Shown here piece by piece: positions 1 through 64,000 of a stretch of DNA of 64,000 nt. Source of the DNA: Escherichia coli (GTDB lineage Bacteria; Pseudomonadota; Gammaproteobacteria; Enterobacterales; Enterobacteriaceae); assembly GCF_013122565.1 (NCBI RefSeq), contig NZ_CP053258.1. The stretch is one strand, 5' to 3'. The notes under the pieces were generated by a model. The model was given only the letters and a program-made list of their open reading frames with translations, did no database searches and was not told where the DNA came from. The translations under genes were made by a program, and so were the position numbers. The number at the start of each line of letters is the position of its first letter. Positions within the stretch are counted from its first letter, which is position 1.

Positions 1-1109
1 GCGCGGGGATTGCCGCATTTCGTACTGGCAACGCTCCGGCTATTTTGCAGGTTTATGAAGTTGGCACCGCCACCATGATGGCATCCAAAGCCATTAAACC
101 GGTATATGACGTGTTTAAAGAGGCGGGGATTCAATTCGATGAGTCGCAGTTTGTGCCGACGGTTTCCGGTTACTACTCCGACAGCAAAACGGGCCACTTA
201 CTCTCCCAGCCGTTCAACAGCTCGACTCCCGTTCTCTATTACAACAAAGACGCCTTCAAGAAAGCGGGGTTAGACCCGGAACAGCCGCCGAAAACCTGGC
301 AGGATCTGGCGGACTATGCCGCAAAACTGAAAGCCTCCGGAATGAAGTGCGGCTACGCCAGCGGCTGGCAGGGCTGGATCCAACTGGAAAACTTTAGCGC
401 CTGGAACGGTCTGCCGTTTGCCAGCAAAAACAACGGCTTTGACGGCACGGATGCGGTGCTGGAGTTCAACAAGCCGGAGCAGGTGAAACACATCGCCATG
501 CTCGAAGAGATGAACAAGAAGGGCGATTTCAGCTACGTCGGGCGTAAGGATGAATCCACCGAGAAGTTCTATAACGGTGATTGCGCGATGACCACCGCCT
601 CTTCCGGTTCTCTCGCTAATATTCGTGAGTACGCCAAATTTAACTATGGCGTAGGCATGATGCCTTACGACGCCGATGCGAAAGATGCACCGCAAAACGC
701 CATTATCGGCGGGGCCAGCCTGTGGGTGATGCAGGGCAAAGATAAAGAAACGTATACCGGCGTGGCGAAGTTCCTCGACTTCCTCGCGAAGCCAGAAAAC
801 GCTGCCGAGTGGCATCAGAAAACCGGTTATCTGCCAATCACCAAAGCAGCGTATGACCTGACCCGTGAGCAGGGCTTTTATGAGAAAAACCCAGGGGCGG
901 ATACCGCGACGCGTCAGATGCTGAACAAGCCGCCGTTGCCGTTCACCAAAGGGCTGCGTCTGGGCAACATGCCGCAGACCCGCGTGATTGTGGATGAAGA
1001 GCTGGAGAGCGTGTGGACCGGTAAGAAGACACCACAGCAGGCACTGGATACCGCCGTTGAGCGTGGGAACCAGTTACTGCGCCGCTTTGAGCAGTCTACG
1101 AAGTCTTAA
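1..1109 (+). CDS. ugpB: sn-glycerol-3-phosphate ABC transporter periplasmic binding protein, 5'-truncated by the window edge
   Basis: ORF 45..1109 translation recognised as the UgpB C-terminal region; reading frame is open to the window start; followed by ugpAECQ. Confidence 0.9.
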
Positions 1110-1117
1110 TCAGTGTA

Positions 1118-1188
1118 ATGTCGGATGCGTTTCGCTTATCTGACCTGGCATCGCGTGTAGGCCGGATAAGCGAAGCGCATCCGGCACA
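1118..1188. repeat. REP/BIME-type palindromic repeats in the ugpB-ugpA intergenic region
   Basis: Inverted REP-like units seen directly, e.g. gccggataagcgaagcgcatccggca. Confidence 0.6.
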
Positions 1189-1206
1189 GTTCAGGAATTA
1201 ACCGTA

Positions 1207-2094
1207 ATGTCATCATCCCGTCCGGTGTTCCGCTCGCGCTGGCTGCCTTATCTGCTGGTCGCGCCGCAGCTCATCATCACCGTTATCTTTTTTATCTGGC
1301 CTGCGGGCGAAGCGTTGTGGTACTCGCTGCAAAGCGTCGATCCGTTTGGTTTCTCCAGCCAGTTTGTCGGCCTGGATAACTTCGTCGCGCTGTTTCATGA
1401 CAGCTACTATATCGACTCCTTCTGGACGACGATAAAATTCAGCACCTTTGTCACCGTCAGCGGTTTGCTGGTGTCACTGTTCTTCGCGGCGTTGGTGGAG
1501 TACATCGTGCGCGGCAGCCGTTTCTATCAAACCTTGATGCTGCTGCCGTATGCCGTGGCTCCCGCCGTTGCTGCCGTATTGTGGATCTTCCTGTTTAACC
1601 CCGGTCGCGGGCTGATCACCCATTTTCTCGCTGAGTTCGGCTACGACTGGAACCACGCGCAAAACAGCGGTCAGGCAATGTTTCTGGTGGTGTTTGCCTC
1701 GGTGTGGAAGCAAATCAGCTACAACTTTCTGTTCTTCTATGCCGCGCTGCACTCCATTCCCCGTTCGTTGATTGAAGCCGCAGCTATTGACGGCGCAGGG
1801 CCGATTCGCCGCTTCTTTAAGATTGCTCTGCCGCTTATCGCTCCGGTGAGTTTCTTCCTGCTGGTGGTGAACCTGGTGTACGCCTTCTTCGACACCTTCC
1901 CGGTGATCGACGCCGCCACGTCCGGCGGGCCGGTTCAGGCCACCACTACGCTGATTTATAAGATCTACCGCGAAGGCTTTACCGGACTGGATCTGGCTTC
2001 GTCTGCCGCGCAGTCGGTGGTGTTGATGTTCCTCGTCATCGTGCTGACGGTGGTGCAGTTCCGCTATGTTGAAAGCAAGGTGCGTTACCAATGA
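1207..2094 (+). CDS. ugpA: sn-glycerol-3-phosphate ABC transporter permease
   Basis: 295-aa polytopic membrane protein with the ABC permease EAA-type loop; position in the ugp operon. Confidence 0.92.
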
Positions 2095-2936
2095 TTGAGA
2101 ACCGTCCATGGCTGACAATATTCAGCCATACCATGCTGATCCTCGGGATCGCGGTGATCCTCTTCCCGCTGTACGTGGCGTTTGTCGCGGCGACGCTGGA
2201 TAAACAGGCCGTCTACGCCGCGCCGATGACGCTAATCCCCGGCACGCATCTGCTGGAAAACATCCACAACATCTGGGTAAACGGGGTAGGCACGAATAGT
2301 GCGCCGTTCTGGCGGATGTTACTTAACAGCTTCGTGATGGCGTTCAGCATCACGCTCGGCAAAATTACCGTCTCGATGCTCTCGGCATTTGCCATTGTCT
2401 GGTTTCGTTTTCCACTACGTAACCTCTTCTTCTGGATGATTTTTATCACCCTGATGTTGCCGGTTGAAGTACGTATCTTCCCGACGGTGGAAGTCATCGC
2501 CAACCTGAAGATGCTCGACAGCTACGCAGGTTTAACGCTGCCGCTGATGGCCTCGGCGACCGCGACGTTTCTTTTCCGCCAGTTCTTTATGACCCTACCG
2601 GATGAACTGGTGGAAGCCGCGCGGATCGACGGCGCGTCGCCAATGCGCTTCTTTTGCGACATCGTTTTTCCGTTGTCCAAAACTAATCTGGCGGCGTTGT
2701 TTGTGATCACCTTTATTTACGGCTGGAACCAGTATTTGTGGCCGTTGTTGATTATTACCGACGTGGATCTCGGCACCACCGTGGCAGGGATCAAAGGGAT
2801 GATCGCCACTGGCGAAGGCACCACAGAATGGAACTCGGTGATGGCTGCGATGTTGTTAACGCTGATCCCTCCGGTGGTGATTGTTTTAGTGATGCAGCGT
2901 GCCTTCGTGCGCGGCCTGGTCGATAGTGAGAAATAA
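2091..2936 (+). CDS. ugpE: sn-glycerol-3-phosphate ABC transporter permease
   Basis: 281-aa membrane permease; 4-nt overlap with ugpA. Confidence 0.92.
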
Positions 2937-2937
2937 G

Positions 2938-4008
2938 ATGGCAGGACTGAAATTACAGGCAGTAACCAAAAGCTGGGATGGCAAAACCCAGGTGATTAAA
3001 CCGCTGACCCTTGATGTGGCGGATGGCGAATTTATCGTGATGGTCGGGCCGTCTGGCTGCGGGAAATCGACGCTGCTGCGCATGGTTGCCGGGCTGGAGC
3101 GGGTGACCGAAGGCGATATCTGGATCGACCGCAAGCGTGTCACCGAAATGGAGCCGAAAGATCGCGGGATTGCGATGGTGTTCCAGAACTACGCGCTTTA
3201 TCCGCATATGAGTGTTGAAGAAAACATGGCGTGGGGGCTGAAAATTCGCGGCATGGGCAAGCAGCAAATTGCCGAACGGGTTAAAGAAGCGGCGCGTATT
3301 CTGGAGCTGGACGGCCTGCTCAAACGTCGCCCGCGCGAGCTATCTGGCGGTCAGCGCCAGCGTGTGGCGATGGGCCGCGCGATTGTGCGCGATCCGGCGG
3401 TGTTCTTGTTTGATGAGCCGCTCTCTAACCTCGATGCCAAGCTGCGCGTGCAGATGCGTCTTGAACTGCAACAGCTGCACCGTCGCCTGAAAACGACTTC
3501 ACTCTACGTTACTCATGATCAGGTTGAGGCGATGACGCTCGCCCAGCGAGTAATGGTGATGAACGGCGGCGTTGCCGAACAGATTGGCACGCCAGTGGAA
3601 GTTTACGAAAAGCCCGCCAGCCTGTTTGTAGCGAGTTTTATCGGCAGTCCGGCGATGAACCTGCTGACAGGCCGCGTGAATAATGAAGGCACGCATTTCG
3701 AACTGGACGGCGGTATTGTGCTGCCGCTAAACGGTGGCTACCGTCAGTATGCCGGGCGTAAAATGACTCTCGGCATTCGCCCGGAACATATAGCGCTAAG
3801 CTCGCAGGCAGAAGGTGGTGTGCCGCTGGTGATGGACACGCTGGAGATCCTCGGCGCTGATAACCTGGCGCACGGACGCTGGGGCGAACAGAAGCTGGTG
3901 GTACGGCTGGCGCATCAGGAGCGCCCGACGGCAGGCAGCACGCTGTGGCTGCATCTGGCGGAAAATCAGCTGCATCTTTTTGATGGTGAAACAGGACAAC
4001 GAGTATGA
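2938..4008 (+). CDS. ugpC: sn-glycerol-3-phosphate ABC transporter ATP-binding protein
   Basis: Walker [13 protein letters not shown] signature LSGGQRQR, Walker [11 protein letters not shown]. Start taken at MAGLKLQ (2938) rather than the longer ORF start 2899. Confidence 0.92.
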
Positions 4009-4748
4009 GTAACTGGCCTTATCCCCGCATCGTCGCTCATCGTGGCGGCGGTAAGCTGGCCCCCGAAAACACCCTGGCGGCAATCGACGTCGGGGCAAAA
4101 TACGGTCATAAGATGATCGAATTTGACGCGAAGTTATCGAAAGATGGCGAGATCTTTCTGCTCCATGATGACAACCTCGAACGCACCAGCAACGGCTGGG
4201 GCGTCGCGGGTGAACTGAACTGGCAGGATTTACTGCGCGTGGATGCGGGCAGTTGGTACAGCAAAGTGTTTAAAGGTGAGCCGCTGCCGTTGCTTTCGCA
4301 GGTGGCGGAACGCTGTCGTGAACACGGGATGATGGCGAATATCGAAATCAAACCCACCACTGGCACTGGACCATTAACGGGCAAAATGGTGGCGCTGGCG
4401 GCACGCGAACTGTGGGGCGGTATGACGCCGCCGCTGCTGTCATCGTTCGAAATTGATGCTTTAGAAGCCGCACAGCTGGCGGCACCGGAACTGCCGCGTG
4501 GTTTATTGCTTGATGAATGGCGCGACGACTGGCGAGAACTGACCGCGCGGCTGGGCTGCGTCTCTATTCATCTCAATCATAAGTTACTCGATAAAGCGCG
4601 AGTGATGCAGTTGAAAGACGCCGGATTACGGATTCTGGTTTATACCGTCAATAAACCCCAGCGCGCGGCAGAGTTGCTGCGCTGGGGCGTGGATTGCATC
4701 TGTACCGATGCGATTGACGTGATTGGTCCGAACTTTACGGCCCAATAG
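4005..4748 (+). CDS. ugpQ: glycerophosphodiester phosphodiesterase
   Basis: 247-aa GDPD-family protein (HRGG motif near the N-terminus); overlaps the ugpC stop. Confidence 0.9.
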
Positions 4749-5175
4749 TTTTCAACGGAATGTCAGGCTGCGGCGTGCTGGGCTGATTCAGCATGTCGCC
4801 GTTTCTCCTCTCCGGCAGCATATGCTGCTGATTCAACGAACTATCCGGATTACGGTTGCTGTTTAACATCCCGCCGTTGGTGTTGGGCAGCATTTGCTGC
4901 CGGGCGGGATTTCGCTCCCCCGGCTGTGACTGCAACACCCGCTGAGAATTATTGTTTATCTGGTTTTCTAAATGCTGCTGTTGCAACTGAGTTTGCGTTT
5001 TCAGTTGCTGATTCAGCATCCCTTTTTGCTGGATTTGCTGCGTTTGCATCTGGGTTTGCATCCGCTGCTGGCTGGGGATCTGATATCCCGGCTGGTTGGG
5101 GTTATTCAGAGTATTAATGGGCTGTGCAAAGCCGACAAACGGCAGGAGTGCCGTAAGAATCAGAAGTCGTTTCAT
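4735..5175 (-). CDS. yhhA: Gln-rich secreted protein YhhA (DUF2756-like)
   Basis: 146 aa with signal peptide and Q/N-rich low-complexity body; conserved position between ugpQ and ggt. Confidence 0.8.
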
Positions 5176-5294
5176 CGCGTATCCTCCTCTGAAGATATCC
5201 TTTAAGTTTACTCGCTTCCCGACAAAACGATGATTAATTCAGAGTTATATACCAGGCTTAGCTGGGGTTGCCCCTTAATCTCTGGAGAATAACG

Positions 5295-7037
5295 ATGATA
5301 AAACCGACGTTTTTACGCCGGGTGGCCATTGCTGCTCTGCTCTCAGGAAGTTGTTTTAGCGCCGCCGCCGCGCCTCCTCCGCCACCTGTTTCTTATGGCG
5401 TGGAGGAAGATGTCTTCCATCCGGTACGCGCGAAACAGGGGATGGTGGCGTCTGTCGATGCCACTGCCACCCAAGTGGGGGTAGATATTCTAAAGGAGGG
5501 CGGGAATGCCGTTGATGCTGCCGTGGCAGTGGGCTACGCGCTGGCGGTAACGCATCCGCAAGCAGGGAATCTGGGCGGTGGTGGTTTTATGCTGATCCGC
5601 TCGAAAAATGGCAACACCACGGCTATCGATTTCCGCGAAATGGCACCCGCCAAAGCGACCCGCGATATGTTCCTCGATGATCAGGGCAACCCGGACAGCA
5701 AAAAATCACTCACTTCGCATCTGGCTTCCGGCACGCCCGGTACGGTAGCAGGTTTCTCGCTGGCGTTGGATAAATACGGCACCATGCCGTTGAACAAAGT
5801 GGTGCAACCGGCGTTTAAACTGGCACGCGATGGTTTTATCGTTAACGACGCGCTGGCTGACGATCTCAAAACCTACGGCAGTGAAGTGCTGCCGAATCAC
5901 GAAAACAGCAAGGCTATCTTCTGGAAAGAGGGCGAACCGCTGAAAAAGGGCGACACGCTGGTGCAGGCGAACCTGGCAAAGAGCCTGGAGATGATTGCTG
6001 AAAACGGCCCGGACGAATTCTATAAAGGCACGATTGCGGAACAGATCGCCCAGGAGATGCAGAAAAACGGTGGCTTGATCACTAGAGAAGATTTAGCGGC
6101 CTATAAAGCGGTGGAACGTACACCGATTAGCGGCGAATATCGCGGGTATCAGGTTTACTCGATGCCACCGCCATCTTCCGGTGGGATTCATATCGTGCAG
6201 ATCCTCAATATCCTGGAAAACTTCGATATGAAGAAATACGGCTTTGGCAGTGCCGACGCGATGCAAATCATGGCAGAAGCCGAGAAATATGCCTACGCCG
6301 ACCGCTCGGAATATCTTGGCGACCCGGATTTTGTCAAAGTCCCGTGGCAGGCGTTGACCAATAAAGCCTATGCCAAATCTATTGCCGATCAAATAGATAT
6401 CAATAAAGCGAAGCCATCCAGCGAAATTCGTCCTGGCAAGCTTGCGCCTTATGAGAGTAATCAAACTACCCATTACTCAGTGGTGGATAAAGACGGTAAC
6501 GCGGTGGCGGTGACCTATACGCTGAACACCACCTTCGGTACGGGCATTGTCGCGGGCGAGAGCGGTATTCTGCTTAATAACCAGATGGATGATTTCTCCG
6601 CCAAACCGGGCGTACCGAACGTTTACGGGCTGGTGGGCGGTGATGCCAACGCCGTCGGGCCGAATAAACGCCCGCTGTCATCGATGTCACCAACCATTGT
6701 GGTGAAAGACGGTAAAACCTGGTTAGTGACTGGTAGCCCAGGCGGTAGCCGGATCATCACTACCGTGCTGCAAATGGTGGTGAATAGCATCGATTATGGT
6801 ATGAATGTCGCCGAAGCGACCAATGCACCGCGTTTCCACCATCAATGGTTGCCGGACGAGCTGCGTGTCGAAAAAGGGTTTAGCCCGGATACGCTCAAGC
6901 TGCTGGAAGCAAAAGGTCAGAAAGTGGCGCTGAAAGAGGCGATGGGCAGTACACAAAGCATTATGGTTGGGCCGGACGGTGAGTTGTACGGCGCATCCGA
7001 CCCGCGCTCGGTGGATGATTTAACGGCGGGTTATTAA
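5295..7037 (+). CDS. ggt: gamma-glutamyltranspeptidase
   Basis: 580-aa protein from MIKPTFLRR with signal peptide; GGT family; autoprocessing Thr in the QTTHYSVVD region. Confidence 0.93.
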   Translation: MIKPTFLRRVAIAALLSGSCFSAAAAPPPPPVSYGVEEDVFHPVRAKQGMVASVDATATQVGVDILKEGGNAVDAAVAVGYALAVTHPQAGNLGGGGFMLIRSKNGNTTAIDFREMAPAKATRDMFLDDQGNPDSKKSLTSHLASGTPGTVAGFSLALDKYGTMPLNKVVQPAFKLARDGFIVNDALADDLKTYGSEVLPNHENSKAIFWKEGEPLKKGDTLVQANLAKSLEMIAENGPDEFYKGTIAEQIAQEMQKNGGLITREDLAAYKAVERTPISGEYRGYQVYSMPPPSSGGIHIVQILNILENFDMKKYGFGSADAMQIMAEAEKYAYADRSEYLGDPDFVKVPWQALTNKAYAKSIADQIDINKAKPSSEIRPGKLAPYESNQTTHYSVVDKDGNAVAVTYTLNTTFGTGIVAGESGILLNNQMDDFSAKPGVPNVYGLVGGDANAVGPNKRPLSSMSPTIVVKDGKTWLVTGSPGGSRIITTVLQMVVNSIDYGMNVAEATNAPRFHHQWLPDELRVEKGFSPDTLKLLEAKGQKVALKEAMGSTQSIMVGPDGELYGASDPRSVDDLTAGY

Positions 7038-7041
7038 TATC

Positions 7042-7075
7042 TTAAGCCCTCTCCCGGTAGGTGAGGGCTTAAATG
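7042..7075 (+). terminator. hairpin terminator after ggt
   Basis: Inverted repeat aagccctctcccggtaggtgagggctt immediately after the ggt stop. Confidence 0.55.
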
Positions 7076-7097
7076 ACAAACTTAGATTGCAAATTAT

Positions 7098-7586
7098 CTA
7101 TTTCACCCGCGCCATATAATACGCATCGACATATTCACCATTACGAAAAGCGTAATTTTTGCCGGTGCCTTCTATGTGAAATCCCAATTTTTTATAGACT
7201 GTGATTGCCGGGGCGTTATCCGCAAACACCGTCAACTCAATACGATCTATCCGTAACCAGTTGTCGCACATTTCAATCAATTCGCGGATCAGGGCGCTGG
7301 CGATGCCGCGGTTGTGCCAGCGGGAGTCAACACAGATACCAAAAGTTGCAACATGACTGCGGCGTGGGCCTTGATAAGCCTCAATGAAAAGATGACCCAC
7401 TACGATGCCATCAATGCAGGCAACCAGTTGTTTAAAACCTTGGCGATCTTTCAATCTTTCTGGCCACCAGCCTTCCGAAGGATGAGGTAGTTGTAGCGTG
7501 TTGCAATACACCTCCGGCTGGGCGTGAATCTGCCTGATGGCCTCGTAATCGCGCGTTTCAGCATGGCGTATCACTATCTCACTCAT
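7098..7586 (-). CDS. yhhY: GNAT-family N-acetyltransferase YhhY
   Basis: 162-aa protein from MSEIVIRHAETRDYEAI; the ORF-track N-terminal extension (to 7664) was rejected. Confidence 0.85.
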   Translation of the reverse strand: MSEIVIRHAETRDYEAIRQIHAQPEVYCNTLQLPHPSEGWWPERLKDRQGFKQLVACIDGIVVGHLFIEAYQGPRRSHVATFGICVDSRWHNRGIASALIRELIEMCDNWLRIDRIELTVFADNAPAITVYKKLGFHIEGTGKNYAFRNGEYVDAYYMARVK

Positions 7587-7683
7587 TCCTTTGTCCTCTT
7601 TGGGGTAAATGTCCCTTTCAACATCATTGACTTTCAAATGCGAGTCAAATGCATTTTTTTGCAAAAAGTGTTGGACAAGTGCG

Positions 7684-7703
7684 AATGAGAATGATTATTA
7701 TTG
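7684..7703 (+). promoter_or_regulatory. Fur box in the ryhB promoter
   Basis: aatgagaatgattattattg resembles the Fur consensus GATAATGATAATCATTATC and lies immediately 5' of ryhB. Confidence 0.7.
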
Positions 7704-7707
7704 TCTC

Positions 7708-7797
7708 GCGATCAGGAAGACCCTCGCGGAGAACCTGAAAGCACGACATTGCTCACATTGCTTCCAGTATTACTTAGCCAGCCGGGTGCTGGCTTTT
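7708..7797 (+). ncRNA. ryhB: small regulatory RNA RyhB (iron-sparing, Fur-repressed, Hfq-dependent)
   Basis: Sequence gcgatcaggaagaccctcgcggagaacctgaaagcacgacattgctcacattgcttccagtattacttagccagccgggtgctggc followed by a T-run is recognised as RyhB; it lies in the yhhY-yhhX intergenic region with an intrinsic terminator hairpin at its 3' end. Confidence 0.9.
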
Positions 7798-7918
7798 TTT
7801 TTGATCTTTCGTTCTCAATTTATCCACGGGAGTGCTTGTGTTCGTTATGCGCACTCCAGTAGGAACCACGTCCGCTTTGCGCTAAGGTGTAAATAACCAC
7901 CTTAAAAAGGACGAAATC

Positions 7919-8956
7919 ATGGTCATCAACTGCGCCTTTATTGGCTTCGGCAAAAGCACCACCCGTTACCATCTGCCGTATGTACTTAACCGCAAGGATA
8001 GCTGGCATGTCGCGCATATTTTTCGCCGCCATGCAAAGCCGGAAGAACAAGCTCCCATTTACTCTCATATCCATTTCACCAGCGATCTCGACGAAGTGCT
8101 AAACGATCCCGATGTTAAGCTGGTTGTTGTCTGCACCCATGCGGACAGCCACTTCGAGTACGCGAAGCGCGCGCTGGAAGCCGGGAAAAATGTGCTGGTC
8201 GAAAAACCGTTCACCCCGACGCTTGCCCAGGCGAAAGAGCTGTTTGCTCTGGCGAAAAGTAAAGGGCTGACCGTCACGCCATATCAGAATCGTCGCTTTG
8301 ATTCCTGCTTCCTGACGGCGAAAAAAGCGATTGAAAGCGGCAAGCTGGGAGAGATTGTCGAAGTGGAAAGCCATTTTGACTATTACCGCCCGGTGGCAGA
8401 AACCAAACCTGGGCTGCCGCAGGATGGCGCGTTCTATGGCCTTGGTGTGCATACGATGGACCAGATTATTTCTCTGTTCGGTCGCCCGGATCACGTCGCT
8501 TATGACATCCGCAGCCTGCGTAATAAAGCCAATCCTGACGACACCTTTGAAGCGCAGCTGTTTTATGGCGACCTGAAAGCCATCGTCAAAACCAGCCATC
8601 TGGTGAAAATCGATTATCCGAAATTTATCGTTCACGGTAAGAAAGGTTCGTTTATTAAATACGGTATCGACCAGCAGGAAACCAGCCTGAAGGCTAATAT
8701 TATGCCGGGCGAACCGGGATTCGCAGCGGATGATTCGGTCGGTGTGCTGGAGTATGTCAATGACGAGGGTGTGACGGTCAGAGAAGAGATGAAGCCAGAG
8801 ATGGGCGATTACGGGCGCGTTTATGATGCGTTGTATCAAACCATCACCAACGGTGCGCCAAATTACGTCAAGGAATCTGAAGTTCTTACCAATCTGGAAA
8901 TCCTTGAACGCGGATTCGAGCAAGCCTCTCCCTCCACAGTGACTCTCGCGAAGTAA
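7919..8956 (+). CDS. yhhX: Gfo/Idh/MocA-family NAD(P)-dependent oxidoreductase
   Basis: 345 aa; N-terminal Rossmann motif AFIGFGKS; conserved position. Confidence 0.85.
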   Translation: MVINCAFIGFGKSTTRYHLPYVLNRKDSWHVAHIFRRHAKPEEQAPIYSHIHFTSDLDEVLNDPDVKLVVVCTHADSHFEYAKRALEAGKNVLVEKPFTPTLAQAKELFALAKSKGLTVTPYQNRRFDSCFLTAKKAIESGKLGEIVEVESHFDYYRPVAETKPGLPQDGAFYGLGVHTMDQIISLFGRPDHVAYDIRSLRNKANPDDTFEAQLFYGDLKAIVKTSHLVKIDYPKFIVHGKKGSFIKYGIDQQETSLKANIMPGEPGFAADDSVGVLEYVNDEGVTVREEMKPEMGDYGRVYDALYQTITNGAPNYVKESEVLTNLEILERGFEQASPSTVTLAK

Positions 8957-9078
8957 GTTTGATGGCCCCTCGAATAGTTCAATTTTTTTGAACAGAGGGG
9001 TCAATTTTCACCCTCTATCATCCCAGGCAGATCGGGTCCACACTAAGCCCATCGAAATCATTCAGGGGGCGAATACAA

Positions 9079-9774
9079 ATGATCTACTTACGCAAAGCAA
9101 ATGAACGTGGTCATGCAAATCATGGCTGGCTGGACTCCTGGCATACTTTCTCTTTTGCCAACTATTACGATCCGAACTTTATGGGCTTCTCCGCGCTGCG
9201 CGTGATTAACGACGACGTGATTGAAGCAGGACAGGGCTTCGGCACTCACCCGCATAAAGATATGGAGATTTTGACCTACGTGCTGGAAGGTACTGTTGAG
9301 CATCAGGACAGCATGGGCAATAAAGAGCAGGTTCCGGCGGGTGAGTTCCAGATTATGAGTGCGGGTACGGGTATTCGTCACTCAGAGTACAACCCAAGCA
9401 GCACCGAGCGTCTGCATCTGTATCAGATCTGGATCATGCCTGAAGAAAACGGTATTACGCCGCGTTATGAACAGCGTCGCTTCGATGCCGTACAGGGCAA
9501 ACAGCTGGTGCTCTCGCCGGATGCGCGAGATGGTTCATTGAAAGTGCATCAGGATATGGAACTGTATCGTTGGGCGTTGCTGAAAGATGAGCAGTCGGTG
9601 CATCAGATTGCCGCTGAACGCCGCGTCTGGATCCAGGTGGTGAAAGGCAATGTCACCATTAACGGCGTGAAAGCCTCGACCAGCGATGGTCTGGCAATCT
9701 GGGATGAGCAGGCGATCTCCATCCATGCGGATAGCGACAGCGAAGTGTTACTGTTCGATCTGCCGCCGGTTTAA
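9079..9774 (+). CDS. yhhW: pirin-like quercetin 2,3-dioxygenase
   Basis: 231 aa; cupin metal-binding His motifs (HPHKDME...); conserved position upstream of gntR. Confidence 0.88.
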   Translation: MIYLRKANERGHANHGWLDSWHTFSFANYYDPNFMGFSALRVINDDVIEAGQGFGTHPHKDMEILTYVLEGTVEHQDSMGNKEQVPAGEFQIMSAGTGIRHSEYNPSSTERLHLYQIWIMPEENGITPRYEQRRFDAVQGKQLVLSPDARDGSLKVHQDMELYRWALLKDEQSVHQIAAERRVWIQVVKGNVTINGVKASTSDGLAIWDEQAISIHADSDSEVLLFDLPPV

Positions 9775-9997
9775 AACTCAACGGCATCTTTGAAGCCTGC
9801 CTTTTTGCAGGCTTCCTCGCTCGCTCCGGTCGCGTGCTGATGTACGCTTCCGGGGTTTTGCCGCGTCGTTAGCACAATGCGATGCAATTGATTTAGTGTA
9901 TATCTAATAATTGTAAACAAGCACTGTTTTCCCCGGGAAGGTTCTGATGCGTCCGTGTTAAACTAAGAGAATCTATCTCTTTTGTACCTTCAGGACG

Positions 9998-10993
9998 ATG
10001 AAAAAGAAAAGACCCGTACTTCAGGATGTGGCTGACCGTGTAGGCGTGACCAAAATGACGGTCAGCCGTTTTTTACGCAACCCGGAGCAGGTTTCCGTCG
10101 CTCTACGCGGCAAGATTGCCGCCGCTCTTGATGAACTGGGCTATATTCCCAATCGTGCGCCCGATATCCTCTCTAACGCCACCAGCCGGGCGATTGGCGT
10201 CCTGTTACCTTCTCTCACCAACCAGGTTTTCGCGGAAGTATTACGCGGAATCGAAAGCGTCACCGACGCGCACGGTTATCAGACCATGCTGGCGCACTAC
10301 GGTTATAAACCGGAAATGGAGCAAGAACGCCTCGAATCCATGCTCTCATGGAATATCGACGGCCTGATCCTCACCGAACGTACCCACACGCCGCGCACCT
10401 TAAAGATGATTGAAGTGGCGGGTATTCCCGTGGTGGAACTGATGGACAGCAAGTCGCCATGCCTCGATATTGCCGTCGGTTTTGATAACTTTGAAGCAGC
10501 ACGCCAGATGACCACTGCCATTATTGCTCGCGGGCATCGCCACATTGCCTATCTCGGCGCACGTCTCGACGAACGTACTATCATCAAACAGAAGGGGTAC
10601 GAACAGGCGATGCTGGATGCAGGTCTGGTGCCGTATAGCGTGATGGTTGAGCAATCTTCTTCTTATTCTTCCGGTATTGAACTGATTCGCCAGGCGCGGC
10701 GGGAATATCCGCAGCTGGATGGCGTGTTCTGTACCAACGATGACCTGGCGGTCGGCGCGGCGTTTGAATGTCAACGTCTGGGGTTGAAAGTTCCTGACGA
10801 TATGGCGATTGCCGGTTTCCACGGTCATGACATTGGTCAGGTGATGGAGCCACGACTGGCGAGCGTGCTTACGCCGCGTGAGCGGATGGGCAGTATTGGC
10901 GCTGAACGCCTGCTGGCGCGTATTCGTGGCGAATCTGTGACACCGAAAATGTTAGATTTAGGTTTCACCTTGTCACCGGGCGGATCTATTTAA
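9998..10993 (+). CDS. gntR: gluconate repressor, LacI family
   Basis: 331 aa; N-terminal helix-turn-helix VTKMTVSRFLRN plus periplasmic-binding-like fold. Confidence 0.92.
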   Translation: MKKKRPVLQDVADRVGVTKMTVSRFLRNPEQVSVALRGKIAAALDELGYIPNRAPDILSNATSRAIGVLLPSLTNQVFAEVLRGIESVTDAHGYQTMLAHYGYKPEMEQERLESMLSWNIDGLILTERTHTPRTLKMIEVAGIPVVELMDSKSPCLDIAVGFDNFEAARQMTTAIIARGHRHIAYLGARLDERTIIKQKGYEQAMLDAGLVPYSVMVEQSSSYSSGIELIRQARREYPQLDGVFCTNDDLAVGAAFECQRLGLKVPDDMAIAGFHGHDIGQVMEPRLASVLTPRERMGSIGAERLLARIRGESVTPKMLDLGFTLSPGGSI

Positions 10994-11072
10994 GCCCACA
11001 AATTTGAAGTAGCTCACACTTATACACTTAAGGCACGGATGGATATTGCTTCTGATATTGTCCGGCCGGACA

Positions 11073-11101
11073 ATGTTACCGATAACAGTTACCAGTAACA
11101 T
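11073..11101 (+). promoter_or_regulatory. GntR operator upstream of gntKU
   Basis: Near-palindrome atgttaccgataacagttaccagtaacat, matching the GntR operator type (ATGTTAC...GTAACAT). Confidence 0.75.
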
Positions 11102-11131
11102 TTTTAATTCTTGTATTGTGGGGGCACCACT

Positions 11132-11659
11132 TTGAGCACGACTAACCATGATCACCACATTTACGTCTTGATGGGCGTATCGGGCAGCGGCAAATCTGCG
11201 GTCGCCAGTGAAGTGGCGCATCAACTTCATGCCGCGTTTCTTGATGGCGATTTCCTCCATCCACGGCGCAATATCGAAAAAATGGCGTCTGGCGAACCGC
11301 TGAATGACGACGATCGCAAACCGTGGTTGCAGGCGCTGAACGACGCCGCGTTTGCTATGCAGCGCACTAATAAAGTGTCGCTGATCGTCTGTTCTGCATT
11401 GAAAAAACACTATCGCGACTTGCTGCGTGAAGGTAATCCGAATCTCTCTTTCATCTACCTGAAAGGCGATTTTGATGTGATTGAAAGCCGCCTGAAAGCG
11501 CGCAAAGGCCATTTCTTTAAAACCCAAATGTTGGTGACGCAGTTTGAAACGCTGCAGGAGCCGGGTGCGGACGAAACCGATGTACTGGTGGTAGATATCG
11601 ATCAACCGCTGGAAGGTGTTGTGGCAAGCACCATTGAGGTTATTAAAAAAGGCAAATAA
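11132..11659 (+). CDS. gntK: gluconokinase (thermoresistant)
   Basis: P-loop GVSGSGKS; product begins STTNHDHHIY, which implies a TTG start at 11132 inside the longer ORF 11111..11659. Confidence 0.88.
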   Translation: MSTTNHDHHIYVLMGVSGSGKSAVASEVAHQLHAAFLDGDFLHPRRNIEKMASGEPLNDDDRKPWLQALNDAAFAMQRTNKVSLIVCSALKKHYRDLLREGNPNLSFIYLKGDFDVIESRLKARKGHFFKTQMLVTQFETLQEPGADETDVLVVDIDQPLEGVVASTIEVIKKGK

Positions 11660-11662
11660 GTA

Positions 11663-13003
11663 GTGACTACATTAACGCTTGTTTTAACAGCAGTAGGGTC
11701 TGTTTTACTGCTGCTGTTTTTAGTCATGAAGGCGCGTATGCACGCTTTCCTGGCTTTGATGGTGGTGTCCATGGGGGCTGGCCTTTTTTCCGGTATGCCG
11801 CTCGATAAAATCGCAGCGACGATGGAAAAAGGGATGGGAGGCACCCTCGGCTTCCTGGCGGTGGTTGTCGCCCTGGGAGCTATGTTTGGCAAGATCTTAC
11901 ATGAAACCGGCGCAGTCGATCAGATTGCCGTCAAAATGCTCAAATCCTTCGGTCACAGCCGCGCGCATTATGCCATCGGCCTTGCGGGGCTGGTCTGTGC
12001 GCTACCGCTGTTCTTTGAAGTGGCGATTGTTCTGCTGATTAGCGTTGCTTTCTCAATGGCGCGCCACACCGGTACGAACCTGGTGAAGCTGGTAATCCCA
12101 TTATTTGCAGGCGTGGCGGCAGCGGCTGCGTTCCTGGTGCCTGGACCAGCGCCAATGCTGCTGGCATCGCAGATGAACGCCGATTTTGGCTGGATGATCC
12201 TGATTGGCCTGTGTGCGGCAATTCCGGGAATGATTATTGCTGGGCCGCTGTGGGGTAACTTTATCAGCCGTTACGTTGAGCTGCATATTCCTGACGACAT
12301 CAGCGAACCGCATCTCGGCGAAGGCAAAATGCCATCTTTCGGATTCAGCCTGTCGCTGATCCTGTTGCCGCTGGTGCTGGTGGGGCTGAAAACCATTGCC
12401 GCGCGTTTTGTGCCAGAAGGCTCTACCGCTTACGAATGGTTCGAGTTTATTGGTCATCCGTTTACCGCGATTCTGGTTGCTTGTCTGGTGGCGATTTACG
12501 GTCTGGCAATGCGTCAGGGCATGCCAAAAGACAAAGTGATGGAGATTTGCGGTCACGCGCTGCAACCGGCGGGGATCATTCTGCTGGTGATTGGTGCAGG
12601 CGGCGTGTTCAAACAGGTGCTGGTTGACTCTGGCGTAGGTCCGGCACTCGGCGAAGCGTTAACCGGCATGGGCCTGCCGATTGCCATCACCTGCTTCGTG
12701 CTGGCAGCGGCGGTGCGCATCATTCAGGGGTCTGCCACCGTTGCCTGCTTAACGGCGGTAGGACTGGTAATGCCGGTCATTGAACAACTGAACTACTCCG
12801 GTGCGCAAATGGCGGCGCTGTCGATTTGTATCGCCGGTGGTTCGATTGTTGTCAGCCACGTTAACGACGCTGGTTTCTGGTTGTTCGGTAAATTTACCGG
12901 CGCGACCGAAGCCGAAACGCTGAAAACCTGGACCATGATGGAAACCATCCTCGGCACTGTCGGTGCCATCGTTGGGATGATTGCGTTCCAGCTGTTGAGT
13001 TAA
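11663..13003 (+). CDS. gntU: low-affinity gluconate:H+ symporter (GntP family)
   Basis: 446-aa polytopic GntP-family transporter; apparent GTG start at 11663, 4 nt after the gntK stop. Confidence 0.9.
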   Translation: MTTLTLVLTAVGSVLLLLFLVMKARMHAFLALMVVSMGAGLFSGMPLDKIAATMEKGMGGTLGFLAVVVALGAMFGKILHETGAVDQIAVKMLKSFGHSRAHYAIGLAGLVCALPLFFEVAIVLLISVAFSMARHTGTNLVKLVIPLFAGVAAAAAFLVPGPAPMLLASQMNADFGWMILIGLCAAIPGMIIAGPLWGNFISRYVELHIPDDISEPHLGEGKMPSFGFSLSLILLPLVLVGLKTIAARFVPEGSTAYEWFEFIGHPFTAILVACLVAIYGLAMRQGMPKDKVMEICGHALQPAGIILLVIGAGGVFKQVLVDSGVGPALGEALTGMGLPIAITCFVLAAAVRIIQGSATVACLTAVGLVMPVIEQLNYSGAQMAALSICIAGGSIVVSHVNDAGFWLFGKFTGATEAETLKTWTMMETILGTVGAIVGMIAFQLLS

Positions 13004-13015
13004 TTACTGCGACAA

Positions 13016-13050
13016 ATTACTGCGAGCTTGCTCGCAGTAATTCATTTCTC
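13016..13050 (+). terminator. perfect palindromic hairpin after gntU
   Basis: aattactgcgagc-tt-gctcgcagtaatt followed by a T-rich tract; half-site also directly repeated at 13002-13012. Confidence 0.6.
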
Positions 13051-13142
13051 TTTTCTCCTCTCTTCATCTTTTTGATCTCTCTCGCAAATTTACCTGCTAA
13101 TAATCCGTTCTAATCACTGCCTAAAGATCGCAGGAGATAAAG

Positions 13143-15239
13143 ATGGAAAAGCACGGAGCTGAATTGCTTTTACAGCGGATGTTAGGCAATACCACCGCTA
13201 CTTTCAGGGAAGGTCAATGGGAAGCCATGGACGCGGTGGTGAACCGACGGCGAAAACTGCTGGTTGTCCAACGCACTGGCTGGGGGAAAAGCGCCGTGTA
13301 CTTCATCTCCAGTAAAATCTTCCGCGATCGCGGCGCTGGCCCGACAATTATCATCTCTCCTTTGCTTGCCCTGATGCGTAACCAGGTTGCCGCCGCTGAA
13401 CGGTTAGGTATTACGGCTGAAACGTTGAATTCTACAAACAGGGAAGAATGGCAGCGCATTAGCGATAAGTTGCTGCAAGGTGCGGTCGATTGCTTGCTGG
13501 TTTCCCCGGAACGTTTGGCAAACCAGGACTTTATCGAAACGGTTTTATATCCTATAGCCGATCGTATTGGTTTGCTTGTGGTCGACGAGGCGCACTGCAT
13601 CTCTGATTGGGGCCACGATTTTCGCCCGGATTACCGACGTATATTAGATATTTTGCGCCAACTGCCTGCGAATACCCCTGTTCTGGGTACAACCGCGACA
13701 GCGAATAACCGTGTCGTTGAGGATATCCGTCAGCAATTGGGTGACATTGTGATTCAGCGTGGAACGCTGGCTCGCGAAAGTTTGGCGCTTGATGCCTTAG
13801 TCTTAGGTGAACAGTCATCCCGTCTGGCATGGTTAGCAACGGTTATCCCTCAGTTTTCCAAATCGGGAATTGTTTATACCCTGACTACTCGCGATGCCGA
13901 ACTTGTCGCCGAGTGGTTAAGGACAAATGGTATCAGTGCATTTGCTTACTACAGCGGCGTGACTTGTGAAGGCGCGGAAGATTCTAATACTGCCAGGGAA
14001 TATCTGGAGCAGGCGCTGCTGGCAAATAAAATCAAAGTGCTGGTCGCGACGACGGCATTAGGTATGGGGTTTGATAAACCTGATTTAGGTTTCGTCATTC
14101 ATTATCAAATGCCGGGGTCTATTGTCGGTTACTACCAACAGGTAGGGCGTGCCGGGCGTGCTATAGATTCCGCTGTTGGCATATTGCTTTGTGGTGGTGA
14201 AGACCGCGCTATTCATAAATTCTTCCGTGAAAGCGCCTTTCCTGCGGAGGCGCAAATTCATGAAATACTCAACGTACTTAGCGAGAATGACGGTCTTACC
14301 CTACGAGGCATTGAACAACGGACGAATCTCCGTTATGGGCAAATAGAAAAAGCACTGAAATTATTGGTAGCTGAAAATCCATCGCCTGTGGTGTATACCG
14401 AGAAATTATGGCGCAGAACTATCGTCAGTTTCTCTCCTGACCATGAACGAATTAACCATTTGATGAATCAGAGAAAAAGTGAGCTGGCAGACGTTGAAAG
14501 CTATGTCACGACCAAGGAGTGCAAAATGCAATTTCTGCGCCGCGCACTCGATGAGCCAAGTGCCGAACGTTGTGGTAAATGTAGCAGTTGTCTTCAGCAT
14601 CCGTTGTTGTCGCCCGATATTGATAGCGGCTTACTCCATGCGGCAAATTTATTTATTAAACACGCTGACCTGCCATTAAATCTCAATAAACAGGTAGCAT
14701 CTGGGGCTTTTACGCAATACGGATTTAAAGGGAACTTGCCTGCGGGTTTACAAGGATCTACGGGGCGAGTCCTTTCTCGTTGGGGAGATTCCGGGTGGGG
14801 AAAGCAGGTAGCACAGGAGAAAAAAACGGGGCGATTCAGTGATGAGCTGGTGGAGGCATGTGCGGAAATGGTTCGCCAACGCTGGAATCCGCATCCTGAA
14901 CCAACCTGGGTATGCTGCGTTCCTTCATTAAGGCACCTCGACCTGGTTCCTAATTTTGCCCGGCGACTGGCGGCGAAACTTGGCTTACCTTTTATTGATG
15001 CCATTGAAAAAGTCGTGGACAATCCACCGCAGAAAATGCAGCAAAACCGTTTTCACCAGTGTCAAAATCTCGACGGGGCGTTTGTGATTACCCCTCCTTT
15101 GATGCCAGGTCCGGCGTTGCTGGTTGACGATATCGTGGATTCTGCATGGACGCTGACAGTTCTGACAGCACTGTTACGCCAGGCAGGTTGCCCGACGGTT
15201 TATCCTCTTGCCCTTGCTTCTACCTCGGTAAAAAATTGA
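13143..15239 (+). CDS. RecQ-family superfamily-2 DNA helicase fused to a C-terminal ComF/GntX-like phosphoribosyltransferase-like domain
   Basis: 698 aa. Walker A QRTGWGKS (aa 43-50); DEAH box VVDEAHCISDWGHDFRPDY (nt 13584-13595); motif III TATA; motif VI QQVGRAGR; Cys cluster ERCGKCSSC; C-terminal LLVDDIVDSAWTLTVLTALL resembles the PRPP-binding loop of PRTases (compare GntX VIVDDVVTTGSTVAEIAQLL in this window). Confidence 0.75.
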   Translation: MEKHGAELLLQRMLGNTTATFREGQWEAMDAVVNRRRKLLVVQRTGWGKSAVYFISSKIFRDRGAGPTIIISPLLALMRNQVAAAERLGITAETLNSTNREEWQRISDKLLQGAVDCLLVSPERLANQDFIETVLYPIADRIGLLVVDEAHCISDWGHDFRPDYRRILDILRQLPANTPVLGTTATANNRVVEDIRQQLGDIVIQRGTLARESLALDALVLGEQSSRLAWLATVIPQFSKSGIVYTLTTRDAELVAEWLRTNGISAFAYYSGVTCEGAEDSNTAREYLEQALLANKIKVLVATTALGMGFDKPDLGFVIHYQMPGSIVGYYQQVGRAGRAIDSAVGILLCGGEDRAIHKFFRESAFPAEAQIHEILNVLSENDGLTLRGIEQRTNLRYGQIEKALKLLVAENPSPVVYTEKLWRRTIVSFSPDHERINHLMNQRKSELADVESYVTTKECKMQFLRRALDEPSAERCGKCSSCLQHPLLSPDIDSGLLHAANLFIKHADLPLNLNKQVASGAFTQYGFKGNLPAGLQGSTGRVLSRWGDSGWGKQVAQEKKTGRFSDELVEACAEMVRQRWNPHPEPTWVCCVPSLRHLDLVPNFARRLAAKLGLPFIDAIEKVVDNPPQKMQQNRFHQCQNLDGAFVITPPLMPGPALLVDDIVDSAWTLTVLTALLRQAGCPTVYPLALASTSVKN

Positions 15240-16441
15240 TGAATCTTTCAGCCAATGCACAAGCAACTCTCCTGCTAACCAGCGATTTTTCTCGCGCGGC
15301 GGCGAGTGAGTATAACCCTCTTAGTAATAGTGAATGGGGGAAGTTTGCATTATGGCTGAAGCACCAACGTATCAGTCCCGCCGATCTTCTGGTGCCGCAA
15401 CCGCAAGAGAAACTTACAGGCTGGAGCGATCCGCGTATTTCTCAGGAGCGTATTCTTGGCTTGCTGGCGCGTGGTCATAGTCTGGCGTTGGCGGTAGATA
15501 AGTGGCAACGCGCCGGTTTATGGATCTTAACCCGCGGAGATGCCGATTATCCCGTTCGCTTGAAAAACCGATTGCGAACGGATGCACCTCCCGTTTTATT
15601 TGGCTGTGGGAATAAAGCATTACTGCAAGCGGAAGGTATGGCGATTGTTGGCTCGCGAGATGCTCCGACTGACGATTTGCGCTATACCCAACAACTGGCC
15701 GCGAAACTGGCCCAACAGGGGATTTGCGTTATCTCTGGTGGTGCGCGAGGTATTGATGAATGTGCAATGGCGTCGGCACTGGAGGCCGGGGGAACTGCCG
15801 TTGGCGTATTAGCTGATAGCTTGTTAAAAACGAGCACGTTAGTGAAATGGCGTGAAGGGCTTATAGCAGGCAACCTGGTGTTGATTTCGCCGTTTTACCC
15901 AGAGGTACGTTTCACTGTCGGCAATGCGATGGCGCGGAATAAATATATTTATTGCCTTGCTGAAAGCGCAATGGTTGTACGTGCGGGAATGTCCGGTGGA
16001 ACGATAACCGGGGCGATGGAAGCATTAAAACATCAGTGGCTGCCTGTGCAGGTTAAACCAAATCAGGATATGCAATCAGCCAATTCACGATTAGTAGAAA
16101 ATGGGGCGTCATGGAGTACTGAACAGGCTGAGAATGTGACGTTCAGACTGCCAGACGTTACTGGGCTGATTTATGACAAAGCACTCCGTAACGCTCAACC
16201 AGAACTGTTTTCGCTGCATGAAGATGACGCAAATTACGCAGTAATGCCCGCGCATACGCCTGTCGATTTTTATCAACTCTTTGTGGCGGAACTGGCGATC
16301 CTTGCAAAGGAATCGATAAGTATTGAAAGGCTGGCGTCTTGTACTGGTTTAACCATCGAACAAATTCGTGTGTGGCTGAACCGCGCAGAAGAAGAGGGAA
16401 GGGTTATTCGATTGGGCGAAGGTCATTATCAGTTCAGGTAA
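15239..16441 (+). CDS. DprA/Smf-like (SLOG Rossmann-fold) DNA-processing protein with a C-terminal winged-helix-like tail
   Basis: 400 aa from MNLSANAQ; ATG overlaps the helicase TGA (TGATG). DprA core motifs MAIVGSRDAP...GICVISGGARGIDECAMASALEAGG (nt ~15737-15757); C-terminal SIERLASCTGLTIEQIRVWLNRAEEEGRVIRL looks like a winged helix. Confidence 0.75.
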   Translation: MNLSANAQATLLLTSDFSRAAASEYNPLSNSEWGKFALWLKHQRISPADLLVPQPQEKLTGWSDPRISQERILGLLARGHSLALAVDKWQRAGLWILTRGDADYPVRLKNRLRTDAPPVLFGCGNKALLQAEGMAIVGSRDAPTDDLRYTQQLAAKLAQQGICVISGGARGIDECAMASALEAGGTAVGVLADSLLKTSTLVKWREGLIAGNLVLISPFYPEVRFTVGNAMARNKYIYCLAESAMVVRAGMSGGTITGAMEALKHQWLPVQVKPNQDMQSANSRLVENGASWSTEQAENVTFRLPDVTGLIYDKALRNAQPELFSLHEDDANYAVMPAHTPVDFYQLFVAELAILAKESISIERLASCTGLTIEQIRVWLNRAEEEGRVIRLGEGHYQFR

Positions 16442-16444
16442 TAA

Positions 16445-16481
16445 AACAGGTGCCGCGTCTGGTTGTGTGCAGCACCTGTTT
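16445..16481. terminator. bidirectional hairpin between the convergent DprA-like gene and yhgN
   Basis: Inverted repeat aacaggtgc...gcacctgtt lying between the two convergent stop codons. Confidence 0.55.
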
Positions 16482-16486
16482 GAACC

Positions 16487-17080
16487 TTACCCCTTCATCC
16501 ACATTCGAATGCCGTCGAGGAACATCTGGGTTGCCATCATCACCAGAATCAATCCCATCAGGCGTTCAAGTGCGTTCACCCCTTTCTCGCCCAGCAGACG
16601 TAAAAATAGCGAAGACTGTAGCAGGATGACAAAGGTGCCGCCCCAGGCCAGCAGCAGAGCAATCACCAGATGTCCCATCTGATTCGGGTACTGATGAGAC
16701 AACAACATCAGCGTGGCGAGAATAGTCGGCCCGGCGACTAACGGAATTGCCAACGGCACGATAAACGGCTCTTCACCTGCCGGAAGCCCGCTGCTATTTC
16801 CTGAAGCGCTGGGAAAAATCATCTTAATGGCGATCAGAAACAGAATGATGCCGCCAGAAATGGAGACGGTTTCTGCTCGCAGGCTGAGAAATGCCAGAAT
16901 TTTCTCACCCGCAAACAGGAACACCAGCATCACCAGGAGAGCAATAAGCAACTCTCGCACCATGATTGCCCGCCGTCTTTTCGGTTCAGTATGTTTCAGT
17001 ACGGACATGAAAATAGGTAGGTTTCCGAGCGGATCCATAATCAGGATCAATAAAACTGCTGCAGAAATGATTTCATTCAT
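16487..17080 (-). CDS. yhgN: MarC-family (UPF0056) inner membrane protein
   Basis: 197-aa polytopic membrane protein; conserved position upstream of asd. Confidence 0.88.
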   Translation of the reverse strand: MNEIISAAVLLILIMDPLGNLPIFMSVLKHTEPKRRRAIMVRELLIALLVMLVFLFAGEKILAFLSLRAETVSISGGIILFLIAIKMIFPSASGNSSGLPAGEEPFIVPLAIPLVAGPTILATLMLLSHQYPNQMGHLVIALLLAWGGTFVILLQSSLFLRLLGEKGVNALERLMGLILVMMATQMFLDGIRMWMKG

Positions 17081-17271
17081 AACTCAAATTCCCTGATAAT
17101 TGCCGCGGACTTTCTGCGTGCTAACAAAGCAGGATAAGTCGCATTACTGATGGCTTCGCTATCATTGATTAATTTCACTTGCGACTTTGGCTGCTTTTTG
17201 TATGGTGAAAGATGTGCCAAGAGGAGACCGGCACATTTATACAGCACACATCTTTGCAGGAAAAAACGCTT

Positions 17272-18375
17272 ATGAAAAATGTTGGTTTTATCGGCTGGCG
17301 CGGTATGGTCGGCTCCGTTCTCATGCAACGCATGGTTGAAGAGCGCGACTTCGACGCCATTCGCCCTGTCTTCTTTTCTACTTCTCAGCTTGGCCAGGCT
17401 GCGCCGTCTTTTGGCGGAACCACTGGCACACTTCAGGATGCCTTTGATCTGGAGGCGCTAAAGGCCCTCGATATCATTGTGACCTGTCAGGGCGGCGATT
17501 ATACCAACGAAATCTATCCGAAGCTTCGTGAAAGCGGATGGCAAGGTTACTGGATTGACGCAGCATCGTCTCTGCGCATGAAAGATGACGCCATCATCAT
17601 TCTTGACCCCGTCAATCAGGACGTCATTACCGACGGATTAAATAATGGCATCAGGACTTTTGTTGGCGGTAACTGTACCGTAAGCCTGATGTTGATGTCG
17701 TTGGGCGGTTTATTCGCCAATGATCTTGTTGATTGGGTGTCCGTTGCAACCTACCAGGCCGCTTCCGGCGGTGGTGCGCGACATATGCGTGAGTTATTAA
17801 CCCAGATGGGCCATCTGTATGGCCATGTGGCAGATGAACTCGCGACCCCGTCCTCTGCTATTCTCGATATCGAACGCAAAGTCACAACCTTAACCCGTAG
17901 CGGTGAGCTGCCGGTAGATAACTTTGGCGTGCCGCTGGCGGGTAGCCTGATTCCGTGGATCGACAAACAGCTCGATAACGGTCAGAGCCGCGAAGAGTGG
18001 AAAGGGCAGGCGGAAACCAACAAGATCCTCAACACATCTTCCGTAATTCCGGTAGATGGTTTATGTGTGCGTGTCGGGGCATTGCGCTGCCACAGCCAGG
18101 CATTCACTATTAAATTGAAAAAAGATGTGTCTATTCCGACCGTCGAAGAACTGCTGGCTGCGCACAATCCGTGGGCGAAAGTCGTTCCGAACGATCGGGA
18201 AATCACTATGCGTGAGCTAACCCCAGCTGCTGTTACCGGCACGCTGACCACGCCGGTAGGCCGCCTGCGTAAGCTGAATATGGGACCAGAGTTCCTGTCA
18301 GCCTTTACCGTGGGTGACCAGCTGCTGTGGGGGGCCGCGGAGCCGCTGCGTCGGATGCTTCGTCAACTGGCGTAA
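17272..18375 (+). CDS. asd: aspartate-semialdehyde dehydrogenase
   Basis: 367 aa from [16 protein letters not shown] (NAD(P)-binding); the longer ORF start at 17212 was rejected. Confidence 0.93.
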
Positions 18376-18390
18376 TCTTTATTCATTAAA

Positions 18391-18412
18391 TTTGGGGCGC
18401 GATGCCGCCCCT
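18391..18412 (+). terminator. hairpin after asd
   Basis: ggggcgcgatgccgcccc GC-rich inverted repeat just after the asd stop. Confidence 0.5.
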
Positions 18413-18647
18413 GTTAGTGCGTAATACAGGAGTAAGCGCAGATGTTTCATGATTTACCGGGAGTTAAATAGAGCATTGGCTATTCTTTAAGGGTGGCTGA
18501 ATACATGAGTATTCACAGCCTTACCTGAAGTGAGGACGACGCAGAGAGGATGCACAGAGTGCTGCGCCGTTCAGGTCAAAAAAATGTCACAACCAGAAGT
18601 CAAAAATCCAATTGGATGGGGTGACACAATAAAACAGGAAGACAAGC

Positions 18648-20834
18648 ATGTCCGATCGTATCGATAGAGACGTGATTAACGCGCTAATTGCAGGCCATTT
18701 TGCGGATCCTTTTTCCGTACTGGGAATGCATAAAACCACCGCGGGACTGGAAGTCCGTGCCCTTTTACCCGACGCTACCGATGTGTGGGTGATTGAACCG
18801 AAAACCGGGCGCAAACTCGCAAAACTGGAGTGTCTCGACTCACGAGGATTTTTTAGCGGCGTCATTCCGCGACGTAAGAATTTTTTCCGCTATCAGTTGG
18901 CTGTAGTCTGGCATGGTCAGCAAAACCTGATTGATGATCCTTACCGTTTTGGTCCGCTAATCCAGGAAATGGATGCCTGGCTATTATCTGAAGGTACTCA
19001 CCTGCGCCCGTATGAAACCTTAGGTGCGCATGCAGATACTATGGATGGCGTCACAGGTACGCGTTTTTCTGTCTGGGCTCCAAACGCCCGTCGGGTCTCG
19101 GTGGTTGGGCAATTCAACTACTGGGACGGTCGCCGTCATCCGATGCGCCTGCGTAAAGAGAGCGGCATCTGGGAACTGTTTATCCCTGGGGCGCATAACG
19201 GTCAGCTCTATAAATACGAGATGATTGATGCCAATGGCAACTTGCGTCTGAAGTCCGACCCTTATGCCTTCGAAGCGCAAATGCGTCCGGAAACCGCGTC
19301 TCTTATTTGCGGGTTGCCGGAAAAGGTTGTGCAGACTGAAGAGCGCAAAAAAGCGAATCAGTTTGATGCGCCAATCTCTATTTATGAAGTTCACCTGGGC
19401 TCCTGGCGGCGTCACACCGACAACAATTTCTGGTTGAGCTACCGCGAGCTGGCCGATCAACTGGTGCCTTATGCTAAATGGATGGGCTTTACCCACCTCG
19501 AACTACTGCCCATTAACGAGCATCCCTTCGATGGCAGTTGGGGTTATCAGCCAACCGGCCTGTATGCACCAACCCGCCGTTTTGGTACTCGCGACGACTT
19601 CCGTTATTTCATTGATGCCGCACACGCAGCGGGTCTGAACGTGATTCTCGACTGGGTGCCAGGCCACTTCCCGACCGATGACTTTGCGCTTGCCGAATTT
19701 GATGGCACGAACTTGTATGAACACAGCGATCCGCGCGAAGGCTATCATCAGGACTGGAATACGCTGATCTACAACTATGGTCGCCGTGAAGTCAGTAACT
19801 TCCTCGTCGGTAACGCGCTTTACTGGATTGAACGTTTTGGTATTGATGCGCTGCGCGTCGATGCGGTGGCGTCAATGATTTATCGCGACTACAGCCGTAA
19901 AGAGGGGGAGTGGATCCCGAACGAATTTGGCGGGCGCGAGAATCTTGAAGCGATTGAATTCTTGCGTAATACCAACCGTATTCTTGGTGAGCAGGTTTCC
20001 GGTGCGGTGACAATGGCTGAGGAGTCTACCGATTTCCCTGGCGTTTCTCGTCCGCAGGATATGGGCGGTCTGGGCTTCTGGTACAAGTGGAACCTCGGCT
20101 GGATGCATGACACCCTGGACTACATGAAGCTCGACCCGGTTTATCGTCAGTATCATCACGATAAACTCACCTTCGGGATTCTCTACAACTACACTGAAAA
20201 CTTCGTCCTGCCGTTGTCGCATGATGAAGTGGTCCACGGTAAAAAATCGATTCTCGACCGGATGCCGGGCGACGCATGGCAGAAATTCGCTAACCTGCGC
20301 GCCTACTATGGCTGGATGTGGGCATTTCCGGGCAAGAAACTGCTGTTCATGGGGAACGAATTTGCCCAGGGCCGCGAGTGGAACCATGACGCCAGCCTCG
20401 ACTGGCATCTGTTGGAAGGCGGCGATAACTGGCACCACGGTGTCCAGCGTCTGGTGCGCGATCTGAACCTCACCTACCGCCACCATAAAGCAATGCATGA
20501 ACTGGATTTTGACCCGTACGGCTTTGAATGGCTGGTGGTGGATGACAAAGAACGCTCGGTGCTGATCTTTGTGCGTCGCGATAAAGAGGGTAACGAAATT
20601 ATCGTTGCCAGTAACTTTACGCCGGTGCCGCGTCATGATTATCGCTTCGGCATTAATCAGCCAGGCAAATGGCGTGAAATCCTCAATACCGATTCCATGC
20701 ACTATCACGGCAGTAATGCAGGCAATGGCGGCACGGTACACAGCGATGAGATTGCCAGCCACGGTCGTCAGCATTCACTAAGCCTGACACTACCACCGCT
20801 GGCCACTATCTGGCTGGTTCGGGAGGCAGAATGA
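18648..20834 (+). CDS. glgB: 1,4-alpha-glucan branching enzyme
   Basis: 728 aa, GH13 family; first gene of the glgBXCAP cluster. Confidence 0.95.
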
Positions 20835-22804
20835 CACGACTCGCCATTGGCAAACCCGCTCCCCTCGGCGCGCATTACGACGGTCAGGGCGTCAACTTCA
20901 CACTTTTCTCCGCTCATGCCGAGCGGGTAGAGCTGTGTGTCTTTGACGCCAATGGCCAGGAACATCGCTATGACTTGCCAGGGCACAGTGGCGACATTTG
21001 GCACGGTTATCTGCCGGATGCGCGCCCGGGTTTGCGTTATGGTTATCGCGTTCATGGCCCCTGGCAACCCGCCGAGGGGCATCGCTTTAACCCGGCGAAG
21101 TTGTTGATTGATCCTTGCGCGCGGCAAATTGACGGGGAATTCAAAGATAACCCGCTGCTGCACGCCGGTCATAATGAACCTGACTATCGCGACAACGCCG
21201 CCATTGCGCCGAAATGCGTAGTGGTGGTTGATCACTATGACTGGGAAGATGATGCCCCGCCGCGCACGCCGTGGGGCAGCACCATCATTTATGAAGCCCA
21301 TGTTAAAGGATTAACGTACCTGCACCCGGAGATCCCGGTCGAGATCCGTGGCACTTATAAAGCCCTGGGGCATCCGGTGATGATCAACTATTTGAAACAG
21401 TTGGGCATTACCGCGCTGGAACTACTGCCGGTGGCGCAGTTTGCCAGTGAACCACGTCTGCAACGCATGGGGCTAAGTAACTACTGGGGTTACAACCCGG
21501 TGGCGATGTTTGCGCTGCATCCGGCGTATGCCTGCTCGCCAGAAACGGCGCTGCATGAGTTTCGCGATGCAATCAAAGCACTGCATAAAGCGGGTATCGA
21601 AGTCATTCTTGATATCGTGCTCAACCATAGTGCGGAACTGGACCTCGACGGCCCGTTATTCTCGCTGCGTGGGATCGACAACCGTAGCTATTATTGGATA
21701 AGAGAAGACGGCGATTATCACAACTGGACCGGTTGTGGCAACACGCTCAATTTGAGTCATCCGGCGGTGGTGGAGTATGCCTGCACCTGCCTGCGTTATT
21801 GGGTAGAAACCTGCCACGTCGATGGTTTCCGCTTTGATCTGGCGGCAGTCATGGGCCGTACGCCAGAGTTCCGTCAGGATGCGCCGTTGTTTACCGCTAT
21901 CCAGAACTGCCCGGTGCTCTCGCAGGTGAAGTTAATTGCTGAACCGTGGGATATCGCTCCTGGTGGTTATCAGGTGGGAAATTTCCCGCCGCTGTTTGCC
22001 GAGTGGAACGATCATTTCCGCGATGCTGCCCGTCGTTTCTGGCTACATTATGATTTGCCTCTGGGGGCGTTTGCCGGGCGTTTTGCTGCCTCCAGTGATG
22101 TTTTTAAACGTAATGGTCGTCTGCCGAGTGCCGCGATTAATCTCGTCACCGCGCATGACGGTTTTACGCTTCGCGACTGCGTTTGTTTCAACCATAAACA
22201 CAATGAAGCAAACGGAGAAGAAAATCGCGACGGGACCAACAACAATTACAGTAACAATCATGGTAAAGAAGGGTTAGGCGGTTCTCTTGACCTGGTTGAA
22301 CGGCGGCGCGACAGTATTCACGCCCTGTTAACAACGTTGTTGCTCTCCCAGGGTACGCCGATGTTACTGGCCGGTGACGAACACGGTCACAGCCAGCATG
22401 GCAATAACAATGCCTACTGTCAGGATAACCAATTAACCTGGTTGGACTGGTCGCAGGCAAGCAGTGGTTTAACCGCATTTACCGCCGCGTTAATCCATCT
22501 GCGCAAGCGCATTCCCGCTTTGGTGGAGAATCGCTGGTGGGAAGAAGGCGACGGCAATGTCCGTTGGCTAAATCGATATGCTCAACCTTTAAGCACGGAT
22601 GAGTGGCAAAACGGGCCGAAACAGCTGCAAATTCTGCTCTCGGATCGCTTTTTGATCGCAATTAACGCCACGCTTGAGGTAACAGAGATTGTTTTACCTG
22701 CTGGGGAGTGGCACGCCATTCCCCCATTCGCTGGAGAGGATAACCCAGTGATTACGGCTGTCTGGCAGGGACCTGCACACGGATTGTGTGTGTTCCAGAG
22801 ATGA
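20831..22804 (+). CDS. glgX: glycogen debranching enzyme
   Basis: 657 aa, GH13; 4-nt overlap with glgB. Confidence 0.95.
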
Positions 22805-22821
22805 TAAAAAAGGAGTTAGTC

Positions 22822-24117
22822 ATGGTTAGTTTAGAGAAGAACGATCACTTAATGTTGGCGCGCCAGCTGCCATTGAAATCTGTTGCCCTGATACTGGCGG
22901 GAGGACGTGGTACCCGCCTGAAGGATTTAACCAATAAGCGAGCAAAACCGGCCGTACACTTCGGCGGTAAGTTCCGCATTATCGACTTTGCGCTGTCTAA
23001 CTGCATCAACTCCGGGATCCGTCGTATGGGCGTGATCACCCAGTACCAGTCCCACACTCTGGTGCAGCACATTCAGCGCGGCTGGTCATTCTTCAATGAA
23101 GAAATGAACGAGTTTGTCGATCTGCTGCCAGCACAGCAGAGAATGAAAGGGGAAAACTGGTATCGCGGCACCGCAGATGCGGTCACCCAAAACCTCGATA
23201 TTATCCGCCGTTATAAAGCGGAATACGTGGTGATCCTGGCGGGCGACCATATCTACAAGCAAGACTACTCGCGTATGCTTATCGATCACGTCGAAAAAGG
23301 CGCACGTTGCACCGTTGCTTGTATGCCAGTACCGATTGAAGAAGCCTCCGCATTTGGCGTTATGGCGGTTGATGAGAACGATAAAATTATCGAATTCGTT
23401 GAAAAACCTGCTAACCCACCGTCAATGCCGAACGATCCGAGCAAATCTCTGGCGAGTATGGGTATCTACGTCTTTGACGCCGACTATCTGTATGAACTGC
23501 TGGAAGAAGACGATCGCGATGAGAACTCCAGCCACGACTTTGGCAAAGATTTGATTCCCAAGATCACCGAAGCCGGTCTGGCCTATGCGCACCCGTTCCC
23601 GCTCTCTTGCGTACAATCCGACCCGGATGCCGAGCCGTACTGGCGCGATGTGGGTACGCTGGAAGCTTACTGGAAAGCGAACCTCGATCTGGCCTCTGTG
23701 GTGCCGGAACTGGATATGTACGATCGCAATTGGCCAATTCGCACCTACAATGAATCATTACCGCCAGCGAAATTCGTGCAGGATCGCTCCGGTAGCCACG
23801 GGATGACCCTTAACTCACTGGTATCCGGCGGTTGTGTGATCTCCGGTTCGGTGGTGGTGCAGTCCGTTCTGTTCTCGCGCGTTCGCGTGAATTCATTCTG
23901 CAACATTGATTCCGCCGTATTGTTACCGGAAGTATGGGTAGGTCGCTCGTGCCGTCTGCGCCGCTGCGTCATCGATCGTGCTTGTGTTATTCCGGAAGGC
24001 ATGGTGATTGGTGAAAACGCAGAGGAAGATGCACGTCGTTTCTATCGTTCAGAAGAAGGCATCGTGCTGGTAACGCGCGAAATGCTACGGAAGTTAGGGC
24101 ATAAACAGGAGCGATAA
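22822..24117 (+). CDS. glgC: glucose-1-phosphate adenylyltransferase
   Basis: 431 aa from [11 protein letters not shown]; nucleotidyltransferase motif GGRGTRL. Confidence 0.95.
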
Positions 24118-25550
24118 TGCAGGTTTTACATGTATGTTCAGAGATGTTCCCGCTGCTTAAAACCGGCGGTCTGGCTGATGTTATTGGGGCATTACCCGCA
24201 GCACAAATCGCAGACGGCGTTGACGCTCGCGTACTGTTGCCTGCATTTCCCGATATTCGCCGTGGCGTGACCGATGCGCAGGTAGTATCCCGTCGTGATA
24301 CCTTCGCCGGACATATCACGCTGTTGTTCGGTCATTACAACGGGGTTGGCATTTACCTGATTGACGCGCCGCATCTCTATGATCGTCCGGGAAGCCCGTA
24401 TCACGATACCAACTTATTTGCCTACACCGACAACGTATTGCGTTTTGCGCTGCTGGGGTGGGTTGGGGCAGAAATGGCCAGCGGGCTTGACCCATTCTGG
24501 CGTCCTGATGTGGTGCATGCGCACGACTGGCATGCAGGCCTTGCGCCTGCGTATCTGGCGGCGCGCGGGCGTCCTGCGAAGTCGGTGTTTACTGTGCACA
24601 ACCTGGCCTATCAAGGCATGTTTTATGCACATCACATGAATGACATCCAATTGCCATGGTCATTCTTTAATATTCATGGGCTGGAATTCAACGGACAAAT
24701 CTCTTTCCTGAAGGCCGGTCTGTACTATGCCGATCACATTACGGCGGTCAGTCCAACCTACGCTCGCGAGATCACTGAACCGCAGTTTGCCTACGGTATG
24801 GAAGGTCTGTTGCAACAGCGTCACCGTGAAGGGCGTCTTTCCGGCGTACTGAACGGCGTGGACGAGAAAATCTGGAGTCCAGAGACGGACTTACTGTTGG
24901 CCTCGCGCTACACCCGCGATACGTTGGAAGATAAAGCGGAAAATAAGCGCCAGTTACAAATCGCAATGGGGCTTAAGGTTGACGATAAAGTGCCGCTTTT
25001 TGCAGTGGTGAGCCGTCTGACCAGCCAGAAAGGTCTCGACCTGGTGCTGGAAGCCTTACCGGGCCTTCTGGAGCAGGGCGGGCAGCTGGCGCTACTCGGC
25101 GCGGGCGATCCGGTGCTGCAGGAAGGTTTTCTTGCGGCGGCAGCGGAATACCCCGGCCAGGTGGGCGTTCAGATTGGCTATCACGAAGCATTTTCGCATC
25201 GCATTATGGGCGGCGCGGACGTCATTCTGGTGCCCAGCCGTTTTGAACCGTGCGGCTTAACGCAACTTTATGGATTGAAGTACGGTACGCTGCCGTTAGT
25301 GCGGCGCACCGGTGGGCTTGCTGATACGGTTTCTGACTGTTCTCTTGAGAACCTTGCAGATGGCGTCGCCAGTGGGTTTGTCTTTGAAGATAGTAATGCC
25401 TGGTCGCTGTTACGGGCTATTCGACGTGCTTTTGTACTGTGGTCCCGTCCTTCACTGTGGCGGTTTGTGCAACGTCAGGCTATGGCAATGGATTTTAGCT
25501 GGCAGGTCGCGGCGAAGTCGTACCGTGAGCTTTACTATCGCTTGAAATAG
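24117..25550 (+). CDS. glgA: glycogen synthase
   Basis: 477 aa; KTGGL motif near the N-terminus; ATG overlaps the glgC stop. Confidence 0.95.
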
Positions 25551-28016
<2,466 letters not shown>

Positions 28017-28039
28017 GTTCACTAAAAAACAGAACGGGG

Positions 28040-28070
28040 CCAAAGGGTCCCGTTTTTTTTCGCCATCATT
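28040..28070 (+). terminator. intrinsic terminator after glgP
   Basis: Hairpin aacggggccaaagggtcccgtt followed by a run of 8 T. Confidence 0.7.
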
Positions 28071-28132
28071 TCGGAAAAGTGTCCAGAAGGGGCAAGGGGA
28101 CTCGGGGAGTATAATTTCGCCATTCAGAAAGA

Positions 28133-29650
28133 ATGGAAAGAATAATGCAAAACAGAAAATGGATTTTGACCTCGCTGGTAATGACTTTTTTCGGCATCCC
28201 CATACTGACGCAATTTTTGGCAGCGGTTGTTGCTATGCTGGGGGGCGGGCTTGCCGCTATTCTTGAGGTTTGCAATTTACTCTTTACGCCAGCAATTTAT
28301 CTTCTACTCAACGTCTTTATGCTGACTCTGGGGGCGATAATAATATTTTTCTCTGGTCGCGTGTGGGCGGGCGATAGTGCACCAGAAAAAAAAGAAATAG
28401 CCGTCTGGCGACAATGTCTTTTTTTAGTACCTGCTTTATTCACCCTGGTTGGCTGGATAATCACGCTACATCTGGCAGATTATCAATTTCGCCAGATGGG
28501 AGACGGTTGGTTGGCAAACCTTATGCTTCCCTGGTTGGGCGTTTTTTTAGTCTCATTAGTGGGTGGTGAGTACTGGTGGATAGTCATTATACCCGTTGGC
28601 GCGCATATCAGTTTTTCGCTGGGGTACGGTTGGCCGACCAGACATCTTTTAACGGGCACGTCCGGGTTACGTTGCCGTAATTCCCTCTTGTTTATCCTTC
28701 TCATGCTTGGTTTTGTCGCCGGTTACCAGGCTTATTTATATAAACAGCTTAATCCCGGCGTCGGTGTGCGTGAAAATATTGATACCTGGGCCTGGCGACC
28801 CGATAAACTCAATAATCAACTGACACCACTGCGTGGTAAACCGCAAATTCAGTTCACGCAAAACTGGCCGCGACTCGATGGTGCTACGGCGGCGTACCCA
28901 ATTTATGCCTCTGCATTTTATGCTTTAAGCGTTATACCGGAAGATTTTCACGCCAGGAAATATCTGGAGAACTCTCGTACCCCCGATGCGTATAACAGGA
29001 TTGTTAAAGGTGATGCCGATATTATTTTTGTGGCGCAGCCCTCCGGTGGGCAGAAAAAACGCGCTGAGGAATCGGGCGTCACTTTGCTGTACACGCCTTT
29101 TGCCCGTGAAGCGTTTGTTTTCATCGTCAATGCAGATAACCCGGTTAATTCCCTGACCGAACAACAAGTGCGTGACATCTTCAGTGGCGCAATTACCAAC
29201 TGGCGCACGGTTGGCGGTAACGATCAGGAGATCCAGACCTGGCAACGCCCGGAAGACTCAGGTAGCCAGACGGTGATGCAGGCGCAGGTCATGAAAAATG
29301 TACGTATGATCTCGCCGCAGGAGACCGAAGTGGCTGAAATGATGGGAGGGATGATTAAAGTTGTTGCCGAATACCGTAATACAAACAACTCAATAGGCTA
29401 CACCTTCCGCTATTACGCAACGCAAATGAATACCGATAAGAATATCAAATTGTTAGCGATTAACGGTATTGCACCGACTGCGGAAAACATCCGTAACGGC
29501 AAATATCCCTATATCGTCGATGCCTTTATGGTAACGCGGGAAAATATGACGTCAGAAACGCAAAAACTGGTGGAATGGTTTTTAACGCCGCAGGGGCAAA
29601 GCCTGGTGGAAGATGTGGGTTATGTGCCGATGTATCCAACAATGAAATAA
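28133..29650 (+). CDS. membrane-embedded protein with C-terminal PstS-like periplasmic binding domain
   Basis: 505 aa. N-terminal ~200 aa contains about 5-6 hydrophobic helices; C-terminal ~290 aa resembles PstS-family binding proteins (GATAAYPIYASAFY, WQRPEDSGSQTVMQ, VGYVPMYP). Start could be 28145. Confidence 0.55.
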   Translation: MERIMQNRKWILTSLVMTFFGIPILTQFLAAVVAMLGGGLAAILEVCNLLFTPAIYLLLNVFMLTLGAIIIFFSGRVWAGDSAPEKKEIAVWRQCLFLVPALFTLVGWIITLHLADYQFRQMGDGWLANLMLPWLGVFLVSLVGGEYWWIVIIPVGAHISFSLGYGWPTRHLLTGTSGLRCRNSLLFILLMLGFVAGYQAYLYKQLNPGVGVRENIDTWAWRPDKLNNQLTPLRGKPQIQFTQNWPRLDGATAAYPIYASAFYALSVIPEDFHARKYLENSRTPDAYNRIVKGDADIIFVAQPSGGQKKRAEESGVTLLYTPFAREAFVFIVNADNPVNSLTEQQVRDIFSGAITNWRTVGGNDQEIQTWQRPEDSGSQTVMQAQVMKNVRMISPQETEVAEMMGGMIKVVAEYRNTNNSIGYTFRYYATQMNTDKNIKLLAINGIAPTAENIRNGKYPYIVDAFMVTRENMTSETQKLVEWFLTPQGQSLVEDVGYVPMYPTMK

Positions 29651-29675
29651 CCCTTGAGAGAAGGGAATCAGGGCG

Positions 29676-30677
29676 ATGAATAAATTCACAGAAGTTTTAC
29701 TGCTAGGTGCGGTATTACTGGCGGGATACGCCGACCGGGAAGCATACTATAACAGCGTCAGGGAAGAAGAGAGTCATGGACTGACTTCTCTGCGGGGACA
29801 GCCTGAATTACGTTACAGCGAAGATTGGTCAAGATGGCCCAGAGTGTACGGCGCTACCGCCTTATACCCCCTGTATGCTTCTGCATATTATGAATTAGTA
29901 CCGGAGCCGAAAGATGCGGATCAAACCTCACTGGCCTGGCAGGCGTATGGTCTGCAGCAAACCCGAACAGCTGAAGCCTACGATAATCTGATTAAAGGTA
30001 CTGCGACTGTTATTTTTGTCGCGCAACCTTCTGAAGGGCAGAAAAAACGTGCAGAAGAAGCGGGAGTTAAGCTGAAATATACCGCGTTTGCCCGCGAAGC
30101 CTTTGTCTTTATCGTTGATATCAAAAACCCGGTGAATTCACTCAGCGAACAGCAGGTCAAAGACATTTTTAGCGGTAAAGTGAGTCGCTGGAATAAAGTC
30201 GGTGGCAGCGACGAACGCATAAAAGTGTGGCAGCGCCCGGAAGATTCCGGTAGCCAGACGGTAATGCAAGAGTTAGTTATGCAAGGCACACCGATGTTAC
30301 CCGCTAAAAAATCAACCATGGTTGATCTTATGGGTGGGTTAATTACCGAAGTCGCCGACTATCAAAACACGCCATCTTCAATCGGTTATACCTTTTATTA
30401 TTATGTTACGCGTATGAATAGTAATATGCTCAAAATGCGCAAGCAGATCAAATTATTAGCCATCAACGGCGTCGCCCCCACTGAGGAAAATATTCGCAAC
30501 GGATCTTATCCCTATATTGTGGACGCCTATATGGTGACCCGTGAAAATCCAGCACCGGAAACGCAAAAGTTTGTCGACTGTTTTTTAAGCCCGCAGGGGC
30601 AACAGTTGGTGCAGGATGTGGGGTATGTGCCTTTATACCCGATTACGAACTCTCGTAAAAAGGATTTTGAAAAATGA
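29676..30677 (+). CDS. secreted PstS-like periplasmic binding-domain protein, paralog of the preceding gene
   Basis: 333 aa with N-terminal signal peptide; shares GATALYPLYASAYY, WQRPEDSGSQTVMQ and VGYVPLYP with the upstream gene. Confidence 0.55.
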   Translation: MNKFTEVLLLGAVLLAGYADREAYYNSVREEESHGLTSLRGQPELRYSEDWSRWPRVYGATALYPLYASAYYELVPEPKDADQTSLAWQAYGLQQTRTAEAYDNLIKGTATVIFVAQPSEGQKKRAEEAGVKLKYTAFAREAFVFIVDIKNPVNSLSEQQVKDIFSGKVSRWNKVGGSDERIKVWQRPEDSGSQTVMQELVMQGTPMLPAKKSTMVDLMGGLITEVADYQNTPSSIGYTFYYYVTRMNSNMLKMRKQIKLLAINGVAPTEENIRNGSYPYIVDAYMVTRENPAPETQKFVDCFLSPQGQQLVQDVGYVPLYPITNSRKKDFEK

Positions 30678-30952
30678 AAATATCAATAAGTAAACTTAGT
30701 GAATTTAAAAAGGTTTCTTTATTATTTCTGGCCTACTCATTATTTATTACTGCTGGGTGTGTCAGTCATCAGAATGTTACTGAAAGTATAAAAGAAAAAC
30801 AGAGTTATAATATTACAAGGATACAGGGGAAACCCGTATTACAAATTCCCGAAAAGGAAGCAACGTGGTTGACCGTGGCGAGGGCCACTACGTTATATCC
30901 ATTGTACTCTTCGGCATATCACATGGTTATAGTTGAACCCAGTGGACACTGA
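30674..30952 (+). pseudogene. truncated third PstS-like paralog with lipoprotein signal peptide
   Basis: 92 aa; lipobox ITAGC, then only the first ~45 aa of the binding domain (IQGKPVLQIPE...ATTLYPLYSSAYH) before a stop; ATGA overlap with the upstream gene; very AT-rich DNA follows. Confidence 0.5.
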
Positions 30953-31027
30953 TTCTGATAATATAGAAAAATCAATGATTAACGTCTCTGTTAATATGGG
31001 TATTACTCAGTAAAGGTAAGAAAAATT

Positions 31028-31219
31028 ATGCTGAAACGATTATTTTTTATTATTCTTATTTTATCCGCAACGGGATGTTCTATTGTTGACACCTCTCTGG
31101 AGAAAAAAGACTTACTTAATTTATCTGTATATGAAAATAATATTGTTGATAATTCAGTGTTAATAAGAGTTGTAGCCAGTCAAAAGGTAAAAGAGACCTG
31201 GTATATATGCAACGAATAA
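31028..31219 (+). CDS. small putative lipoprotein (hypothetical)
   Basis: 63 aa; signal peptide with lipobox LSATGC; in the AT-rich block. Confidence 0.35.
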   Translation: MLKRLFFIILILSATGCSIVDTSLEKKDLLNLSVYENNIVDNSVLIRVVASQKVKETWYICNE

Positions 31220-31671
31220 TAGAAAAAGCTTTAACGGTTTTGCTTATGATTTACGCCGGATCAGCAGCTGCCGAAGGTAAAGTGAACGATTTATGCCACA
31301 TAGGTGATCGTGTAGATAAACTTGAGATTACAAATTATCCTCATGATTACGAGTCGCTAGTTGCAGTTGATGAGAAGCGATTGAATGAAATTTATAAATA
31401 CAAGGTTGAAATTACCTATCTTGATAATAAAGAAAGTAAAAAAATTGTTGAACTATTACAAATGGATTATGCGGAACAAGAAGAAAATGTTACTGATGTG
31501 AGGTGGCGGGTGAATATCACTTCATATGGAAATAAAAAATGTGATATCTATTTTGATGGTTTTGGCTTATGTGGAAAAATTAATGGTGAGAATGTCTGTT
31601 TCAGGCATAACGAAATGATACGGTGGATTGAGTCTCATATTTCTGTATTTCTACATAGTGTTAACGAATGA
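31207..31671 (+). CDS. small secreted hypothetical protein
   Basis: 154 aa; signal peptide ending AGSAAAEG; AT-rich codon usage. Confidence 0.4.
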   Translation: MQRIIEKALTVLLMIYAGSAAAEGKVNDLCHIGDRVDKLEITNYPHDYESLVAVDEKRLNEIYKYKVEITYLDNKESKKIVELLQMDYAEQEENVTDVRWRVNITSYGNKKCDIYFDGFGLCGKINGENVCFRHNEMIRWIESHISVFLHSVNE

Positions 31672-31690
31672 ATGTGAAAAAGGAATTTAT

Positions 31691-32143
31691 ATGCAATTTT
31701 TATTTAAAAATAATAAATTATTTTTTATAAGGATAAGGTTAGTTTCGGTTATTTTATTTTTATTTATGAGTACTTCCTTGTATGCTAAAAATCCATGTGA
31801 AGGACTTAAAGGTGATTTACCTGCGGCGCAGTTAATTCCACTTAAGAAAAATATTGCCAGGCAGTTGAATTCTGAAATGGAACAGGTAGTAGAAGTTAAT
31901 AAAGTTGAAATATTATCTTTCGATACCTTGCAGGAATGGTCAATTGTTGGTGTCGCTACCGGAGTATCAGATGATGCATTGTTAATTTATAAAGGGAATA
32001 TCACTAAAACTGATTATGTGGCATTATTTGGAGGCGCTGCAAGTATTAACGATGACATGATCCAATGGATAAACCAGAAAGCGCCGGGAATTCCAGATAA
32101 GTTGGCACAATGTTTTGCGTGGGGAGCTGTATATCGTGATTGA
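31691..32143 (+). CDS. small secreted hypothetical protein
   Basis: 150 aa from MQFLFKNNK with aagga Shine-Dalgarno 8 nt upstream; signal peptide ending LYAKNP. Confidence 0.4.
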   Translation: MQFLFKNNKLFFIRIRLVSVILFLFMSTSLYAKNPCEGLKGDLPAAQLIPLKKNIARQLNSEMEQVVEVNKVEILSFDTLQEWSIVGVATGVSDDALLIYKGNITKTDYVALFGGAASINDDMIQWINQKAPGIPDKLAQCFAWGAVYRD

Positions 32144-32161
32144 TAATAAAAGGACAACCAA

Positions 32162-32869
32162 ATGGAATTAGTTGATACGTTATTTGCAAGCCTCGCCGGT
32201 ACTGATCCTTTCACAGGCGTGGATATTACGATTGCCAAATGCGAATCGGCATATTGGGCCGAGGGCATTGTTCAGCTGCTCATTAACCAGGCCCTGGATG
32301 AAGGGGAAAAGTTCGTCGGTGCTGCCGGTCTTGAGGGATTGCTTCGATATGATGTCACATTAAATATTGGCTTAACGTCCAGCAATGTATGGCCGGGGTT
32401 TTCCCTCGATACCGCCACCATTGGCCGTCTTTGTGCCTGTGGTGCTGACTTTGGATTTGACCCTTATATCAGTGATGTACCAGATGTTCAATGTGACCTG
32501 AACACGACAAATGACTTCACCGTTCAATTTACGGCGATGCTCAACCCGGAGCGGGCGATCATAGCAAAGCGCCCGCTTAAAAAATGTGACTCCTGGATTG
32601 AGGATGTCTATATCTTTCAGGTCTTTAAAGAAGCCTGGAAGTTTCATAACGATAACAGCTTACGAGGATTTCGCGATAAGCAGGCTGAACTGAAACTCTA
32701 CGCGCGTCATTACTCAGTGGAAAATTGTATAGAGGAAAGCTGCCGTGACTGTAATAGTTGTATTCGGCCCAGCTTTTCCCTTTCTCGTAGTGCCATTATT
32801 CGCCTGAACGCGGCGAATGCTCGTTTTGTTTATCAACCGTTTACACGCGACCAGCGGGCGAGGGGGTAA
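32162..32869 (+). CDS. hypothetical protein, Cys-rich C-terminal part
   Basis: 235-aa ORF with no recognisable family; stop lies 2 nt before the next start. Confidence 0.4.
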   Translation: MELVDTLFASLAGTDPFTGVDITIAKCESAYWAEGIVQLLINQALDEGEKFVGAAGLEGLLRYDVTLNIGLTSSNVWPGFSLDTATIGRLCACGADFGFDPYISDVPDVQCDLNTTNDFTVQFTAMLNPERAIIAKRPLKKCDSWIEDVYIFQVFKEAWKFHNDNSLRGFRDKQAELKLYARHYSVENCIEESCRDCNSCIRPSFSLSRSAIIRLNAANARFVYQPFTRDQRARG

Positions 32870-32871
32870 TT

Positions 32872-33660
32872 ATGCAACCCAGTCCCGCCATGCAGAATAT
32901 TATTGCCCATGCCTGGGCGATATTTCATTTTTATCCTGCACCGCAACAGTTCAATATTTGCGTTCCTTGCTGTGTCAGCGAAGAGGTCGCGCAGGCGTTA
33001 CGGCAAACACCGTTACGTCAATTAACCGTTGAAATGATATATGAATGGAACAGTAGCGCGAGGCCTTTTGAACAACAGAATGATGAAATCCGTTACCTCC
33101 TTCCGAGACTGCTGGAATTACTGGCTCACGGTCATTGTCCTGCCATAAATGAAGAGTTATGCCTGAAACGTATTGGCGCTATTTCCCTGGACACCTGGCA
33201 GCCGGAGGAGCGTGATGTACTTACCGATTTTTCCCGCCAGTATATTCGCGATTTATTACTTACCCCGACATTGACCGATCTTGAATCTGCCCTCGTGATG
33301 TTTCATTTTGCCGGACTATCTATAACGGCTTTATTAGATGAGGCGCTGAACACGCCTGGCTATTGGGCTATCGCTTCGCTGGCCTATTTTTTGTATATCA
33401 AGCGTCCAAACGGCGAATTACGTAACGCGTTTATCTCACGCAAGCCGGATGGTGAAGTGATAACGCAGCAAATTAACGCCTGGATTGCGCAATCATGTCA
33501 CGCGCTGGCAGAACGCGCCGCGGCGGCGATTGAATGCTCGCCATCCCTTCCCGGCGGTGGACACACGGAGTACAGTGTTGACCTGAGCTACCTGATTGAC
33601 GAAAGCCTTTGTGCGCTTGTTGATTATCAATTGCTCTGGACGATGGACCGTAATGAATAA
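32872..33660 (+). CDS. hypothetical protein, paralog A of a tandem pair
   Basis: 262 aa beginning MQPSPAMQ; shares N-terminal Cys motif, NDEIRYLLPRL and other blocks with the next gene. Confidence 0.45.
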   Translation: MQPSPAMQNIIAHAWAIFHFYPAPQQFNICVPCCVSEEVAQALRQTPLRQLTVEMIYEWNSSARPFEQQNDEIRYLLPRLLELLAHGHCPAINEELCLKRIGAISLDTWQPEERDVLTDFSRQYIRDLLLTPTLTDLESALVMFHFAGLSITALLDEALNTPGYWAIASLAYFLYIKRPNGELRNAFISRKPDGEVITQQINAWIAQSCHALAERAAAAIECSPSLPGGGHTEYSVDLSYLIDESLCALVDYQLLWTMDRNE

Positions 33661-33671
33661 GGAGATTCACA

Positions 33672-34448
33672 ATGCAACCCAGCCCCGCCATGCAGGCATT
33701 AATTGAGCAGATTTATCATATTTTTCGTCGTTATCCGGTGCCGTCGAGATTTCATGTTTGTTGTCCTTACTGCTTTAGCGAAGAACAACAACAAGCCTTA
33801 AAAGGGGTTTCACTGCGTGCCATACCTTTCCCTTTATTACATGCCTGGGGAACAAGTATTGGCCCTAACCCACAAAATGATAATGAGATTCGCTATTTAT
33901 TACCCAGATTGTTTGACTTTATTGCCCAAAGGCAATTTCCAGGCATTTATGAAGGCTGCTGTTTACAGAGAATAGCAGAAGCAGATAACCAGAACTGGCG
34001 AGCGGATGAACTACAAATAATTAGCGATTTCGCCTATTTATATATGCAGGATTGGGTGTCGGTTAAGGAAGTTGTGGAGCTGGAAATAATATTAGAAATG
34101 TTTTATCGCGGTGGTATAAAGATTGAACCCTTACTTGACGCTATTATGTCCATTTCCGGTTACTGGCCGACGGCGTCAATGGCATGTTTGCTCTGGCGTA
34201 ACAGTAAAGAATACGTCGAAAATAGCGAGTTTGAGCAGAGTGATGATGATAAAACCATTACCACCCAAATCAATACCTGGGCTAGAAATAATCATCCTTT
34301 GCTGAAAGAACGCGCGCGGCAAGCGATTGAGAACCCGCTAAAACAGCCCGAACAGGGCACACGATATCAGGTCTGGGAAGACGACTGGATGATTGATGAG
34401 TGTTTGTGCGCAATGTATGACGCATCATCCGAATCATCAGGACAATAA
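33672..34448 (+). CDS. hypothetical protein, paralog B of a tandem pair
   Basis: 258 aa beginning MQPSPAMQ; paralogous to 32872..33660. Confidence 0.45.
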   Translation: MQPSPAMQALIEQIYHIFRRYPVPSRFHVCCPYCFSEEQQQALKGVSLRAIPFPLLHAWGTSIGPNPQNDNEIRYLLPRLFDFIAQRQFPGIYEGCCLQRIAEADNQNWRADELQIISDFAYLYMQDWVSVKEVVELEIILEMFYRGGIKIEPLLDAIMSISGYWPTASMACLLWRNSKEYVENSEFEQSDDDKTITTQINTWARNNHPLLKERARQAIENPLKQPEQGTRYQVWEDDWMIDECLCAMYDASSESSGQ

Positions 34449-34450
34449 AG

Positions 34451-34633
34451 ATGAATAAAATCAAACTTTATATTCCTCCGCTATTTCTCGGCTTTGTTAT
34501 TGTGCCGCTGTTGGTGTGGCCGACGGTGGTTGCGCTGGCGGCTTTTGGTATCACGCTGAGTTTTCTGGGGGAGTTACTGTTCTTAATCCCGATCATAGTC
34601 CGACGTATGTCACTTCTGGAAGCACAACTTTGA
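34451..34633 (+). CDS. small hydrophobic membrane protein, possibly the N-terminal part of a stop-interrupted gene
   Basis: 60 aa with two predicted transmembrane helices; same reading frame as the following ORF, separated by a single TGA. Confidence 0.3.
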   Translation: MNKIKLYIPPLFLGFVIVPLLVWPTVVALAAFGITLSFLGELLFLIPIIVRRMSLLEAQL

Positions 34634-34666
34634 TTATCGGCTGAATATACGCTTGTTTTCTGTGCA

Positions 34667-35050
34667 ATGGTGGGCGTTGGTTGGCAATTCTCTCGCAGAA
34701 CGTCACCTGAATTAAAAAACAGACTGCATTTTTGGCTGGTCTTTACACCGGTTTATTTCTGGTTGCTTCTGTGGAATATCATTTTCTATATCGGGCCAGC
34801 GAAAAATGCATTGCTGGAAAATATCCGCAATTTCTTTTTAACAATTGTCTGGTTACCGCTGAATTTTTCGCCACTTTGGTCCCAACCGTGGACTGACTTT
34901 GTCGGTCCAATAAGCGCACAGCTTGGTTTTGCGTTGGGATATTATTGCCAGTGGCGTAGCAAAAATAGAAGCCAGGGGCAGAAGTGGGGTGAGTGGGGAA
35001 CGTGTCTTAGTTTTGTTACGTTGGGTATGATGGCATGGGTTTTGCGGTAA
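34667..35050 (+). CDS. hydrophobic membrane protein, possibly the C-terminal part of a stop-interrupted gene
   Basis: 127 aa with predicted transmembrane helices; in frame with 34451..34633. Confidence 0.3.
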   Translation: MVGVGWQFSRRTSPELKNRLHFWLVFTPVYFWLLLWNIIFYIGPAKNALLENIRNFFLTIVWLPLNFSPLWSQPWTDFVGPISAQLGFALGYYCQWRSKNRSQGQKWGEWGTCLSFVTLGMMAWVLR

Positions 35051-35100
35051 TTTCCTGAATCAAAAAGCAGGCCAGATTGTTGACGAAGTGCGCTTTGTTC

Positions 35101-35199
35101 ATGCCGGATGCGGCGTGAACGCCTTATTCGGCCTACAAAATCATGCAAATTCAATATATTGCATAAACCACGTAGGCTTGATAAGCGTAGCGCATCAGG
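35101..35199. repeat. BIME: two inverted REP units
   Basis: gccggatgcggcgtgaacgccttattcggcctac and gtaggcttgataagcgtagcgcatcagg in inverted orientation. Confidence 0.7.
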
Positions 35200-35263
35200 A
35201 AATTTTGTGTTTGTCATCAGTCTCAGGCCAGATTGAAATCTGACCTGATCACCTTACGTTAAT

Positions 35264-36769
35264 TTACGACGCCAGCGACAACTTCTGCTGCGTATACTCC
35301 ACCAGCCACTGACTCACACGAGATTGTTGATCCGCATTCAGCCACATGCCTTGTTTTGTGCGACGCCACAGGGCATCGTCGGCGCGGCGGACCCATTCGT
35401 GATCCACCAGGTATTTCAGCTCCGCTTCGTAGAACTCATGACCGAAATCCTCCCCGAGGTCGCTTATCGCCCCTGCATTGCCGAGCAGCAGTTCGCTGTT
35501 GCTGCCGTAAGTGCGCGCGTAGTGACGTGCCAGCGATTCAGTCAGGAATGGATAGCGACGGCGCAGACGAGCGGCATAATCGTCGCGGTCACCTTCAATG
35601 GCACCACCCGGCAGCACGCTCTCTTTCGTCCACGCCGGGCCAATACCCTGATAATACGGCGTCAGTTTTTCCAGCGCATGTTCCGCCAGTTTGCGGTAGG
35701 TGGTCAGCTTACCGCCGAATACCGACAGCAGCGGTGCTTTGCCGTTTTCATCATGGATATCAAGGGTGTAATCACGGGTAATAGCCTGCGGCGAGTCGGA
35801 CTCATCATCACACAGCGGACGCACACCGGAGTAGGTCCAGACGATATCATCACGGCTTAGCTGCTTTTTAAAGTGCGTGTTATACACTTTCAGCAGGTAA
35901 TTGATTTCACTCTCTTCAATCTTCACTGCTTTCGGATCACCTTTGTATTCCACATCGGTGGTGCCGATGATTGAAAACTCGTCCATCCACGGGATCACGA
36001 ACACAATACGTTTATCTTCGTTTTGCAGAATGTAGGCTTGCTTCTGGGTATGCACGCGTGGTACCACAATATGGCTGCCTTTGATCAGGCGAATGCCATA
36101 AGGTGAGGGCAGATGCATCCCGTCGTCGAAGAACTGTTTCACCCACGGGCCGGTGGCGTTAACCAGGCCGCGCGCTTGCCAGCTATATTTTTTGCCGGTA
36201 TCGATATCTTCCGCTTCCACAATCCACAGGCCGTTTTCGCGGCGAGCAGAGGTGGCGCGAGTCCGAGTAAGCACTTCGCCGCCTTTACGCACCACCATCT
36301 GGGCGTTGGCGAGTACCAGACGGGCGTCGTCTACCCAACAGTCAGAATATTCGAATCCGCGCTTAATTTCCGGTTTTAACACTGAGTTTGCGCCAAAACG
36401 CAAACCGGTTGATCCCGGCAGGCTGGTGCGTTTACCCAGATGATCGTACATAAACAGACCAATGCGAATCATCCACGCCGGGCGCAGATGCGGACGATGC
36501 GGCAGGCGAAAACGCATCGGGAAGGCGATATGAGGGGCCATTTTCAGTAGCACTTCACGTTCAGCCAGCGCCTCGCTGACCAGGCGGAATTCATAGTGCT
36601 CAAGGTAGCGCAGGCCACCGTGAATGAGTTTTGAACTGGCGGAAGAGGTCGCACAAGCGAGATCCTGCGCCTCCAGCATCAGCACGGATAAACCGCGTCC
36701 AGCGGCGTCTGCCGCGATACCAGCACCATTGATGCCGCCCCCTATCACAATCAGATCTTTGGTTTCCAT
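35264..36769 (-). CDS. glpD: aerobic glycerol-3-phosphate dehydrogenase
   Basis: 501 aa from METKDLIVIGGGINGAG (FAD-binding Rossmann motif). Confidence 0.93.
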   Translation of the reverse strand: METKDLIVIGGGINGAGIAADAAGRGLSVLMLEAQDLACATSSASSKLIHGGLRYLEHYEFRLVSEALAEREVLLKMAPHIAFPMRFRLPHRPHLRPAWMIRIGLFMYDHLGKRTSLPGSTGLRFGANSVLKPEIKRGFEYSDCWVDDARLVLANAQMVVRKGGEVLTRTRATSARRENGLWIVEAEDIDTGKKYSWQARGLVNATGPWVKQFFDDGMHLPSPYGIRLIKGSHIVVPRVHTQKQAYILQNEDKRIVFVIPWMDEFSIIGTTDVEYKGDPKAVKIEESEINYLLKVYNTHFKKQLSRDDIVWTYSGVRPLCDDESDSPQAITRDYTLDIHDENGKAPLLSVFGGKLTTYRKLAEHALEKLTPYYQGIGPAWTKESVLPGGAIEGDRDDYAARLRRRYPFLTESLARHYARTYGSNSELLLGNAGAISDLGEDFGHEFYEAELKYLVDHEWVRRADDALWRRTKQGMWLNADQQSRVSQWLVEYTQQKLSLAS

Positions 36770-36880
36770 GCTGCCCTCATTCACTTTCGTTAAAGCTCAT
36801 AAATGTTCGTTATCGAACATATTAGCAAAGAATCGCGCTTTAGGTAACATTGAAAAAACATTTTAGAGTGATATGTATAA

Positions 36881-37285
<405 letters not shown>

Positions 37286-37317
37286 CGCTTTATACTGTCC
37301 CCTTTTGTGTGGAATAA

Positions 37318-38160
<843 letters not shown>

Positions 38161-38176
38161 TTCCAGGGATTTAGAA

Positions 38177-38935
38177 ATGAAACAAACACAACGTCACAAC
38201 GGTATTATCGAACTGGTTAAACAGCAGGGTTATGTCAGTACCGAGGAACTGGTGGAGCACTTCTCCGTCAGCCCGCAGACTATTCGCCGCGACCTCAATG
38301 AGCTGGCAGAGCAAAACCTGATCCTGCGCCATCATGGCGGTGCGGCGCTGCCTTCCAGTTCGGTTAACACGCCGTGGCACGATCGTAAAGCCACCCAGAC
38401 CGAAGAAAAAGAGCGCATCGCCCGCAAAGTGGCGGAGCAAATCCCCAATGGCTCGACGCTGTTTATCGATATCGGCACCACGCCGGAAGCGGTGGCGCAC
38501 GCGCTGCTCAATCACAGCAATTTGCGCATTGTGACTAACAATCTCAACGTTGCTAACACGCTGATGGTAAAAGAAGATTTTCGCATCATTCTCGCCGGTG
38601 GCGAATTACGTAGCCGCGATGGTGGGATCATAGGCGAAGCGACGCTCGATTTTATCTCTCAGTTCCGCCTCGACTTTGGCATTCTGGGGATCAGCGGCAT
38701 CGATAGCGACGGCTCGCTGCTGGAATTCGATTACCACGAAGTTCGCACCAAACGCGCCATTATTGAGAACTCGCGCCACGTTATGCTGGTGGTCGATCAC
38801 TCGAAATTTGGCCGTAACGCGATGGTCAATATGGGTAGCATCAGCATGGTCGATGCCGTCTACACCGACGCCCCGCCGCCTGCGGGCGTGATGCAGGTGC
38901 TGACGGACCACCATATTCAACTGGAGCTGTGCTGA
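38177..38935 (+). CDS. glpR: glycerol-3-phosphate regulon repressor (DeoR family)
   Basis: 252 aa from MKQTQRHNGIIELVKQQGYV (helix-turn-helix); the longer ORF start 38126 was rejected. Confidence 0.9.
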   Translation: MKQTQRHNGIIELVKQQGYVSTEELVEHFSVSPQTIRRDLNELAEQNLILRHHGGAALPSSSVNTPWHDRKATQTEEKERIARKVAEQIPNGSTLFIDIGTTPEAVAHALLNHSNLRIVTNNLNVANTLMVKEDFRIILAGGELRSRDGGIIGEATLDFISQFRLDFGILGISGIDSDGSLLEFDYHEVRTKRAIIENSRHVMLVVDHSKFGRNAMVNMGSISMVDAVYTDAPPPAGVMQVLTDHHIQLELC

Positions 38936-40515
38936 TCCTGCACGGCTTCCCACGTCAGACCAAAACGCGCCAGGTATTTGCGTAGCCGATCTGCGTCGTT
39001 GACGCTGGCTTTGCCCTGGCGCGAAACATCAAAAAGCTGGCGACCGGCAGCAGAAAGCGACTTTGCCTGGCGGCAGATAGCGATAACGTGTTCCAGTTGC
39101 AGTCGGTCAAAGAGATCGATGTTTTCTGCCTCCGCGCCCAGCAACGCCGTAAGCGCGGAAGGACGGGTCTCCTGCCAGTTATAGCGCAGACGGTTTATCT
39201 CATCTTCAACCACTTCCAGAGTGATGCGTCCGCTAGTGGCAAAGGTAGCCATCCGCGTGACGCTGGCAGAAAGCTCGCGAAAGTTACCGCGCCATGTTGC
39301 CTGGGGAGATGTCGCAAAGGCCAGCCAGGCACGCCGTGCTTCGGTGTTAAAACGTACGCTGTCGCCGGTAAGCGCGGCGTGTCGCTCCACTTCATAATCC
39401 AGGTTCGGTTCGATATCTTCCTGGCGCTGGCGTAGCCCCGGCAGGGTGAAGGTCCAGAGATTGATCCGCGCGTACAAGTCTTCGCGAAATTTGCCTTCGG
39501 CAACCAGCTGGCGCAAATCGCGCACCGTTCCGGCGATAAGCTGAAAATCACTGCTCACCTGGCGATCGCTGCCAAACGGATAAAAGGTTTTTTCTTCAAT
39601 GGCTTTAAGCAGCATTGCCTGTTCGTCTGCGCCCAGTTCGCCAATCTCATCAAGAAACAACATTCCGCCGTTGGCGCTGCGTAATAATCCTTCACGAGAT
39701 TCCCGCGCCCCGGTAAACGCGCCTTTCACATGACCAAACAGCGTCGACATGGCGGTATCGCCGCGCAGGGTTGCGCAGTTCACTTCCACAAACGCGCCGC
39801 TAAACTGATGCCGCGCCTGTTTTAATTCAAATATACGTCGCGCCAGAAATGACTTACCTGCACCGGTCGGGCCATTAAGCAGAATTGGCGCGCGGGATTT
39901 GATCGCTACTTTTTCAATCTGCTCAATCATGCGGTTGAAGTGGGGGTTACGCGTGGCAATGCCGGACTTAAGAAAATCGAGCGTTTGCTGCCGTTCCTCG
40001 GCAAAGCGGCTGGCGATGGCGTTATAACGGCTTAAATCGAGATCGATAATCGTCACTTCACCTGCGCCGCACGGCTGTTCTTTTTTGCGCGGAGGGGAAG
40101 ATTGTATCAGCCGGGCGGGCAGGTAACGCGCTTCCGCCAGCAGAAACCAGCAAATCTGTGCGACGTGGGTGCCAGTGGTGATGTGAATTAAATAGTCTTC
40201 TTTATCAGGTTGAAACGCGTAGCCACGGGCGAAATCATGCAGGCAGGCGTAAACCTCTTCGAAATCCCACGGGTTATGCAGTTCAATCTCAACGCTCACC
40301 ACTTCAGTTTCTGGCGAAACGCTGGCGATATCGCATTTAAGCGTTTCAAACAGCGAGCGCGAGCGGGCGTCGTGCAACAATTCCAGTCGATCGATGACTA
40401 ACGATTCTTGCTGGCATAAACAGAGTGTTGGACGCCATTTCGACCAGCGCTGACTGCCGCGTCCGGCATAATCCAGTACGGTGCCGACAAAGCCAAAAGC
40501 CACTGTTTTACGCAT
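38917..40515 (-). CDS. rtcR: sigma-54-dependent transcriptional activator of rtcBA
   Basis: 532 aa; AAA+ sigma-54 activator core ([14 protein letters not shown]) and C-terminal helix-turn-helix; divergent from rtcBA. Confidence 0.9.
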
Positions 40516-40649
40516 CTTAGATATCCTTATAAAAGACGATATTTCATTATCGGTAAATTGGCTTTGCGGGAAATCTCCGTTTACGGACTGGAAGATTTTA
40601 TCTATTTAAAAACAATGAATTAAAAAATTAAGCAGCTTATTTAATTTTC

Positions 40650-40665
40650 TGGCACGACGGTTGCA
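40650..40665 (+). promoter_or_regulatory. sigma-54 (-24/-12) promoter of rtcBA
   Basis: TGGCACgacggTTGCA is an exact match to TGGCAC-N5-TTGCA, about 40 nt upstream of rtcB. Confidence 0.8.
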
Positions 40666-40701
40666 ATTACCAGGACATACCAACGAAAAGAGAAAAACAA
40701 A

Positions 40702-41928
40702 ATGAATTACGAATTACTGACCACTGAAAATGCCCCGGTAAAAATGTGGACCAAAGGCGTGCCGGTAGAAGCCGATGCGCGTCAGCAACTTATTAATACG
40801 GCGAAGATGCCGTTTATTTTCAAACATATTGCGGTAATGCCTGATGTACACCTGGGTAAAGGTTCCACCATTGGTAGCGTGATCCCGACCAAAGGGGCGA
40901 TTATTCCGGCGGCGGTGGGCGTGGATATTGGCTGTGGAATGAACGCGCTACGTACCGCGTTAACGGCGGCAGACCTGCCTGAAAACCTGGCGGAGCTGCG
41001 TCAGGCGATTGAAACGGTCGTGCCGCACGGGCGTACTACCGGACGTTGTAAACGTGATAAAGGCGCATGGGAAAACCCGCCTGTTAACGTCGATGCGAAA
41101 TGGGCTGAGCTGGAGGCCGGTTATCAGTGGTTAACGCAAAAATATCCGCGTTTCCTTAACACTAACAACTATAAACACCTGGGAACGCTGGGAACGGGTA
41201 ACCACTTTATTGAAATCTGCCTTGATGAGTCGGAGCAGGTGTGGATTATGCTGCACTCCGGTTCACGCGGAATTGGTAACGCCATCGGGACTTACTTTAT
41301 CGATCTGGCGCAAAAAGAGATGCAGGACCAACTTGAGACGTTGCCGTCGCGTGATCTGGCGTACTTTATGGAAGGTACGGAATACTTTGATGATTACCTG
41401 AAAGCCGTGGCCTGGGCGCAGCTTTTTGCCAGCCTTAACCGCGATGCGATGATGGAAAACGTGGTAACGGCGTTGCAGAGCATTACGCAGAAAACGGTCA
41501 GACAGCCACAAACGCTGGCGATGGAAGAGATCAACTGTCACCACAACTATGTGCAAAAAGAACAGCACTTTGGTGAAGAGATCTACGTGACGCGTAAAGG
41601 CGCGGTGTCTGCGCGTGCTGGTCAATATGGAATTATTCCCGGTTCGATGGGAGCGAAAAGCTTTATCGTCCGTGGGCTGGGAAATGAAGAGTCGTTCTGT
41701 TCGTGCAGCCACGGTGCCGGGCGGGTTATGAGCCGTACTAAAGCGAAAAAACTGTTCAGCGTGGAAGATCAAATTCGTGCTACCGCGCATGTGGAATGCC
41801 GTAAAGATGCCGAAGTGATCGACGAAATCCCGATGGCGTATAAAGATATTGATGCGGTGATGGCGGCACAAAGCGATCTGGTGGAAGTTATCTACACCCT
41901 GCGTCAGGTGGTGTGCGTAAAAGGATAA
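40702..41928 (+). CDS. rtcB: RNA-splicing ligase RtcB
   Basis: 408 aa; RtcB family. Confidence 0.93.
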   Translation: MNYELLTTENAPVKMWTKGVPVEADARQQLINTAKMPFIFKHIAVMPDVHLGKGSTIGSVIPTKGAIIPAAVGVDIGCGMNALRTALTAADLPENLAELRQAIETVVPHGRTTGRCKRDKGAWENPPVNVDAKWAELEAGYQWLTQKYPRFLNTNNYKHLGTLGTGNHFIEICLDESEQVWIMLHSGSRGIGNAIGTYFIDLAQKEMQDQLETLPSRDLAYFMEGTEYFDDYLKAVAWAQLFASLNRDAMMENVVTALQSITQKTVRQPQTLAMEEINCHHNYVQKEQHFGEEIYVTRKGAVSARAGQYGIIPGSMGAKSFIVRGLGNEESFCSCSHGAGRVMSRTKAKKLFSVEDQIRATAHVECRKDAEVIDEIPMAYKDIDAVMAAQSDLVEVIYTLRQVVCVKG

Positions 41929-42960
<1,032 letters not shown>

Positions 42961-43009
42961 AACCCCTGCCGGATCAGACTCATCAGTGTGACTATCCGGT
43001 AGAGGTAAA

Positions 43010-43495
43010 TTACTCCAGAGTAATGGGATACAGTAAGGTAAGTGACTGGAATGGTGAAGGTACAAAGGCATACTTCAGATAGAAATTGCGTACTGAATCG
43101 TCTAAAGCATGAACAATGAGCGCACGAACCCCTACCTGTTGAGCTATGGACATTGTGCGATAGACTGCATCTTTCAACAATGCGACGCCCAGCCCTTTAC
43201 CTGCCCAGGCTTGATCAATTGCCAGTCTGCCTAATACGACAACAGGCAACGATTCGGGAGCATTACGTCGCATGGCTCCAGGGGTCAAATTACGTTGAAT
43301 ACTGCCTGTAGAAAGGCAGTAATAGCCGATTACCTGACGGGTATTGGCAATACAGATAACGTAAACACGAGACAGACCGGAGCTGTGATTTTTTAACTCT
43401 TTCTTTTTTAGCCATTCATTCATCCCGTGATCGGAACAGCAAAAGTCAGCCAGATTATGTTCAGACGTTAGGGGAGTAGGAGGCGTTATTCCCAT
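43010..43495 (-). CDS. GNAT-family acetyltransferase toxin of a type II toxin-antitoxin pair (TacT/KacT/ItaT-like)
   Basis: 161 aa; GNAT acetyl-CoA motif VLGRLAIDQAWAGKGLGVALL; 10-nt overlap with the upstream DUF1778-type gene. Confidence 0.7.
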   Translation of the reverse strand: MGITPPTPLTSEHNLADFCCSDHGMNEWLKKKELKNHSSGLSRVYVICIANTRQVIGYYCLSTGSIQRNLTPGAMRRNAPESLPVVVLGRLAIDQAWAGKGLGVALLKDAVYRTMSIAQQVGVRALIVHALDDSVRNFYLKYAFVPSPFQSLTLLYPITLE

Positions 43496-43764
43496 GGCGA
43501 TTTACGATTCATCAACGCGTTAATTTTGGCCTGACGCTCAGCAGTGATGGGGGCGTCCAGGGCAGCCAGAAATGCATCGTATTGCTCGTCATCAACGATG
43601 AATAGTCGTTGATCTAATAAGATGTCTTGCGCTTCACGGCATGCGGCATCCAGCATAAAATCAGTGCGCGATTTTGCGACCAGATTCGCTGCCATATCAA
43701 TCAGGTCACGCTGTGAGGCTTTCGCCCTGATATTGATTGGCGCTTCTTTGCTTTCCGGTTTCAT
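43486..43764 (-). CDS. DUF1778-type (ribbon-helix-helix) antitoxin partner of the GNAT toxin
   Basis: 92 aa; N-terminal PINIRAKASQRDLIDMAANL typical of TacA/KacA-like antitoxins; first in the operon. Confidence 0.7.
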   Translation of the reverse strand: MKPESKEAPINIRAKASQRDLIDMAANLVAKSRTDFMLDAACREAQDILLDQRLFIVDDEQYDAFLAALDAPITAERQAKINALMNRKSPWE

Positions 43765-43830
43765 ATTGATGAGCCTGTAGTGCGATTTTATATACAGTAT
43801 AAAGAGTGTACATAAAAACGCTATACAAAC

Positions 43831-46542
<2,712 letters not shown>

Positions 46543-47044
46543 TCACTTCACTGTGGAAAATGAGGAAATATTATTTTTTTTGCGCTTCGTAATTAATGGT
46601 TATAAGGTCGGCCAGAAACCTTTCTAATGCAAGCGATGACGTTTTTTTATGTGTCTGAATTTGCACTGTGTCACAATTCCAAATCTTTATTAATAATTCA
46701 CCTAAAACGACGCTGATCCAGCGTGAATACTGGGTTGTACGGTATTTTCCTTATATTCATCAGTTTCATTTAAGCAAGGGTTTCTGCTTCATTCCTGATG
46801 AAAGTACCATCTAAAAAGATAATCTTAATAAATCTATTAAGGGAGCACACTGGATATTTCACTTGTGAAACTGTTTCACTCCCTTACTTAATTGATAGAG
46901 TTACCTTCCGCTTTTTGAAAACACGCAACGACCATTTTTGCACTTAGATACAGATTTTCTGCGCTGTATGGCATTGATTTGCTGCTAATCCTGTGGTTTG
47001 CACTAGCTTTAAGTGGTTGAGATCACATTTCCTTGCTCATCCCC

Positions 47045-47085
47045 GCAACTCCTCCCTGCCTAATCCCCCGCAGGATGAGGAAGGT
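47045..47085 (+). promoter_or_regulatory. putative MalT boxes in the malPQ promoter
   Basis: GGATGA at 47074-47079 and GGAGGA on the opposite strand at 47050-47055, matching the MalT box type GGA[TG]GA. Confidence 0.5.
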
Positions 47086-47125
47086 CAACATCGAGCCTGG
47101 CAAACTAGCGATAACGTTGTGTTGA

Positions 47126-49543
<2,418 letters not shown>

Positions 49544-49552
49544 GGAAGCTCG

Positions 49553-51637
49553 ATGGAAAGCAAACGTCTGGATAATGCCGCGCTGGCGGCGGGGATTAGC
49601 CCCAATTACATCAATGCCCACGGTAAACCGCAGTCGATTAGCGCCGAAACCAAACGGCGTTTGCTTGACGCGATGCATCAACGTACCGCCACGAAAGTGG
49701 CGGTAACGCCAGTCCCGAATGTCATGGTTTATACCAGCGGCAAAAAAATGCCGATGGTGGTGGAGGGCAGCGGCGAATATAGCTGGCTGCTGACCACCGA
49801 AGAAGGAACGCAGTACAAAGGCCATGTAACTGGGGGCAAAGCGTTCAATCTACCGACGAAGCTGCCGGAAGGTTATCACACGCTGACGCTTACCCAGGAA
49901 GACCAGCGCGCGCATTGCAGGGTGATTGTCGCCCCGAAACGCTGTTACGAACCGCAGGCGTTGCTGAATAAACAAAAGCTGTGGGGTGCCTGCGTCCAGC
50001 TTTATACGCTGCGATCGGAAAAAAACTGGGGTATTGGGGATTTTGGCGATCTCAAAGCGATGCTGGTGGATGTGGCAAAACGTGGCGGGTCGTTCATCGG
50101 CCTGAACCCGATTCATGCGCTCTATCCGGCAAATCCGGAGAGCGCCAGCCCATACAGCCCGTCTTCTCGCCGCTGGCTGAATGTGATTTATATCGACGTT
50201 AACGCCGTTGAAGATTTCCATCTTAGCGAAGAGGCTCAGGCCTGGTGGCAGTTGCCGACCACGCAACAGACGCTGCAACAGGCGCGGGATGCCGACTGGG
50301 TCGATTACTCCACGGTTACCGCCCTAAAAATGACAGCATTACGAATGGCGTGGAAAGGTTTCGCGCAACGTGATGATGAGCAGATGGCCGCGTTTCGCCA
50401 GTTTGTTGCAGATCAAGGCGACAGCCTGTTCTGGCAGGCAGCCTTTGATGCGCTACATGCCCAGCAAGTGAAAGAGGACGAAATGCGCTGGGGCTGGCCT
50501 GCATGGCCAGAGATGTATCAGAACGTGGATTCACCAGAAGTGCGTCAGTTCTGCGCAGAACATCGCGATGACGTTGATTTTTATCTCTGGTTGCAGTGGC
50601 TGGCTTACAGCCAGTTTGCCGCCTGCTGGGAGATAAGCCAGGGCTATGAAATGCCGATTGGCTTGTATCGTGATCTGGCGGTTGGCGTAGCGGAAGGTGG
50701 GGCGGAAACCTGGTGCGACCGTGAACTGTATTGCCTGAAAGCGTCGGTTGGCGCGCCGCCGGATATCCTCGGCCCGTTGGGGCAGAACTGGGGATTGCCG
50801 CCGATGGATCCGCATATCATCACCGCGCGTGCCTATGAACCGTTTATCGAGCTGTTGCGTGCCAATATGCAAAACTGCGGCGCATTACGAATTGACCATG
50901 TGATGTCGATGCTGCGTTTGTGGTGGATACCGTATGGCGAGACGGCAGATCAGGGCGCGTATGTACACTATCCGGTGGATGATCTGCTTTCGATTCTGGC
51001 ACTCGAAAGTAAACGTCATCGCTGTATGGTGATTGGTGAAGATCTCGGTACCGTACCCGTAGAGATTGTTGGTAAGCTGCGCAGCAGCGGTGTGTACTCC
51101 TACAAAGTGCTCTATTTCGAAAACGACCACGAGAAGACGTTCCGTGCACCGAAAGCGTATCCGGAGCAGTCGATGGCGGTTGCGGCGACACATGACCTGC
51201 CTACGCTACGCGGTTACTGGGAGAGCGGGGATCTAACGCTGGGCAAAACCCTGGGGCTGTATCCGGATGAAGTGGTACTGCGCGGTCTGTATCAGGATCG
51301 CGAACTGGCGAAGCAAGGACTGCTGGATGCTCTGCATAAATATGGTTGTCTGCCAAAACGTGCCGGGCATAAGGCATCGTTGATGTCGATGACGCCGACG
51401 CTTAATCGTGGTTTGCAGCGCTACATTGCCGACAGTAACAGTGCTCTGTTAGGACTACAGCCGGAAGACTGGCTGGATATGGCCGAACCGGTGAATATTC
51501 CTGGCACCAGTTACCAGTATAAAAACTGGCGACGCAAGCTTTCCGCAACGCTTGAGTCGATGTTTGCCGATGATGGCGTGAACAAGTTGCTGAAGGATTT
51601 GGACAGACGGCGCAGAGCTGCAGCGAAGAAGAAGTAG
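49553..51637 (+). CDS. malQ: 4-alpha-glucanotransferase (amylomaltase)
   Basis: 694 aa; GH77 family. Confidence 0.95.
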   Translation: MESKRLDNAALAAGISPNYINAHGKPQSISAETKRRLLDAMHQRTATKVAVTPVPNVMVYTSGKKMPMVVEGSGEYSWLLTTEEGTQYKGHVTGGKAFNLPTKLPEGYHTLTLTQEDQRAHCRVIVAPKRCYEPQALLNKQKLWGACVQLYTLRSEKNWGIGDFGDLKAMLVDVAKRGGSFIGLNPIHALYPANPESASPYSPSSRRWLNVIYIDVNAVEDFHLSEEAQAWWQLPTTQQTLQQARDADWVDYSTVTALKMTALRMAWKGFAQRDDEQMAAFRQFVADQGDSLFWQAAFDALHAQQVKEDEMRWGWPAWPEMYQNVDSPEVRQFCAEHRDDVDFYLWLQWLAYSQFAACWEISQGYEMPIGLYRDLAVGVAEGGAETWCDRELYCLKASVGAPPDILGPLGQNWGLPPMDPHIITARAYEPFIELLRANMQNCGALRIDHVMSMLRLWWIPYGETADQGAYVHYPVDDLLSILALESKRHRCMVIGEDLGTVPVEIVGKLRSSGVYSYKVLYFENDHEKTFRAPKAYPEQSMAVAATHDLPTLRGYWESGDLTLGKTLGLYPDEVVLRGLYQDRELAKQGLLDALHKYGCLPKRAGHKASLMSMTPTLNRGLQRYIADSNSALLGLQPEDWLDMAEPVNIPGTSYQYKNWRRKLSATLESMFADDGVNKLLKDLDRRRRAAAKKK

Positions 51638-51644
51638 AGTGCGG

Positions 51645-51675
51645 TTGATGCCGGATGCGATGCATCCGGCAGTCA
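51645..51675. terminator. hairpin between the convergent malQ and gntT genes
   Basis: gccggatgcgatgcatccggc perfect inverted repeat. Confidence 0.55.
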
Positions 51676-51681
51676 GTGTTA

Positions 51682-52998
51682 TCAAATCACCATATTCAGC
51701 AGCAGACAGCCTACCAGACCGCACACCGAGATAATGGTTTCCAGCATCGACCAGGATTTGATGGTCTCGCCGATAGTCAGGTTAAAGTACTCTTTGAACA
51801 GCCAGAAGCCCGGATCGTTCACATGAGAGAAAATCACACTACCGGAACCAACCGCAATAACCATCAGCTCCGGGCTAACACCCGTCGTTGCAATCAGCGG
51901 TGCCGCGATACCACCCGCAGTGATTGCCGCAACGGTTGCGGAACCCAGCGCGATACGCAGTACGGCAGCAATCGACCAGGCCATAAGCAGCGGAGAAATG
52001 TTGGTTTCGTGCATCATGGAAGCAATGTATTTGTCCACGCCGCTGTCTACCAGCACCTGCTTGAACGCACCGCCACCACCGATAATCAACAGCATCATCG
52101 CAATGATTTTGATGGAAGAAACCAGCGTGTCGTTAATCTGATCCATTGAACGACCACGGTTCAGACCAAAGGTGAACATCGCAATCAGCACGGCAATCAG
52201 CGTAGCCATTACCGGGTCACCGAGGAACTCCGCTACCGGCAGGAACGCGTGACCTTTCGGCAGGATCATTTCGGCAATCGCACGCATCGCCATCAGCACA
52301 ACCGGCACCAGAGAGGTCCAGACGCTGACGCCAAAGCTCGGCATCTCTTCTTCGCTGAAGGTTTTCGCGCTGTAGAGACCTTCCGGGATTGGCTTATCGA
52401 TACCTTTCAACACGCGAGCGTAAACCGGACCGGCGAGAATCACGGTCGGGATTGCCAGAATAGTACCGTACAGCAGGGTTTTACCCATATCGGCATTGAA
52501 AATGGTGGCAATCGCAGTCGGGCCCGGATGCGGTGGCAGGAAGCCGTGGGTCACAGACAGTGCAGCCGCCATTGGTACACCAACATACAGCAGTGGAATA
52601 TTCGCGGAAGCCGCGATGGTAAACACCAGCGGCAGCATCAGCACAAAGCCCACTTCATAGAACAGGGCAAAACCAACGGTAAAACCGGTCAGTACCACCG
52701 CCCACTGGATGTGTTTTTTACCAAATTTGGCAATCAGCGTGGTGGCGATACGTTGTGCGCCACCGCAGTCTGCCAGCATTTTGCCCAGCATCGCGCCAAA
52801 ACCCATGATCAGGGCAAGGCTACCGAGCGTCCCGCCGACACCGGCTTTGATGGAGCCAATAACTTTATCCAACGGCATCCCTTGCATTAATCCAACAGCA
52901 AGCGCCACGAGGACGAGAGCGATGAAGCCGTTCATTTTGAAGCGGATCATCATGAGCAACAACAAGATTACACCGATAGCAACAATGACTAATGGCAT
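51682..52998 (-). CDS. gntT: high-affinity gluconate:H+ symporter (GntP family)
   Basis: 438-aa polytopic GntP-family transporter. Confidence 0.93.
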   Translation of the reverse strand: MPLVIVAIGVILLLLMMIRFKMNGFIALVLVALAVGLMQGMPLDKVIGSIKAGVGGTLGSLALIMGFGAMLGKMLADCGGAQRIATTLIAKFGKKHIQWAVVLTGFTVGFALFYEVGFVLMLPLVFTIAASANIPLLYVGVPMAAALSVTHGFLPPHPGPTAIATIFNADMGKTLLYGTILAIPTVILAGPVYARVLKGIDKPIPEGLYSAKTFSEEEMPSFGVSVWTSLVPVVLMAMRAIAEMILPKGHAFLPVAEFLGDPVMATLIAVLIAMFTFGLNRGRSMDQINDTLVSSIKIIAMMLLIIGGGGAFKQVLVDSGVDKYIASMMHETNISPLLMAWSIAAVLRIALGSATVAAITAGGIAAPLIATTGVSPELMVIAVGSGSVIFSHVNDPGFWLFKEYFNLTIGETIKSWSMLETIISVCGLVGCLLLNMVI

Positions 52999-53154
52999 GA
53001 TTTACCTGGCCTTTCATTTGTTATGGGTAACGTCAATTTTCTGACGACAAACTCTAATTATCCCAATCGGGAACAGAGATATTGCGGCACCACGACTGAT
53101 ACCCACTAAAACTAATTATTGTAGTCAGATGTCAGGAGTATGTTTGGTACCCAT

Positions 53155-53176
53155 GTGAATGATACGGGTAACATCT
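53155..53176 (-). promoter_or_regulatory. GntR operator in the gntT promoter
   Basis: Minus-strand reading agatgttacccgtatcattca matches the GntR operator half-site type ATGTTACC. Confidence 0.65.
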
Positions 53177-53302
53177 GGCGTTTGAGAATCACCAGAGCGG
53201 GGTAAATTTAAATTATGAGAGGTTGGTCATATTATCGCGGAGAAACGAAGGGAGGGATTTGCCAAAGCAATGCTGCGCCAACGTCTGGCACATGTTCAAC
53301 GT

Positions 53303-53358
<56 letters not shown>

Positions 53359-53934
53359 TTAGTAGTAGGAGTGTTCGCCGCGCTGGTGTTCGGTGAGATC
53401 GCGCACACCTTTCAGCTCCGGGAATTCGTTCAGCAGCTGCTTCTCGATCCCTTCTTTCAGCGTCACATCGACCATGGAACAACCGTTACAGCCGCCGCCA
53501 AATTGCAGAATGGCGTAACCGTCTTCGGTGATTTCCATCAGCGACACGCGACCACCGTGACCAGCCAGTTGCGGGTTGATCTGCGACTGCAACATATACT
53601 CAACGCGCTCCATCAGCGGCGCATCGTCTGCCACTTTACGCATTTTGGCGTTCGGGGCTTTCAACGTTAACTGGGAACCCAACTGGTCGGTAACAAAATC
53701 GATCTCTGCATCTTCCAGGTAAGGAGCGCTTAACTCATCAACATACGCGGTCAGCAGGTCAAATTTCAGGGCGGTGTCGGTGGCTTCCACAGCGTCCGGC
53801 GGACAATAAGAAACGCCACATTCAGCGTTAGGCGTGCCAGGGTTAATCACAAATACGCGGATTTGTGTCCCTTCTTCCTGATTTGCCAGCAGTTTGGCAA
53901 AGTGCGCTTGTGCAGCATCTGAAATACGGATCAT
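53359..53934 (-). CDS. nfuA: Fe/S cluster carrier protein NfuA
   Basis: 191 aa; degenerate A-type N-domain plus Nfu C-domain with CxxC (GGGCNGCSM). Confidence 0.93.
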
Positions 53935-53992
53935 AGTAATGGCCTAATAGTTGACTATTTTAGTTGGTTATAATACGCCCATCATCGAGGCT

Positions 53993-55484
<1,492 letters not shown>

Positions 55485-55510
55485 GCACTTTTGAATGGCG
55501 AGACAGAACT

Positions 55511-56387
55511 TTACTGGCTCGCCGCAGCCAATTCTTCCTCTGACAGCCCGGTAAATCGCAGAACGTCCTCAAGAGGGACTCCGGCATCCAGCATGGTTTT
55601 GGCAATAGCACGTATACCTTTCTGAAACCCCTCCTGCCGCAATCTTTCCGCAATAGTCATTAAACTCTCCTTGTGTTTCGGTGATCGTTCGGCCACACCG
55701 TCGATAAAATCGTTAAAACGTACCGCATCGCCAGTCTGTAGTATGTAATTAAACAGCCCTTTGATTTGTCTGTCATTAGCGTATCCACTACTTAATAAGC
55801 AGGCCATTTGCTCTACCAGCCCCAGCAGGTCGCGTTGACGAATATATTTTTGAATTAACTCCAGCAGCGCCATGCGTCGGTGCTGCATGATTTCATCATC
55901 AGGCATGACGGTGACATCAATCAGCGGAAATGCAGAGGCATAAAGCTGCCTTGCCAGTTTGGGATCGGCAAAACAATCCAGCCAACACAGCGAATAGGGA
56001 TAGGGGCTTTCAATACCGTGATAAAACAACAATGGCACTACCATCGGCAACGTTTTGTGTCCGGCATCCAGGTGGTTTTGCATTGCGGCAATGGCGTAGC
56101 GCATCATGCGAAATGCGATCAATTTGTTTGAGGTGCTTTGATGTTCAATCAGGCAATAGATATATCCTGGCCCTTGTTCCGTTTTCACCGACCACAGCAC
56201 GTCGGAATAACTTTCACGCAGATCGTCATCGATAAAGCTGCTCGACTCCAGCTTGAGGGTTTTCATATCACAGCGCGCGAATGGGTGCCGGTAAATGAAA
56301 CGCAAGAAAATCGCGAGCCGTCTCCGGTTGGCGTAAAAAGAGTTTGAACAGCGCATCGTGTGGGGTGGAACTCTGCTTTTTGCTCAT
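55511..56387 (-). pseudogene. rpnA: Rpn-family recombination-promoting nuclease (RpnA/YhgA-like) with an apparent frameshift near the 5' end
   Basis: ATG at 56387 with an aagga Shine-Dalgarno opens [39 protein letters not shown] and hits TGA at 56268-56270; the rest of the protein ([16 protein letters not shown]...) continues in another frame (ORF 55511..56356). Confidence 0.6.
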
Positions 56388-56589
56388 GGCGTTCCTTCAC
56401 CTGTTGTTTGAATGCCGCGACTTTACGCGCCACTCTGCGCCTGTGCATTAGCGAGTTTTCATCCCTGCGAGACGCTTTCAGAGGAACTTACGTCGCGCTG
56501 CAAGAATTGCATTTTTATGGAAAGCCGCACGCAAAAAAGCCCGGATGCAAACGCATACCGGGCTTTTCAAAACAGGCGATGGAGTATGG

Positions 56590-56826
56590 TTAACGCAGCG
56601 CCCACCACTCGCGCAGACAGGCTTTGCCTTCCGGGCAGCTTTTACAACTGCCAGAGAGGCAGCCGTCAGGTTCTTCCTGAATCCGCACGGCTTTGCCCAT
56701 GCTTTCCAGCTGTTGCAGCATGGCGTTAATCATTGGCTGCGGCGTGTTCAATGTCTGGCTTATCTGGGCCGCTTCCATACGGCCCCGTAACGCCAGCAAA
56801 TCACGTACCTGAATAAGTGAAGCCAT
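56590..56826 (-). CDS. feoC: ferrous iron transport protein FeoC (winged-helix with Cys cluster)
   Basis: 78 aa from [15 protein letters not shown]; C-terminal Cys cluster [15 protein letters not shown]. Confidence 0.9.
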
Positions 56827-59147
56827 TAATGGCAATCACCGGTGGTGCTGGCTGCGCAGCAACTACTTACCGACTTGCGGGTTGCCAGCAGTTCGATATC
56901 CACCCGGCTACGCGCGCGGCGCAGCAGACCGATAACCACGATGTTAAACAGGATAACCGTCAGAATGCACACCAGGCTGTAAGTTGGGTGCTGACTGTAG
57001 CTGGCGACTTGATAGAACAATGTTGCCAGCGAGTAAGCGATATTCAGCCCCCACAGGATGGAGAAGCCCATCCAGCCACGGCTTGATTCACGGGCGATGG
57101 CTCCCATCACCGAGATACACGGTACATACAGCAGGACGAAAATCAGGTAGCTGTATGCGGCAGCTGCGCTACCGAATTTCTGATCCATCACGCCCATCGC
57201 CCCGGTACCCATTTCGCCGTCGCCTTTGCTGGCTTCAATCGGGTTCATCAGTACGCTAAGGCTGAAGGTGTCTTTCAGGCTCTGCCAGGTTTCATCTACC
57301 GCACTGAACAGCTCTTCACCGAGGTTAAACTCTGCCGGATTGAACTCTTCGTCCTGAATATTTTCTGCGGTGTAGAGGGTGTTGAGCGTACCCACCACCA
57401 CTTCTTTCGCCATTGCGCCCGTAAACAGGCCAACCGTTGCCTGCCAGTTATCTTCATGCACGCCAATCGGCTTGAAGACTGGGGTGATCACCCGGCTGAC
57501 GGAAGCCAGCGCCGAGTCGTTGATGTTATCGACGATTTTCCCGCTCAACGAGAAGCTGTTGAAAGCGCTCAGGAAAATGCTGACGATGATAATCACTTTA
57601 CCAGCACGCAGAACGAAGCCTTTCAGACGCTGCCAGGTCTGGATAATCAGGCTTTTAACGTGTGGTACATGGTAGACCGGCAGCTCCATGACAAACGGCG
57701 TCGCTTCACCGCGCATGATGGTGTACTTGAGCATCAGGCCAGTCAGCACCGCCATCACAATACCGAGCATATACAGCGAGAAGACCGCCAGCGCGCCGTT
57801 CTGCCCGAAGAAGGCAGCCGCAAAGACCGCGAAGATAGCCAGACGCGCGCCGCAGGACATAAACGGTGCCATCATAATGGTCATCAGACGTTCACGCGGT
57901 GCATCAAGCGTACGTGCGCCCATTACCGACGGTACGTTACAACCGAAACCAACGATCAGCGGCACAAAGGATTTCCCCGGCAAGCCCAGCGCCTGCATCA
58001 GGCGGTCCATCACAAACGCTGCACGCGCCATATAGCCGGAGTCCTCAAGGAAGGAGAGGAACAGGTACATCATGCCGATCTGCGGCACCAGTGGCAGCAC
58101 GGTGTTAATACCGCCACCCAGGCCCTGGGCGAGGAAGATAGTCAGCCAGTCCGGGAAGTGGAGCGTGTAGCCAATCCATTGAATACCATGCACAAATAGC
58201 GCCACGGAGCCGACGTCAAACAGCGGCTGTAACGCCCCGCCGATGTTGATAGCCAGCAGGAACATCAGGTACATCACAAAGAGGAAAATCGGCAGACCGA
58301 GGAAACGGTTGAGCACGATTTTATCTACCGCAGTGGTGAAACGGCTGGGTTCTGCCGTCAGGGTGTTGCTTACCACATCACAGATGGCCGCAATGCACTG
58401 GTAACGCGCATCGGCAATGTGCAGCGCCGGATCATCCATTTCATTACGCAGACGGGCGAGGGCGGCATCCAGATGCTGCGACGCTTCACCGGCGTATGCG
58501 CGGCTGTAGATATCGCCTTCCAGCATTTGCAGGCCCAGCCAGCGACGTTGTTTCAGCGGGATGTCGGAAGGCATCACTTTTGCCAGTGAATCTGCTTCGT
58601 TGAGCAGCGGCTGTGCGTAATGCACCAGTTCCACATTCTCGTTAGCTTTATAGCGATCAATCGCCAGCTTGAGCGCTTCAATACCGCGACCACGGGTTGA
58701 AACCAGCGGGATCACTGGGCAGCCAAGACGCGCCGACAGAGCATCAATTTCAATACGAATATTTTGCTTCTCGGCAATGTCGAGCATGTTCAGCGCCACG
58801 ATGCAGGGAATGCCGAGTTCCAGCAGTTGTAGCGTCAGGTACAGGTTACGCTCAAGGTTAGACGCATCCACCACGTTAATCAGCAGGTCGGCGTCGCCAC
58901 TCAAAATGTAGTGACAGGCGATTTGCTCATCGAGCGAGGTCTGCGATGAGATGGTGGTCAGAGAATAGGTGCCGGGCAGGTCCACCAGCGTGACCTGATG
59001 ATCGGTGGTGGAGAATTGCCCTTCTTTACGTTCGACGGTAACGCCAGCCCAGTTACCTACACGCTGACGTGCGCCAGTGAGCTGGTTAAATAAGGTTGTC
59101 TTGCCAGAATTTGGATTACCAATTAAGCCTATGGTTAATTTTTTCAT
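56826..59147 (-). CDS. feoB: ferrous iron transporter FeoB
   Basis: 773 aa from [18 protein letters not shown] (G-protein domain) plus polytopic membrane domain. Confidence 0.95.
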
Positions 59148-59163
59148 TGTTGTTATCACCGTA

Positions 59164-59391
59164 TTAACAGGAAACCGCTTCCACTTCTAATAAGGCCAGA
59201 TCTTTTTTGCGTAATACCAGGCTCACACGACGGGTTTCGATATGAATGGGGTCGCCGAGTGGAGCGACGCGCACCACATTAAAAGAGGAGCCAGGTAACA
59301 TGCCAAGAGAAAGCAGTTTTTGGCGATATGCCGGGCTGATTTCACGGGAAAAGCCAGTGATTTTCCACGCAGTATCTGGAGTGTATTGCAT
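59164..59391 (-). CDS. feoA: ferrous iron transport protein FeoA
   Basis: 75 aa; SH3-like FeoA. Confidence 0.92.
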
Positions 59392-59501
59392 AGGTGCCTA
59401 CTTGTTTCTCATTAACTGGATAACTACCTCATGGGGCGTTTGACAGCGACATGAGACCAGATGATTTGCCAACGAAGGAGAGATTAAATAATCAACAGTA
59501 C

Positions 59502-59520
59502 AATGATAATGAGAATGGTT
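59502..59520 (-). promoter_or_regulatory. putative Fur box in the feoABC promoter region
   Basis: aatgataatgagaatggtt contains GATAAT-type hexamer repeats about 110 nt upstream of feoA. Confidence 0.5.
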
Positions 59521-59727
59521 TCTATCAGCAATACTTAAAATGTGTGCGAATGTTGGTTTGAATAATAATCTGACTCAATGTTGATGTGGCTCAAGGTTAT
59601 ATCGCAGCGAAAATATAATTCGAATAGCGAATTACCAGGACTGGTTAATGTTTAATTAAGGTTTCATTTGTTAATGAAGTGATAAGTATTAACGGAATAT
59701 ATTATGAGTTTGGTTGTGGAATAAAAA

Positions 59728-59748
59728 TGCCGGAGATATTCTCCGGCA
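59728..59748 (-). terminator. hairpin terminator after yhgF
   Basis: tgccggagatattctccggca perfect inverted repeat flanked by A/T runs. Confidence 0.6.
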
Positions 59749-59773
59749 CTTTTATGTCAGACAAGGCGTTCGT

Positions 59774-59808
59774 TGCCAGATGCGGCGTGAACGCCTTATC
59801 TGCCCTAC
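59774..59808. repeat. REP element
   Basis: gccagatgcggcgtgaacgccttatctgccctac; same REP type as at 35101. Confidence 0.65.
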
Positions 59809-59847
59809 GATTTCGTGCAAATTCGAACCGTAGGCCAGTACGGGCGT

Positions 59848-62169
59848 TTAACGTTTTTTGCCCATTGCCGCCGCCAGCGCATCCATCATCGCGCTATTAC
59901 CGGCAGGCTGTGCTTCACGACCGCGTGGTTTGGCTGCCGGGCGGTTGTTCTGCGGACGTTCATTACCGCCGCCGCGACGAGCGTTGGTTTCGCCAGGCTG
60001 CTCGTCCAGACGCATGGTCAGGGCGATACGTTTACGCTGAAGATCCACTTCCAGCACTTTCACCTTCACAATGTCGCCCGCTTTCACCACGGTATGCGGA
60101 TCTTCCACAAACTTGTTCGACAATGAAGAGATGTGAACGAGGCCGTCCTGATGCACGCCGATATCGACAAACGCGCCAAAGTTGGTGACGTTGGTCACCG
60201 CACCTTCGAGGATCATACCCGGTTGCAGGTCGTTCATTGTCTCGACGCCATCGGCAAACTGAGCGGTTTTAAATTCCGGACGCGGATCGCGACCCGGTTT
60301 TTCCAGCTCTTTGATGATGTCAGTTACCGTCGGTACACCGAATTTTTCATCAGTAAAGTCAGACGCTTTCAGGTTACGCAGCTCGCTGCTGTTACCCATC
60401 AGATCTTTCAATGCCTGCTGCGTCGCCGCCAGAATGCGTTCCACCACCGGATAGGCTTCCGGGTGGACGGTAGAAGCATCCAGCGGGTTATCGCCGTGGT
60501 TAATCCGCAGGAAGCCCGCGCACTGCTCGAAGGCTTTCGGCCCCAGACGGCTCACTTTCAGCAGTTGCTGACGGTTCTGGAACTGACCGTTCTCATCGCG
60601 CCAGGCCACGATGTTTTGCGCCATCATGCGCGTCAGGCCCGCCACGCGGGTTAACAGCGGAACAGAAGCGGTGTTGAGATCGACGCCAACGGCGTTTACG
60701 CAGTCTTCTACTACTGCGTCCAGTTTGCGGGCCAGTTGCGTCTGGCTGACGTCATGCTGATACTGACCTACGCCGATAGATTTCGGATCGATTTTCACCA
60801 GCTCCGCCAGAGGATCCTGCAAACGGCGGGCGATAGACACCGCGCCTCGCAGCGAAACGTCGAGATCCGGGAACTCCTGTGCTGCCAGCTCGGAAGCCGA
60901 GTAAACCGACGCGCCAGCTTCGCTGACGATCACTTTCTGTGCGGTCACTTTCGGGAACTGCTTCTGAACGTCGAGATAGAAACGCTCAGTTTCGCGGGAA
61001 GCTGTACCGTTGCCGATTGCCACCAGTTCAACGTTATGTTTTTCACACAGCGCAGCAACGGTCATCGCTGCTTTTGCGGCTTGTCCGGTGTGCGGGTAAA
61101 TGGTATCGGTCGCCACCAGTTTGCCAGTTGCATCGACCACCGCCACTTTTACCCCGGTACGCAGACCCGGATCTAGGCCCATCGTTGCACGCAGTCCGGC
61201 TGGGGCCGCCATCAGCAGATCGTGCAGGTTACGGGCAAAGACGTTGATTGCTTCATCTTCCGCGCGTTCGCGCACGGTGCCCATCAGTTCGGTTTCCAGA
61301 TGCATCAGCACCTTGATGCGCCACGTCCAGCTCACCACGCCTTTGCGCCAGCTATCCGCCGGGGCATTGTTCAGGCGCAGGCCGAGATGATCCATGATGA
61401 TTTGCTCGCAATAGCTCTCTTTTGGCGGCTCGTCGAACTGCGGATCGGCATTCAGCGAAAGCTGGAGTACGCCTTCGTTACGACCACGGAACATCGCCAG
61501 CGCGCGGTGAGAAGGCACCGTTGACAGCGGTTCGTGATGATCGAAATAGTCACGGAATTTCGCCCCTTCCTCTTCTTTACCGCTCACCACCGTCGAAACC
61601 AGATGCGCGTTCTTCCACAGATAATCACGCACTTTTGCCAGCAGCGCGGCATCTTCGGCAAACCGTTCCATCAGGATATAGCGCGCGCCGTCCAGCGCGG
61701 CTTTGGTATCTGCCACGCCTTTATCGGCTTCAATATATTGCGCAGCGGCGACTTCTGGCGTGTGTGACGGATCGCTCCACAGCAGGTCAGCCAACGGCTC
61801 AAGCCCTGCTTCAATGGCGATTTGCCCGCGGGTGCGGCGTTTAGGTTTGTAGGGCAGGTAGAGGTCTTCGAGTTCGGTTTTGCTTAGGGTGGCGTTGATG
61901 GCCTTCGCCAGATCATCGGTGAGTTTGCCTTGCTCGGAAATGGATTTGAGGATCGCCTGACGTCTCTCTTCCAGCTCGCGCAGATAGCTCAGACGCGTTT
62001 CCAGATTACGCAGCTGCGTGTCATCCAGACCGCCGGTGATTTCCTTACGATAACGTGCGATAAACGGCACGGTATTCCCTTCGTCAAGCAGGCGAACGGC
62101 AGCGTCAACCTGTTCCGGGCGCGCCTGAATTTCACCCGCAATAATGCGGCAGAACGAATCATTCATCAT
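59848..62169 (-). CDS. yhgF: Tex-like transcription accessory protein with C-terminal S1 domain
   Basis: 773 aa; Tex/Spt6-like YqgF and HhH domains, C-terminal S1 RNA-binding domain, basic tail. Confidence 0.92.
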
Positions 62170-62265
62170 GGTTTGAGTTCATCTTTTCGGATCAAAAATC
62201 AGGGGATAGTTATACGGACTGGCTGGCAAAAATGCCAGCCATCGGCAGGAGGTTAAGACTCTTCC

Positions 62266-62742
62266 TTACGGTTTCACGTACTCGATAGCATTCACATACC
62301 AGCTCGCTTCCCCGGCAGGGGTATTCACCACCGCCAAATCGCCCACCTCTTTTTTCAACAATGCGCGAGCCATCGGGGAATCGATAGAGATGTAATCTTT
62401 ACGGCCAAAAATTTCATCGTAGCCGACAATACGGAAACGGTGAGTCACGCCGTCGTCGTTTTCAATCTCCACCCACGCACCAAAAAAGACTTTGCCTTCC
62501 TGCTGCGGGGAGTAATCGACGATTTTGAGATTTTCCATGCATTTAGTGAGATAGCGCACGCGACGGTCGATTTCACGCAGACGCTTTTTATTATACTGAT
62601 AGTCAGCATTTTCGCTGCGGTCGCCCAGACTTGCGGCCCAGGTCACCTTTTTTGTGACCTCCGGGCGTTCTTCACGCCAGAGATAATTAAGCTCTTGTTT
62701 GAGTTTTTCATACCCTTCCCGGGTAACCAGGGGCGTTTTCAT
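62266..62742 (-). CDS. greB: transcription elongation factor GreB
   Basis: 158 aa from MKTPLVTREGYEKL; Gre family. Confidence 0.93.
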   Translation of the reverse strand: MKTPLVTREGYEKLKQELNYLWREERPEVTKKVTWAASLGDRSENADYQYNKKRLREIDRRVRYLTKCMENLKIVDYSPQQEGKVFFGAWVEIENDDGVTHRFRIVGYDEIFGRKDYISIDSPMARALLKKEVGDLAVVNTPAGEASWYVNAIEYVKP

Positions 62743-62969
62743 CTCGTTGATTCCCTTTGTCTGTTTGATAATGCGCACATTGGGTATAACGTGATCATAT
62801 CAACAGAATCAATAATGTTTCGCCGAATAAATTGTATACTTAAGCTGCTGTTTAATATGCTTTGTAACAATTTAGGCTGAAATTCATACCAGATTTAGCT
62901 GGTGACGAACGTGAGCTTTTTTAAGAATACACGCTTACAAATTGTTGCGAACCTTTGGGAGTACAAACA

Positions 62970-63689
62970 ATGCAAGAGAACTACAAGATTCTGGTGGTCG
63001 ATGACGACATGCGCCTGCGCGCGCTGCTGGAGCGTTATCTCACCGAACAAGGCTTCCAGGTTCGAAGCGTCGCTAATGCAGAACAGATGGATCGCCTGCT
63101 GACTCGCGAATCTTTCCATCTTATGGTACTGGATTTGATGTTACCTGGTGAAGATGGCTTGTCGATTTGCCGACGTCTTCGTAGCCAGAGCAACCCGATG
63201 CCGATCATTATGGTGACGGCGAAAGGGGAAGAAGTGGACCGTATCGTGGGCCTGGAGATTGGCGCTGACGACTACATTCCAAAACCGTTTAACCCGCGTG
63301 AACTGCTGGCCCGCATTCGTGCTGTGCTGCGTCGTCAGGCGAACGAACTGCCGGGCGCGCCGTCACAGGAAGAGGCGGTAATTGCTTTCGGTAAGTTCAA
63401 ACTTAACCTCGGGACGCGCGAAATGTTCCGCGAAGATGAGCCGATGCCGCTCACCAGCGGTGAGTTTGCGGTATTGAAGGCACTGGTCAGCCATCCACGT
63501 GAGCCGCTCTCCCGCGATAAGCTGATGAACCTTGCCCGTGGCCGTGAATATTCCGCAATGGAACGCTCCATCGACGTGCAGATTTCACGTCTGCGTCGCA
63601 TGGTGGAAGAAGATCCAGCACATCCGCGTTACATTCAGACCGTTTGGGGTCTGGGCTACGTCTTTGTACCGGACGGCTCTAAAGCATGA
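62970..63689 (+). CDS. ompR: osmolarity two-component response regulator OmpR
   Basis: 239 aa from MQENYKILVVDDDMRL; receiver domain plus winged-helix. Confidence 0.95.
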   Translation: MQENYKILVVDDDMRLRALLERYLTEQGFQVRSVANAEQMDRLLTRESFHLMVLDLMLPGEDGLSICRRLRSQSNPMPIIMVTAKGEEVDRIVGLEIGADDYIPKPFNPRELLARIRAVLRRQANELPGAPSQEEAVIAFGKFKLNLGTREMFREDEPMPLTSGEFAVLKALVSHPREPLSRDKLMNLARGREYSAMERSIDVQISRLRRMVEEDPAHPRYIQTVWGLGYVFVPDGSKA

Positions 63690-64000
63690 GGCGATTGCGC
63701 TTCTCGCCACGAAGTTCATTTGCCCGTACGTTATTGCTCATCGTCACCTTGCTGTTCGCCAGCCTGGTGACGACTTATCTGGTGGTACTGAACTTCGCGA
63801 TTTTGCCGAGCCTCCAGCAGTTTAATAAAGTCCTCGCGTACGAAGTGCGTATGTTGATGACCGACAAACTGCAACTGGAGGACGGCACGCAGTTGGTTGT
63901 ACCTCCCGCTTTCCGTCGGGAGATCTACCGTGAGCTGGGGATCTCTCTCTACTCCAACGAAGCTGCCGAAGAGGCAGGTCTGCGTTGGGCACAACACTAT
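63686..64000 (+). CDS. envZ: osmolarity sensor histidine kinase EnvZ, 3'-truncated by the window edge
   Basis: ATG at 63686 overlaps the ompR stop; N-terminus MRRLRFSPRSSFARTLLLIVTLLFASL; reading frame open to the window end. Confidence 0.9.
   Translation, partial: MRRLRFSPRSSFARTLLLIVTLLFASLVTTYLVVLNFAILPSLQQFNKVLAYEVRMLMTDKLQLEDGTQLVVPPAFRREIYRELGISLYSNEAAEEAGLRWAQHY

Follow-up and report, generated by a model that had tools for sequence, protein, structure and literature searches.

Hcp proteins that carry a C-terminal toxin extension (Hcp-ETs), including an HNH-DNase type found in STEC, are T6SS-delivered antibacterial effectors that are neutralised by downstream immunity proteins (review PMC6730261). 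One paper treats YhhZ as an orphan 'evolved Hcp' whose HNH domain is degenerate (PMC2907695), and another places it as a His-Me finger group among the polymorphic toxins of the Hcp1 family (PMC5714182). According to the annotation of E. coli K-12 MG1655, yhhZ (b3442) is part of an islet that separates yhhY from ggt, in the order yhhY-yhhZ-yrhA-yrhD-yrhB-ggt, where yrhA (b3443) is a pseudogene split by an IS1E copy (insA6/insB6) and is followed by yrhD (b4612) and yrhB (b3446); in this strain the stop codons of yhhY and ggt are separated by 3,454 bp. The N-terminal region of YhhZ matched both the Pfam T6SS_HCP (E = 1.6e-11) and the NCBIfam TssD/Hcp1 (E = 3.8e-34) models, with only a sub-threshold, weak HNH match at the C-terminus, while YrhB matched Pfam Imm35 (E = 4e-23) and the reconstructed YrhA matched the NCBIfam YrhA family. 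With these matches, it is fair to call the K-12 genes a putative effector/immunity pair, as had been done in an initial annotation of the locus studied here, and the K-12 islet has the composition of an Hcp-ET or polymorphic toxin-immunity islet. That annotation had also given the K-12 gene order as yhhZ, yrhA, IS1 and yrhB, an order that the MG1655 annotation bears out except that yrhD had been left out. Once IS1 is removed, the islet has a GC content of 33.6%, as compared with 51-55% for ggt, yhhY and yhhX, a low value of the kind usual in acquired DNA. IS1E was added to the islet later: numerous genomes have the islet but no IS1, and a 9-bp duplication (GACATTAAA) flanks IS1E only.

We examined the corresponding junction in a 64-kb stretch of E. 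coli DNA (64,000 nucleotides; hereafter, the window), in which ggt and yhhY are convergent, tail to tail, with their stop codons exactly 60 bp apart (Table 1). Reading the sequence together with the list of open reading frames, ggt begins with an ATG (MIKPTFLR) and ends with a TAA at 7035-7037, and yhhY, whose translation is MSEIVIRH...YYMARVK, ends with a TAG at 7098-7100 that appears as cta on the + strand. The PRK10140 match covers residues 27-188 of the mechanically called yhhY reading frame, which sets the true start at 7586. The left flank (ugpQ and yhhA) is as in K-12. On the right, a scan for terminator and promoter patterns marked a terminator-like hairpin with a T-run at 7776-7794, within ryhB, and a promoter-like site at 7672-7701. 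A search of the ggt-yhhY spacer for known RNA families returned none, the nearest being RyhB, 640 bp away.

Table 1. Features of the ggt-yhhY junction and of the window-only segments (positions in the window).
Feature	Position	Strand	Description
ggt (gamma-glutamyltransferase)	5295..7037	+	NCBIfam equivalog NF007187, 1308.8 bits; 580 codons + TAA
Spacer, convergent intergenic, unoccupied insertion site	7038..7097	.	60 bp between ggt and yhhY stops
G+C-rich hairpin	7042..7072	.	10-bp stem, 11-nt loop; common to the 3' ends of ggt and yhhY
yhhY (GNAT N-acetyltransferase)	7098..7586	-	NCBIfam equivalog NF007527 (PRK10140), 320.5 bits; 162 codons + TAG
Mosaic patch in yhhY	7140..7491	-	350-bp, rare divergent allele; from mismatch map, sliding identity and allele comparison
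ryhB small RNA	7737..7801	+	Rfam RF00057, 83.1 bits, E = 6.7e-16; between yhhY and yhhX as in K-12
yhhX oxidoreductase	7919..8956	+	Right conserved flank; NCBIfam NF007574, 779 bits
RecQ-family helicase and DprA-like protein	13004-16486		698 aa and 431 aa; absent from K-12; between gntU and yhgN
Two PstS-family substrate-binding proteins and five ORFs	28368-34985		6.6 kb; absent from K-12; between glgP and glpD
TacA-like antitoxin upstream of GNAT acetyltransferase	42938-43826		92 aa (Pfam TacA1, E = 2.5e-19) and 161 aa; 0.9 kb; absent from K-12; between rtcA and malT

Blastn alignment to K-12 traces the ugpB-ggt region at ~96.5% nucleotide identity and ends exactly at the ggt stop, with the last homologous base at 7037; the alignment picks up again at 7095, 3 bp ahead of the yhhY stop. 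The Ggt protein is 99% identical to that of K-12 at ~96% identity in DNA, so the divergence looks natural. Neither blastn nor tblastn found a match to the K-12 islet or its IS1 anywhere in the 64-kb window, which contains no Hcp-ET or polymorphic toxin-immunity ORFs of this type. The two central observations of the initial annotation, that ggt lies directly beside yhhY and that the K-12 segment between them is missing, are thus borne out. As argued below, 'absent' should not be read here as 'lost', since sequence comparison identifies the empty form as the ancestral one.

The 60-bp spacer contains one hairpin, whose stem is a perfect inverted repeat (TTAAGCCCTC at 7042-7051 and GAGGGCTTAA at 7063-7072). 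It lies 5 bp past the ggt stop and 25 bp past the yhhY stop, and its predicted folding energy is -22.1 and -22.3 kcal/mol on the two strands (z = -3.7 and -4.5, respectively). This is the G+C-rich stem-loop expected of a canonical intrinsic terminator, yet no T-run follows the stem on either strand (the adjoining sequence is AATGACAAAC on the + strand and GATATTAATAA on the - strand) and the terminator pattern scan made no call at 7042-7072, so that the hairpin is not a canonical one. The initial annotation had spoken of some 60 bp containing the ggt terminator; the length and the stable stem-loop hold, and the designation as the terminator of ggt is unproven given the missing T-run and scan call. 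Most likely, it would serve the two convergent transcripts as a common 3' stem-loop, either ending or stabilising them. In the K-12-type allele of the hairpin a T-run (ATTTTGT) is present, and comes from the end of the islet.

A hairpin occurs at the same place in every aligned Escherichia spacer, with stem and loop sequences that vary: the E. whittamii stem is GCCCTCTC/GAGAGGGC, and one divergent lineage has CCCCTCT/AGAGGGG. A consensus fold of nine spacers gave a weak common structure (-6 kcal/mol, one compensatory pair), a result of the stems lying out of register between species in the alignment. Because other Escherichia species have the same hairpin, we also rejected the idea that a deletion had fused the individual terminators of ggt and yhhY into a hybrid. 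The hairpin of E. albertii (GCCCTCTCGCCTACCGGGAGAGGGC; locus L007, 6454-6521) resembles a flipped form of the E. coli sequence GCCCTCTCCCGGTAGGTGAGGGC, which suggests a stem-loop inversion rather than drift by point mutation.

The state of this junction outside E. coli was surveyed by scanning one genome per GTDB species with the window YhhY, which yielded 80 loci in which ggt, yhhX and yhhA were located by tblastn. In most of the loci sampled from Enterobacteriaceae and Erwiniaceae the two genes are neighbours. A convergent yhhY-ggt pair with a gap of ~40-130 bp was found in E. albertii, E. whittamii, Escherichia sp. E1V33 and two divergent 'E. coli' representatives, as well as in Citrobacter, Enterobacter, Lelliottia, Klebsiella, Raoultella, Pluralibacter and the majority of Erwinia and Pantoea loci; for the five representatives from Escherichia, this gap measures 59-70 bp. 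The homology extends to the spacer itself, since that of the window aligns over its full length with those of O25b:H4-ST131 (hereafter ST131), E. coli E69, Escherichia sp. E1V33, E. albertii and E. whittamii; the five representatives follow the order TAATATCTTAA, hairpin, TTAAATGACAAACTTAGATTGCAAATT, yhhY stop. The right half of the spacer (TAAATGACAAACTTAGATTGCAAATT) is present in the window and in other Escherichia species and is missing from K-12. The window junction therefore has every property of an unoccupied, ancestral allele, namely a short spacer, homology of that spacer to outgroup spacers and no islet genes nearby, and the spacer homology together with the adjacency of the two genes in the outgroups indicates that the empty form predates the genus and that the K-12 islet is a derived insertion.

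The point of insertion could be read from E. coli strain 104 (locus L085, 2519-2577), which has an empty site with a recombinant allele composed of a K-12-type hairpin, the ancestral right half and the rare yhhY patch described below. In this strain the ancestral right half (TAAATGACAAACTTATATTGCAAATTCTTTAT) comes straight after the K-12-type hairpin (GGCCCTCTTCGTGGGAAGAGGGCT), and K-12 itself has the 3' end of yrhB (ATTTTGTCAGGGCAAGCC) after that hairpin; the strain 104 junction places the K-12 insertion immediately after GAGGGCT. On the yhhY side of the K-12 islet, a different sequence with a hairpin of its own (CCCTTTTTC...GAAAAAGGG) stands in place of the ancestral right half. Judged from these alignments, the islet sits immediately 3' of the ggt hairpin and has displaced about 30 bp.

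We consider it highly probable that the window retains the ancestral, never-interrupted ggt/yhhY pair and that the K-12-type islet is a derived insertion next to the hairpin. The original arrangement would have been that of the window, with ggt and yhhY tail to tail, a single 3' hairpin in common and 60 bp of spacer. Foreign AT-rich DNA would have entered just downstream of the hairpin in some E. coli lineages, displacing the roughly 30 bp between it and the yhhY stop. In K-12 the inserted DNA would have comprised the orphan 'evolved Hcp' toxin gene yhhZ, with its Hcp domain and HNH-like nuclease domain, followed by the immunity-family genes yrhA, possibly yrhD, and yrhB, with IS1E striking yrhA later. 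The window allele would have no deletion scar because nothing was deleted from it.

The ends of the islet give a clue to how it entered. A repeat search of the K-12 islet and its flanks found only the inverted repeats of IS1E and its 9-bp duplication (families I1 and D15), with no target-site duplication and no terminal direct or inverted repeats at the islet boundaries; the islet as a whole is thus unlike a transposon or IS-borne segment. With neither a transposition nor a site-specific integration signature, recombination (illegitimate or via the flanks) is the likelier route of entry, and we infer that the islet arrived by recombination rather than by transposition.

The distribution of the two forms was determined in 5,426 complete RefSeq E. 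coli genomes. A probe of 96 bp spanning the empty junction, for which a full-length match was demanded, was found in 985 genomes (18%), always with ggt on one side and yhhY on the other; 836 of these matches fall at 95-99% identity, including ST131, and 89 genomes fall at 80-90%, the band that includes strain 104. E. coli 042 and SMS-3-5 are also empty. The K-12 islet with IS1 removed in silico was present at 80% coverage or more in 3,758 of the 5,426 (69%), most of them without IS1, and a partial match to the islet was found in 4,094. ggt and yhhY lie within about 1.1 kb of each other in 1,242 genomes, and subtracting the 985 empty ones leaves roughly 250 for a form with yrhB alone at the site, as seen in strain 25-9519. 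Among individual strains, O157:H7 has a DUF4225 gene at the site (locus L089, 5716-7570) and HS-02 has a truncated yhhY. The yhhY|ggt site is therefore truly polymorphic, in agreement with the initial description of the window as carrying the empty form of a variable site, and the state of the window is the second most common.

Occupied sites were also observed in other genera. In Pantoea sp. BAV 3049 (locus L052, 7490-8390) the yhhY|ggt interval holds an ORF for a Tse2-like ADP-ribosyltransferase toxin and a small ORF; in Franconibacter pulveris (locus L028, 7490-10348), a metNIQ-like ABC transporter; and in the Erwinia persicina group (locus L060, 7493-11063), a short-chain dehydrogenase, a PhyH dioxygenase and an aspartyl-protease-like gene.

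A broader and rather unlikely reading is that the yhhY|ggt spacer is a recurrent, recombinase-independent landing site that has been loaded repeatedly across lineages and genera, often with toxin/immunity cargo, and that turnover by flanking recombination would explain the divergent patch in yhhY. The cargo that brings this reading to mind consists of Hcp-HNH with Imm35/YrhA in most E. coli, DUF4225 in O157:H7 and the Tse2-like toxin in a Pantoea.

The most unusual feature near the junction is not the junction itself but this patch, a segment inside yhhY that differs by ~23% of nucleotides from ST131 and is ~79% identical to K-12, E. albertii, E. whittamii and E1V33, four sequences that are mutually 91-96% identical over the same region. 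Its identity to Citrobacter and Enterobacter is 70-74%, and it results in 26/162 amino-acid differences. Only 156 of the 5,426 genomes carry the patch at 95% identity or more (XJ34, 14EC033, 042, strain 104 and others), and its donor lineage appears, from these identities, to lie outside all sampled Escherichia. The roughly 60 best matches listed all have an empty site, and an IS element lies near it in two of these genomes, so that the link between the rare yhhY allele and the empty form is shown only in part. The patch begins ~40 bp inside yhhY, and both the last 40 bp of the gene and the spacer are of the ordinary ST131/outgroup type (the spacer has 2 mismatches to ST131 in 60 bp); this distance rules out a patch abutting the junction, and we claim no mechanistic link to the insertion site.

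Mosaicism extends beyond yhhY. When compared in 250-bp bins, the ugpB-ggt region is 93-98% identical to every genome examined, and no complete E. coli exceeds about 96-97% identity to it overall, as opposed to 98-100% identity to K-12 at 8500-12000. Recombination has therefore acted nearby. Across the window as a whole, the best complete match among the 5,426 genomes reaches only 97.4% (positions 1-12000) or 98.1% (44000-64000), with all genomes within a 95-99% band for the last 20 kb, implying that the source lineage, possibly a deep-branching or cryptic clade, is not represented among complete RefSeq genomes and that some mosaicism is to be expected everywhere.

Such a background leaves room for a secondary replacement, in which the lineage had once carried the islet and regained the empty allele by homologous recombination of the whole ggt-yhhY tract. 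The tract is indeed a mosaic: the patch at 7140-7491 is ~23% divergent from other Escherichia, the identity profile of ugpB-ggt (93-98% to all genomes) departs from that of 8500-12000, and strains such as 104 show shuffled alleles of both the hairpin and the right half-spacer. Yet the whole window lies about 2% from every complete E. coli, so that a mosaic structure is not peculiar to this site; the spacer and the adjoining end of yhhY are of the ordinary type; and simple retention is more parsimonious given the adjacency of the two genes in the other Escherichia sampled. We regard this scenario as distinctly improbable, and even if it had taken place, the allele now present would be of the ancestral type.

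That the islet was instead excised or deleted in place would fit its presence in most E. coli (69%), but is very hard to reconcile with the structure of the junction. The right half of the spacer, about 30 bp, no longer exists in K-12, and deleting the K-12 islet could therefore neither restore it nor yield the window spacer; the same spacer type is found in other Escherichia species. No islet remnant exists in the spacer or in the rest of the window, the islet ends offer no direct or inverted repeats for precise excision, and the junction is neither built from joined islet and flank sequence nor accompanied by residual islet DNA or repeats. We looked for the scar or target-site duplication that the initial annotation had proposed as a check, and found none at the junction, as expected if the empty form is ancestral. 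Comparison of the spacer with both ends of the K-12 islet did return a shared AATGACA heptamer near the yhhY-proximal end and a 12-nt pair (TGATAAAATAGC/TGACAAAATAGC), each of which we take to be a chance match of short sequence in AT-rich DNA. In situ loss thus has a very low probability. An assembly or sampling artefact, with a collapsed or mis-joined contig hiding an islet, can be practically dismissed, because the same junction architecture occurs in 985 complete, independently assembled genomes and in other species, and the sequence across the junction is unambiguous.

The window does carry DNA that K-12 does not have at the three other sites to which the initial annotation had pointed, and alignment to K-12 returned all three as window-only segments (Table 1). 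The RecQ-family gene of the first segment also adjoins gntU in XJ34, where it is frameshifted, and in SMS-3-5. At the second, K-12 has only the yzgL remnant between glgP and glpD, and the five ORFs of 154-262 aa that accompany the PstS-family genes in the window had no NCBIfam match. The third segment looks like a TacAT-type toxin-antitoxin pair.

Taken by itself the empty junction matters little and carries no mechanism of its own; a site already known to be polymorphic is seen here in its ordinary ancestral form, which close to a thousand complete genomes have in their annotation. For annotation, it tells us that this strain has neither the yhhZ 'evolved Hcp' toxin gene at the junction nor the yrhA/yrhB immunity-family genes. 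Cells with the empty form would accordingly be devoid of YrhA/YrhB-type immunity, and if neighbouring cells deliver YhhZ-type toxins, a strain with an empty site is predicted to be non-immune. It is K-12, and not the window genome, that represents the derived state, which calls for caution when K-12 serves as the reference for calling 'deletions'.

The locus can be compared with four kinds of known systems. Rho-independent bidirectional terminators between convergent genes share with the window hairpin a stable G+C-rich stem-loop placed between two convergent genes, and differ from it in the T-run, which the window hairpin does not have on either strand. The K-12 islet, with its orphan 'evolved Hcp' (Hcp-ET-type) toxin and immunity-family genes, occupies the very site that is empty in the window, from the ggt hairpin to the yhhY stop; the window has no such islet, and K-12 would represent the derived, AT-rich state. 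Other occupied forms of the yhhY|ggt site likewise have an insertion between the same two convergent stops, with a different cargo in each. In the empty junctions of ST131, 042, SMS-3-5, XJ34 and about 980 other genomes, gene order, orientation, the 60-bp spacer and the hairpin are those of the window, with identities mostly of 95.8-99% over the 96-bp probe (XJ34 and 14EC033 reach 99.2% over 651 bp); most of them have the common yhhY allele, whereas the window and 156 genomes share the divergent internal patch.

Follow-up and report, generated by a model that had tools for sequence, protein, structure and literature searches.

The window analysed here, a stretch of 64,000 nucleotides of Escherichia coli DNA, carries a short RNA gene in the intergenic region separating yhhY from yhhX. 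It is virtually certain that ryhB, as found on the E. coli chromosome, occupies the segment 7708-7802 (+), preceded at 7672-7705 by a promoter and a Fur operator of its own. The orientation of the window is reversed relative to the chromosome of strain K-12 MG1655, in which it runs from approximately ugp/ggt (3.59 Mb) down to envZ (3.5356 Mb). The features of the locus are as follows.

7098-7586 (-): yhhY, GNAT N-acetyltransferase, upstream and divergently oriented (ORF list; annotation of K-12 and E2865)
7672-7677 (+): -35 hexamer of ryhB, TGGACA (promoter scan; identical to K-12)
7681-7705 (strand not applicable): Fur operator, two overlapping 19-bp Fur-box matches placed 6 bp apart (7687-7705, 16/19; 7681-7699, 14/19)
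7696-7701 (+): -10 hexamer of ryhB, TATTAT (promoter scan; ends 6 nt before +1 at 7708)
7708-7802 (+): ryhB gene (100% identity to K-12 b4451; RF00057, 83.1 bits; the 90-nt form occupies 7708-7797)
7708-7742 (+): 5' stem-loop, RyhB nt 1-35 (UCAGG/CCUGA pairing closed by GC/GC; RNAalifold consensus of 22 yhhX-linked orthologues)
7741-7768 (+): conserved single-stranded core (seed), nt 34-61, GCACGACAUUGCUCACAUUGCUUCCAGU (exact match; invariant in the Rfam consensus, where it is printed in upper case)
7768-7775 (+): A/U-rich stretch UAUUACUU, internal part of a putative Hfq-binding module (sequence reading; directly 5' of the terminator hairpin)
7776-7802 (+): Rho-independent terminator, hairpin 7776-7794 plus U tail (terminator scan: 7 bp, 5 of them G-C, 5-nt loop)
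7919-8956 (+): yhhX, oxidoreductase, the downstream neighbour (ORF list and annotation; 97.2% identity to K-12)

The initial annotation had recognised a RyhB sequence with its terminator between yhhY and yhhX, and had named a covariance-model search as the check, with the absence of a RyhB match as the outcome that would count against it. The match is present. The Rfam 15 scan of the 64 kb placed RF00057 (RyhB) at 7737-7801 (+) with 83.1 bits (E = 3.6e-14), the gathering score being 55; the alignment covered positions 1-67 of the 67-position model and contained no non-canonical pairs. Alignment to the E. coli gene, the second check proposed, was equally clear, as the curated K-12 gene and its promoter are identical to those of the window. 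Identity with K-12 MG1655 extends over every position of 7588-7921 (334 bases, the whole yhhY-yhhX intergenic region; 100%). The K-12 ncRNA gene ryhB (b4451, also called SraI), located at 3580922..3581016 and 95 nt long, corresponds to 7708-7802 (+) of the window. Its 90-nt form, 7708-7797, has the sequence GCGATCAGGAAGACCCTCGCGGAGAACCTGAAAGCACGACATTGCTCACATTGCTTCCAGTATTACTTAGCCAGCCGGGTGCTGGCTTTT, and reading from 7708 onward gives GCGATCAGGAAGACCCTCGCGGAGAACCTGAAAGCACGACATTGCTCACATTGCTTCCAGTATTACTTAGCCAGCCGGGTGCTGGCTTTTTTTTT. The interval originally assigned to the gene ended at 7797, the 3' end of this commonly quoted 90-nt form, and started at 7684, i.e. inside the Fur operator and 24 nt upstream of +1.

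The position of +1 (7708) was obtained by transfer of the K-12 ryhB annotation. Apart from the pair of hexamers TGGACA/TATTAT (10/12 matches, 18-nt spacer), neither strand of the segment 7400-8000 yielded a sigma-70-like site. The Fur operator spans the -10 hexamer and ends 3 nt before +1. In the Fur scan, each 19-mer of the window was scored against the 19-bp consensus GATAATGATAATCATTATC. The box at 7687-7705 (GAGAATGATTATTATTGTC), which scored 16/19 in the reverse and 15/19 in the forward orientation, was the best match in the 64 kb, and a score of 16/19 was reached by none of 30 shuffles. Two matches of at least 15/19 were observed in the window, where 0.13 were expected. The initial annotation had placed a Fur box immediately upstream of the RNA, and this is borne out by the top match of the window. 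According to Chen et al. (PMC2189734), the Fur cluster of K-12 ryhB, at -15, scores 25.2 bits and comprises 4 sites over 31 bp; the same study reports a positive gel shift of this site with Fur protein.

The same scan detected two 13/19 Fur matches placed 6 bp apart (59499 and 59505; together 59499-59523) upstream of feoA, the first gene of the feoABC operon on the - strand. PMC2189734 lists paired Fur sites with the same 6-bp offset (3538059/3538065), probably those of feoA, and reports in vivo binding of Fur there. The pair at 59499-59523 served, informally, to check that the scan detects real Fur sites.

Turning to the RNA itself, the single-sequence minimum free energy structure of RyhB was no better than those of shuffled sequences (z = -0.67 and +0.20). 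Values near zero are typical of short Hfq-dependent sRNAs with a long single-stranded seed. Since z-scores of single sequences are uninformative for a short sRNA whose seed is unstructured, the covariance model and an alignment of homologues were used instead. RNAalifold applied to the 22 yhhX-linked orthologues returned a plausible structure of three hairpins with 0 compensatory changes; the 5' stem shows no covariation in this set because its pairs are invariant and the sequences too similar. Covariation was found only for the terminator, in a set of 77 distinct homologues that is wider than the 22 yhhX-linked orthologues. In these 77 sequences the terminator stem was 99% paired, and 4 of its 7 pairs displayed compensatory changes (39 cells in total; AU/GC/UA, AU/CG/GC, GC/AU and CG/UA). 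None of 500 shuffles reached this covariation score, and sliding the 3' partner reduced the proportion of paired cells to 23-55%.

The terminator hairpin (7776-7794) is followed directly by T8, and the U tail of the transcript comprises 9 U (7794-7802). Morita et al. (PMC4509938) gave the same 9-U tail for ryhB, together with a hairpin of -10.7 kcal/mol and a terminator readthrough of about 20%, and described the Hfq-binding module as an internal U-rich sequence, the terminator hairpin and a long 3' poly-U tail. The predicted Hfq module of the window RNA has all of these parts: the hairpin, the 9 U and, upstream of them, UAUUACUU.

Within the core, RyhB nt 38-46 (GACAUUGCU, 7745-7753) are a perfect complement of positions -4 to +5 of K-12 sodB (AGCAAUGUC), a segment that spans the start codon; the sodB sequence is that of K-12, the gene lying outside this window. 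Unrestricted RNAduplex pairing of full-length RyhB with the sodB leader was over-extended (-35 kcal/mol) and was equalled by 22 of 500 shuffles, and the evidence concerning sodB is limited to the exact 9-nt complement across the start codon. PMC4666370 makes no mention of RyhB targets encoded in the window (nfuA, feoAB, glpD, yhhX).

Of 5426 complete E. coli genomes, 5424 carry the 131-nt segment comprising the promoter and the gene, always on the chromosome, and at an identity of at least 99% in 5413 of them. The two remaining genomes gave no match to the ryhB locus, and one genome carried three copies. In 30 of 30 sampled RefSeq E. coli records the ryhB match was accompanied by no annotated feature, whereas an ncRNA is annotated only in the curated K-12 MG1655 record. 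The core 21-mer CATTGCTCACATTGCTTCCAG (7747-7767) occurs only once in the window. Beyond E. coli, at least 120 loci contain it without a mismatch; they belong to Enterobacterales, Vibrionales and Aeromonadales, and many genomes have two. Among the matches listed, a Fur box scoring 14/19 or better was present in the 120 nt preceding the core in 107 of 117 homologous loci; in the controls, 120-nt segments drawn at random from these loci, the figure was 22 of 1150 (1.9%).

Among the matches listed, the RyhB core adjoins yhhX and/or yhhY in 19 loci of other Enterobacteriaceae, distributed over Citrobacter, Enterobacter, Klebsiella, Lelliottia, Kluyvera, Leclercia, Pluralibacter, Pseudescherichia and E. 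albertii. This shared neighbourhood across genera identifies the copy in the window as the yhhX-linked orthologue and not a paralogue of the RyhB-2 type. Every feature defining RyhB that can be tested in silico was found at the locus, i.e. the covariance-model score, the core, the Fur box, the terminator/Hfq module, the synteny and the complementarity to sodB. The locus is an already known gene, neither a new member of the family nor a variant of it.

The constancy of ryhB stands against the state of the neighbouring DNA. Over its 489 nt, the yhhY allele of the window shows 90 mismatches to that of K-12 (81.6% nucleotide identity), the last of them at 7572, whereas the 332 bp of the neighbouring ryhB intergenic region match K-12 completely (100%). 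Divergence or recombination thus stops sharply, no more than about 15 bp from the start of yhhY. K-12 carries 3.45 kb of DNA, comprising yhhZ, yrhA::IS1, yrhD and yrhB, in the interval that separates yhhY from ggt. This yhhZ-yrhB segment is absent from the window, where ggt ends at 7037 and yhhY at 7098; in strain E2865 it is annotated as encoding an Hcp1-family T6SS effector together with YrhA, YrhD and YrhB. The direct ggt-yhhY junction was present in only 1217 of 5426 E. coli genomes, and no more than 6 records matched the allele of the window at 99% or more. The statement of the initial annotation that ryhB is conserved despite the turnover of neighbouring islands holds, as promoter and gene are at least 99% identical in 5413 of the 5424 genomes while the yhhZ-yrhA-yrhD-yrhB segment is missing here, and as yhhY has diverged next to an unchanged intergenic region.

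Three insertions or islands relative to K-12 were noted elsewhere in the window. The first, of 3.5 kb (13004-16486), lies between gntU and yhgN and encodes a RecQ-like DEAD-box helicase (13143-15239) and a DprA/SLOG-like protein (15146-16441). PADLOC assigned the former to the PsyrT model (1062.9 bits) and the latter to PsyrA (664.3 bits), i.e. to the PsyrTA pair, a toxin-antitoxin-type anti-phage defence system. The second is a 6.6-kb island (28368-34985) between glgP and glpD, where K-12 has only the yzgL remnant. It comprises genes for two PstS-like PBP_like_2 proteins (28133-29650 and 29676-30677) and five consecutive ORFs on the same strand (31207-34448; 154, 171, 235, 262 and 258 aa), for which no Pfam or PADLOC family and no meaningful NCBIfam match were found. 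The last two of these ORFs are paralogues, both starting with MQPSPAMQ, and between 31 and 32 kb the GC content is 31.5%. Coverage of the segment 30700-34990 reached 80% in no complete E. coli genome; the best coverage was 78% (at 92.5% identity), and most genomes reached 38% at about 87%. The third, an insertion of approximately 0.9 kb (42938-43826), is located between rtcA and malT and contains an ORF of 161 aa (43010-43495, -) with weak matches to GNAT acetyltransferases.

RyhB had initially been described as the one clear RNA gene of the window, a statement that is approximately correct. No tRNA or tmRNA genes were found in the window, nor any other strong Rfam match at E <= 1, and at the gathering threshold the Rfam 15 scan of all 64 kb gave two matches in total (RyhB and ES036). 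The description has to be qualified by this second, marginal match and by an antisense RNA. ES036 (CssrF) was matched at 35137-35179 with 39.4 bits against a gathering score of 37.6. Together with sub-threshold naRNA4 matches, it sits in a BIME-type repeat downstream of glpD (35097-35200), composed of the inverted REP units GCCGGATGCGGCGTGAACGCCTTATTCGGCCTAC ... GTAGGCTTGATAAGCGTAGCGCATCAGG around an A/T-rich centre. Since it lies between inverted REP units of BIME type, the match is weak evidence for a gene, and the site is probably a repeat element and not a dedicated sRNA gene; a literature search on ES036/CssrF returned unrelated matches only. The K-12 antisense RNA AsompR (b4842, 3536438-3536775) maps to approximately 62779-63116 (-), overlapping the 5' end of ompR; it was placed by coordinate transfer within a block of 97.4% identity, and no Rfam family matched this region.

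The alternative interpretation of the locus that fares best concerns yhhX. The Fur-regulated promoter at 7672-7705 might serve mainly yhhX, with RyhB being the terminator-attenuated 5' leader of a ryhB-yhhX mRNA. Several observations point in this direction. The promoter scan of 7400-8000 found no other sigma-70-like promoter between ryhB and yhhX, and the Fur site was first assigned to yhhX by in vivo selection of Fur sites, as discussed in PMC2189734. The ryhB terminator is passed by about 20% of polymerases (PMC4509938). Moreover, iron limitation raises the yhhX transcript, an effect that needs a region lost in the ryhB deletion, the ryhB promoter included (PMC8896160), and the spacer downstream of ryhB is strongly structured. 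Both of these reports suggest, without proving it, that ryhB and yhhX are co-transcribed (PMC4509938, PMC8896160). On the other hand, ryhB ends in a strong terminator that shows covariation among homologues. Among the matches listed, approximately 100 loci lacking an adjoining yhhX retain the core, Fur box and terminator, and in other genera ryhB and yhhX are separated by anything between about 30 nt and over 800 nt, REP elements or an additional gene having been inserted. In addition, the readthrough products do not bind Hfq (PMC4509938). We consider it unlikely that the promoter belongs mainly to yhhX; readthrough into yhhX represents at most an extra output of the ryhB promoter and not an alternative to the sRNA.

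A related proposal assigns a function to the spacer itself (7803-7918; 116 nt, E. coli-specific), which could act as the leader of a Fur/iron-controlled ryhB-yhhX readthrough transcript by masking the Shine-Dalgarno sequence of yhhX. The segment 7803-7815 (GAUCUUUCGUUCU) is predicted to pair with the yhhX Shine-Dalgarno region (7905-7917), and the fold of 7803-7925 (-38 kcal/mol, z = -3.47), which includes an internal hairpin GGGAGUGC...GCACUCC, was equalled by 1 of 200 shuffles. In the 243-nt readthrough transcript the long-range spacer helix is present in the centroid structure and absent from the minimum free energy structure. Conservation of the spacer outside E. coli was not found, REP elements or extra genes occupying its place in E. 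albertii, Citrobacter and Enterobacter. Such a leader appears improbable. Were it real, the output of yhhX would be set jointly by Fur derepression, by the efficiency of the terminator, which increases under stress, and by refolding of the leader.

The two other alternatives can be given next to no credence. Open reading frames that overlap the gene do exist mechanically (7609-7896, 95 aa; 7701-7862, 53 aa; 7649-7738, 29 aa), and one of them might be thought to encode a small protein. Among orthologues, these frames are broken by indels of 1 and 2 nt (e.g. TATTAC-T vs TATTACTT, and terminator loops of variable length). Just beyond the T-run, even E. albertii has an unrelated sequence, and hence no frame is preserved. 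The 95-nt RNA contains no ATG, conservation is centred on the non-coding core and on the hairpin arms, where changes are compensatory, and the curated K-12 record has an ncRNA and no CDS here. The frame-breaking indels and the lack of an ATG in the RNA rule out a small protein. The overlapping ORFs are spurious, and the gene is, as the initial annotation remarked, invisible to the ORF track, if only trivially so. The idea that the gene is a decayed or silent copy (a pseudo-sRNA) without function in this strain is dismissed because promoter, operator, RNA and terminator do not deviate at a single position from those of the functional gene in K-12, the copy being, moreover, the only one of the core in the window and near-perfectly identical throughout the species.

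With the locus taken as ryhB, its mode of action would be that described for the K-12 gene. When iron is sufficient, Fe2+-Fur would occupy the operator overlapping the -10 hexamer and thereby block transcription of ryhB. Under iron scarcity, Fur would be released and an RNA of about 90-95 nt produced, with its 3' end at the hairpin and 9-U terminator. Hfq would then bind the 3' module (the A/U-rich stretch, hairpin and poly-U tail), and the single-stranded core would pair with target mRNAs (sodB, sdhCDAB, acnB and others) at their translation-initiation regions, the targets encoding iron-using proteins that are not essential. The pairing is expected to block translation and to recruit RNase E, with the result that iron is spared. 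In K-12, repression of ryhB by Fe2+-Fur and, on iron depletion, the Hfq-assisted pairing of RyhB with about 20 mRNAs of iron-using proteins, the block of their translation and the recruitment of RNase E are well documented (PMC4150767). An iron-starvation-induced, Hfq-dependent transcript of about 90 nt that causes decay of its targets is thus established for the identical K-12 sequence (PMC4150767). On the strength of this literature, expression, Fur repression, Hfq binding and target decay would be expected in the present strain as well.

RyhB is a central regulator of the iron-sparing response of E. coli, yet it was missed by a track based on ORFs. The importance of the locus lies in this annotation point and in its use as a positive control for the scan; it reveals no new biology.

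Among known systems, the arrangement of ryhB and yhhX resembles that of SgrS and setA, where an Hfq-dependent sRNA with a long poly-U terminator is likewise followed by a gene on the same strand; readthrough has been measured for the sgrS and ryhB terminators alike (PMC4509938). The two systems differ in that sequence and targets are unrelated, the regulator is SgrR in one case and Fur in the other, and co-transcription of ryhB with yhhX is only suggested. Functional analogy extends to other iron-repressed sRNAs. PrrF of Pseudomonas lowers the mRNAs of iron-containing proteins and thus serves iron sparing. Like IsrR of Staphylococcus, it belongs to another RNA family that lacks the RyhB core and is not relevant to membership in RF00057. 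IsrR, also an iron-repressed sRNA, follows the same iron-sparing logic (PMC9410917).

The paralogues are closer. RyhB-2/IsrE of Salmonella and Klebsiella, as well as the two RyhB copies of Yersinia, Photorhabdus and others, have in common with the RNA of the window the core of 21-28 nt, an upstream Fur box and a Rho-independent terminator. They differ from it in the 5' hairpin (e.g. ACCGAATAGTTGAG...CTCAGGTATTCGGT), in the terminator stem (GCCCGC/GCGGGC) and in their location away from yhhX/yhhY, and the Klebsiella ryhB-2 has been set apart from the yhhX/yhhY-linked orthologue (PMC3415461). The closest relative of all is ryhB of K-12 (RF00057), with which promoter, Fur operator, RNA and terminator are 100% identical and which shares the yhhY/yhhX context and the sodB-complementary segment; the locus itself shows no differences, whereas its wider surroundings do, through the absence of the yhhZ-yrhB segment and the divergent allele of yhhY.

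Follow-up and report, generated by a model that had tools for sequence, protein, structure and literature searches.

Where do the kinase and transporter genes of the gluconate operon begin in this stretch of Escherichia coli DNA, and does the manner in which they begin set the amount of transporter made relative to kinase? The original prediction assigned a TTG start to gntK and a GTG start to gntU, and proposed that weak starts combined with tight coupling tune the stoichiometry of the two products. The window (the whole stretch of DNA that was analysed, 64,000 nucleotides in length) contains the three genes concerned:

9998..10993, + strand: gntR, gene for the repressor of the GntI gluconate system; ATG start, 331 aa (open reading frame list and annotation in K-12 and strain TB06052).
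11132..11659, + strand: gntK, thermoresistant gluconokinase; TTG start, 175 aa, TAA stop; extent as in K-12 b3437.
11663..13003, + strand: gntU, low-affinity gluconate transporter; GTG start, 446 aa; extent as in K-12 b4476.

Together they form the well-known GntI gluconate locus of E. coli, gntR-gntKU, which was found in 5,424 of 5,426 complete E. coli genomes. The window agrees with K-12 gntRKU (b3438, b3437, and b4476) in gene order, starts, and stops, with 98.3% nucleotide identity over 7724-13003, and the orthology and synteny of gntR-gntK-gntU are evident from 98-99.6% identity and the same CDS coordinates once aligned. In the RefSeq annotation of K-12 MG1655, gntK (3577065..3577592, 175 aa) and gntU (3575721..3577061, 446 aa) are separated by 3 nt, and when these boundaries are aligned to the window they fall exactly on 11132 and 11663, with identical sequences flanking both starts. 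Comparison with the annotated K-12 starts, which had been put forward as a check, thus shows that both predicted starts coincide with the MG1655 models. The NCBI pipeline annotation of the closest strain (TB06052) likewise gives identical gntK and gntU models. The TTG and GTG starts therefore restate the current K-12 annotation and are already known. The window differs from K-12 in a few synonymous SNPs, in a rare C-to-A change at 11094, and in a 3.48-kb RecQ-helicase/DprA-like insertion located immediately 3' of gntU.

The change at 11094 is a central SNP (A in the window, C in K-12) in the second of two predicted operators that, together with a predicted CRP site, precede gntK:

11000..11021, + strand: predicted CRP site 5' of gntK, with the sequence AAATTTGAAGTAGCTCACACTT, which PMC2395238 gives for the CRP site of gntKU.
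11073..11101, + strand: a pair of predicted GntR operators, ATGTTACCGATAACA and GTTACCAGTAACAT, which are overlapping palindromes centred ~13 bp apart; from the sequence and the K-12 alignment.

Overlapping GntR sites ~13 bp apart upstream of gntKU have been cited previously (PMC4052901).

The open reading frame list contains one frame of 182 aa, opening at 11111, and another of 446 aa at 11663. Direct reading of the window confirmed that S-T-T-N-H-D-H-H follows the TTG at 11132-11134 in frame, so that the recognizable GntK N-terminus does begin at a TTG codon inside a longer open reading frame, as had been predicted. The gntK stop codon (TAA, 11657-11659) is followed by GTA and then by the gntU GTG (11663-11665); the placement of the gntU start 4 nt past the gntK stop was also correct, in the sense that the GTG begins at the fourth base after the TAA, leaving a 3-nt spacer. 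The 'upstream ATG at 11111', which had been named as the competing gntK start, does not exist: the codon at 11111-11113 is TTG. To our reading, the main weight in choosing between the possible starts lies in comparative data. The comparison set comprised the locus from 80 Enterobacteriaceae species, all of them closest relatives with GntK at least 90% identical, giving 81 sequences with the window.

At the position of 11132, 77 of the 80 species have TTG and the other three (Yokenella, Trabulsiella, and Buttiauxella) have ATG. GntK residues 2-13, STTNHDHH(I/V)YVL, are conserved at the protein level across the set while their third bases vary freely. The seven in-frame codons 5' of the TTG yield 38 different translations, two of which contain stops. 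Matches to kinase-domain profiles (AAA-type kinase or kinase-fold) begin at GntK residues 7-12. GntK is a P-loop gluconokinase: over residues 1-175 it matches the gluconate kinase chain of PDB 1KNQ (E = 1e-115), which is identical in sequence and opens with MSTTNHDHH; six PDB entries of E. coli gluconate kinase, including 1KNQ, contain this 175-aa chain, the product of the TTG start. A ribosome-binding element is found at the expected place:

11120..11124, + strand: Shine-Dalgarno-like GGGGG of gntK, 7 nt upstream of the TTG; predicted duplex with the 16S 3' end of -8.4 kcal/mol.

A G-rich element (GGGGG, GGGAG, GAGGG, or AGGAGG) lies 4-7 nt before the gntK start in all 81 sequences, with a mean duplex energy of -8.1 kcal/mol. 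The gntK leader has an MFE of -6.8 kcal/mol against a shuffle mean of -12.1 kcal/mol; of 200 shuffles, 197 are more structured. Both gntK and gntU have the properties expected of genes with non-AUG starts, i.e. conserved coding that begins at the UUG or GUG, a properly spaced ribosome-binding motif, and no in-frame AUG that would spare the conserved protein. On these comparative grounds, the gntK start is the TTG at 11132. UniProt P46859 reportedly cites Edman data on GntK from Izu et al. 1996.

Public collections carry three gntK models, of 162, 175 (the one named GNTK_ECOLI), and 182 aa, and the two others have to be weighed against this assignment. The 182-aa model (MYCGGTTLSTTNH...), in which gntK begins at the first start codon of its frame, the TTG at 11111, has in its favour that it is the longest open reading frame and is present in some public records of E. 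coli O157:H7. However, no Shine-Dalgarno-like sequence precedes that TTG, and an in-frame start codon at the corresponding offset, 21 nt upstream, occurs in just 16 of the 80 species. Upstream of 11132 the frame lacks protein conservation and in some species stops within 7 codons, and the G-rich element, correctly spaced for 11132, would fall inside the supposed coding stretch. The K-12 RefSeq entry, UniProt naming, and PDB all use 175 aa rather than 182. We give this model almost no credence; it is effectively refuted by the comparison, given the unconserved upstream frame and the missing Shine-Dalgarno-like sequence. The 162-aa model, which the original annotation of K-12 called 'ORF_f162', takes the first ATG (11171, Met14) as its start. 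ATG is the usual start codon, the model is common among public records (998 contigs), and a 2008 paper that puts the gntKU CRP site at -171 is consistent with it (PMC2395238). Against it, a start at 11171 would drop residues 2-13, whose protein is conserved across the 80 species with synonymous variation, and the kinase profiles start before Met14; furthermore, the crystallised protein has 175 aa, not 162, and the current RefSeq GntK (NP_417894.2) is also of 175 aa. The 162-aa model is rejected on the conservation of residues 2-13 and the reach of the kinase profiles to residues 7-12, and as the start of gntK it appears very improbable, although internal initiation at 11171 may yield a minor product. 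In the published N-terminomics and ribosome-profiling supplements that were searched, there was no gntK or gntU entry.

The assignment of gntU is simpler. GntU is a GntP-family permease (PF02447 GntP_permease, E = 2e-168), and its residues 5-441 span positions 2-437 of the 440-position profile; its N-terminus also aligns with those of the ATG-started paralogues GntT and IdnT. Because the profile is covered from position 2 and the N-termini align, the comparison places the start of gntU at GTG 11663 and not at the ATG of codon 23. Among the 81 sequences, the gntU start codon is GTG in 62, TTG in 19, and ATG in none. The motif that precedes it is weak:

11649..11652, + strand: weak Shine-Dalgarno-like AAGG of gntU, within the last gntK codons and part of a conserved AAAGGC motif.

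The predicted duplex of this AAGG with the 16S 3' end has an energy of -3.2 to -4.4 kcal/mol in most sequences, compared with the mean of -8.1 kcal/mol for gntK. AAAGGC or AAGGC is found in 76 of the 81 sequences even though the C-terminal reading frame and length of GntK vary between species. In the 80 species the gntU start always lies -4 to +18 nt from the gntK stop; the junction takes the forms TAAgtaGTG, TAAgttTTG, TAGTG, or GTGA, with spacers of 12-18 nt in a few species. There are translationally coupled gene pairs in operons whose stop and start codons overlap or abut (e.g. ATGA or GTGA). The gntK-gntU pair resembles such pairs in its stop-start distance (3 nt in the window; -4, -1, or +3 nt in most of the 80 species), in its weak downstream motif, and in its non-AUG start. 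From this junction anatomy we infer translational coupling with an inefficient restart, which would yield less transporter than kinase. GntU synthesis is not known to depend on gntK translation. An alternative is that gntU initiates independently on its own ribosome-binding site and that its nearness to the gntK stop reflects genome compaction. The presence of AAAGGC 5-10 nt before the gntU start in those 76 sequences, whatever the gntK frame, and the longer spacers in a few species would fit this reading. However, pairing between the motif and the 16S 3' end is weak, ATG never serves as the start codon, and most junctions are overlaps or 3-nt spacers, as is typical of coupled pairs, and we regard independent initiation as rather unlikely to be the main explanation. 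Independent and coupled initiation of gntU are not mutually exclusive.

Whether the non-ATG codons have been retained for a purpose is a separate matter. Retention was assessed both within E. coli and on a neighbour-joining tree of 78 species, on which 136 four-fold degenerate sites (median 15 changes, 10th percentile 6) served as a neutral reference, though these sites are themselves not strictly neutral. A 57-mer around the gntK start was found exactly in 4,969 of the 5,424 E. coli genomes and its ATG or GTG versions in none; the 57-mer at the gntU junction was found exactly in 5,299 and its ATG version again in none. On the tree, the first base of the gntK start has changed twice, and just 5% of the four-fold sites change so rarely. 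The retention of the gntK TTG goes against a genome-wide trend in which AUG replaces UUG and GUG starts (Belinky et al., PMC5622118). At gntU, four GTG/TTG switches were counted on the tree. ATG never occurs there, but this is not significant, since 8 of 57 comparable neutral sites with G as the major base likewise never carry A; it is therefore suggestive only. In E. coli, UUG is the initiation codon of about 3% of genes and GUG that of 14%, according to the preprint of Hecht et al.; the chance of an adjacent TTG/GTG pair is ~0.4% per gene pair, so that a handful per genome is expected. The TTG/GTG pairing itself is not beyond chance, and only the retention of the gntK start mildly exceeds what neutrality predicts.

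Nor does a non-AUG codon guarantee a weak start. The reported strength of GUG and UUG ranges from 5% to 94% of that of AUG depending on context, which means that 'weak' cannot be taken for granted at gntK and gntU. As for gntK, the codon is indeed TTG as originally predicted, but it is paired with a strong G5 Shine-Dalgarno-like element, and the start is thus not simply weak. In the three species with an ATG start, the Shine-Dalgarno-like elements are weaker (-5.8 to -6.5), which matches the compensation described by Belinky et al. (PMC5622118). The combination of a strong element with TTG looks like compensation as much as down-tuning. The paralogues idnK and idnT (GntII/idonate) and gntT encode a homologous kinase and homologous GntP-family transporters with N-termini that align with those of GntK and GntU (PMC4052901). 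Unlike gntK and gntU, all three start with ATG, and no transporter gene follows idnK.

These observations bear on a reading in which the starts are as annotated and the non-ATG codons have no tuning role, being near-neutral variants that are tolerated because the promoter, GntR, CRP, and the ribosome-binding sites determine expression. Across the genome, start codons are under weak selection, with a sizeable neutral range of initiation rates (PMC5622118), and the swapping of GTG and TTG at gntU, the non-significant lack of ATG there, and the context dependence of GUG and UUG strength all agree with it. On the other side stand the two changes at the first base of the gntK TTG against the median at four-fold sites, despite the fact that a single T-to-A change gives the favoured ATG, the lack of any exact ATG or GTG variant of the gntK start in the E. 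coli genomes, and the ATG starts of the paralogues. We consider this reading possible but doubtful. Of what had been proposed, the TTG and GTG starts and the tight junction stand, and the tuning of the kinase:transporter ratio by weak starts is, from the sequence comparisons, plausible but weakly supported.

A further element that may act on this ratio lies within gntU, and a similar one follows the gene:

11686..11723, + strand: terminator-like hairpin AACAGCAGTAG...CTGCTGCTGTT with a U-tract that follows or merges with it, at gntU codons 8-20, 23 nt into gntU; consensus scan.
13015..13052, + strand: terminator-like hairpin with a T-rich tail, just past the gntU stop, with a 12-pair stem AATTACTGCGAG/CTCGCAGTAATT; consensus scan only.

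The original prediction stopped short of the hairpin within gntU, which is the more informative feature. This hairpin has a moderately G+C-rich 11-pair stem with 4 G-C pairs and the tail CTGTTTTTAG, i.e. a stem-loop with a U-tract. The stem is built from the codons ACA-GCA-GT and CTG-CTG-CTG, which are followed by TTTTTA. When the window sequence is recoded synonymously, 3.8% of the variants reach its MFE of -16.4 kcal/mol. The hairpin is present in ~75 of the 80 species; in Salmonella it is much weaker and without the U-tract, and in Kosakonia cowanii it is weaker with the U-tract kept, so that some lineages can do without it. Synonymous choice at the stem and U-tract codons is strongly constrained (ACA in 64, GCA in 76, CTG17 in 81, TTT19 in 80, and the rare TTA20 in 69 of the 81 sequences), whereas codons 11-14, in the loop, are free to vary (15-22 changes on the tree). 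This synonymous constraint indicates conservation beyond what the protein requires.

In the alignment of the stem, 92.9% of cells are paired. The covariation test revealed no double compensatory changes, and shuffles and slides of +/-3 nt do nearly as well as the real stem, because the CTG repeats allow alternative registers. Given these registers and the lack of covariation, the support for the hairpin comes from synonymous constraint only. A crude terminator classifier did not flag the real sequence, since the MFE register takes in part of the U-tract, and its statistic was set aside. A scan of 10900-11900 against Rfam detected no known RNA family. The 3'-end mapping supplements of PMC7815308 (Adams 2021), from cultures presumably not induced with gluconate, contain no gntU entry. 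A full-text literature search, with the primary gnt papers outside its scope, returned nothing on gntK or gntU start codons or on gntU attenuation. The hairpin is probably already known; attenuation between gntK and gntU is said to have been described by Izu et al. in 1997. The hairpin resembles intra-operon intrinsic terminators (attenuators), which fix the expression of promoter-proximal genes relative to distal ones, in having a stem-loop and a U-tract soon after the first gene, in its occurrence across genera, and in its synonymous constraint. It differs from them in that it lies inside coding sequence (codons 8-20), so that a ribosome translating gntU would melt the stem, and in that the stem is mixed A/U-G/C and moderately stable (-16 kcal/mol). 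The hairpin probably contributes more to the GntK:GntU ratio than the start codons do.

Taken as a whole, the explanation that we favour, with good though not complete confidence, combines the GntI locus, the TTG 11132 and GTG 11663 starts, a coupled and inefficient gntU restart, and a hairpin that trims gntU transcripts. According to this explanation, gntK would be initiated de novo at a moderate rate, the weak codon being offset by the strong ribosome-binding site, and gntU would be translated mainly by ribosomes that have just left gntK and restart inefficiently on the GTG. The same mRNA would therefore give less GntU than GntK, and the conserved hairpin with its U-tract would lower the share of transcripts that reach through gntU, adding a second layer of control to the ratio. 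A more specific version would make the gntU GTG and the hairpin one device, in which translation-dependent attenuation inside the transporter gene sets the kinase:transporter ratio and the start is kept non-AUG to fix the fraction of read-through. A ribosome re-initiating on the GTG would mask the 5' arm (11686-11696) or unwind it, and RNA polymerase would read through; when re-initiation fails, the hairpin would form and transcription would end after gntK. We view this single-device version as improbable.

The starts themselves carry little discovery value since they are already contained in the K-12 annotation, UniProt naming, and PDB. The practical value of the comparison concerns annotation, where the data clearly favour the 175-aa TTG model of gntK over those of 162 and 182 aa. 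If the proposed tuning is true, gntKU would be a compact and well-conserved case of a fixed enzyme:transporter ratio, in which a non-AUG start, stop-start coupling, and an intragenic terminator are combined; such a combination would be useful for operon design, and would introduce no new principle.

Three gene models for the gluconate kinase gene gntK coexist in public protein collections, namely 182-, 175- and 162-aa versions that start at 11111, 11132 and 11171 of the window, respectively. The 162-aa model corresponds to 'ORF_f162' of the first K-12 annotation and persists on about 1,000 contigs; the published offset of the gntKU CRP site, -171, fits this model (PMC2395238). Upstream of gntK, the second of the GntR operator-like palindromes (11088-11099) has A at its central position, 11094, in the window but C in K-12 and almost every other E. 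coli (GTTACCAGTAAC and GTTACCCGTAAC, respectively). The exact 57-mer spanning 11070-11126 is rare, being found in 4 of 5,426 complete E. coli genomes. A at 11094 might alter the repression of gntKU by GntR.

Compared with K-12, the window carries an extra 3.48-kb segment (13004-16486), which begins immediately past the gntU stop codon and runs up to yhgN. In this segment, a DprA-like gene, annotated in TB06052, the strain closest to the window, overlaps and follows a RecQ-family helicase gene:

13143-15239, RecQ-family helicase ORF (698 aa), based on the annotation in TB06052

At 28055-30631, identity to TB06052 is only 88%, compared with 97.7% in the remainder of the window. The genes in this region, located 3' of glgP, are annotated in TB06052 as PstS-family phosphate-binding proteins. 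TB06052 contains an IS200C copy in the equivalent region, whereas the window lacks it there.

The gluconate transporter gene gntU contains the following element:

11686-11723, + strand, terminator-like hairpin and U-tract within gntU codons 8-20

Across Enterobacteriaceae, this element is conserved; its stem and U-tract are under strong synonymous constraint, whereas the loop shows no such constraint. In Salmonella (L010 and L011), the hairpin is weak or the U-tract is missing; Kosakonia cowanii (L078) also has a weak hairpin. The assemblies of four species (loci L008, L011, L032 and L066) showed no long downstream gntU ORF in the frame where one was expected, yet they do encode the conserved gntU N-terminus; frameshifts, pseudogenes or sequencing errors are possible causes.

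At the junction of the two genes (window 11640-11662; loci L003-L082, fetched from 80 Enterobacteriaceae species), the GntK C-terminus does not have a fixed length among genera (173-177 aa), and its frame and stop codon differ as well, with variants including KKGK*, NKRQ*, NKGSK* and NKGSTL*. Despite this divergence, the motif AAAGGC(A) is kept at the nucleotide level, as would be expected if it had a role in gntU initiation and not in the kinase.

What the first reader, a model, noticed from the sequence alone, without database searches (positions are those of the whole stretch)
13001..16486. The helicase/DprA module is bounded by hairpins and lacks any integrase, transposase or tRNA
The left edge has a perfect palindrome (aattactgcgagc-tt-gctcgcagtaatt, 13016-13043) preceded by a direct repeat of its half-site (taattactgcga at 13001-13012). 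The right edge has a hairpin (16445-16481) squeezed between two convergent stop codons. No mobility gene is visible. This pattern fits a compact cargo-only insertion (hotspot-type) rather than an intact mobile element, and the boundary repeats could mark the insertion scar.
Basis: seen in the sequence. Interest (0 to 1): 0.45.

Follow-up and report, generated by a model that had tools for sequence, protein, structure and literature searches.

The report
Known PsyrTA module with terminator hairpins
The helicase/DprA pair is the already described PsyrTA (RqlHI) toxin-antitoxin/anti-phage module at its usual, already catalogued place between gntU and yhgN, and the flanking hairpins look like conserved transcript-end structures of that old allele, not scars of a recent insertion.

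Summary
There is a perfect 13+2+13 palindrome at 13015-13042, an extra copy of its 5' arm at 13002-13012, and a hairpin at 16444-16481 between convergent stop codons. No integrase, transposase or tRNA is nearby.

The two genes are full-length PsyrT and PsyrA, the same system as E. coli RqlH/RqlI. Of 5,426 complete E. coli genomes, 1,650 carry the module, about 1,641 of them at this exact site. All others have a 56-bp spacer with a different hairpin. The whole spacer differs between the two alleles, from stop codon to stop codon. There are no target duplications or terminal repeats.

The "recent cargo insertion with a scar" reading is not supported:
- The module sits after gntU in four other enterobacterial lineages.
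- Its synonymous divergence within E. coli matches that of the flanking genes.
- The left hairpin is conserved, with an invariant 7-bp core and five covarying outer pairs.
- The right hairpin keeps its structure but not its sequence.

Best reading: an old, site-fixed accessory allele, gained or lost by recombination in the flanking genes, whose hairpins are transcript-end structures. A published supplementary table already lists "gntU-yhgN, PsyrTA, no mobile element". Interest is low.

The parts
11663..13003 (+). gntU (gluconate permease). Its stop codon TAA (13001-13003) is the left breakpoint between the occupied and empty alleles.
   Evidence: Pfam GntP_permease, E = 2e-168. Homology to empty-site genomes ends exactly at the stop codon.
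13004..16486 (+). Allele-specific segment of 3,483 bp. It replaces the 56-bp spacer found in module-free E. coli.
   Evidence: Alignments A1 and A2. Empty-site matches span 674 nt in the record, against 4,101 nt here. No similarity between the two spacers.
13002..13012 (+). Extra direct copy of the 5' arm of the palindrome (AATTACTGCGA), overlapping the gntU stop codon. It could pair with the 3' arm as an alternative hairpin. Function unknown.
   Evidence: D2, I2. Perfect only in Escherichia, degenerate in other lineages.
13015..13042 (+). Perfect palindrome/hairpin (13-nt arms), read as the 3'-end hairpin and intrinsic terminator of gntU in the occupied allele.
   Evidence: Flagged as terminator-like, with tail CATTTCTCTT. 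Conserved in 5 lineages with an invariant CTGCGAG/CTCGCAG core and 5 covarying outer pairs.
13043..13062 (+). Pyrimidine/T-rich tail after the hairpin (CATTTCTCTTTTCTCCTCTC).
   Evidence: Comparable T-rich tails in L091 and L104, weaker in Citrobacter and Silvania.
13072..13076 (+). TTGAT block, conserved in Escherichia and four of the five lineages (CTGAT in Silvania) upstream of psyrT. Role unknown; no canonical sigma-70 promoter was found around it.
   Evidence: The promoter scan found nothing on the plus strand here.
13143..15239 (+). psyrT / rqlH: RecQ-like helicase with a C-terminal phosphoribosyltransferase (PRTase) domain, the toxin. Intact ORF of 698 aa.
   Evidence: PADLOC PsyrT, E = 0, residues 3-697 matching profile positions 5-687 of 689. 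Pfam DEAD and Helicase_C; Pribosyltran in the C-terminal part. Motifs TGWGKS, VDEAH and LLVDDIVDSAWT are present.
15239..16441 (+). psyrA / rqlI: DprA/SLOG-like antitoxin of 400 aa. Its ATG overlaps the psyrT stop codon by 1 nt (TGATG).
   Evidence: PADLOC PsyrA, E = 1.2e-200, residues 1-400 matching 1-397 of 398. Pfam DNA_processg_A. AlphaFold model, pLDDT 88.5, has SAM-like, Rossmann and C-terminal winged-helix domains. Best structural matches are DprA 3MAJ and ShosA 8ZVA.
16444..16481 (.). Hairpin between the convergent psyrA and yhgN stop codons, with an A-tract and T-tract on either side. Read as a shared bidirectional terminator.
   Evidence: Citrobacter and Silvania have a different GC-rich hairpin at the same position.
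16487..17080 (-). yhgN (MarC/NAAT family). Its stop codon is the right breakpoint.
   Evidence: Pfam MarC, E = 5e-66. Homology to empty-site genomes resumes at 16487.

Best explanation
Segment 13004-16486 is the "occupied" allele of the gntU-yhgN spacer. It carries the two-gene PsyrTA (= RqlHI) toxin-antitoxin/anti-phage operon.

How the module works (from the literature on the E. coli orthologue, not tested here):
- PsyrT/RqlH is a RecQ-like helicase whose C-terminal PRTase domain is genotoxic.
- PsyrA/RqlI is a DprA-like protein that binds and neutralises it.
- The two genes are co-transcribed and, from the overlapping stop and start codons, probably translationally coupled.

Origin of the allele (inferred from the comparisons here):
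- It is not a recent insertion by a mobile element. It is an old, site-fixed accessory allele that has stayed next to gntU in several Enterobacteriaceae.
- It is gained, lost or swapped as a whole by homologous recombination in the flanking core genes, so it needs no integrase.

The boundary structures (inferred):
- The left palindrome is the 3'-end hairpin (intrinsic terminator or attenuator) of the gntU transcript in this allele. It takes the place of the unrelated terminator of the empty allele.
- The right hairpin is a bidirectional terminator shared by psyrA and yhgN.
For: Identity of the module:
- Full-length PADLOC matches: PsyrT E = 0 and PsyrA E = 1e-200.
- Helicase and PRTase domains in PsyrT, DprA domain in PsyrA.
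- The PsyrA model is DprA/ShosA-like.
- PsyrTA is named as the same system as RqlHI. Russell & Mulvey showed for E. coli F11 that the two genes form an operon, that the PRTase domain is toxic, that RqlI neutralises it and that the proteins interact.

Site fixation in E. coli:
- 1,650 of 5,426 complete genomes carry the module, all on chromosomes, and about 1,641 of them between gntU and yhgN. Every other genome has the 56-bp spacer.

Age of the allele:
- Within-E. coli dS is 0.02-0.14 for psyrT and 0.04 for psyrA. For the flanks it is 0.09-0.14 (gntU) and 0.03-0.06 (yhgN, asd).
- The arrangement gntR-gntK-gntU-psyrT-psyrA recurs in Citrobacter freundii, Silvania hatchlandensis and two unnamed enteric lineages. 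Their PsyrT is 68-73% identical to the window's.

Exchange by recombination:
- An E. fergusonii strain has the module at about 98% identity. Its gntU and yhgN flanks are mostly 92-96% identical, and asd-glgB only 80-88%.

Absence of mobile-element signatures:
- No terminal repeats, no tRNA, no near-identical copy on plasmids or phages.
- Hochhauser et al. 2023 list the locus with mobile element "None".

Left hairpin:
- It lies 11 nt after the gntU stop, the same relative place as the canonical terminator of the empty allele.
- The terminator scan flags it.
- All 5 outer pairs are kept through double-sided changes in 5 lineages. No shuffle of 500 reaches the observed covariation.
- The two G-U pairs in L104 are tolerated only in plus-strand RNA.
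- None of 80 distant PsyrTA loci has this palindrome. Upstream palindromes of any kind are rare there, 7 of 76 loci.

Right hairpin:
- Each genus has a different GC-rich hairpin between the convergent stop codons.
- The fold is stable on both strands.
Against: - The 7-bp core of the left stem is invariant across lineages whose intergenic DNA is otherwise only 49-63% identical to the window's. A plain terminator would not need that, so an additional sequence-specific role is possible.
- The T-tract is imperfect in E. coli and weak in Citrobacter and Silvania.
- No sigma-70-like promoter for psyrT was found between the hairpin and the ATG. The hairpin may therefore be a leaky attenuator rather than a full stop.
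- The terminator scan did not flag the right hairpin. Its 12-nt loop exceeds the scan's 8-nt limit.
- Between genera, the module's synonymous sites are saturated (pS 0.73-0.80) while the flanks' are not (0.47-0.66). Strictly vertical co-inheritance with the flanks is therefore not shown.
- The empty spacer is not derivable from the occupied one, so the ancestral state in E. coli remains unresolved.
- Anti-phage activity of the E. coli allele was not seen in its native host or when overexpressed.
Confidence: 0.7

Rival explanations
1. One reading: a recent, cargo-only insertion at a defence hotspot, with the palindrome and its half-site repeat being the scar or attachment remnant of the insertion event.
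For: - Presence/absence polymorphism with sharp junctions at the two stop codons.
- Both hairpins are absent from empty-site genomes.
- No mobility genes.
- In other genera the neighbourhood of yhgN is variable: a BrnT/BrnA toxin-antitoxin pair in a Klebsiella sp. and a YdgH-like gene in a Citrobacter sp..
Against: - No repeat is shared between the left and right ends.
- The half-site repeat is on the left side only.
- The palindrome is conserved with compensatory changes in orthologous loci of four other lineages.
- Module dS within E. coli equals flank dS.
- The site has only one cargo type and one empty allele in 5,424 matched E. coli genomes.
- The published catalogue does not count this locus as a hotspot.
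Confidence: 0.08
2. The palindrome is a protein-binding operator, for example for the C-terminal winged helix of PsyrA, as in classical type II toxin-antitoxin autoregulation. On this view the extra half-site is a third binding site.
For: - The core CTGCGAG/CTCGCAG is invariant in 5 lineages despite heavy divergence around it.
- E. coli has three copies of the half-site.
- PsyrA has a confidently modelled C-terminal winged-helix domain, residues about 344-399.
- The related antitoxin ShosA binds ssDNA and dsDNA.
Against: - The outer stem positions covary. That is expected for base pairing, not for a protein site.
- The element sits about 100-130 nt upstream of the ATG and directly after the gntU stop, not over a recognisable promoter.
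- No such palindrome occurs upstream of 80 distant PsyrTA operons, or of the Proteus copy embedded in a type I restriction-modification operon.
- The winged helix is a general feature of full-length DprA (3MAJ is the top structural match). Pfam HTH hits are below threshold.
- The third half-site is perfect only in Escherichia.
Confidence: 0.15
3. The hairpin is a leaky attenuator that lets gluconate-induced gntKU transcription read through into psyrTA. The module would then be functionally wired to gntU, which would explain why it stays next to gntU.
For: - The module remains linked to gntU in 5 lineages, even where the right flank has changed (L091 lacks yhgN; L104 has AIM24).
- No sigma-70-like promoter was found upstream of psyrT.
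- The T-tract is suboptimal.
- PsyrTA expression patterns are reported to be strongly correlated between E. coli strains with similar genomic context.
Against: - There is no transcript data here.
- Russell & Mulvey treat rqlHI as a separate two-gene operon, although they only tested the rqlH-rqlI junction.
- Conserved blocks downstream of the hairpin (TTGAT, TAAAT) could belong to an unrecognised promoter.
Confidence: 0.12

Closest known systems
PsyrTA / RqlHI toxin-antitoxin and anti-phage system (Sberro 2013; Russell & Mulvey 2015; Millman 2022)
   Same: - Both proteins match the PADLOC PsyrT and PsyrA profiles end to end.
- Same gene order, with overlapping stop and start codons.
- Same domains: RecQ-like helicase plus PRTase, and a DprA/SLOG-like protein.
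- E. coli alleles at this same site are 95-99% identical at the DNA level. The studied F11 rqlHI operon is most likely one of them; this is inferred, because F11 itself was not compared.
   Different: Nothing of substance. The window carries an allele whose best match among complete RefSeq E. coli genomes is 98.6%. Its exact PsyrT is WP_171460228.1.
ShosTA (PRTase toxin with a DprA-like antitoxin)
   Same: - The antitoxin fold is shared: ShosA 8ZVA is the second-best structural match, and the PADLOC ShosA profile matches at E = 7e-27.
- The toxin contains a PRTase domain, and toxicity shows up as DNA damage and filamentation.
   Different: - ShosT has no RecQ helicase domain.
- By the PADLOC scores, PsyrT and PsyrA are separate families from ShosT and ShosA.
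Defence-island integration hotspots of E. coli (Hochhauser et al. 2023)
   Same: Variable occupancy between two conserved core genes. A defence system with no detectable mobile element, as in some of their islands.
   Different: - Only one cargo type and one empty allele occur at this site.
- Their S3 table lists "gntU-yhgN" with hotspot = No.
- The arrangement is conserved across genera.
Rho-independent (intrinsic) terminators, including bidirectional ones between convergent genes
   Same: - A stable hairpin a few nucleotides after a stop codon, followed by a T-rich stretch.
- Pairing is conserved through compensatory changes.
- The right hairpin has an A-tract and a T-tract on either side.
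   Different: - The left stem has an invariant 7-bp core, an AT-rich base and an interrupted T-tract.
- An extra copy of the 5' arm lies upstream.

Membership tests
PsyrTA / RqlHI | Toxin: RecQ-like SF2 helicase fused to a C-terminal phosphoribosyltransferase domain | tested here: met
   PADLOC PsyrT, E = 0, full length. Pfam DEAD, Helicase_C and weak RecQ_Zn_bind. Pribosyltran at E = 6e-4 in residues about 605-684. PRPP-loop motif LLVDDIVDSAWT present.
PsyrTA / RqlHI | Antitoxin: DprA/SLOG-like protein encoded immediately downstream in the same operon | tested here: met
   PADLOC PsyrA, E = 1.2e-200, full length. Pfam DNA_processg_A. Model matches DprA and ShosA. ATG overlaps the psyrT stop codon.
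PsyrTA / RqlHI | Toxicity of the first gene, neutralised by the second through protein-protein interaction | not testable with these tools
   Shown experimentally for E. coli F11 rqlHI (Russell & Mulvey). Both ORFs are intact here.
PsyrTA / RqlHI | Protection against phage | not testable with these tools
   Millman et al. report PsyrTA as phage-protective. The native E. coli NILS69 system gave no detectable protection.
Integrative mobile element / genomic island | Integrase, transposase or recombinase gene within or next to the segment | tested here: not met
   Only psyrT and psyrA lie between gntU and yhgN. Neighbours are yhhX, yhhW, gntRKU, yhgN, asd, glgB. The published table gives mobile element = None.
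Integrative mobile element / genomic island | Target-site duplication or terminal direct/inverted repeats at both ends, or a tRNA/tmRNA target | tested here: not met
   No repeat links the two ends. No tRNA in the 64-kb window.
Defence hotspot (sensu Hochhauser et al. 2023) | The same chromosomal position occupied by different cargo or mobile elements in different strains | tested here: not met
   All 5,424 matched E. coli genomes have either PsyrTA or the 56-bp spacer. Hotspot flag is "No" in their S3 table. At family level the yhgN neighbourhood does vary.
Intrinsic terminator (left hairpin) | GC-containing stem-loop directly followed by a U-rich tract, downstream of a stop codon | tested here: inconclusive
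   Passes the consensus scan (12 pairs, 5 GC, tail CATTTCTCTT). Stable fold and covariation. The U-tract is interrupted and no 3'-end data exist.
Intrinsic terminator (right hairpin, bidirectional) | Stem-loop with an A-tract upstream and a T-tract downstream, between convergent genes | tested here: inconclusive
   AAACAGGTGC...GCACCTGTTT folds at -22.7 kcal/mol on the plus strand and -26.3 on the minus strand. Other genera have analogous but unrelated hairpins. The scan did not flag it, because the loop exceeds 8 nt.
Type II toxin-antitoxin operator | Palindrome overlapping the toxin-antitoxin promoter and bound by the antitoxin | tested here: inconclusive
   The palindrome does not overlap any detectable promoter and is absent from distant PsyrTA loci. 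PsyrA does have a winged helix. Binding cannot be tested here.

The most novel reading that the evidence does not exclude
The left hairpin may be more than a terminator. It may be a sequence-specific RNA or DNA element: an invariant CTGCGAG/CTCGCAG core, plus an alternative 5' arm overlapping the gntU stop codon. Such an element could meter read-through from gluconate-induced gntKU transcription into the toxin-antitoxin operon. PsyrTA would then be a long-standing, metabolically wired neighbour of gntU, kept as an old presence/absence polymorphism across Enterobacteriaceae.
Probability: 0.12. Interest if true: 0.45.

Novelty: already known. Interest (0 to 1): 0.2.

Why it matters
The finding itself matters little.
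- The module is the well-described PsyrTA/RqlHI system.
- Its position between gntU and yhgN, without any mobile element, is already recorded in a published E. coli defence-system table.

The modest added value is threefold.
- It gives a clean example of a defence/toxin-antitoxin module that persists at one chromosomal site across genera and spreads or disappears by flank recombination, not by a mobile element.
- It shows that hairpins at the edges of such modules can be ordinary transcript-end structures and need not be insertion scars.
- The conserved core of the left hairpin, and the apparent lack of a dedicated promoter, give a small testable lead on how this toxin-antitoxin operon is expressed.

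Tried and rejected
- **Scan of 100,044 species genomes with PsyrT.** It was useless for junctions but served as a control set.
- **Palindrome in the control set.** The palindrome core is absent from all 80 distant loci. Upstream palindromes of any kind are barely enriched there: 7 of 76 loci, against 9 of 304 gene-body windows.
- **Terminal repeats or target duplications** between the two ends: none found.
- **tRNA/tmRNA:** none. **Rfam families at permissive E-value:** none.
- **Deriving the empty 56-bp spacer from the occupied allele** (a deletion remnant). Local alignments score no better than shuffles.
- **Comparing empty sites across genera.** Each has its own unrelated terminator, so the ancestral state cannot be read from them.
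- **Plasmid and phage carriage.** Only one distant (65% nt) plasmid copy and no phage copy.
- **Sigma-70 promoter between the hairpin and psyrT.** None found by the scan. My manual inspection of the conserved TTGAT and TAAAT blocks puts them about 33 nt apart, which does not fit a -35/-10 pair.
- **LexA box.** Considered because the toxin induces SOS, then rejected from my own knowledge of the consensus. The palindrome reads CTG-N12-CAG, whereas the LexA box is CTG-N10-CAG.
- **Pfam HTH call for the PsyrA C-terminus.** Only sub-threshold hits. The structure model was needed to see the winged helix.
- **Paper search for a described gntU terminator.** Nothing useful.
Full report
**1. The observation**

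The sequence features are real. The left palindrome AATTACTGCGAGC-tt-GCTCGCAGTAATT lies at 13015-13042, one base to the left of the coordinates given. Its 13-nt arms are perfectly complementary. An 11-nt direct copy of its 5' arm lies at 13002-13012 and overlaps the gntU stop codon. The half-site occurs nowhere else in the window beyond chance.

The right hairpin has arms at 16444-16456 and 16469-16481, 12/13 complementary. It lies between the stop codon of the second module gene (16439-16441) and that of yhgN on the other strand (16487-16489). Both hairpins fold much better than shuffled sequence, with z from -3.5 to -4.6. There is no tRNA in the 64-kb window and no Rfam family in 12000-17500. 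The surrounding genes are ordinary core genes: yhhX, yhhW, gntR, gntK, gntU, then yhgN, asd, glgB.

**2. What the module is**

- The 698-aa protein (13143-15239) matches the PADLOC PsyrT profile end to end (E = 0). The 400-aa protein (15239-16441) matches PsyrA end to end (E = 1.2e-200).
- Pfam finds the RecQ-type helicase core in the first protein and DprA (DNA_processg_A, SLOG) in the second. A phosphoribosyltransferase domain lies in the C-terminal part of the first.
- Walker A (TGWGKS), DEAH and the PRPP loop (LLVDDIVDSAWT) are all intact.
- The psyrA ATG shares one base with the psyrT stop codon (TGATG). The profile match supports this 400-aa start over the 431-aa start used by PGAP.
- An AlphaFold model of PsyrA, built from 50 homologues (mean pLDDT 88.5), shows three parts. 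They are an N-terminal helical domain, the Rossmann DprA domain, and a C-terminal winged helix after a disordered linker.
- Its best structural matches are full-length DprA (3MAJ) and ShosA (8ZVA).

PsyrTA is the same system as RqlHI. Russell & Mulvey studied the E. coli F11 operon. They showed co-transcription, genotoxicity of the RqlH PRTase domain in the absence of RqlI, and physical interaction of the two proteins. Millman et al. list PsyrTA among phage-protective toxin-antitoxin systems. In its native E. coli host NILS69, neither deletion nor overexpression gave detectable protection.

**3. Junctions, and whether the hairpins are native**

Of 5,426 complete E. coli genomes, 5,424 match the flanks. 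Of these, 1,641 carry the module in one piece at this site. The others carry the two flanks 56 bp apart. A module-only query finds 1,650 genomes, all chromosomal, at 95-99% identity. Virtually every copy therefore sits at this one site, and the site has only two states.

Alignments of occupied and empty alleles show that homology stops exactly at the gntU stop codon (13003) and resumes exactly at the yhgN stop codon (16487). The empty spacer is GTTTGTTCGCCCGGTAGTTGTGACGCTACCGGGTTCTTTTCGAAAAACTCTCCTCG. It has its own, unrelated, canonical terminator hairpin.

Both hairpins therefore belong to the occupied allele and are absent from genomes without the module. But there is also no scar:
- No direct or inverted repeat joins the two ends.
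- The empty spacer resembles neither end of the occupied allele beyond chance.

**4. Age and mode of transmission**

- Within E. coli, synonymous divergence of the module is 0.02-0.14 for psyrT and 0.04 for psyrA. This is in the range of the flanks: gntU 0.09-0.14, yhgN and asd 0.03-0.06. A recently spread element would be far more uniform than its flanks.
- The next relatives of PsyrT after Escherichia/Shigella are only 68-73% identical. They all sit in the same place, as gntR-gntK-gntU-psyrT-psyrA. This holds in Citrobacter freundii, Silvania hatchlandensis and two unnamed enteric lineages. In one of these yhgN is gone, and in the other the right flank is entirely different.
- More distant copies (66% and below) lie in other contexts, typically defence islands. 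In Proteus and Shewanella the module follows hsdM and hsdS of a type I restriction-modification system; in Proteus hsdR follows it. In Vibrio it lies next to Wadjet and an Eco57I-like gene.
- Between genera, the module's synonymous sites are saturated while the flanks' are not. Strict co-descent with the flanks is therefore not proven.
- An E. fergusonii strain has the module at about 98% identity to E. coli. Its flanking gntU and yhgN are mostly 92-96% identical, and asd-glgB only 80-88%. This mosaic is what allele exchange by homologous recombination in the flanks would produce.
- No near-identical copy exists on plasmids or phages.
- The supplementary table S3 of Hochhauser et al. 2023 already lists "gntU-yhgN" with hotspot "No", mobile element "None", system PsyrTA, and an island of 3,486 bp in ATCC 25922.

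**5. The hairpins**

*Left hairpin.* It recurs in all five gntU-linked lineages, 11-25 nt after the gntU stop codon.
- The 7-bp core CTGCGAG/CTCGCAG is invariant.
- The five outer pairs are different in sequence but paired in every lineage. Seven pairs in all show double-sided changes, and none of 500 shuffles reaches the observed covariation. Sliding the pairing partner by any offset destroys the signal.
- The two G-U pairs in L104 are compatible only with plus-strand RNA.
- The hairpin takes the position that the canonical terminator has in the empty allele. It is followed by a T-rich tail and passes a terminator consensus scan.
- It is absent from all 80 distant PsyrTA loci. Upstream palindromes are not a general feature of PsyrTA operons.

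I therefore read it as the gntU transcript's 3' hairpin, a terminator or attenuator, and not as an attachment site. Three things remain unexplained: the invariance of the core, the extra 5'-arm copy (perfect only in Escherichia), and the absence of a recognisable sigma-70 promoter before psyrT. These keep two minority readings alive. One is an operator for the PsyrA winged helix. The other is a leaky attenuator that couples psyrTA to gntKU transcription.

*Right hairpin.* It has a different sequence in each genus but the same position and GC-rich character. It is flanked by an A-tract and a T-tract and folds stably on both strands. This is what a bidirectional terminator between convergent genes looks like.

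**6. Verdict**

It is wrong on the scar and hotspot reading. The module and its location are already known. The only new detail is the conserved, covarying hairpin with an invariant core at the gntU-psyrT boundary. Novelty: already known. Interest: low.

Noticed in passing
L095 (E. coli O157:H7 Z1615), equivalent to window 13658 and 14929: In O157:H7 the toxin gene psyrT is a pseudogene. It has a 1-nt deletion (stop near codon 202) and a 29-nt tandem duplication. psyrA remains intact. RefSeq also annotates it as frameshifted.
   Followed up: partly
window 15146-15239: PGAP annotates the DprA-like gene as 431 aa, starting at 15146 and overlapping psyrT by 94 nt. The PsyrA profile instead matches a 400-aa product starting at the ATG at 15239, which shares one base with the psyrT stop codon (TGATG). 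Other genera have a 4-nt ATGA overlap.
   Followed up: partly
window 13011-13609 versus L094 (ATCC 25922, phylogroup B2): The distal promoter region and the first ~470 nt of psyrT are only 87-92% identical between the window and the B2 allele, against about 98% for the rest of the module. This suggests a mosaic allele or a locally fast-evolving segment.
   Followed up: no
L103 (E. fergusonii GCA_041950025.1), equivalent to window 17200-19600: Identity to E. coli drops abruptly to 80-88% across asd and the 5' part of glgB. It is 92-99% to the left of that point and about 98% in the module. This marks a recombination mosaic around the locus.
   Followed up: partly
L102 (Klebsiella sp. BIGb0407) 3673-4249; L101 (Citrobacter sp. 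JGM124) 3700-3915: In other genera the DNA next to the yhgN stop codon holds other small cargo. The Klebsiella sp. has a BrnT/BrnA toxin-antitoxin pair, and the Citrobacter sp. has a YdgH/BhsA-like gene with no gntU called in the locus. The yhgN neighbourhood is therefore variable at family level.
   Followed up: no
L105 (Proteus terrae) 634-10100; L009 (Shewanella surugensis) 728-7407: In Proteus, PsyrTA homologues at about 66% identity are embedded in a type I restriction-modification operon (hsdM-hsdS-psyrT-psyrA-hsdR). In Shewanella hsdM and hsdS lie directly upstream, but no downstream gene was identified. In Vibrio mexicanus (L029) the module lies between a Wadjet JetD-like gene and an Eco57I-like methylase.
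   Followed up: partly
window 9998-13003 versus 16487-18375: Among E. coli strains, gntR and gntU show synonymous divergence of 0.09-0.15. This is two to three times that of yhgN and asd (0.03-0.06) on the other side of the module. The excess does not track presence or absence of the module.
   Followed up: no
window 15619-15630: A near copy (11/12) of the palindrome arm, ATTACTGCAAGC, lies inside psyrA. It is probably chance and was not checked for conservation.
   Followed up: no
plasmid NZ_OX030731.1, 37412-40265: One E. coli plasmid (100 kb) carries a distantly related PsyrTA pair at about 65% nt identity to the chromosomal module. A second PsyrTA lineage is therefore circulating in E. coli on a plasmid.
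   Followed up: no
window 13072-13076 and 13110-13114: Two short blocks (TTGAT and CTAAT/TAAAT) are shared across most of the gntU-linked lineages (Silvania has CTGAT; L104 has TTAAT), upstream of psyrT. They are about 33 nt apart, too far for a -35/-10 pair, and their role is unknown.
   Followed up: partly

Follow-up and report, generated by a model that had tools for sequence, protein, structure and literature searches.

Identity of the module

The two genes between gntU and yhgN in this stretch of Escherichia coli DNA are the published rqlH-rqlI operon, which is catalogued as PsyrTA. The module is accessory and was known before, because the pair has already been both published (RqlHI) and catalogued (PsyrTA). 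The window, which is the whole stretch that was analyzed, contained 64,000 nucleotides. Taken as a whole, the locus is best explained as a chromosomal rqlH-rqlI (= psyrT-psyrA) pair. This is a large noncanonical toxin-antitoxin pair, with a mechanism that we infer below. We put the probability of this reading at about 0.9. The features of the locus were as follows.

11663..13003, + strand, gntU, gluconate transporter, left core-genome flank outside the module (open reading frame, and annotation in three compared E. coli genomes)
13004..13142, + strand, leader of 139 bp with the gntU terminator hairpin and the rqlH ribosome-binding site
13015-13042, gntU terminator hairpin, 13-bp arms without mismatches, then a T-rich tail
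13132-13137, rqlH ribosome-binding site AGGAGA, 5 nt before the ATG
13143..15239, + strand, rqlH/psyrT, RecQ-like SF2 helicase with a C-terminal PRTase (putative toxin) domain, 698 aa, ATG start
13200..14192, + strand, helicase core, about aa 20-350 (Pfam and motifs)
14469..14594, + strand, RecQ-type zinc-binding region, aa 443-484 (Pfam RecQ_Zn_bind, E = 1.1e-3)
14667..15212, + strand, PRTase domain, aa 509-690 (limits taken from the published F11 RqlH, PMC4670107)
15117-15152, + strand, PRPP-loop-like motif LLVDDIVDSAWT, aa 659-670
15239..16441, + strand, rqlI/psyrA, DprA-like putative antitoxin, 400 aa from the ATG at 15239-15241
15503-16117, + strand, DprA/SLOG Rossmann core of RqlI, aa 89-293 (Pfam DNA_processg_A, 4.6e-51)
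16444..16481, inverted repeat with 13-nt arms and a 12-nt loop, located where rqlI and yhgN converge, between their stop codons
16487..17080, - strand, yhgN, NAAT/MarC family transporter, right core-genome flank outside the module

Both proteins matched the PADLOC profiles of the system over their full length. The PsyrT profile (PDLC03928) matched RqlH with E = 0 and 1062.9 bits over residues 3-697 (profile positions 5-687 of 689). The PsyrA profile (PDLC03927) matched the 400-aa RqlI with E = 1.2e-200 and 664.7 bits over residues 1-400 (profile positions 1-397 of 398). The DefenseFinder entry is "PsyrTA." The gene order also fits PsyrTA/RqlHI, with the helicase-PRTase gene followed on the same strand by an overlapping DprA-like gene; rqlH is always upstream of rqlI (PMC4670107). 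PsyrTA is the same pair as RqlHI and is listed as a defense system (Millman 2022; PsyrTA also in Sberro 2013). The preliminary description did not recognize the pairing as a named system and thought it possibly novel. The profile matches and the published RqlHI overturn this, as the pair is named and partly characterized. It carries no weight as a discovery, because it was described in 2013-2015, named, and included in defense catalogues by 2022.

RqlH and RqlI of the extraintestinal pathogenic E. coli (ExPEC) strain F11 were compared through their published description. They come from the same species and share the lengths (698 and 400 aa), the gene order, the overlap, the domains, and residues K49 and D148. 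On that description, the F11 pair differs by alleles only.

Proteins encoded between gntU and yhgN in other E. coli were 96-98% identical to RqlH and RqlI here. Those at the same locus in ATCC 25922, which we take to belong to phylogroup B2, were 97.7% (RqlH) and 97.3% (RqlI) identical. The Millman clone SG127 (STEC 1299) is the same gntU-yhgN insert. It starts at window position 13003, contains 3,485 bp including the native upstream region, and ends at 16487. It was identical to the window at 388 of 399 nt, and the STEC 1299 PsyrA was identical at 384 of 400 aa (96%).

Locus and boundaries

The gap between gntU and yhgN is 3.48 kb here and is filled by two intact overlapping genes. In K-12 MG1655, only 56 bp separate gntU from yhgN and no gene lies in between, so the K-12 adjacency that the preliminary description gave is correct. 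The translational coupling that it reported was also borne out by the sequence and the open reading frames. The rqlH stop codon (TGA, 15237-15239) shares one base with the rqlI start codon (ATG, 15239-15241) in the overlap TGATG (15237-15241).

A scan of 12900-16700 found no consensus sigma-70 promoter on the + strand of the 139-bp leader. An Rfam scan of the whole window gave no match within the module. The inverted repeat at 16444..16481 is probably a bidirectional terminator, judging from its sequence. It was missed by a stricter terminator scan. A search for repeats that a mobile element would have left behind (target-site duplications and terminal inverted repeats) returned nothing but the hairpins of the two terminators and some short matches attributable to chance. 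No integrase or tRNA was seen adjoining the module.

RqlH

Pfam, NCBIfam, and the motifs agree with the earlier assignment of gene 1 to the RecQ-type SF2 helicases, with Walker A, DEAH, motif VI, and a Cys cluster. Pfam placed DEAD at residues 23-194 (6e-24) and Helicase_C at residues 239-340 (8e-13). The helicase motifs are intact. Walker A is GWGKS with K49 (nt 13287-13289), DEAH occupies residues 148-151 (nt 13584-13595), and motif VI is QQVGRAGR. The zinc-binding region contains the Cys run CGKCSSC at residues 477-483 (CGKC, 477-480). The NCBIfam RecQ_fam subfamily score was 247 bits, which is above the cutoff of 219.8. The RecQ core matched PDB 1oyw with E = 6.8e-53, and the PDB sequence search with RqlH returned RecQ-family helicase cores only and no PsyrT entry.

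RqlH was rejected as the housekeeping RecQ. It scored 292.6 bits for TIGR01389 (cutoff, 640.2) and 222.4 bits for PRK11057 (cutoff, 1015). It was also rejected as DpdF, with 143.6 bits for NF041063 (cutoff, 550) and with gntU and yhgN but no dpd genes as neighbors. The PADLOC DpdF matches on RqlH were confined to the shared helicase core or to short tail fragments.

The PRTase tail alone matched PsyrT profile positions 494-687 with 255.8 bits. The Pfam Pribosyltran match (PF00156, residues 605-683) was weak, with E = 8e-3, and so was the match of the tail to GntX (E = 8e-3). Over the PRPP loop, the tail was 26% identical across 76 aa to the housekeeping ComF homologue GntX (pairwise E = 2e-5). 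An isolated C-terminal fragment is labeled "ComF family protein" by PGAP. The alignment to GntX/ComF over the PRPP loop and the Pfam match are consistent with the ComF-like, PRTase-like tail that had been noted on gene 1. These weak but consistent similarities suggest a PRTase fold for the C-terminal domain, including a loop that binds PRPP. The loop keeps DD and contains DSAW in place of the usual TTGS. PRTase catalysis is putative, because the loop lacks the usual T-G. An AlphaFold2 single-sequence model of the tail (aa 500-698) had a mean pLDDT of 39.4 and was unusable. The tail was rejected as a ComF/GntX competence PRTase, with 11.5 bits for TIGR00201 (cutoff, 233.55) and 15.6 bits for PRK11595 (cutoff, 304). 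The genuine GntX is encoded by a separate gene in the window (53993-54739, score of 430.7).

RqlI

A longer open reading frame for rqlI starts at 15146, and RefSeq annotates the resulting 431-aa start in the three compared E. coli genomes. In addition to the Rossmann core, Pfam gave a SLOG cluster4 match (3e-11). The DprA/SLOG core that had been described for gene 2 is therefore sound (4.6e-51). The winged-helix-like C terminus described with it gave no significant match in Pfam (HTH_26, E = 1.4); an HTH domain at the C terminus is described in the RqlI paper (PMC4670107). RqlI was rejected as the housekeeping DprA/Smf, with 102.8 bits for TIGR00732 (cutoff, 191.15) and 80.5 bits for PRK10736 (cutoff, 495). 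The PDB sequence search with RqlI returned DprA and ShosA structures only and no PsyrA entry.

Distribution and evolution

The module was present in 1,650 of the 5,426 complete E. coli genomes (~30%) and was chromosomal in every case. The closest nucleotide identity among these genomes was 98.6%. All four E. coli genomes inspected (4/4) had the arrangement gntU, rqlH, rqlI, yhgN. The locus is thus strain variable, as had been proposed. K-12 and ~70% of the complete genomes lack the module, which is not a feature of all E. coli.

The divergence of the module was similar to that of the flanking core genes. Both RqlH and RqlI had many more amino-acid changes than the neighboring gntU. The ratios of synonymous to nonsynonymous changes were 11:17 and 11:11 for rqlI versus 30:0 and 39:1 for gntU. 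In O157:H7, rqlH has decayed and rqlI is intact, and this pattern was seen repeatedly among the E. coli genomes inspected. The state in O157:H7, a decayed toxin gene beside an intact antitoxin gene, is what toxin-antitoxin logic predicts. The clean presence/absence polymorphism (~30%) and the repeated toxin decay make this locus well suited to studying how large toxin-antitoxin or defense modules persist or disappear. No RqlI relative was found in the phage collection at E ≤ 1e-20. Plasmids contained four relatives, all of them distant.

Published function and proposed mechanism

On its own, RqlH switches on the SOS response, is mutagenic, and makes cells filament and lose viability (Russell & Mulvey 2015, PLoS Pathog, PMC4670107). 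The same study shows that rqlH and rqlI are cotranscribed. The toxicity requires the C-terminal PRTase domain, which is genotoxic, and the helicase-dead variants K49A and D148A are still toxic (PMC4670107). RqlI neutralizes the toxicity, and RqlH must carry its PRTase domain for the two proteins to coimmunoprecipitate (PMC4670107). The phenotypes of a ΔrqlI mutant are rescued by deletion of rqlH (PMC4670107). By analogy with the F11 orthologues, the RqlH encoded here would be toxic and the RqlI would neutralize it.

The PRTase toxin of ShosTA must bind PRPP, and it disturbs purine metabolism and DNA replication (PMC11961720, PMC12961424). By analogy, the probable substrate of the RqlH PRTase is a nucleotide or a PRPP-linked compound, and acting on it would damage DNA. 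This analogy may fail, because RqlI binds RqlH directly, whereas an indirect (type IV) action has been proposed for ShosA. The helicase part of RqlH probably links the toxin activity to a nucleic-acid cue. If RqlI were lost or displaced, for example by phage-induced shut-off or a DNA signal, the freed toxin could abort the infection.

Defense activity and alternative explanations

The anti-phage role that had been guessed for the module is only partly supported. The PsyrTA family is catalogued as defense, and its representative from Bacillus sp. FJAT-29814 protects against phage (Millman 2022, Table S2), whereas the E. coli STEC 1299 construct SG127 is entered as "observed defense: x" (Millman 2022). 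The cloning and phage challenge that the preliminary description suggested had in this way already been carried out at this locus, and the E. coli allele gave no observed defense. The NILS69 study, which used a native-host deletion and expression in K-12, detected no phage protection and only a growth defect. That study was meant to test defense systems against plasmid transfer, and the section heading in the available part credits only the RM system. Our literature search found no test of the effects of PsyrTA itself on plasmids or transformation. One reading, which we consider unlikely, gives the chromosomal RqlHI of E. coli a trigger other than common lytic coliphages, because two phage screens failed and the fixed site lies outside defense islands. 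Candidate triggers are incoming conjugative or transforming single-stranded DNA, specific temperate phages, and low-oxygen replication stress. The RecQ-like helicase would then be the sensor that frees the PRTase toxin from its DprA-like partner. If true, the system would be a DNA-structure-gated nucleotide-metabolism toxin and not a classical shut-off-triggered toxin-antitoxin pair.

The E. coli module may instead serve chiefly as a selfish or addictive toxin-antitoxin pair, or as a factor in DNA stress or physiology, without any real anti-phage role. Its effects on fitness in gut and infection models would then reflect unrestrained toxin upon loss of rqlI. We regard this as the most serious alternative, although a somewhat doubtful one. 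It is consistent with the failure of the E. coli allele to protect in two independent phage screens and with the rescue of ΔrqlI phenotypes by rqlH deletion (PMC4670107). The single fixed chromosomal site outside any defense island or mobile element, the flank-like divergence, and the repeated decay of rqlH with rqlI intact also fit it. The phage protection by the Bacillus homologue argues against it, however, and the phage panels tested were limited. The excess of amino-acid change relative to gntU fits conflict-driven evolution better than housekeeping, and a patchy 30% distribution is typical of defense genes.

The preliminary description read the domains as the competence set (ComFA, ComFC, and DprA) compressed into two genes, for single-stranded DNA processing or for defense against phages or plasmids. 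A competence-like machine of this kind would process incoming single-stranded DNA, taking it up or keeping out plasmids and transforming DNA. The parallel in domains does exist, and Russell & Mulvey discuss it (PMC4670107). The RqlH tail resembles GntX/ComF over the PRPP loop, and the DprA domain is strong in Pfam. The proteins nevertheless missed the ComF, DprA, and RecQ equivalog thresholds, the helicase belongs to the RecQ family and is not ComFA-like, and GntX, which is the true ComF homologue, has a gene of its own. The published toxin-antitoxin behavior is antagonism between RqlH and RqlI, not cooperation (PMC4670107). This makes the competence reading improbable. That the genes are an ordinary housekeeping RecQ and Smf/DprA in a normal core-genome neighborhood has a negligible chance of being correct. 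RefSeq names the products only in general terms ("RecQ family ATP-dependent DNA helicase", "DNA-processing protein DprA"), which would agree with it. It is refuted by the equivalog scores, the patchy presence, and the absence from K-12, and RqlH contains an extra PRTase domain.

Related systems

ShosTA is similar in that it pairs a PRTase-type toxin with a DprA-like antitoxin and has filamentation and DNA-damage phenotypes. RqlI matched the ShosA profile in part (92.4 bits, residues 85-266), and it also matched two crystal structures of ShosA (8zva and 9vzo). None of the ShosT profiles matched the RqlH tail, even at E ≤ 1. Membership in ShosTA was rejected. The ShosA score was far below that for PsyrA, there was no ShosT match, and the RqlH toxin is fused to a RecQ helicase that ShosT lacks.

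The E. coli housekeeping proteins RecQ, Smf/DprA, and GntX/ComF have folds in common with the module (the RecQ core, the DprA Rossmann core, and the PRPP loop, respectively), but the module falls below every equivalog cutoff. RqlH of Mycobacterium smegmatis (Ordonez et al. 2012, PMC3378886) also contains a RecQ-like helicase and a C-terminal PRTase domain. Unlike the RqlH described here, it has no RqlI to go with it, which holds for nearly all Gram-positive bacteria (PMC4670107). It is a 3'-5' helicase, and its PRTase domain is dispensable for unwinding (PMC3378886).

Identity of the gene pair

The feature between gntU and yhgN is real and was accurately described, but it is the known and catalogued RqlHI/PsyrTA pair. 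It consists of two genes.

13143..15239, +, rqlH (gene 1, the toxin PsyrT), ORF, 698 aa
Candidate starts 15146 and 15239, end 16441, +, rqlI (gene 2, the antitoxin PsyrA), ORF, 400 aa from 15239

The PADLOC profile for PsyrT matched RqlH end to end (E=0, 1062.9 bits), and that for PsyrA matched RqlI end to end (E=1.2e-200, 664.7 bits). The pair also agrees with PsyrTA in gene order and helicase motifs, and it is orthologous to the locus studied experimentally. The rqlH-rqlI operon of ExPEC strain F11 encodes proteins of 698 and 400 aa, the same lengths as in the window, and is absent from MG1655 (Russell & Mulvey 2015, PMC4670107). Those authors identified RqlHI as the toxin-antitoxin pair PsyrTA that Sberro et al. 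(2013) described, and the phage-defence systems listed by Millman et al. (2022) include it as "PsyrTA (also called RqlHI)". The profile matches, and then these two papers, settle the identity. The preliminary description had not recognised the pair as a named defence system, and the novelty this implied does not hold. The phylogroup distribution of PsyrTA has already been given in a pan-E. coli survey.

The ORF scan and the sequence agree with the two same-strand genes first described and with their overlap. Bases 15237-15241 are TGATG, in which the rqlH TGA stop and the rqlI ATG share one base. The rqlH ATG is preceded by the ribosome-binding site AGGAGA, with a spacing of 5 nt. RefSeq/PGAP starts rqlI at 15146, giving 431 aa, a 94-nt overlap with rqlH, and an extra stretch at 15146-15238. 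Residues 1-400 of the 400-aa product align to positions 1-397 of 398 in the PsyrA profile; because this product spans the profile end to end, the short, translationally coupled start is supported. The profile and the published 400-aa protein thus favour ATG 15239, and the RefSeq start looks like a systematic over-extension.

Domain content and related families

The domains read from the sequence at first were borne out by Pfam and motif inspection. RqlH contains a RecQ-type helicase part (DEAD, 6e-24; Helicase_C, 8e-13; RecQ_Zn_bind, 1e-3) with intact Walker A (K49), DEAH (148-151), motif VI (QQVGRAGR), and Cys cluster (CGKCSSC). Its C-terminal tail gave a weak Pribosyltran match (8e-3, residues 605-683). 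The tail also aligned with the housekeeping ComF homologue GntX at the PRPP loop (LLVDDIVDSAWT versus VIVDDVVTTGST, E=2e-5). This likeness is confined to the PRPP-loop region (26% identity over 76 aa), and the RqlH loop lacks the usual T-G pair. The Pribosyltran match and the GntX alignment weakly support a phosphoribosyltransferase (PRTase) fold; a single-sequence structure model of the tail was of very low confidence (pLDDT 39.4). RqlI contains the DprA/SLOG core (DNA_processg_A, 4.6e-51; SLOG cluster4, 3e-11), and its C-terminal winged helix had no significant Pfam match (HTH_26, E=1.4). A sequence search of PDB entries with both proteins returned no PsyrT or PsyrA structure.

Related families scored below their cut-offs. 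RqlH is not a housekeeping RecQ (TIGR01389, 292.6 bits against 640.2) or a DpdF (NF041063, 143.6 against 550), its tail is not a ComF (TIGR00201, 11.5 against 233.55), and RqlI is not the housekeeping DprA (TIGR00732, 102.8 against 191.15). Membership in the sister system ShosTA was also rejected; ShosA matched RqlI partially, and there was no ShosT match. GntX (YhgH), the housekeeping ComF-type PRTase, is encoded ~38 kb away at 53993-54739 (-) and scores 430.7 bits on NCBIfam PRK11595 (cut-off 304). Two PADLOC profiles labelled DpdF, PDLC02869 (74 positions, E=1.3e-54) and PDLC02866 (255 positions), match the PRTase tail (14640-15236) and not the helicase. These profiles apparently derive from C-terminal fragments of PsyrT-like proteins, and they could yield false "DpdF" calls.

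Toxicity and phage defence

A PRTase-domain toxin with a directly binding DprA-like antitoxin in one operon has been shown by others for near-identical orthologues. For the F11 proteins, RqlH without its partner triggers the SOS response and leads to filamentation, mutagenesis, and lost viability. This toxicity needs the PRTase domain (aa 509-690) and is kept in the helicase-dead variants K49A and D148A. Full-length RqlH co-immunoprecipitates with RqlI and RqlH 1-509 does not; the two genes are co-transcribed. ΔrqlI causes microaerobic growth and gut colonisation defects that are relieved when rqlH is also deleted (all PMC4670107).

The ShosTA PRTase toxin requires PRPP binding and disturbs purine metabolism and DNA replication, and it is freed once phage shut-off depletes its unstable antitoxin (PMC11961720, PMC12961424). 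By analogy, the RqlH PRTase probably damages DNA through a reaction linked to PRPP or nucleotides, and the helicase part of RqlH probably couples this reaction to a nucleic-acid cue. Two points temper this reading: RqlI binds its own toxin, but an indirect action is proposed for ShosA, and the usual T-G pair is missing from the RqlH PRPP loop.

The suggested anti-phage role agrees with the listing of PsyrTA among defence systems, but the E. coli construct was negative. Table S2 of Millman et al. (2022) marks SG128 from Bacillus sp. FJAT-29814 "v" for observed defence and SG127 from E. coli STEC 1299 (3,485 bp) "observed defense: x". SG127 starts at window position 13003 and by its length would end at 16487, so it is the same gntU-yhgN insert. 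In the part of the construct compared, 388/399 nt are identical to the window, and PsyrA is identical at 384/400 aa. The proposed cloning and phage assay has therefore already been done on this locus, with a negative result on that phage panel. A later native-host study of E. coli NILS69 reports no protection, whether PsyrTA was deleted or expressed in K-12, and a growth defect as the only effect.

Locus and distribution

K-12 MG1655 has gntU and yhgN in convergent orientation with 56 bp between them, in line with the adjacency first stated. In the window they are 3,483 bp apart (13004-16486). The whole short K-12 spacer is replaced, and homology returns inside both coding regions. The module is strain-variable, as first proposed, occurring in 1,650 of 5,426 complete E. 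coli genomes (~30%). All copies are chromosomal, usually single, and 95-99% identical. It lies between gntU and yhgN in all three carriers inspected (LHM10-1, ATCC 25922, and O157:H7 TX 265-1) and likewise in a fourth with a disrupted copy.

Nucleotide identity of the module between these lineages is 96.2-99.0%, much like the 97.2-99.1% of the flanking core genes. Across the 5,426 genomes, the best identity is 99.3% for the core flank (16487-20486) and 98.6% for the module. In a repeat search, neither direct nor inverted repeats flanked the module, and no integrase or tRNA was seen beside it; the only structures at its edges are two terminator-type hairpins (13015-13042 and 16444-16481). GC content is unremarkable (0.45-0.53). 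Relatives of RqlI were limited to four distant matches in 72,556 plasmid records, with none in the phage collection (E≤1e-20). Together these features suggest an old chromosomal presence/absence polymorphism and not a recently mobile island.

A divergent RqlI/PsyrA homologue is carried on the 100-kb E. coli plasmid NZ_OX030731.1 (39532-40830; aligned over 98% of the protein at 48.7% identity). It represents another lineage of the family in E. coli, one borne on a plasmid. An Rfam scan found two sRNAs ordinary for the region, RyhB (7737-7801, +, 83.1 bits) and ES036/CssrF (35137-35179, +, 39.4 bits, barely over the gathering score).

Gene decay and divergence

In O157:H7 TX 265-1 (locus L003, 4140-6264; compare window 13143-15239), rqlH is a multiply damaged pseudogene and rqlI is intact. 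The damage consists of a 28-bp net insertion with frameshifts and a stop in helicase motif VI (GYY*QVGRAGR). The 3,511-bp two-piece pattern of O157:H7 recurred in about 5 of 25 evenly spaced rows of the carrier list, so the toxin may be dead and the antitoxin live in about one carrier in five. In E. coli NRZ94505 (locus L005, 4552-6586), an ISEcp1-blaCTX-M-15 transposition unit lies inside rqlH; upstream of the unit are IS26 and a Tn3 remnant. A resistance island is thus inside the toxin gene. PGAP names the leftover rqlH C-terminal fragment "ComF family protein".

Synonymous to nonsynonymous codon differences against two other lineages were 11:17 and 11:11 for rqlI, 9:11 and 54:16 for rqlH, and 30:0 and 39:1 for gntU (11663-13003). 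Amino-acid change is far faster in RqlH and RqlI than in the neighbouring gntU product. Many RqlI substitutions bunch in the segment that links the DprA core to the C-terminal region (aa 294-314).

Follow-up and report, generated by a model that had tools for sequence, protein, structure and literature searches.

A stretch of 64,000 nucleotides of Escherichia coli DNA (GCF_013122565.1, NZ_CP053258.1), called the window below, encodes a helicase whose last residues resemble the PRPP-binding loop of phosphoribosyltransferases (PRTs). The first-pass annotation of this DNA took the loop to be degenerate and did not recognise the fusion of such a domain to a helicase. The locus thus raises the question of what this protein is, whether its C-terminus adopts a PRT fold, and whether the loop has decayed. 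The best explanation, to which we assign a probability of roughly 0.88, is that the open reading frame is the E. coli orthologue of RqlH/PsyrT and that, together with the DprA-like gene rqlI/psyrA, it constitutes the published RqlHI/PsyrTA toxin-antitoxin and anti-phage module. The features of the locus are collected in Table 1.

Table 1. Features of the rqlHI/psyrTA locus and the gntX gene, with positions counted from the first nucleotide of the window.
Feature	Position	Strand	Description
rqlHI/psyrTA accessory module	13004..16486		3.5 kb; fills the interval from the gntU stop codon to the yhgN stop codon exactly
Hairpin, terminator-like	13015..13042	+	12-bp stem, from consensus scan only; just past gntU, upstream of rqlH
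rqlH/psyrT, probable toxin (RecQ-like helicase with C-terminal ComF-like PRT domain)	13143..15239	+	698 aa
SF2 helicase core	13209..14162	+	DEAD aa 23-194, Helicase_C aa 239-340; Walker A lysine K49, DEAH aspartate D148
RecQ-type four-cysteine zinc-binding module	14469..14594	+	C460, C477, C480, C483; Pfam RecQ_Zn_bind aa 443-484
ComF-like PRT domain (predicted fold)	14667..15236	+	aa 509-698; start as in the F11 RqlH of Russell & Mulvey (there aa 509-690)
PRPP-loop strand and loop	15114..15155	+	A658-L671, ALLVDDIVDSAWTL; published mutations target D663-I-V-D666
rqlI/psyrA, probable DprA-like antitoxin	15239..16441	+	400 aa, counted from the ATG overlapping the rqlH stop codon
gntX, housekeeping ComF homologue, outside the rqlHI system	53993..54676	-	NF008616 E 7.6e-130, 431 bits against a cut-off of 304

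A probable RqlHI/PsyrTA module

The rqlH product matches the PADLOC PsyrT profile PDLC03928 from end to end (E 0, 1062.9 bits; residues 3-697 on profile positions 5-687 of 689). It also scores 247 bits against the NCBIfam recQ_fam model TIGR00614 (cut-off 219.8), which places it among the RecQ-family SF2 ATPases. A Pfam search of the reading frame detects DEAD (6.2e-24), Helicase_C (8.2e-13) and RecQ_Zn_bind (i-E 1.1e-3), and it found no HRDC domain. Taken with the translation, these matches give the order DEAD, Helicase_C, linker, RecQ_Zn_bind and Pribosyltran. The linker separates the end of Helicase_C (aa 340) from the zinc module by about 100 aa, and the cysteines of the latter follow the pattern C-x16-C-x2-C-x2-C. 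The architecture is that of a RecQ-type 3'-5' helicase motor joined to a four-cysteine zinc module and a ComFC-like PRT domain, with a PRPP loop that is intact and family-specific.

Directly downstream of rqlH, on the same strand, lies a gene for a DprA-like partner, which completes the two-gene arrangement of RqlHI/PsyrTA; the rqlH stop and rqlI start codons overlap as TGATG. The rqlI product matches the PADLOC PsyrA profile PDLC03927 over its whole length (E 1.2e-200; residues 1-400 on profile positions 1-397 of 398), and more weakly ShosA (PADLOC, 7.4e-27); against the NCBIfam DprA model TIGR00732 it gives 1.5e-29. The E. coli F11 pair RqlH/RqlI, equivalent to PsyrT/PsyrA, has the same domain order, residue numbering and two-gene operon, and both window proteins are full-length profile matches. 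The coincidence of numbering with F11 RqlH extends to K49, D148 and D663-I-V-D666, and K49 and D148 are residues that have been mutated in earlier work (PMC3378886, PMC4670107).

RefSeq protein WP_000410859.1, a 'RecQ family ATP-dependent DNA helicase', is 98% identical to window RqlH; the 11 of 698 residues that differ are allelic changes, and nothing of substance separates the window pair from the F11 system. RefSeq E. coli genomes annotate the pair under that name and as 'DNA-processing protein DprA'. These names conceal the RqlHI/PsyrTA identity of the pair, and the assignment made here is consequently of value for annotation.

The start of rqlI is ambiguous. RefSeq/PGAP uses an in-frame ATG at 15146, upstream of the ATG at 15239, which produces a 94-nt overlap with rqlH that takes in the codons of the PRPP loop. 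In PADLOC, the PsyrA profile (398 positions) aligns from residue 1 of the product that begins at 15239.

Two PADLOC models labelled 'DpdF', PDLC02869 (74 positions, E 1.3e-54) and PDLC02866 (255 positions), match only the PRT C-domain of RqlH (aa 462-698). They were apparently built from RqlH-like C-terminal fragments and could mislabel PsyrT-type proteins as Dpd components.

Earlier descriptions of RqlH and RqlI

In the RqlH protein of M. smegmatis, a RecQ-like ATPase is followed by a linker, a zinc domain with four cysteines and, at the C-terminus, a ComF-like domain with phosphoribosyltransferase motifs (Ordonez, Unciuleac & Shuman 2012, PMC3378886). This protein is only distantly orthologous to window RqlH, with which it shares the RecQ-like ATPase, the RqlH-specific linker, the four-cysteine zinc module, the lack of HRDC, the ComF-like PRT domain and a comparable length (691 vs 698 aa); biochemistry has been done on the mycobacterial protein only. 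The 3'-5' helicase activity of this orthologue resides in its N-terminal 505 residues, and its C-domain is dispensable for both ATPase and helicase activity (PMC3378886).

Genetic work on the rqlHI operon of E. coli F11 has found that RqlH alone causes SOS induction, filamentation and mutagenesis (Russell & Mulvey 2015, PMC4670107). Toxicity is abolished by deletion of the PRTase domain (aa 509-690) and by the DIVD663EVME or D663A changes, and the PRT domain by itself is not toxic. RqlI neutralises RqlH and co-immunoprecipitates with the full-length protein and not with RqlH 1-509. Many bacteria, especially Gram-positives, have rqlH without rqlI (PMC4670107).

A survey of phage-defence systems (Millman et al. 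2022 preprint, 10.1101/2022.05.11.491447) includes PsyrTA, 'also called RqlHI', describes its toxin as bearing a PRTase domain, and credits the toxin-antitoxin system to Sberro et al. 2013. The fusion of a PRTase to an SFII helicase, coupled to DprA, was also noted by Iyer et al. (PMC5512222). One study could detect no protection by a native E. coli PsyrTA with the phages that it used (10.1101/2024.12.20.629700). From 2022 onward, the literature that we found on PsyrTA mechanism consists of surveys and mentions, with no mechanistic study among them, and our search returned no biochemical data on the RqlH PRT domain (PRPP binding, transfer or ligand).

The fusion is therefore not new, because RqlH/PsyrT was published in 2012 (PMC3378886), with E. 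coli genetics in 2015 (PMC4670107) and as PsyrTA in 2022 (10.1101/2022.05.11.491447), and the first-pass description of it as unrecognised has to be set aside. The helicase-ComF/PRT fusion, the genotoxicity that depends on the same motif, the DprA-like antidote and the defence role are all already in print, and none of them is a new discovery of this analysis.

A PRT fold related to ComFC

Translation of the positive strand at 15114-15236 gives exactly ALLVDDIVDSAWTLTVLTALLRQAGCPTVYPLALASTSVKN, with which the 698-aa reading frame ends, and GntX of the same window carries MVIVDDVVTTGSTVAEIAQLLL. BLASTP of RqlH aa 501-698 against this GntX aligns 76 residues (E 1e-5), including an upstream N-R-x5-N-L-x2-A-F motif. 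Homologues of RqlH residues 501-698 were collected (275 matches), and 46 of them were aligned with the query as alignment A1 (47 sequences). When the A1 profile is compared with GntX by hhalign, the probability is 93.7% (E 1.9e-7) over 69 columns that again include N-R-x5-N-L-x2-A-F upstream of the loop. Pfam PF00156, which stands for the type I PRT superfamily, matches the isolated C-domain with an i-E of 9.5e-4 and the full protein more weakly (0.0084), and 42 of the 47 sequences in A1 match it at E<=0.001, the best at 1.3e-09.

Profile and structure searches were required here because searches of PDB sequences with the single C-domain sequence gave marginal matches only (phmmer, E 0.24). 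The A1 profile retrieves PRPP synthetases from the PDB sequences (E 2.7e-4). An AlphaFold2 model built on A1 is of high confidence, with a pLDDT of 89.4 and a pTM of 0.87, and the best 50 PDB matches in Foldseek are all PRT-family proteins. The similarity to GntX and to PRTs that was first noticed by eye is thus upheld by pairwise alignment, profile comparison and structure prediction alike. As modelled, the RqlH C-terminus is a PRT-fold domain that stands nearer to ComF/GntX than to other solved PRT proteins and has ComFC as its best structural match.

The C-domain falls below the ComF/GntX family cut-offs, scoring 11.5 bits against TIGR00201 comF (cut-off 233.55) and 15.6 against NF008616 GntX (cut-off 304). 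Across ComF proteins, a PPi-loop motif of the R-G-F-N-Q type is conserved after the first core strand. GntX has VPLWQRRHWRRGFNQ; the equivalent stretch of the RqlH C-domain, which lies outside the hhalign alignment, reads CVPSLRHLDLVPNF, without RGFNQ. The PPi-loop region of RqlH, CVPSLRHLDLVP, aligned to no reference. It does not contain the RGFNQ motif of window GntX; therefore, the geometry of PRPP binding is not to be assumed. In the model, aa 639-641 are of low confidence (pLDDT below 50) and occupy the expected position of a flexible loop.

Between the zinc module and the PRT core, aa 501-560 (window 14643..14820) contain a strongly conserved G-R-x-L-S-x-W-x4-W-G stretch in which G541, L544, W547, W552 and G553 are invariant. 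This stretch forms the 'hood' strands of the model and may be family-specific; the RqlH literature that we consulted does not discuss the motif.

The PRPP loop

The PRPP-loop strand of the window protein reads LLVDDIVDSAWT. The 47 sequences of A1 show no variation at D662, D666, S667 and W669, and conservation of at least 90% at D663 and T670. A recognisable motif is present in 116 homologues, of which 115 have DD as the acidic pair; the loop residues are DSGWT in 70, DSAWT in 30, DSRWT in 12 and singletons in the other four. The window allele therefore has Ala where most homologues have Gly, and it shares this Ala with the 30 DSAWT proteins. The family consensus D-S-G-W-T (VDDxVDS[G/A/R]WT) fits the canonical D/T-[ST]-[GA]-x-T pattern. 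PRPP synthetase loops in the A1-profile alignments read DDIIDTAGT in B. subtilis and DDMIDTGGT in another PRPP synthetase, and the Ala of the E. coli DSAWT has its direct counterpart in the former. A reading of DSAWT as a degenerate substitute for TTG(A/S)T does not survive this comparison, since DSxWT is conserved as a family feature in nearly all of the 116 homologues and matches the PRPP-synthetase pattern.

In the loop of H. pylori ComFC (DDIITTGTTL), the residue aligned with T670 is T165. Replacement of that threonine by alanine (T165A) abolishes nucleotide binding in ComFC (PMC9005727).

Comparison with ComFC and ShosT

RqlH shares with ComFC, ComF and GntX (H. pylori ComFC structure 7P0H, PMC9005727) the N-R...N-L-x2-A-F motif and the DD PRPP loop. 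Like ComFC, it has a DprA-type partner and a zinc module that immediately precedes the hood/PRT domain. The ligands of ComFC include PRPP, nucleotides and ssDNA, and the C. jejuni and S. pneumoniae ComFC proteins interact with DprA (PMC9005727). RqlH differs from ComFC and GntX in that its loop is D-S-[GAR]-W-T rather than T-T-G-x-T, RGFNQ is absent, and the zinc module is of the RecQ type. It is also fused to a helicase and toxic, and it scores below the ComF/GntX family cut-offs.

The ShosT/ShosA system (PDB 8ZVB/8ZVD; PMC11961720, PMC12961424) offers a second comparison. ShosT has an N-terminal pyrophosphatase-fold domain where RqlH has a helicase, and at the sequence level the C-domain of RqlH does not match models of ShosT. 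ShosA need not bind ShosT directly to neutralise it (PMC12961424), whereas RqlI and RqlH are recovered together by co-immunoprecipitation (PMC4670107). The toxicity of ShosT depends on its binding of PRPP (PMC11961720, PMC12961424); the protein showed no PRTase activity on four common purines (PMC11961720).

Possible functions of the PRT domain

If the module works as its domains suggest, then the helicase would bring the PRT module of RqlH to ssDNA, and the PRT module could bind PRPP or a nucleotide there through its DD/DSxWT site. It might then modify DNA or a DNA-linked substrate, or it might disturb DNA metabolism. The DprA-like RqlI would restrain RqlH until phage infection upsets the balance between them.

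Across the family there is little or no variation in the DD pair that binds Mg/ribose or in the 5-phosphate loop D-S-x-W-T, which argues for retained ligand binding. Toxicity is lost with even the conservative DIVD to EVME change (PMC4670107). Neither observation separates binding from catalysis. These observations, together with a loop that is not degenerate relative to PRPP synthetases, weigh against the idea that the PRT domain is non-catalytic, a retargeted ComFC-like module for binding ssDNA or nucleotides or for docking a partner, whose toxicity would come from binding and not from phosphoribosyl transfer. We nevertheless regard this idea as a serious contender, if one with somewhat less than an even chance of being correct. 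ComFC, the best structural match, binds ssDNA as well as PRPP and NMPs and has no demonstrated transferase activity (PMC9005727), and ShosT binds PRPP yet showed no PRTase activity on common purines (PMC11961720). The RqlH PRT domain is non-toxic on its own and is the site of RqlI binding (PMC4670107), and its PPi-loop region is divergent, without RGFNQ.

A more specific proposal is tentative and, in our judgement, rather unlikely to be right as it stands. The RqlH PRT would derive from ComFC and have given up nucleotide synthesis, and it would either act on DNA itself, for example by phosphoribosylating ssDNA bases exposed by its own helicase, or serve as a PRPP/nucleotide sensor gating the helicase-DprA complex. 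The underlying idea was already raised with the Fig 10 model of PMC4670107, and the evidence for it goes no further than an intact ligand-binding loop and ComFC as the closest fold match. If it is true, either version would connect an anti-phage mechanism with the PRT domain of the competence protein ComFC, which is itself unexplained. The question of ligand and transfer is one that the PRT domains of RqlH, ComFC and ShosT have in common.

It is improbable that the pair is instead an accessory of DNA uptake or recombination, a fused analogue of the ComFA helicase and ComFC acting with DprA, and not a toxin-antitoxin or defence module. The parallel between a helicase with a ComF-like PRT and DprA-like partner and the ComF/DprA proteins has been discussed, explicitly so by the authors of the F11 study (PMC4670107, PMC5512222), and the ComFC-DprA interaction is known (PMC9005727). 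However, the window already encodes GntX as a housekeeping ComF homologue, a canonical DprA exists in E. coli, and the F11 authors detected no natural transformation (PMC4670107). The module is moreover an accessory insertion in only 30% of genomes, the RqlH C-domain misses the ComF family cut-off, and both toxin-antitoxin behaviour and phage defence have been reported (PMC4670107; 10.1101/2022.05.11.491447). A chance resemblance, in which a generic hydrophobic beta-strand happens to precede an acidic loop, would suit the weak single-sequence signals from PF00156 on the full protein and from phmmer, but it is refuted by the hhalign and structure matches, which agree with each other and align 69-157 residues, extending beyond the loop.

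Distribution and allelic variation

Of 5426 complete E. coli genomes, 1650 (30%) carry the rqlHI module, which is chromosomal in every case. In E. coli genomes that do not have it, homology to the window ends at 13003 and restarts at 16487. The module takes the place of the entire gntU-yhgN intergenic region, and O157:H7 strains are among its carriers.

A hairpin with a perfect 12-bp stem, AATTACTGCGAG-CTTG-CTCGCAGTAATT, lies 12 nt past the gntU stop codon, within island-specific sequence. From its sequence, this hairpin is predicted to be a terminator that may end gntU transcription and so insulate rqlHI. A promoter scan of the island, which we deem uninformative, gave no sigma-70 consensus site upstream of rqlH.

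The tryptophan at the x-position of the Walker A motif (TG-x-GKS; W47) was suspected of being a private and possibly inactivating change because a 58-nt probe had no perfect match in any complete E. coli genome. This suspicion was rejected; the TGG codon for W47 is also present in strain 88-3493, one of 597 genomes with a 95-99% identical match to the probe, and the sole probe mismatch falls in the codon for Ser50 and is synonymous. Codon 47 (window 13281..13283) is the site of an R47/W47 polymorphism, with TGG (Trp) in the window and in 88-3493 and AGG (Arg) in LHM10-1.

Follow-up and report, generated by a model that had tools for sequence, protein, structure and literature searches.

Sequence analysis assigns a divergent DprA-family gene of Escherichia coli to the RqlHI/PsyrTA toxin–antitoxin module

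The second, divergent DprA-family gene that the original prediction picked out in this Escherichia coli DNA is, judged by its sequence, the gene for RqlI (PsyrA), a DprA-like antitoxin that has already been described. The observation is real yet not new, because the gene and its upstream neighbour form a known pair, published as RqlH/RqlI and as the PsyrT/PsyrA system, which the prediction had missed (full-length PADLOC matches; PMC4670107; bioRxiv 10.1101/2022.05.11.491447). Very probably, psyrA acts as the antitoxin of this two-gene toxin–antitoxin and anti-phage module, restraining PsyrT via its PRTase domain. The practical gain is one of annotation: the RefSeq label DprA hides the antitoxin of a defence/toxin–antitoxin module that about 30% of E. 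coli strains carry. Published work reports that the module affects both gut colonisation and genome stability (SOS induction and a raised mutation rate).

The features of the locus are given below, with positions counted from the first letter of the window (that is, the whole stretch of 64,000 nucleotides that was analysed).

13015..13042, + strand: terminator hairpin after gntU (terminator scan; RNA fold of -16.6 kcal/mol, z -4.7)
13132..13136, + strand: Shine-Dalgarno sequence AGGAG, with 6 nt between it and the psyrT/rqlH start codon (read from the sequence)
13143..15239, + strand: psyrT / rqlH, toxin, 698 aa (PADLOC PsyrT, NCBIfam, Pfam, published length)
14667..15236, + strand: PRTase domain of PsyrT, aa 509-698 (weak Pfam match, DIVD motif, published mutagenesis)
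15237..15241, + strand: TGATG, overlap of the psyrT stop and the psyrA start (read from the sequence)
15239..16441, + strand: psyrA / rqlI, DprA-family antitoxin, 400 aa (PADLOC, Pfam, published RqlI length)
16444..16481, no strand assigned: inverted repeat between the convergent psyrA and yhgN (RNA folds)

psyrA is an intact open reading frame of 400 codons and a stop, and the strand opposite it is riddled with stops. Residues 1-400 of the product match positions 1-397 of the 398 in the PADLOC profile PDLC03927 (PsyrA; E 1.2e-200, 664.7 bits). Pfam recognizes both DNA_processg_A (PF02481; residues 89-293, E 4.6e-51) and SLOG cluster4 (PF18306; residues 135-273, E 3e-11). The closest E. coli copies in the searched databases are annotated as DprA and share 96-97% protein identity, with substitutions mostly in the linker and the C-terminal part; at the DNA level, the nearest copy in 5426 complete E. 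coli genomes matches at 98.6%. The start codon (ATG, 15239) is conserved family-wide, and all 37 aligned homologues open with MN(L/I)(S/T/L). The RefSeq (PGAP) annotation has a 431-aa protein from an ATG at 15146, named 'DNA-processing protein DprA', and this earlier start is probably an over-extension.

The 698-aa open reading frame upstream matches the PADLOC PsyrT profile over nearly its whole length (residues 3-697 aligned to positions 5-687 of the 689 in the profile; E=0, 1062.9 bits) and the NCBIfam RecQ family TIGR00614 at 247 bits (cut-off 219.8). Its layout is a RecQ-family SF2 helicase core (DEAD, Helicase_C and the RecQ Zn-binding cysteines) followed by a C-terminal PRTase domain. 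Pfam PF00156 (Pribosyltran) gives a weak match to the latter (residues 605-683, E 0.0084), and the PRPP-loop reads LLVDDIVDS (aa 659-667, nt 15117-15143), with DIVD starting at residue 663. Sequence links to ShosT and to solved PRTases failed: BLASTP of the PRTase domain against ShosT was non-significant (E 0.017 outside the PRPP loop, 0.9 for the alignment of the PRPP loop), PADLOC returned no ShosT profile for PsyrT (its other matches are DpdF profiles only), and in the PDB the domain came nearest to an adenine phosphoribosyltransferase, with E 0.24. The grounds for the PRTase call are therefore the weak Pfam match, the PRPP-loop and published mutagenesis, in which RqlH toxicity mapped to PRTase residues 509-690 and DIVD663, and mutation of DIVD abolished it (PMC4670107).

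The two genes are tightly joined, in keeping with the predicted coupling of the DprA-like protein to a helicase. The psyrT stop (TGA, 15237-15239) has its A in common with the psyrA ATG, and no Shine-Dalgarno sequence is seen ahead of the psyrA start. The one-base TGATG overlap indicates translational coupling of psyrT and psyrA. The assignment to PsyrTA follows from the two lengths (698 and 400 aa) and the DIVD at 663, which equal those of RqlH and RqlI from E. coli F11 (Russell & Mulvey 2015, PMC4670107), together with the full-length PADLOC matches.

What the pair would do can be put forward from work on its orthologues, from which toxicity, binding and defence are carried over to the psyrTA of the window. 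Unrestrained, the PRPP-dependent PRTase activity of PsyrT would lead to DNA damage, SOS induction and a growth stop. PsyrA, a DprA-family (SLOG superfamily) protein apparently recruited as the toxin's keeper, would bind PsyrT via the PRTase domain and hold it inactive, as in experiments on the E. coli orthologue. RqlI binds RqlH via this domain and blocks its genotoxicity (Russell & Mulvey 2015, PMC4670107), and co-immunoprecipitation of the two is lost once the PRTase domain is removed (PMC4670107). The original prediction had the protein loading or recruiting a different effector; this is not known for PsyrA, and E. coli RqlI instead binds and neutralises the helicase itself. Upon phage infection, the restraint would be lost and the cell arrested or killed. 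PsyrTA is the same system as RqlHI, and phage defence has been demonstrated for it (Millman et al. 2022, bioRxiv 10.1101/2022.05.11.491447). In one native-host study, no protection by an E. coli PsyrTA could be detected against the tested phages, and cells expressing it grew more slowly (bioRxiv 10.1101/2024.12.20.629700).

In 1641 of the 5426 complete E. coli genomes (~30%), psyrT and psyrA make up a 3.5-kb insert that separates gntU from yhgN; the other genomes have an empty site. Alignment of the K-12-type empty site to both junctions shows that the whole 56-bp gntU–yhgN spacer has been replaced; no direct repeats are visible at either junction in this alignment, and there is no integrase or transposase within the 3.5 kb. 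Third-position GC (GC3) is 0.45-0.48 in the pair versus 0.58-0.63 in the flanking genes. As read from the DNA, the pair is a horizontally acquired insert between two core genes. The gntU terminator hairpin sits at its left edge, where the homologous K-12 intergenic sequence differs in the junction alignment. The AT-rich leader that follows (13043-13142; GC 0.40 over 13004-13142) presumably holds the predicted operon promoter; in a promoter scan of 12900-16600, the + strand showed no consensus match ahead of psyrT. At the other end, the inverted repeat at 16444-16481 folds at -18.9 kcal/mol on the + strand (z -3.4) and at -23.6 kcal/mol on the - strand (z -5.2), where it is followed by UUUUAUU, and is probably a bidirectional terminator. 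The pairing extends beyond E. coli. In all ten loci from other taxa (Marinobacter, Vibrio, Shewanella, Citrobacter, Alcaligenaceae, Providencia, Brenneria and metagenome contigs) a helicase-PRTase gene lies directly upstream of the psyrA homologue, with an overlap of 1-4 nt, and a published survey agrees with these ten independent contexts. PADLOC and PHROGs searches of the glgP–glpD block returned nothing except PstS-like matches.

The domain bounds of PsyrA were set from an AlphaFold model (pLDDT 83.9) and a family alignment of 37 homologues.

15239..15502, + strand: N-terminal helical domain, aa 1-88 (conservation, AlphaFold helices, published truncations)
15503..16117, + strand: DprA/SLOG Rossmann domain, aa 89-293 (Pfam, Foldseek, residue map)
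16118..16261, + strand: disordered linker, aa ~294-341 (pLDDT, homologue alignment)
16262..16438, + strand: C-terminal winged helix, aa 342-400, ~59 aa (AlphaFold model, Foldseek, published HTH deletion)

This layout refines the one first proposed. The N-terminal region of about 130 residues holds as the distance to the GSR motif, but the helical domain itself covers only residues ~1-88; likewise, the tail is winged-helix-like in the model (three helices, then a beta hairpin), but measures ~59 residues rather than ~70. In the Rossmann domain, GSR (138-140) and SGGARGID (166-173) are present as predicted, together with R233, but the spaced form GSRxxxxxGxxxA is not: the protein reads GSRDAPTDDLRYTQQLA here, where D and T take the place of G and A. 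The linker has pLDDT <50 at residues 305-341 and, across the homologues, no invariant positions, large insertions and a variable length. The N-terminal domain is as constrained as the fold it precedes, with 29 of its 88 positions invariant across the 37 homologues (33%) versus 31% for the Rossmann core. RqlI mutants truncated at the N-terminus fail to complement, that is, the N-terminus is required for antitoxin activity, and the HTH is dispensable (PMC4670107). We infer that the N-terminal domain and the Rossmann core make up the toxin-binding surface.

The SLOG fold that was expected on structure prediction is found in the model. Foldseek places it closest to DprA (3MAJ, a full-length match to a three-domain DprA, at 3.5e-19; 3UQZ; 4LJ*) and to ShosA (8ZVA, 8.4e-16), followed by MoCo-carrier and LOG proteins (1e-6 to 1e-4). 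R140 and R233 align with R52 and R143 of H. pylori DprA and with R139 and R234 of ShosA; R233 is invariant across the 37 homologues, and R140 is at least 90% conserved. The third ssDNA-binding arginine of DprA (H. pylori R170) corresponds to M260, a position occupied by E, M, L or K family-wide and adjoined by the invariant E261. The two kept arginines suggest that PsyrA still contacts ssDNA, and this contact may offer a route for sensing infection or DNA stress.

These likenesses raise the question of whether PsyrA is a working second DprA, which would bind incoming or damaged ssDNA and load RecA during transformation or recombination in parallel to Smf, with the helicase as its DNA-processing partner. 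We consider this highly improbable. The PF02481 domain, the fold and three-domain layout of R. palustris DprA (3MAJ), the two of three ssDNA-binding arginines and the RefSeq name all fit it, but the protein scores only 102.8 bits against the TIGR00732 equivalog (cut-off 191.15) and 80.5 bits against PRK10736 (NF008007; cut-off 495). Identity to Smf is only 32% over 156 aa, the gene is accessory (30% of strains), and the 'YP' motif loop of DprA is replaced in the PsyrA family by the invariants T200 and K203-W204-R205. Moreover, published genetics made the RqlI phenotype wholly dependent on the upstream toxin (PMC4670107). The smf gene lies elsewhere, as foreseen: it sits beside def and fmt in K-12, is present in 5422 of the 5426 genomes, and a search of the window with Smf returns only the weak paralogue psyrA. 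A reading of psyrA as the sole smf copy was rejected on the same search and on the near-universal presence of smf at its own locus.

A different role could be sought in the SLOG fold, as in the nucleotide sensor offered by the original prediction. LOG enzymes convert a nucleoside monophosphate to the base and ribose-5-phosphate, formally the reverse of a PRTase reaction, by means of the catalytic motif PGGxGTxxE. As a SLOG ligand sensor or enzymatic antidote, PsyrA would use its Rossmann pocket to bind, or to cleave as LOG enzymes do, a PRTase product that contains a phosphoribosyl group. It would then sense or undo what the toxin does chemically, beyond simply blocking it. The family-invariant G253, T255, G258, A259 and E261 lend this some appeal, with an acidic residue at or beside the position of the third arginine of DprA, Smf and ShosA; however, the family motif is GGTxxGAxE (G253, G254, T255, G258, A259, E261), in which the LOG motif is out of register by one residue. 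The Pfam SLOG cluster4 match and the Foldseek matches to MoCo-carrier and LOG structures place the SLOG Rossmann fold in PsyrA and would also favour the idea, but they are expected, since every DprA is a SLOG member. Direct binding already explains neutralisation in the published data (PMC4670107), and we regard a sensor or antidote of this kind as quite unlikely.

The closest characterised defence relative of PsyrA is ShosA (PADLOC 92.4 bits; PDB 8ZVA/9VZO, E 3e-7), whose antitoxin activity needs R139/R234 for ssDNA binding and K200/R206 for RecA binding (PMC12961424). By analogy, PsyrA could be an indirect (type IV) antitoxin: rather than mainly sequestering the toxin, it would associate with ssDNA and with RecA and stimulate recombinational repair of the PRTase damage, with excess phage ssDNA titrating it away. 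R140, R233 and R205 are kept in PsyrA, and a PRTase domain causing DNA damage is common to both toxins. On the other hand, RqlI co-immunoprecipitates with RqlH via the PRTase domain, whereas no binding occurs between ShosA and ShosT; the PRTase domains of PsyrT and ShosT lack significant sequence similarity, and gene order is opposite, with the antitoxin first in ShosTA. Conservation of the RecA-interaction and dimerisation residues holds for R205 alone, as the dimer residues L181/F182 of ShosA become E182/A183 and the RecA contacts K200/R206 become S199/R205, a mapping that is approximate because the sequence alignment has a 2-residue gap nearby. Matches of PsyrA to the ShosA profiles are confined to residues 85-266 and reach 92.4 and 30 bits, compared with 664.7 bits to the PsyrA profile; a true ShosA gives 764.6 bits with the ShosA profile. 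A ShosA-like mode of action is unlikely. We hold it similarly unlikely that PsyrA, beyond blocking the toxin stoichiometrically, is an infection sensor or a DarG-like 'eraser' antitoxin, in which the R140/R233 groove or the E261-altered SLOG pocket would bind phage replication intermediates or the phosphoribosylated PRTase product, releasing or chemically counteracting the toxin.

Among known systems, the RqlHI/PsyrTA module itself is the nearest counterpart. RqlI of the extraintestinal pathogenic E. coli F11 (PMC4670107) comes from the same species, is also 400 aa long and has the same three parts: an N-terminal region, a DprA region overlapping a predicted 'MoCo-binding' region, and an HTH. 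Its partner is likewise an upstream 698-aa RecQ-like helicase-PRTase with DIVD at 663, encoded by an overlapping gene in the same operon. By comparison with its closest database copies, psyrA of the window is an allelic variant; the PsyrTA naming is that of Sberro 2013, Millman 2022 and PADLOC PDLC03927.

Canonical DprA (E. coli Smf b4473; 3MAJ; 3UQZ; H. pylori 4LJR) has the PF02481 core, GSR and SGxARGID in common with PsyrA, and long DprAs also have the N-terminal helical domain, Rossmann fold and C-terminal winged helix. Canonical DprA/Smf is, however, a core gene at smf–def–fmt (K-12), whereas psyrA is accessory and lies at gntU–yhgN; the third DNA-binding arginine is replaced in PsyrA, and the role known from its orthologue is toxin control, not transformation. 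ShosA (8ZVA, 9VZO; PMC11961720, PMC12961424) resembles PsyrA in its DprA fold, helical N-domain and conserved pair of core ssDNA-binding arginines, and it too is the antitoxin of a DNA-damaging PRTase-domain toxin in phage defence. By profile score the two are separate families. ShosA is partnered by the stand-alone PRTase ShosT and PsyrA by a helicase-PRTase fusion, and PsyrA carries a linker and winged helix beyond what ShosA has.

The open reading frame at 15239-16441 (+) is the published antitoxin RqlI/PsyrA, and the finding is therefore already known. The original prediction, which linked a diverged paralogue of DprA to a helicase, is right about the family and the partner, but the object it describes is this antitoxin. 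PsyrA matches the PADLOC PsyrA profile over its full length (E 1.2e-200; residues 1-400 on profile positions 1-397 of 398), and the upstream product matches the PsyrT profile over residues 3-697 (E = 0; positions 5-687 of 689). PsyrT is a RecQ-family helicase (NCBIfam TIGR00614, 247 bits vs a cut-off of 219.8) with the Pfam domains DEAD, Helicase_C and RecQ_Zn_bind. Its C-terminal region resembles a phosphoribosyltransferase (PRTase), with a weak Pfam match (PF00156, residues 605-683) and the PRPP-loop LLVDDIVDS, in which DIVD starts at residue 663. The pair and its signals are laid out as follows.

13015-13042, terminator hairpin after gntU
13132-13136, AGGAG ahead of psyrT
13143-15239 (+), psyrT (rqlH), 698 aa
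15239-16441 (+), psyrA (rqlI), 400 aa
16444-16481, strong inverted repeat between psyrA and the convergent yhgN, which probably terminates both genes

The coupling of a DprA-like gene to a helicase gene is real, since psyrA is an intact frame of 400 codons, its product carries Pfam DprA (PF02481, residues 89-293, E 4.6e-51) and SLOG cluster4 (PF18306, residues 135-273, E 3e-11) matches together with the expected motifs, and the two genes overlap. Many stops run throughout the strand opposite psyrA. As to the predicted signature, GSR (138-140) and SGGARGID (166-173) are present, but the spaced pattern GSRxxxxxGxxxA is not, because the sequence reads GSRDAPTDDLRYTQQLA. The overlap is a single base (TGATG), with psyrA opening on the last base of the psyrT stop, and no Shine-Dalgarno sequence precedes the psyrA start. 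Such an arrangement would couple the two genes translationally, tying antitoxin synthesis to toxin synthesis.

The public annotation of psyrA differs. RefSeq (PGAP) calls the gene 'DNA-processing protein DprA' and starts it at an ATG 93 nt upstream, within the helicase gene (15146-15238; compare 5347-5439 in the comparison locus L002), for a length of 431 aa. All 37 aligned homologues begin with MN(L/I)(S/T/L) at the equivalent of ATG 15239, so it is the 400-aa start that is conserved. The annotated start is probably over-long and the name misleading; the 400 aa encoded from ATG 15239 match the published length of RqlI.

The housekeeping gene, smf, lies elsewhere, as had been proposed: it adjoins def/fmt in K-12, is carried by 5422 of the 5426 complete E. 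coli genomes and is absent from the window. PsyrA and Smf share 32% identity over 156 aa. Despite its DprA domain, PsyrA falls far below the curated DprA equivalog cut-off (TIGR00732, 102.8 bits vs 191.15) and far below that of the E. coli-type DprA (PRK10736, 80.5 bits vs 495). Judged by these profile scores, it is a member of the DprA superfamily and no DprA orthologue. That it works as a second DprA is contradicted both by these curated cut-offs and by published genetics, and we give the idea almost no credence.

In those genetics, the E. coli pair was described as an operon encoding RqlH (698 aa) and RqlI (400 aa), was equated with the PsyrT/PsyrA pair from Sberro et al. 2013, and was noted to coexist with a more canonical DprA (Russell & Mulvey 2015, PMC4670107). 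RqlH without RqlI causes SOS induction, filamentation and mutagenesis; this genotoxicity resides in the PRTase domain (residues 509-690) and is lost in the DIVD663EVME and D663A mutants (PMC4670107). Co-immunoprecipitation of RqlI with RqlH requires the PRTase domain; in this E. coli orthologue, PsyrA binds PsyrT via that domain and neutralizes it; its N-terminal part and DprA region are required, and its HTH is dispensable (PMC4670107). PsyrTA is also listed among two-gene systems involved in phage resistance, can protect against phage in heterologous tests, and shares with ShosTA the combination of a DprA-like antitoxin and a PRTase toxin (Millman et al., bioRxiv 10.1101/2022.05.11.491447). 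In one study of E. coli PsyrTA in its native host, the system gave no protection against the phages tried and carried a growth cost (bioRxiv 10.1101/2024.12.20.629700). Our literature search found no paper resolving the substrate of the PsyrTA PRTase or the trigger of the system.

In an AlphaFold2 model of PsyrA built on 37 homologues (mean pLDDT 83.9), the N-domain is helical (about residues 1-90), the alpha/beta Rossmann core extends to about residue 293, residues 305-341 are disordered, and the C-terminal part forms three helices plus a beta hairpin. Foldseek places R. palustris DprA first among PDB matches (3MAJ, 3.5e-19, across all three domains), followed by S. pneumoniae DprA (3UQZ), ShosA (8ZVA), H. 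pylori DprA, and then MoCo-carrier and LOG proteins. The SLOG fold is thus present, as the original prediction required, and the last matches account for the 'MoCo-binding domain' predicted in 2015. They also invite the idea that PsyrA is a SLOG ligand sensor or a LOG-like 'eraser'; set beside the published binding to the toxin, we consider this decidedly improbable. More broadly, there is a low probability that the DprA/SLOG fold serves as the system's sensor or enzymatic antidote.

Comparison with ShosA raises the possibility of an indirect antitoxin acting through RecA. We aligned PsyrA, Smf, a segment of H. pylori DprA and a P2-like phage ShosA (residues 22-349 near-identical to 9VZO_A positions 4-331, 736 bits). 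The two core arginines that bind ssDNA (R52/R143 in H. pylori, R139/R234 in ShosA) correspond to PsyrA R140 and R233, the latter invariant in the family and the former at least 90% conserved, and their retention suggests that PsyrA still contacts ssDNA. M260, beside an invariant E261, takes the place of the third arginine (R170 in H. pylori, R261 in ShosA). By an approximate mapping, at the ShosA dimer residues L181/F182, PsyrA has E182/A183, and at the RecA-contact residues K200/R206 (PMC12961424) it has S199/R205; the conserved loop of canonical DprA corresponds to the invariant T200 and K203-W204-R205 of the PsyrA family. Action through RecA in the manner of ShosA is, in our view, unlikely. 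This role and that of a SLOG sensor or eraser may nonetheless be additional layers of the mechanism. Returning to direct neutralization, invariant positions make up 33% of the N-domain, 31% of the Rossmann core, 7% of the winged helix and none (0%) of the linker. Given the strong conservation of the N-domain and the inactivity of published N-terminal truncations, we infer that the N-domain and Rossmann core hold the PRTase domain.

In the window, gntR, gntK and gntU lie to the left of psyrTA, and yhgN, asd, glgB, glgX and glgC to its right. The pair occupies the gntU/yhgN site in 1641 of 5426 complete genomes, and gntU and yhgN are adjacent in the remainder. The spacer between them, 56 bp in a K-12 derivative, is wholly replaced in the window, and comparison of the junctions with that site revealed neither direct repeats nor mobility genes. 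The GC3 of psyrT and psyrA (0.45-0.48 vs 0.58-0.63 in neighbours) fits horizontal acquisition.

Within 12800-16700, the flanking core DNA is 99.0-99.5% identical to other E. coli genomes, and the insert is at most 98.6% identical to any of the 5426. It is thus more diverged than its surroundings; PsyrA shares 96% identity with its counterpart in the genome that matches best, with substitutions mostly in the linker and C-terminal part. Separately, the interval between glgP (25569-28016) and glpD (35264-36784, minus strand) holds a block of about 6.5 kb (28017-35263) and is a highly variable spot. Two of its ORFs (505 and 333 aa) have sub-threshold PstS-family C-terminal halves, and the five ORFs that come after them (154-262 aa) match nothing in NCBIfam, PADLOC or PHROGs. 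Only one of the 5426 genomes covers at least 80% of the block, at 91% identity; others carry shorter or different versions, or yzgL alone.

Beyond E. coli, a word-indexed protein search (8000 scored candidates) returned at least 5146 proteins at E <= 1e-5. Among the best 120 of these, query coverage is at least 96% in all except one partial entry, and most of those belonging to other genera show about 50% identity. A helicase of 698-714 aa lies directly upstream, overlapping by 1-4 nt, in all ten loci taken from other taxa, and a Pribosyltran match is recorded for the majority of these helicases. Citrobacter werkmanii (L006:3905-7206) carries psyrTA at the same gntU/yhgN junction, with a PsyrA only 63% identical. 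Either the insertion is older than the genus split and has diverged faster than its flanks, or the junction is a repeated target.

A type I restriction operon encloses psyrTA in Marinobacter, Vibrio vulnificus and Shewanella, where the genes run hsdM-hsdS-psyrT-psyrA-hsdR. The loci concerned are listed here.

L004:537-10514, psyrTA within a type I restriction-modification operon
L005:547-10587, psyrTA within a type I restriction-modification operon
L010:1-9605, psyrTA within a type I restriction-modification operon
L012:3525-7812, remnant in which only HsdS and HsdR fragments flank psyrTA

The HsdR proteins of Marinobacter and Vibrio share 81% identity, and the five-gene cassette is therefore common to both. 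Among the papers searched, PsyrTA and hsdR are mentioned together in a Hachiman study and in a study of a Halomonas Snf2-nuclease defence. By analogy, the restriction enzyme and PsyrTA may be functionally coupled in this cassette. The nested layout resembles that of the anticodon nuclease PrrC, which is embedded in the EcoprrI hsd locus.
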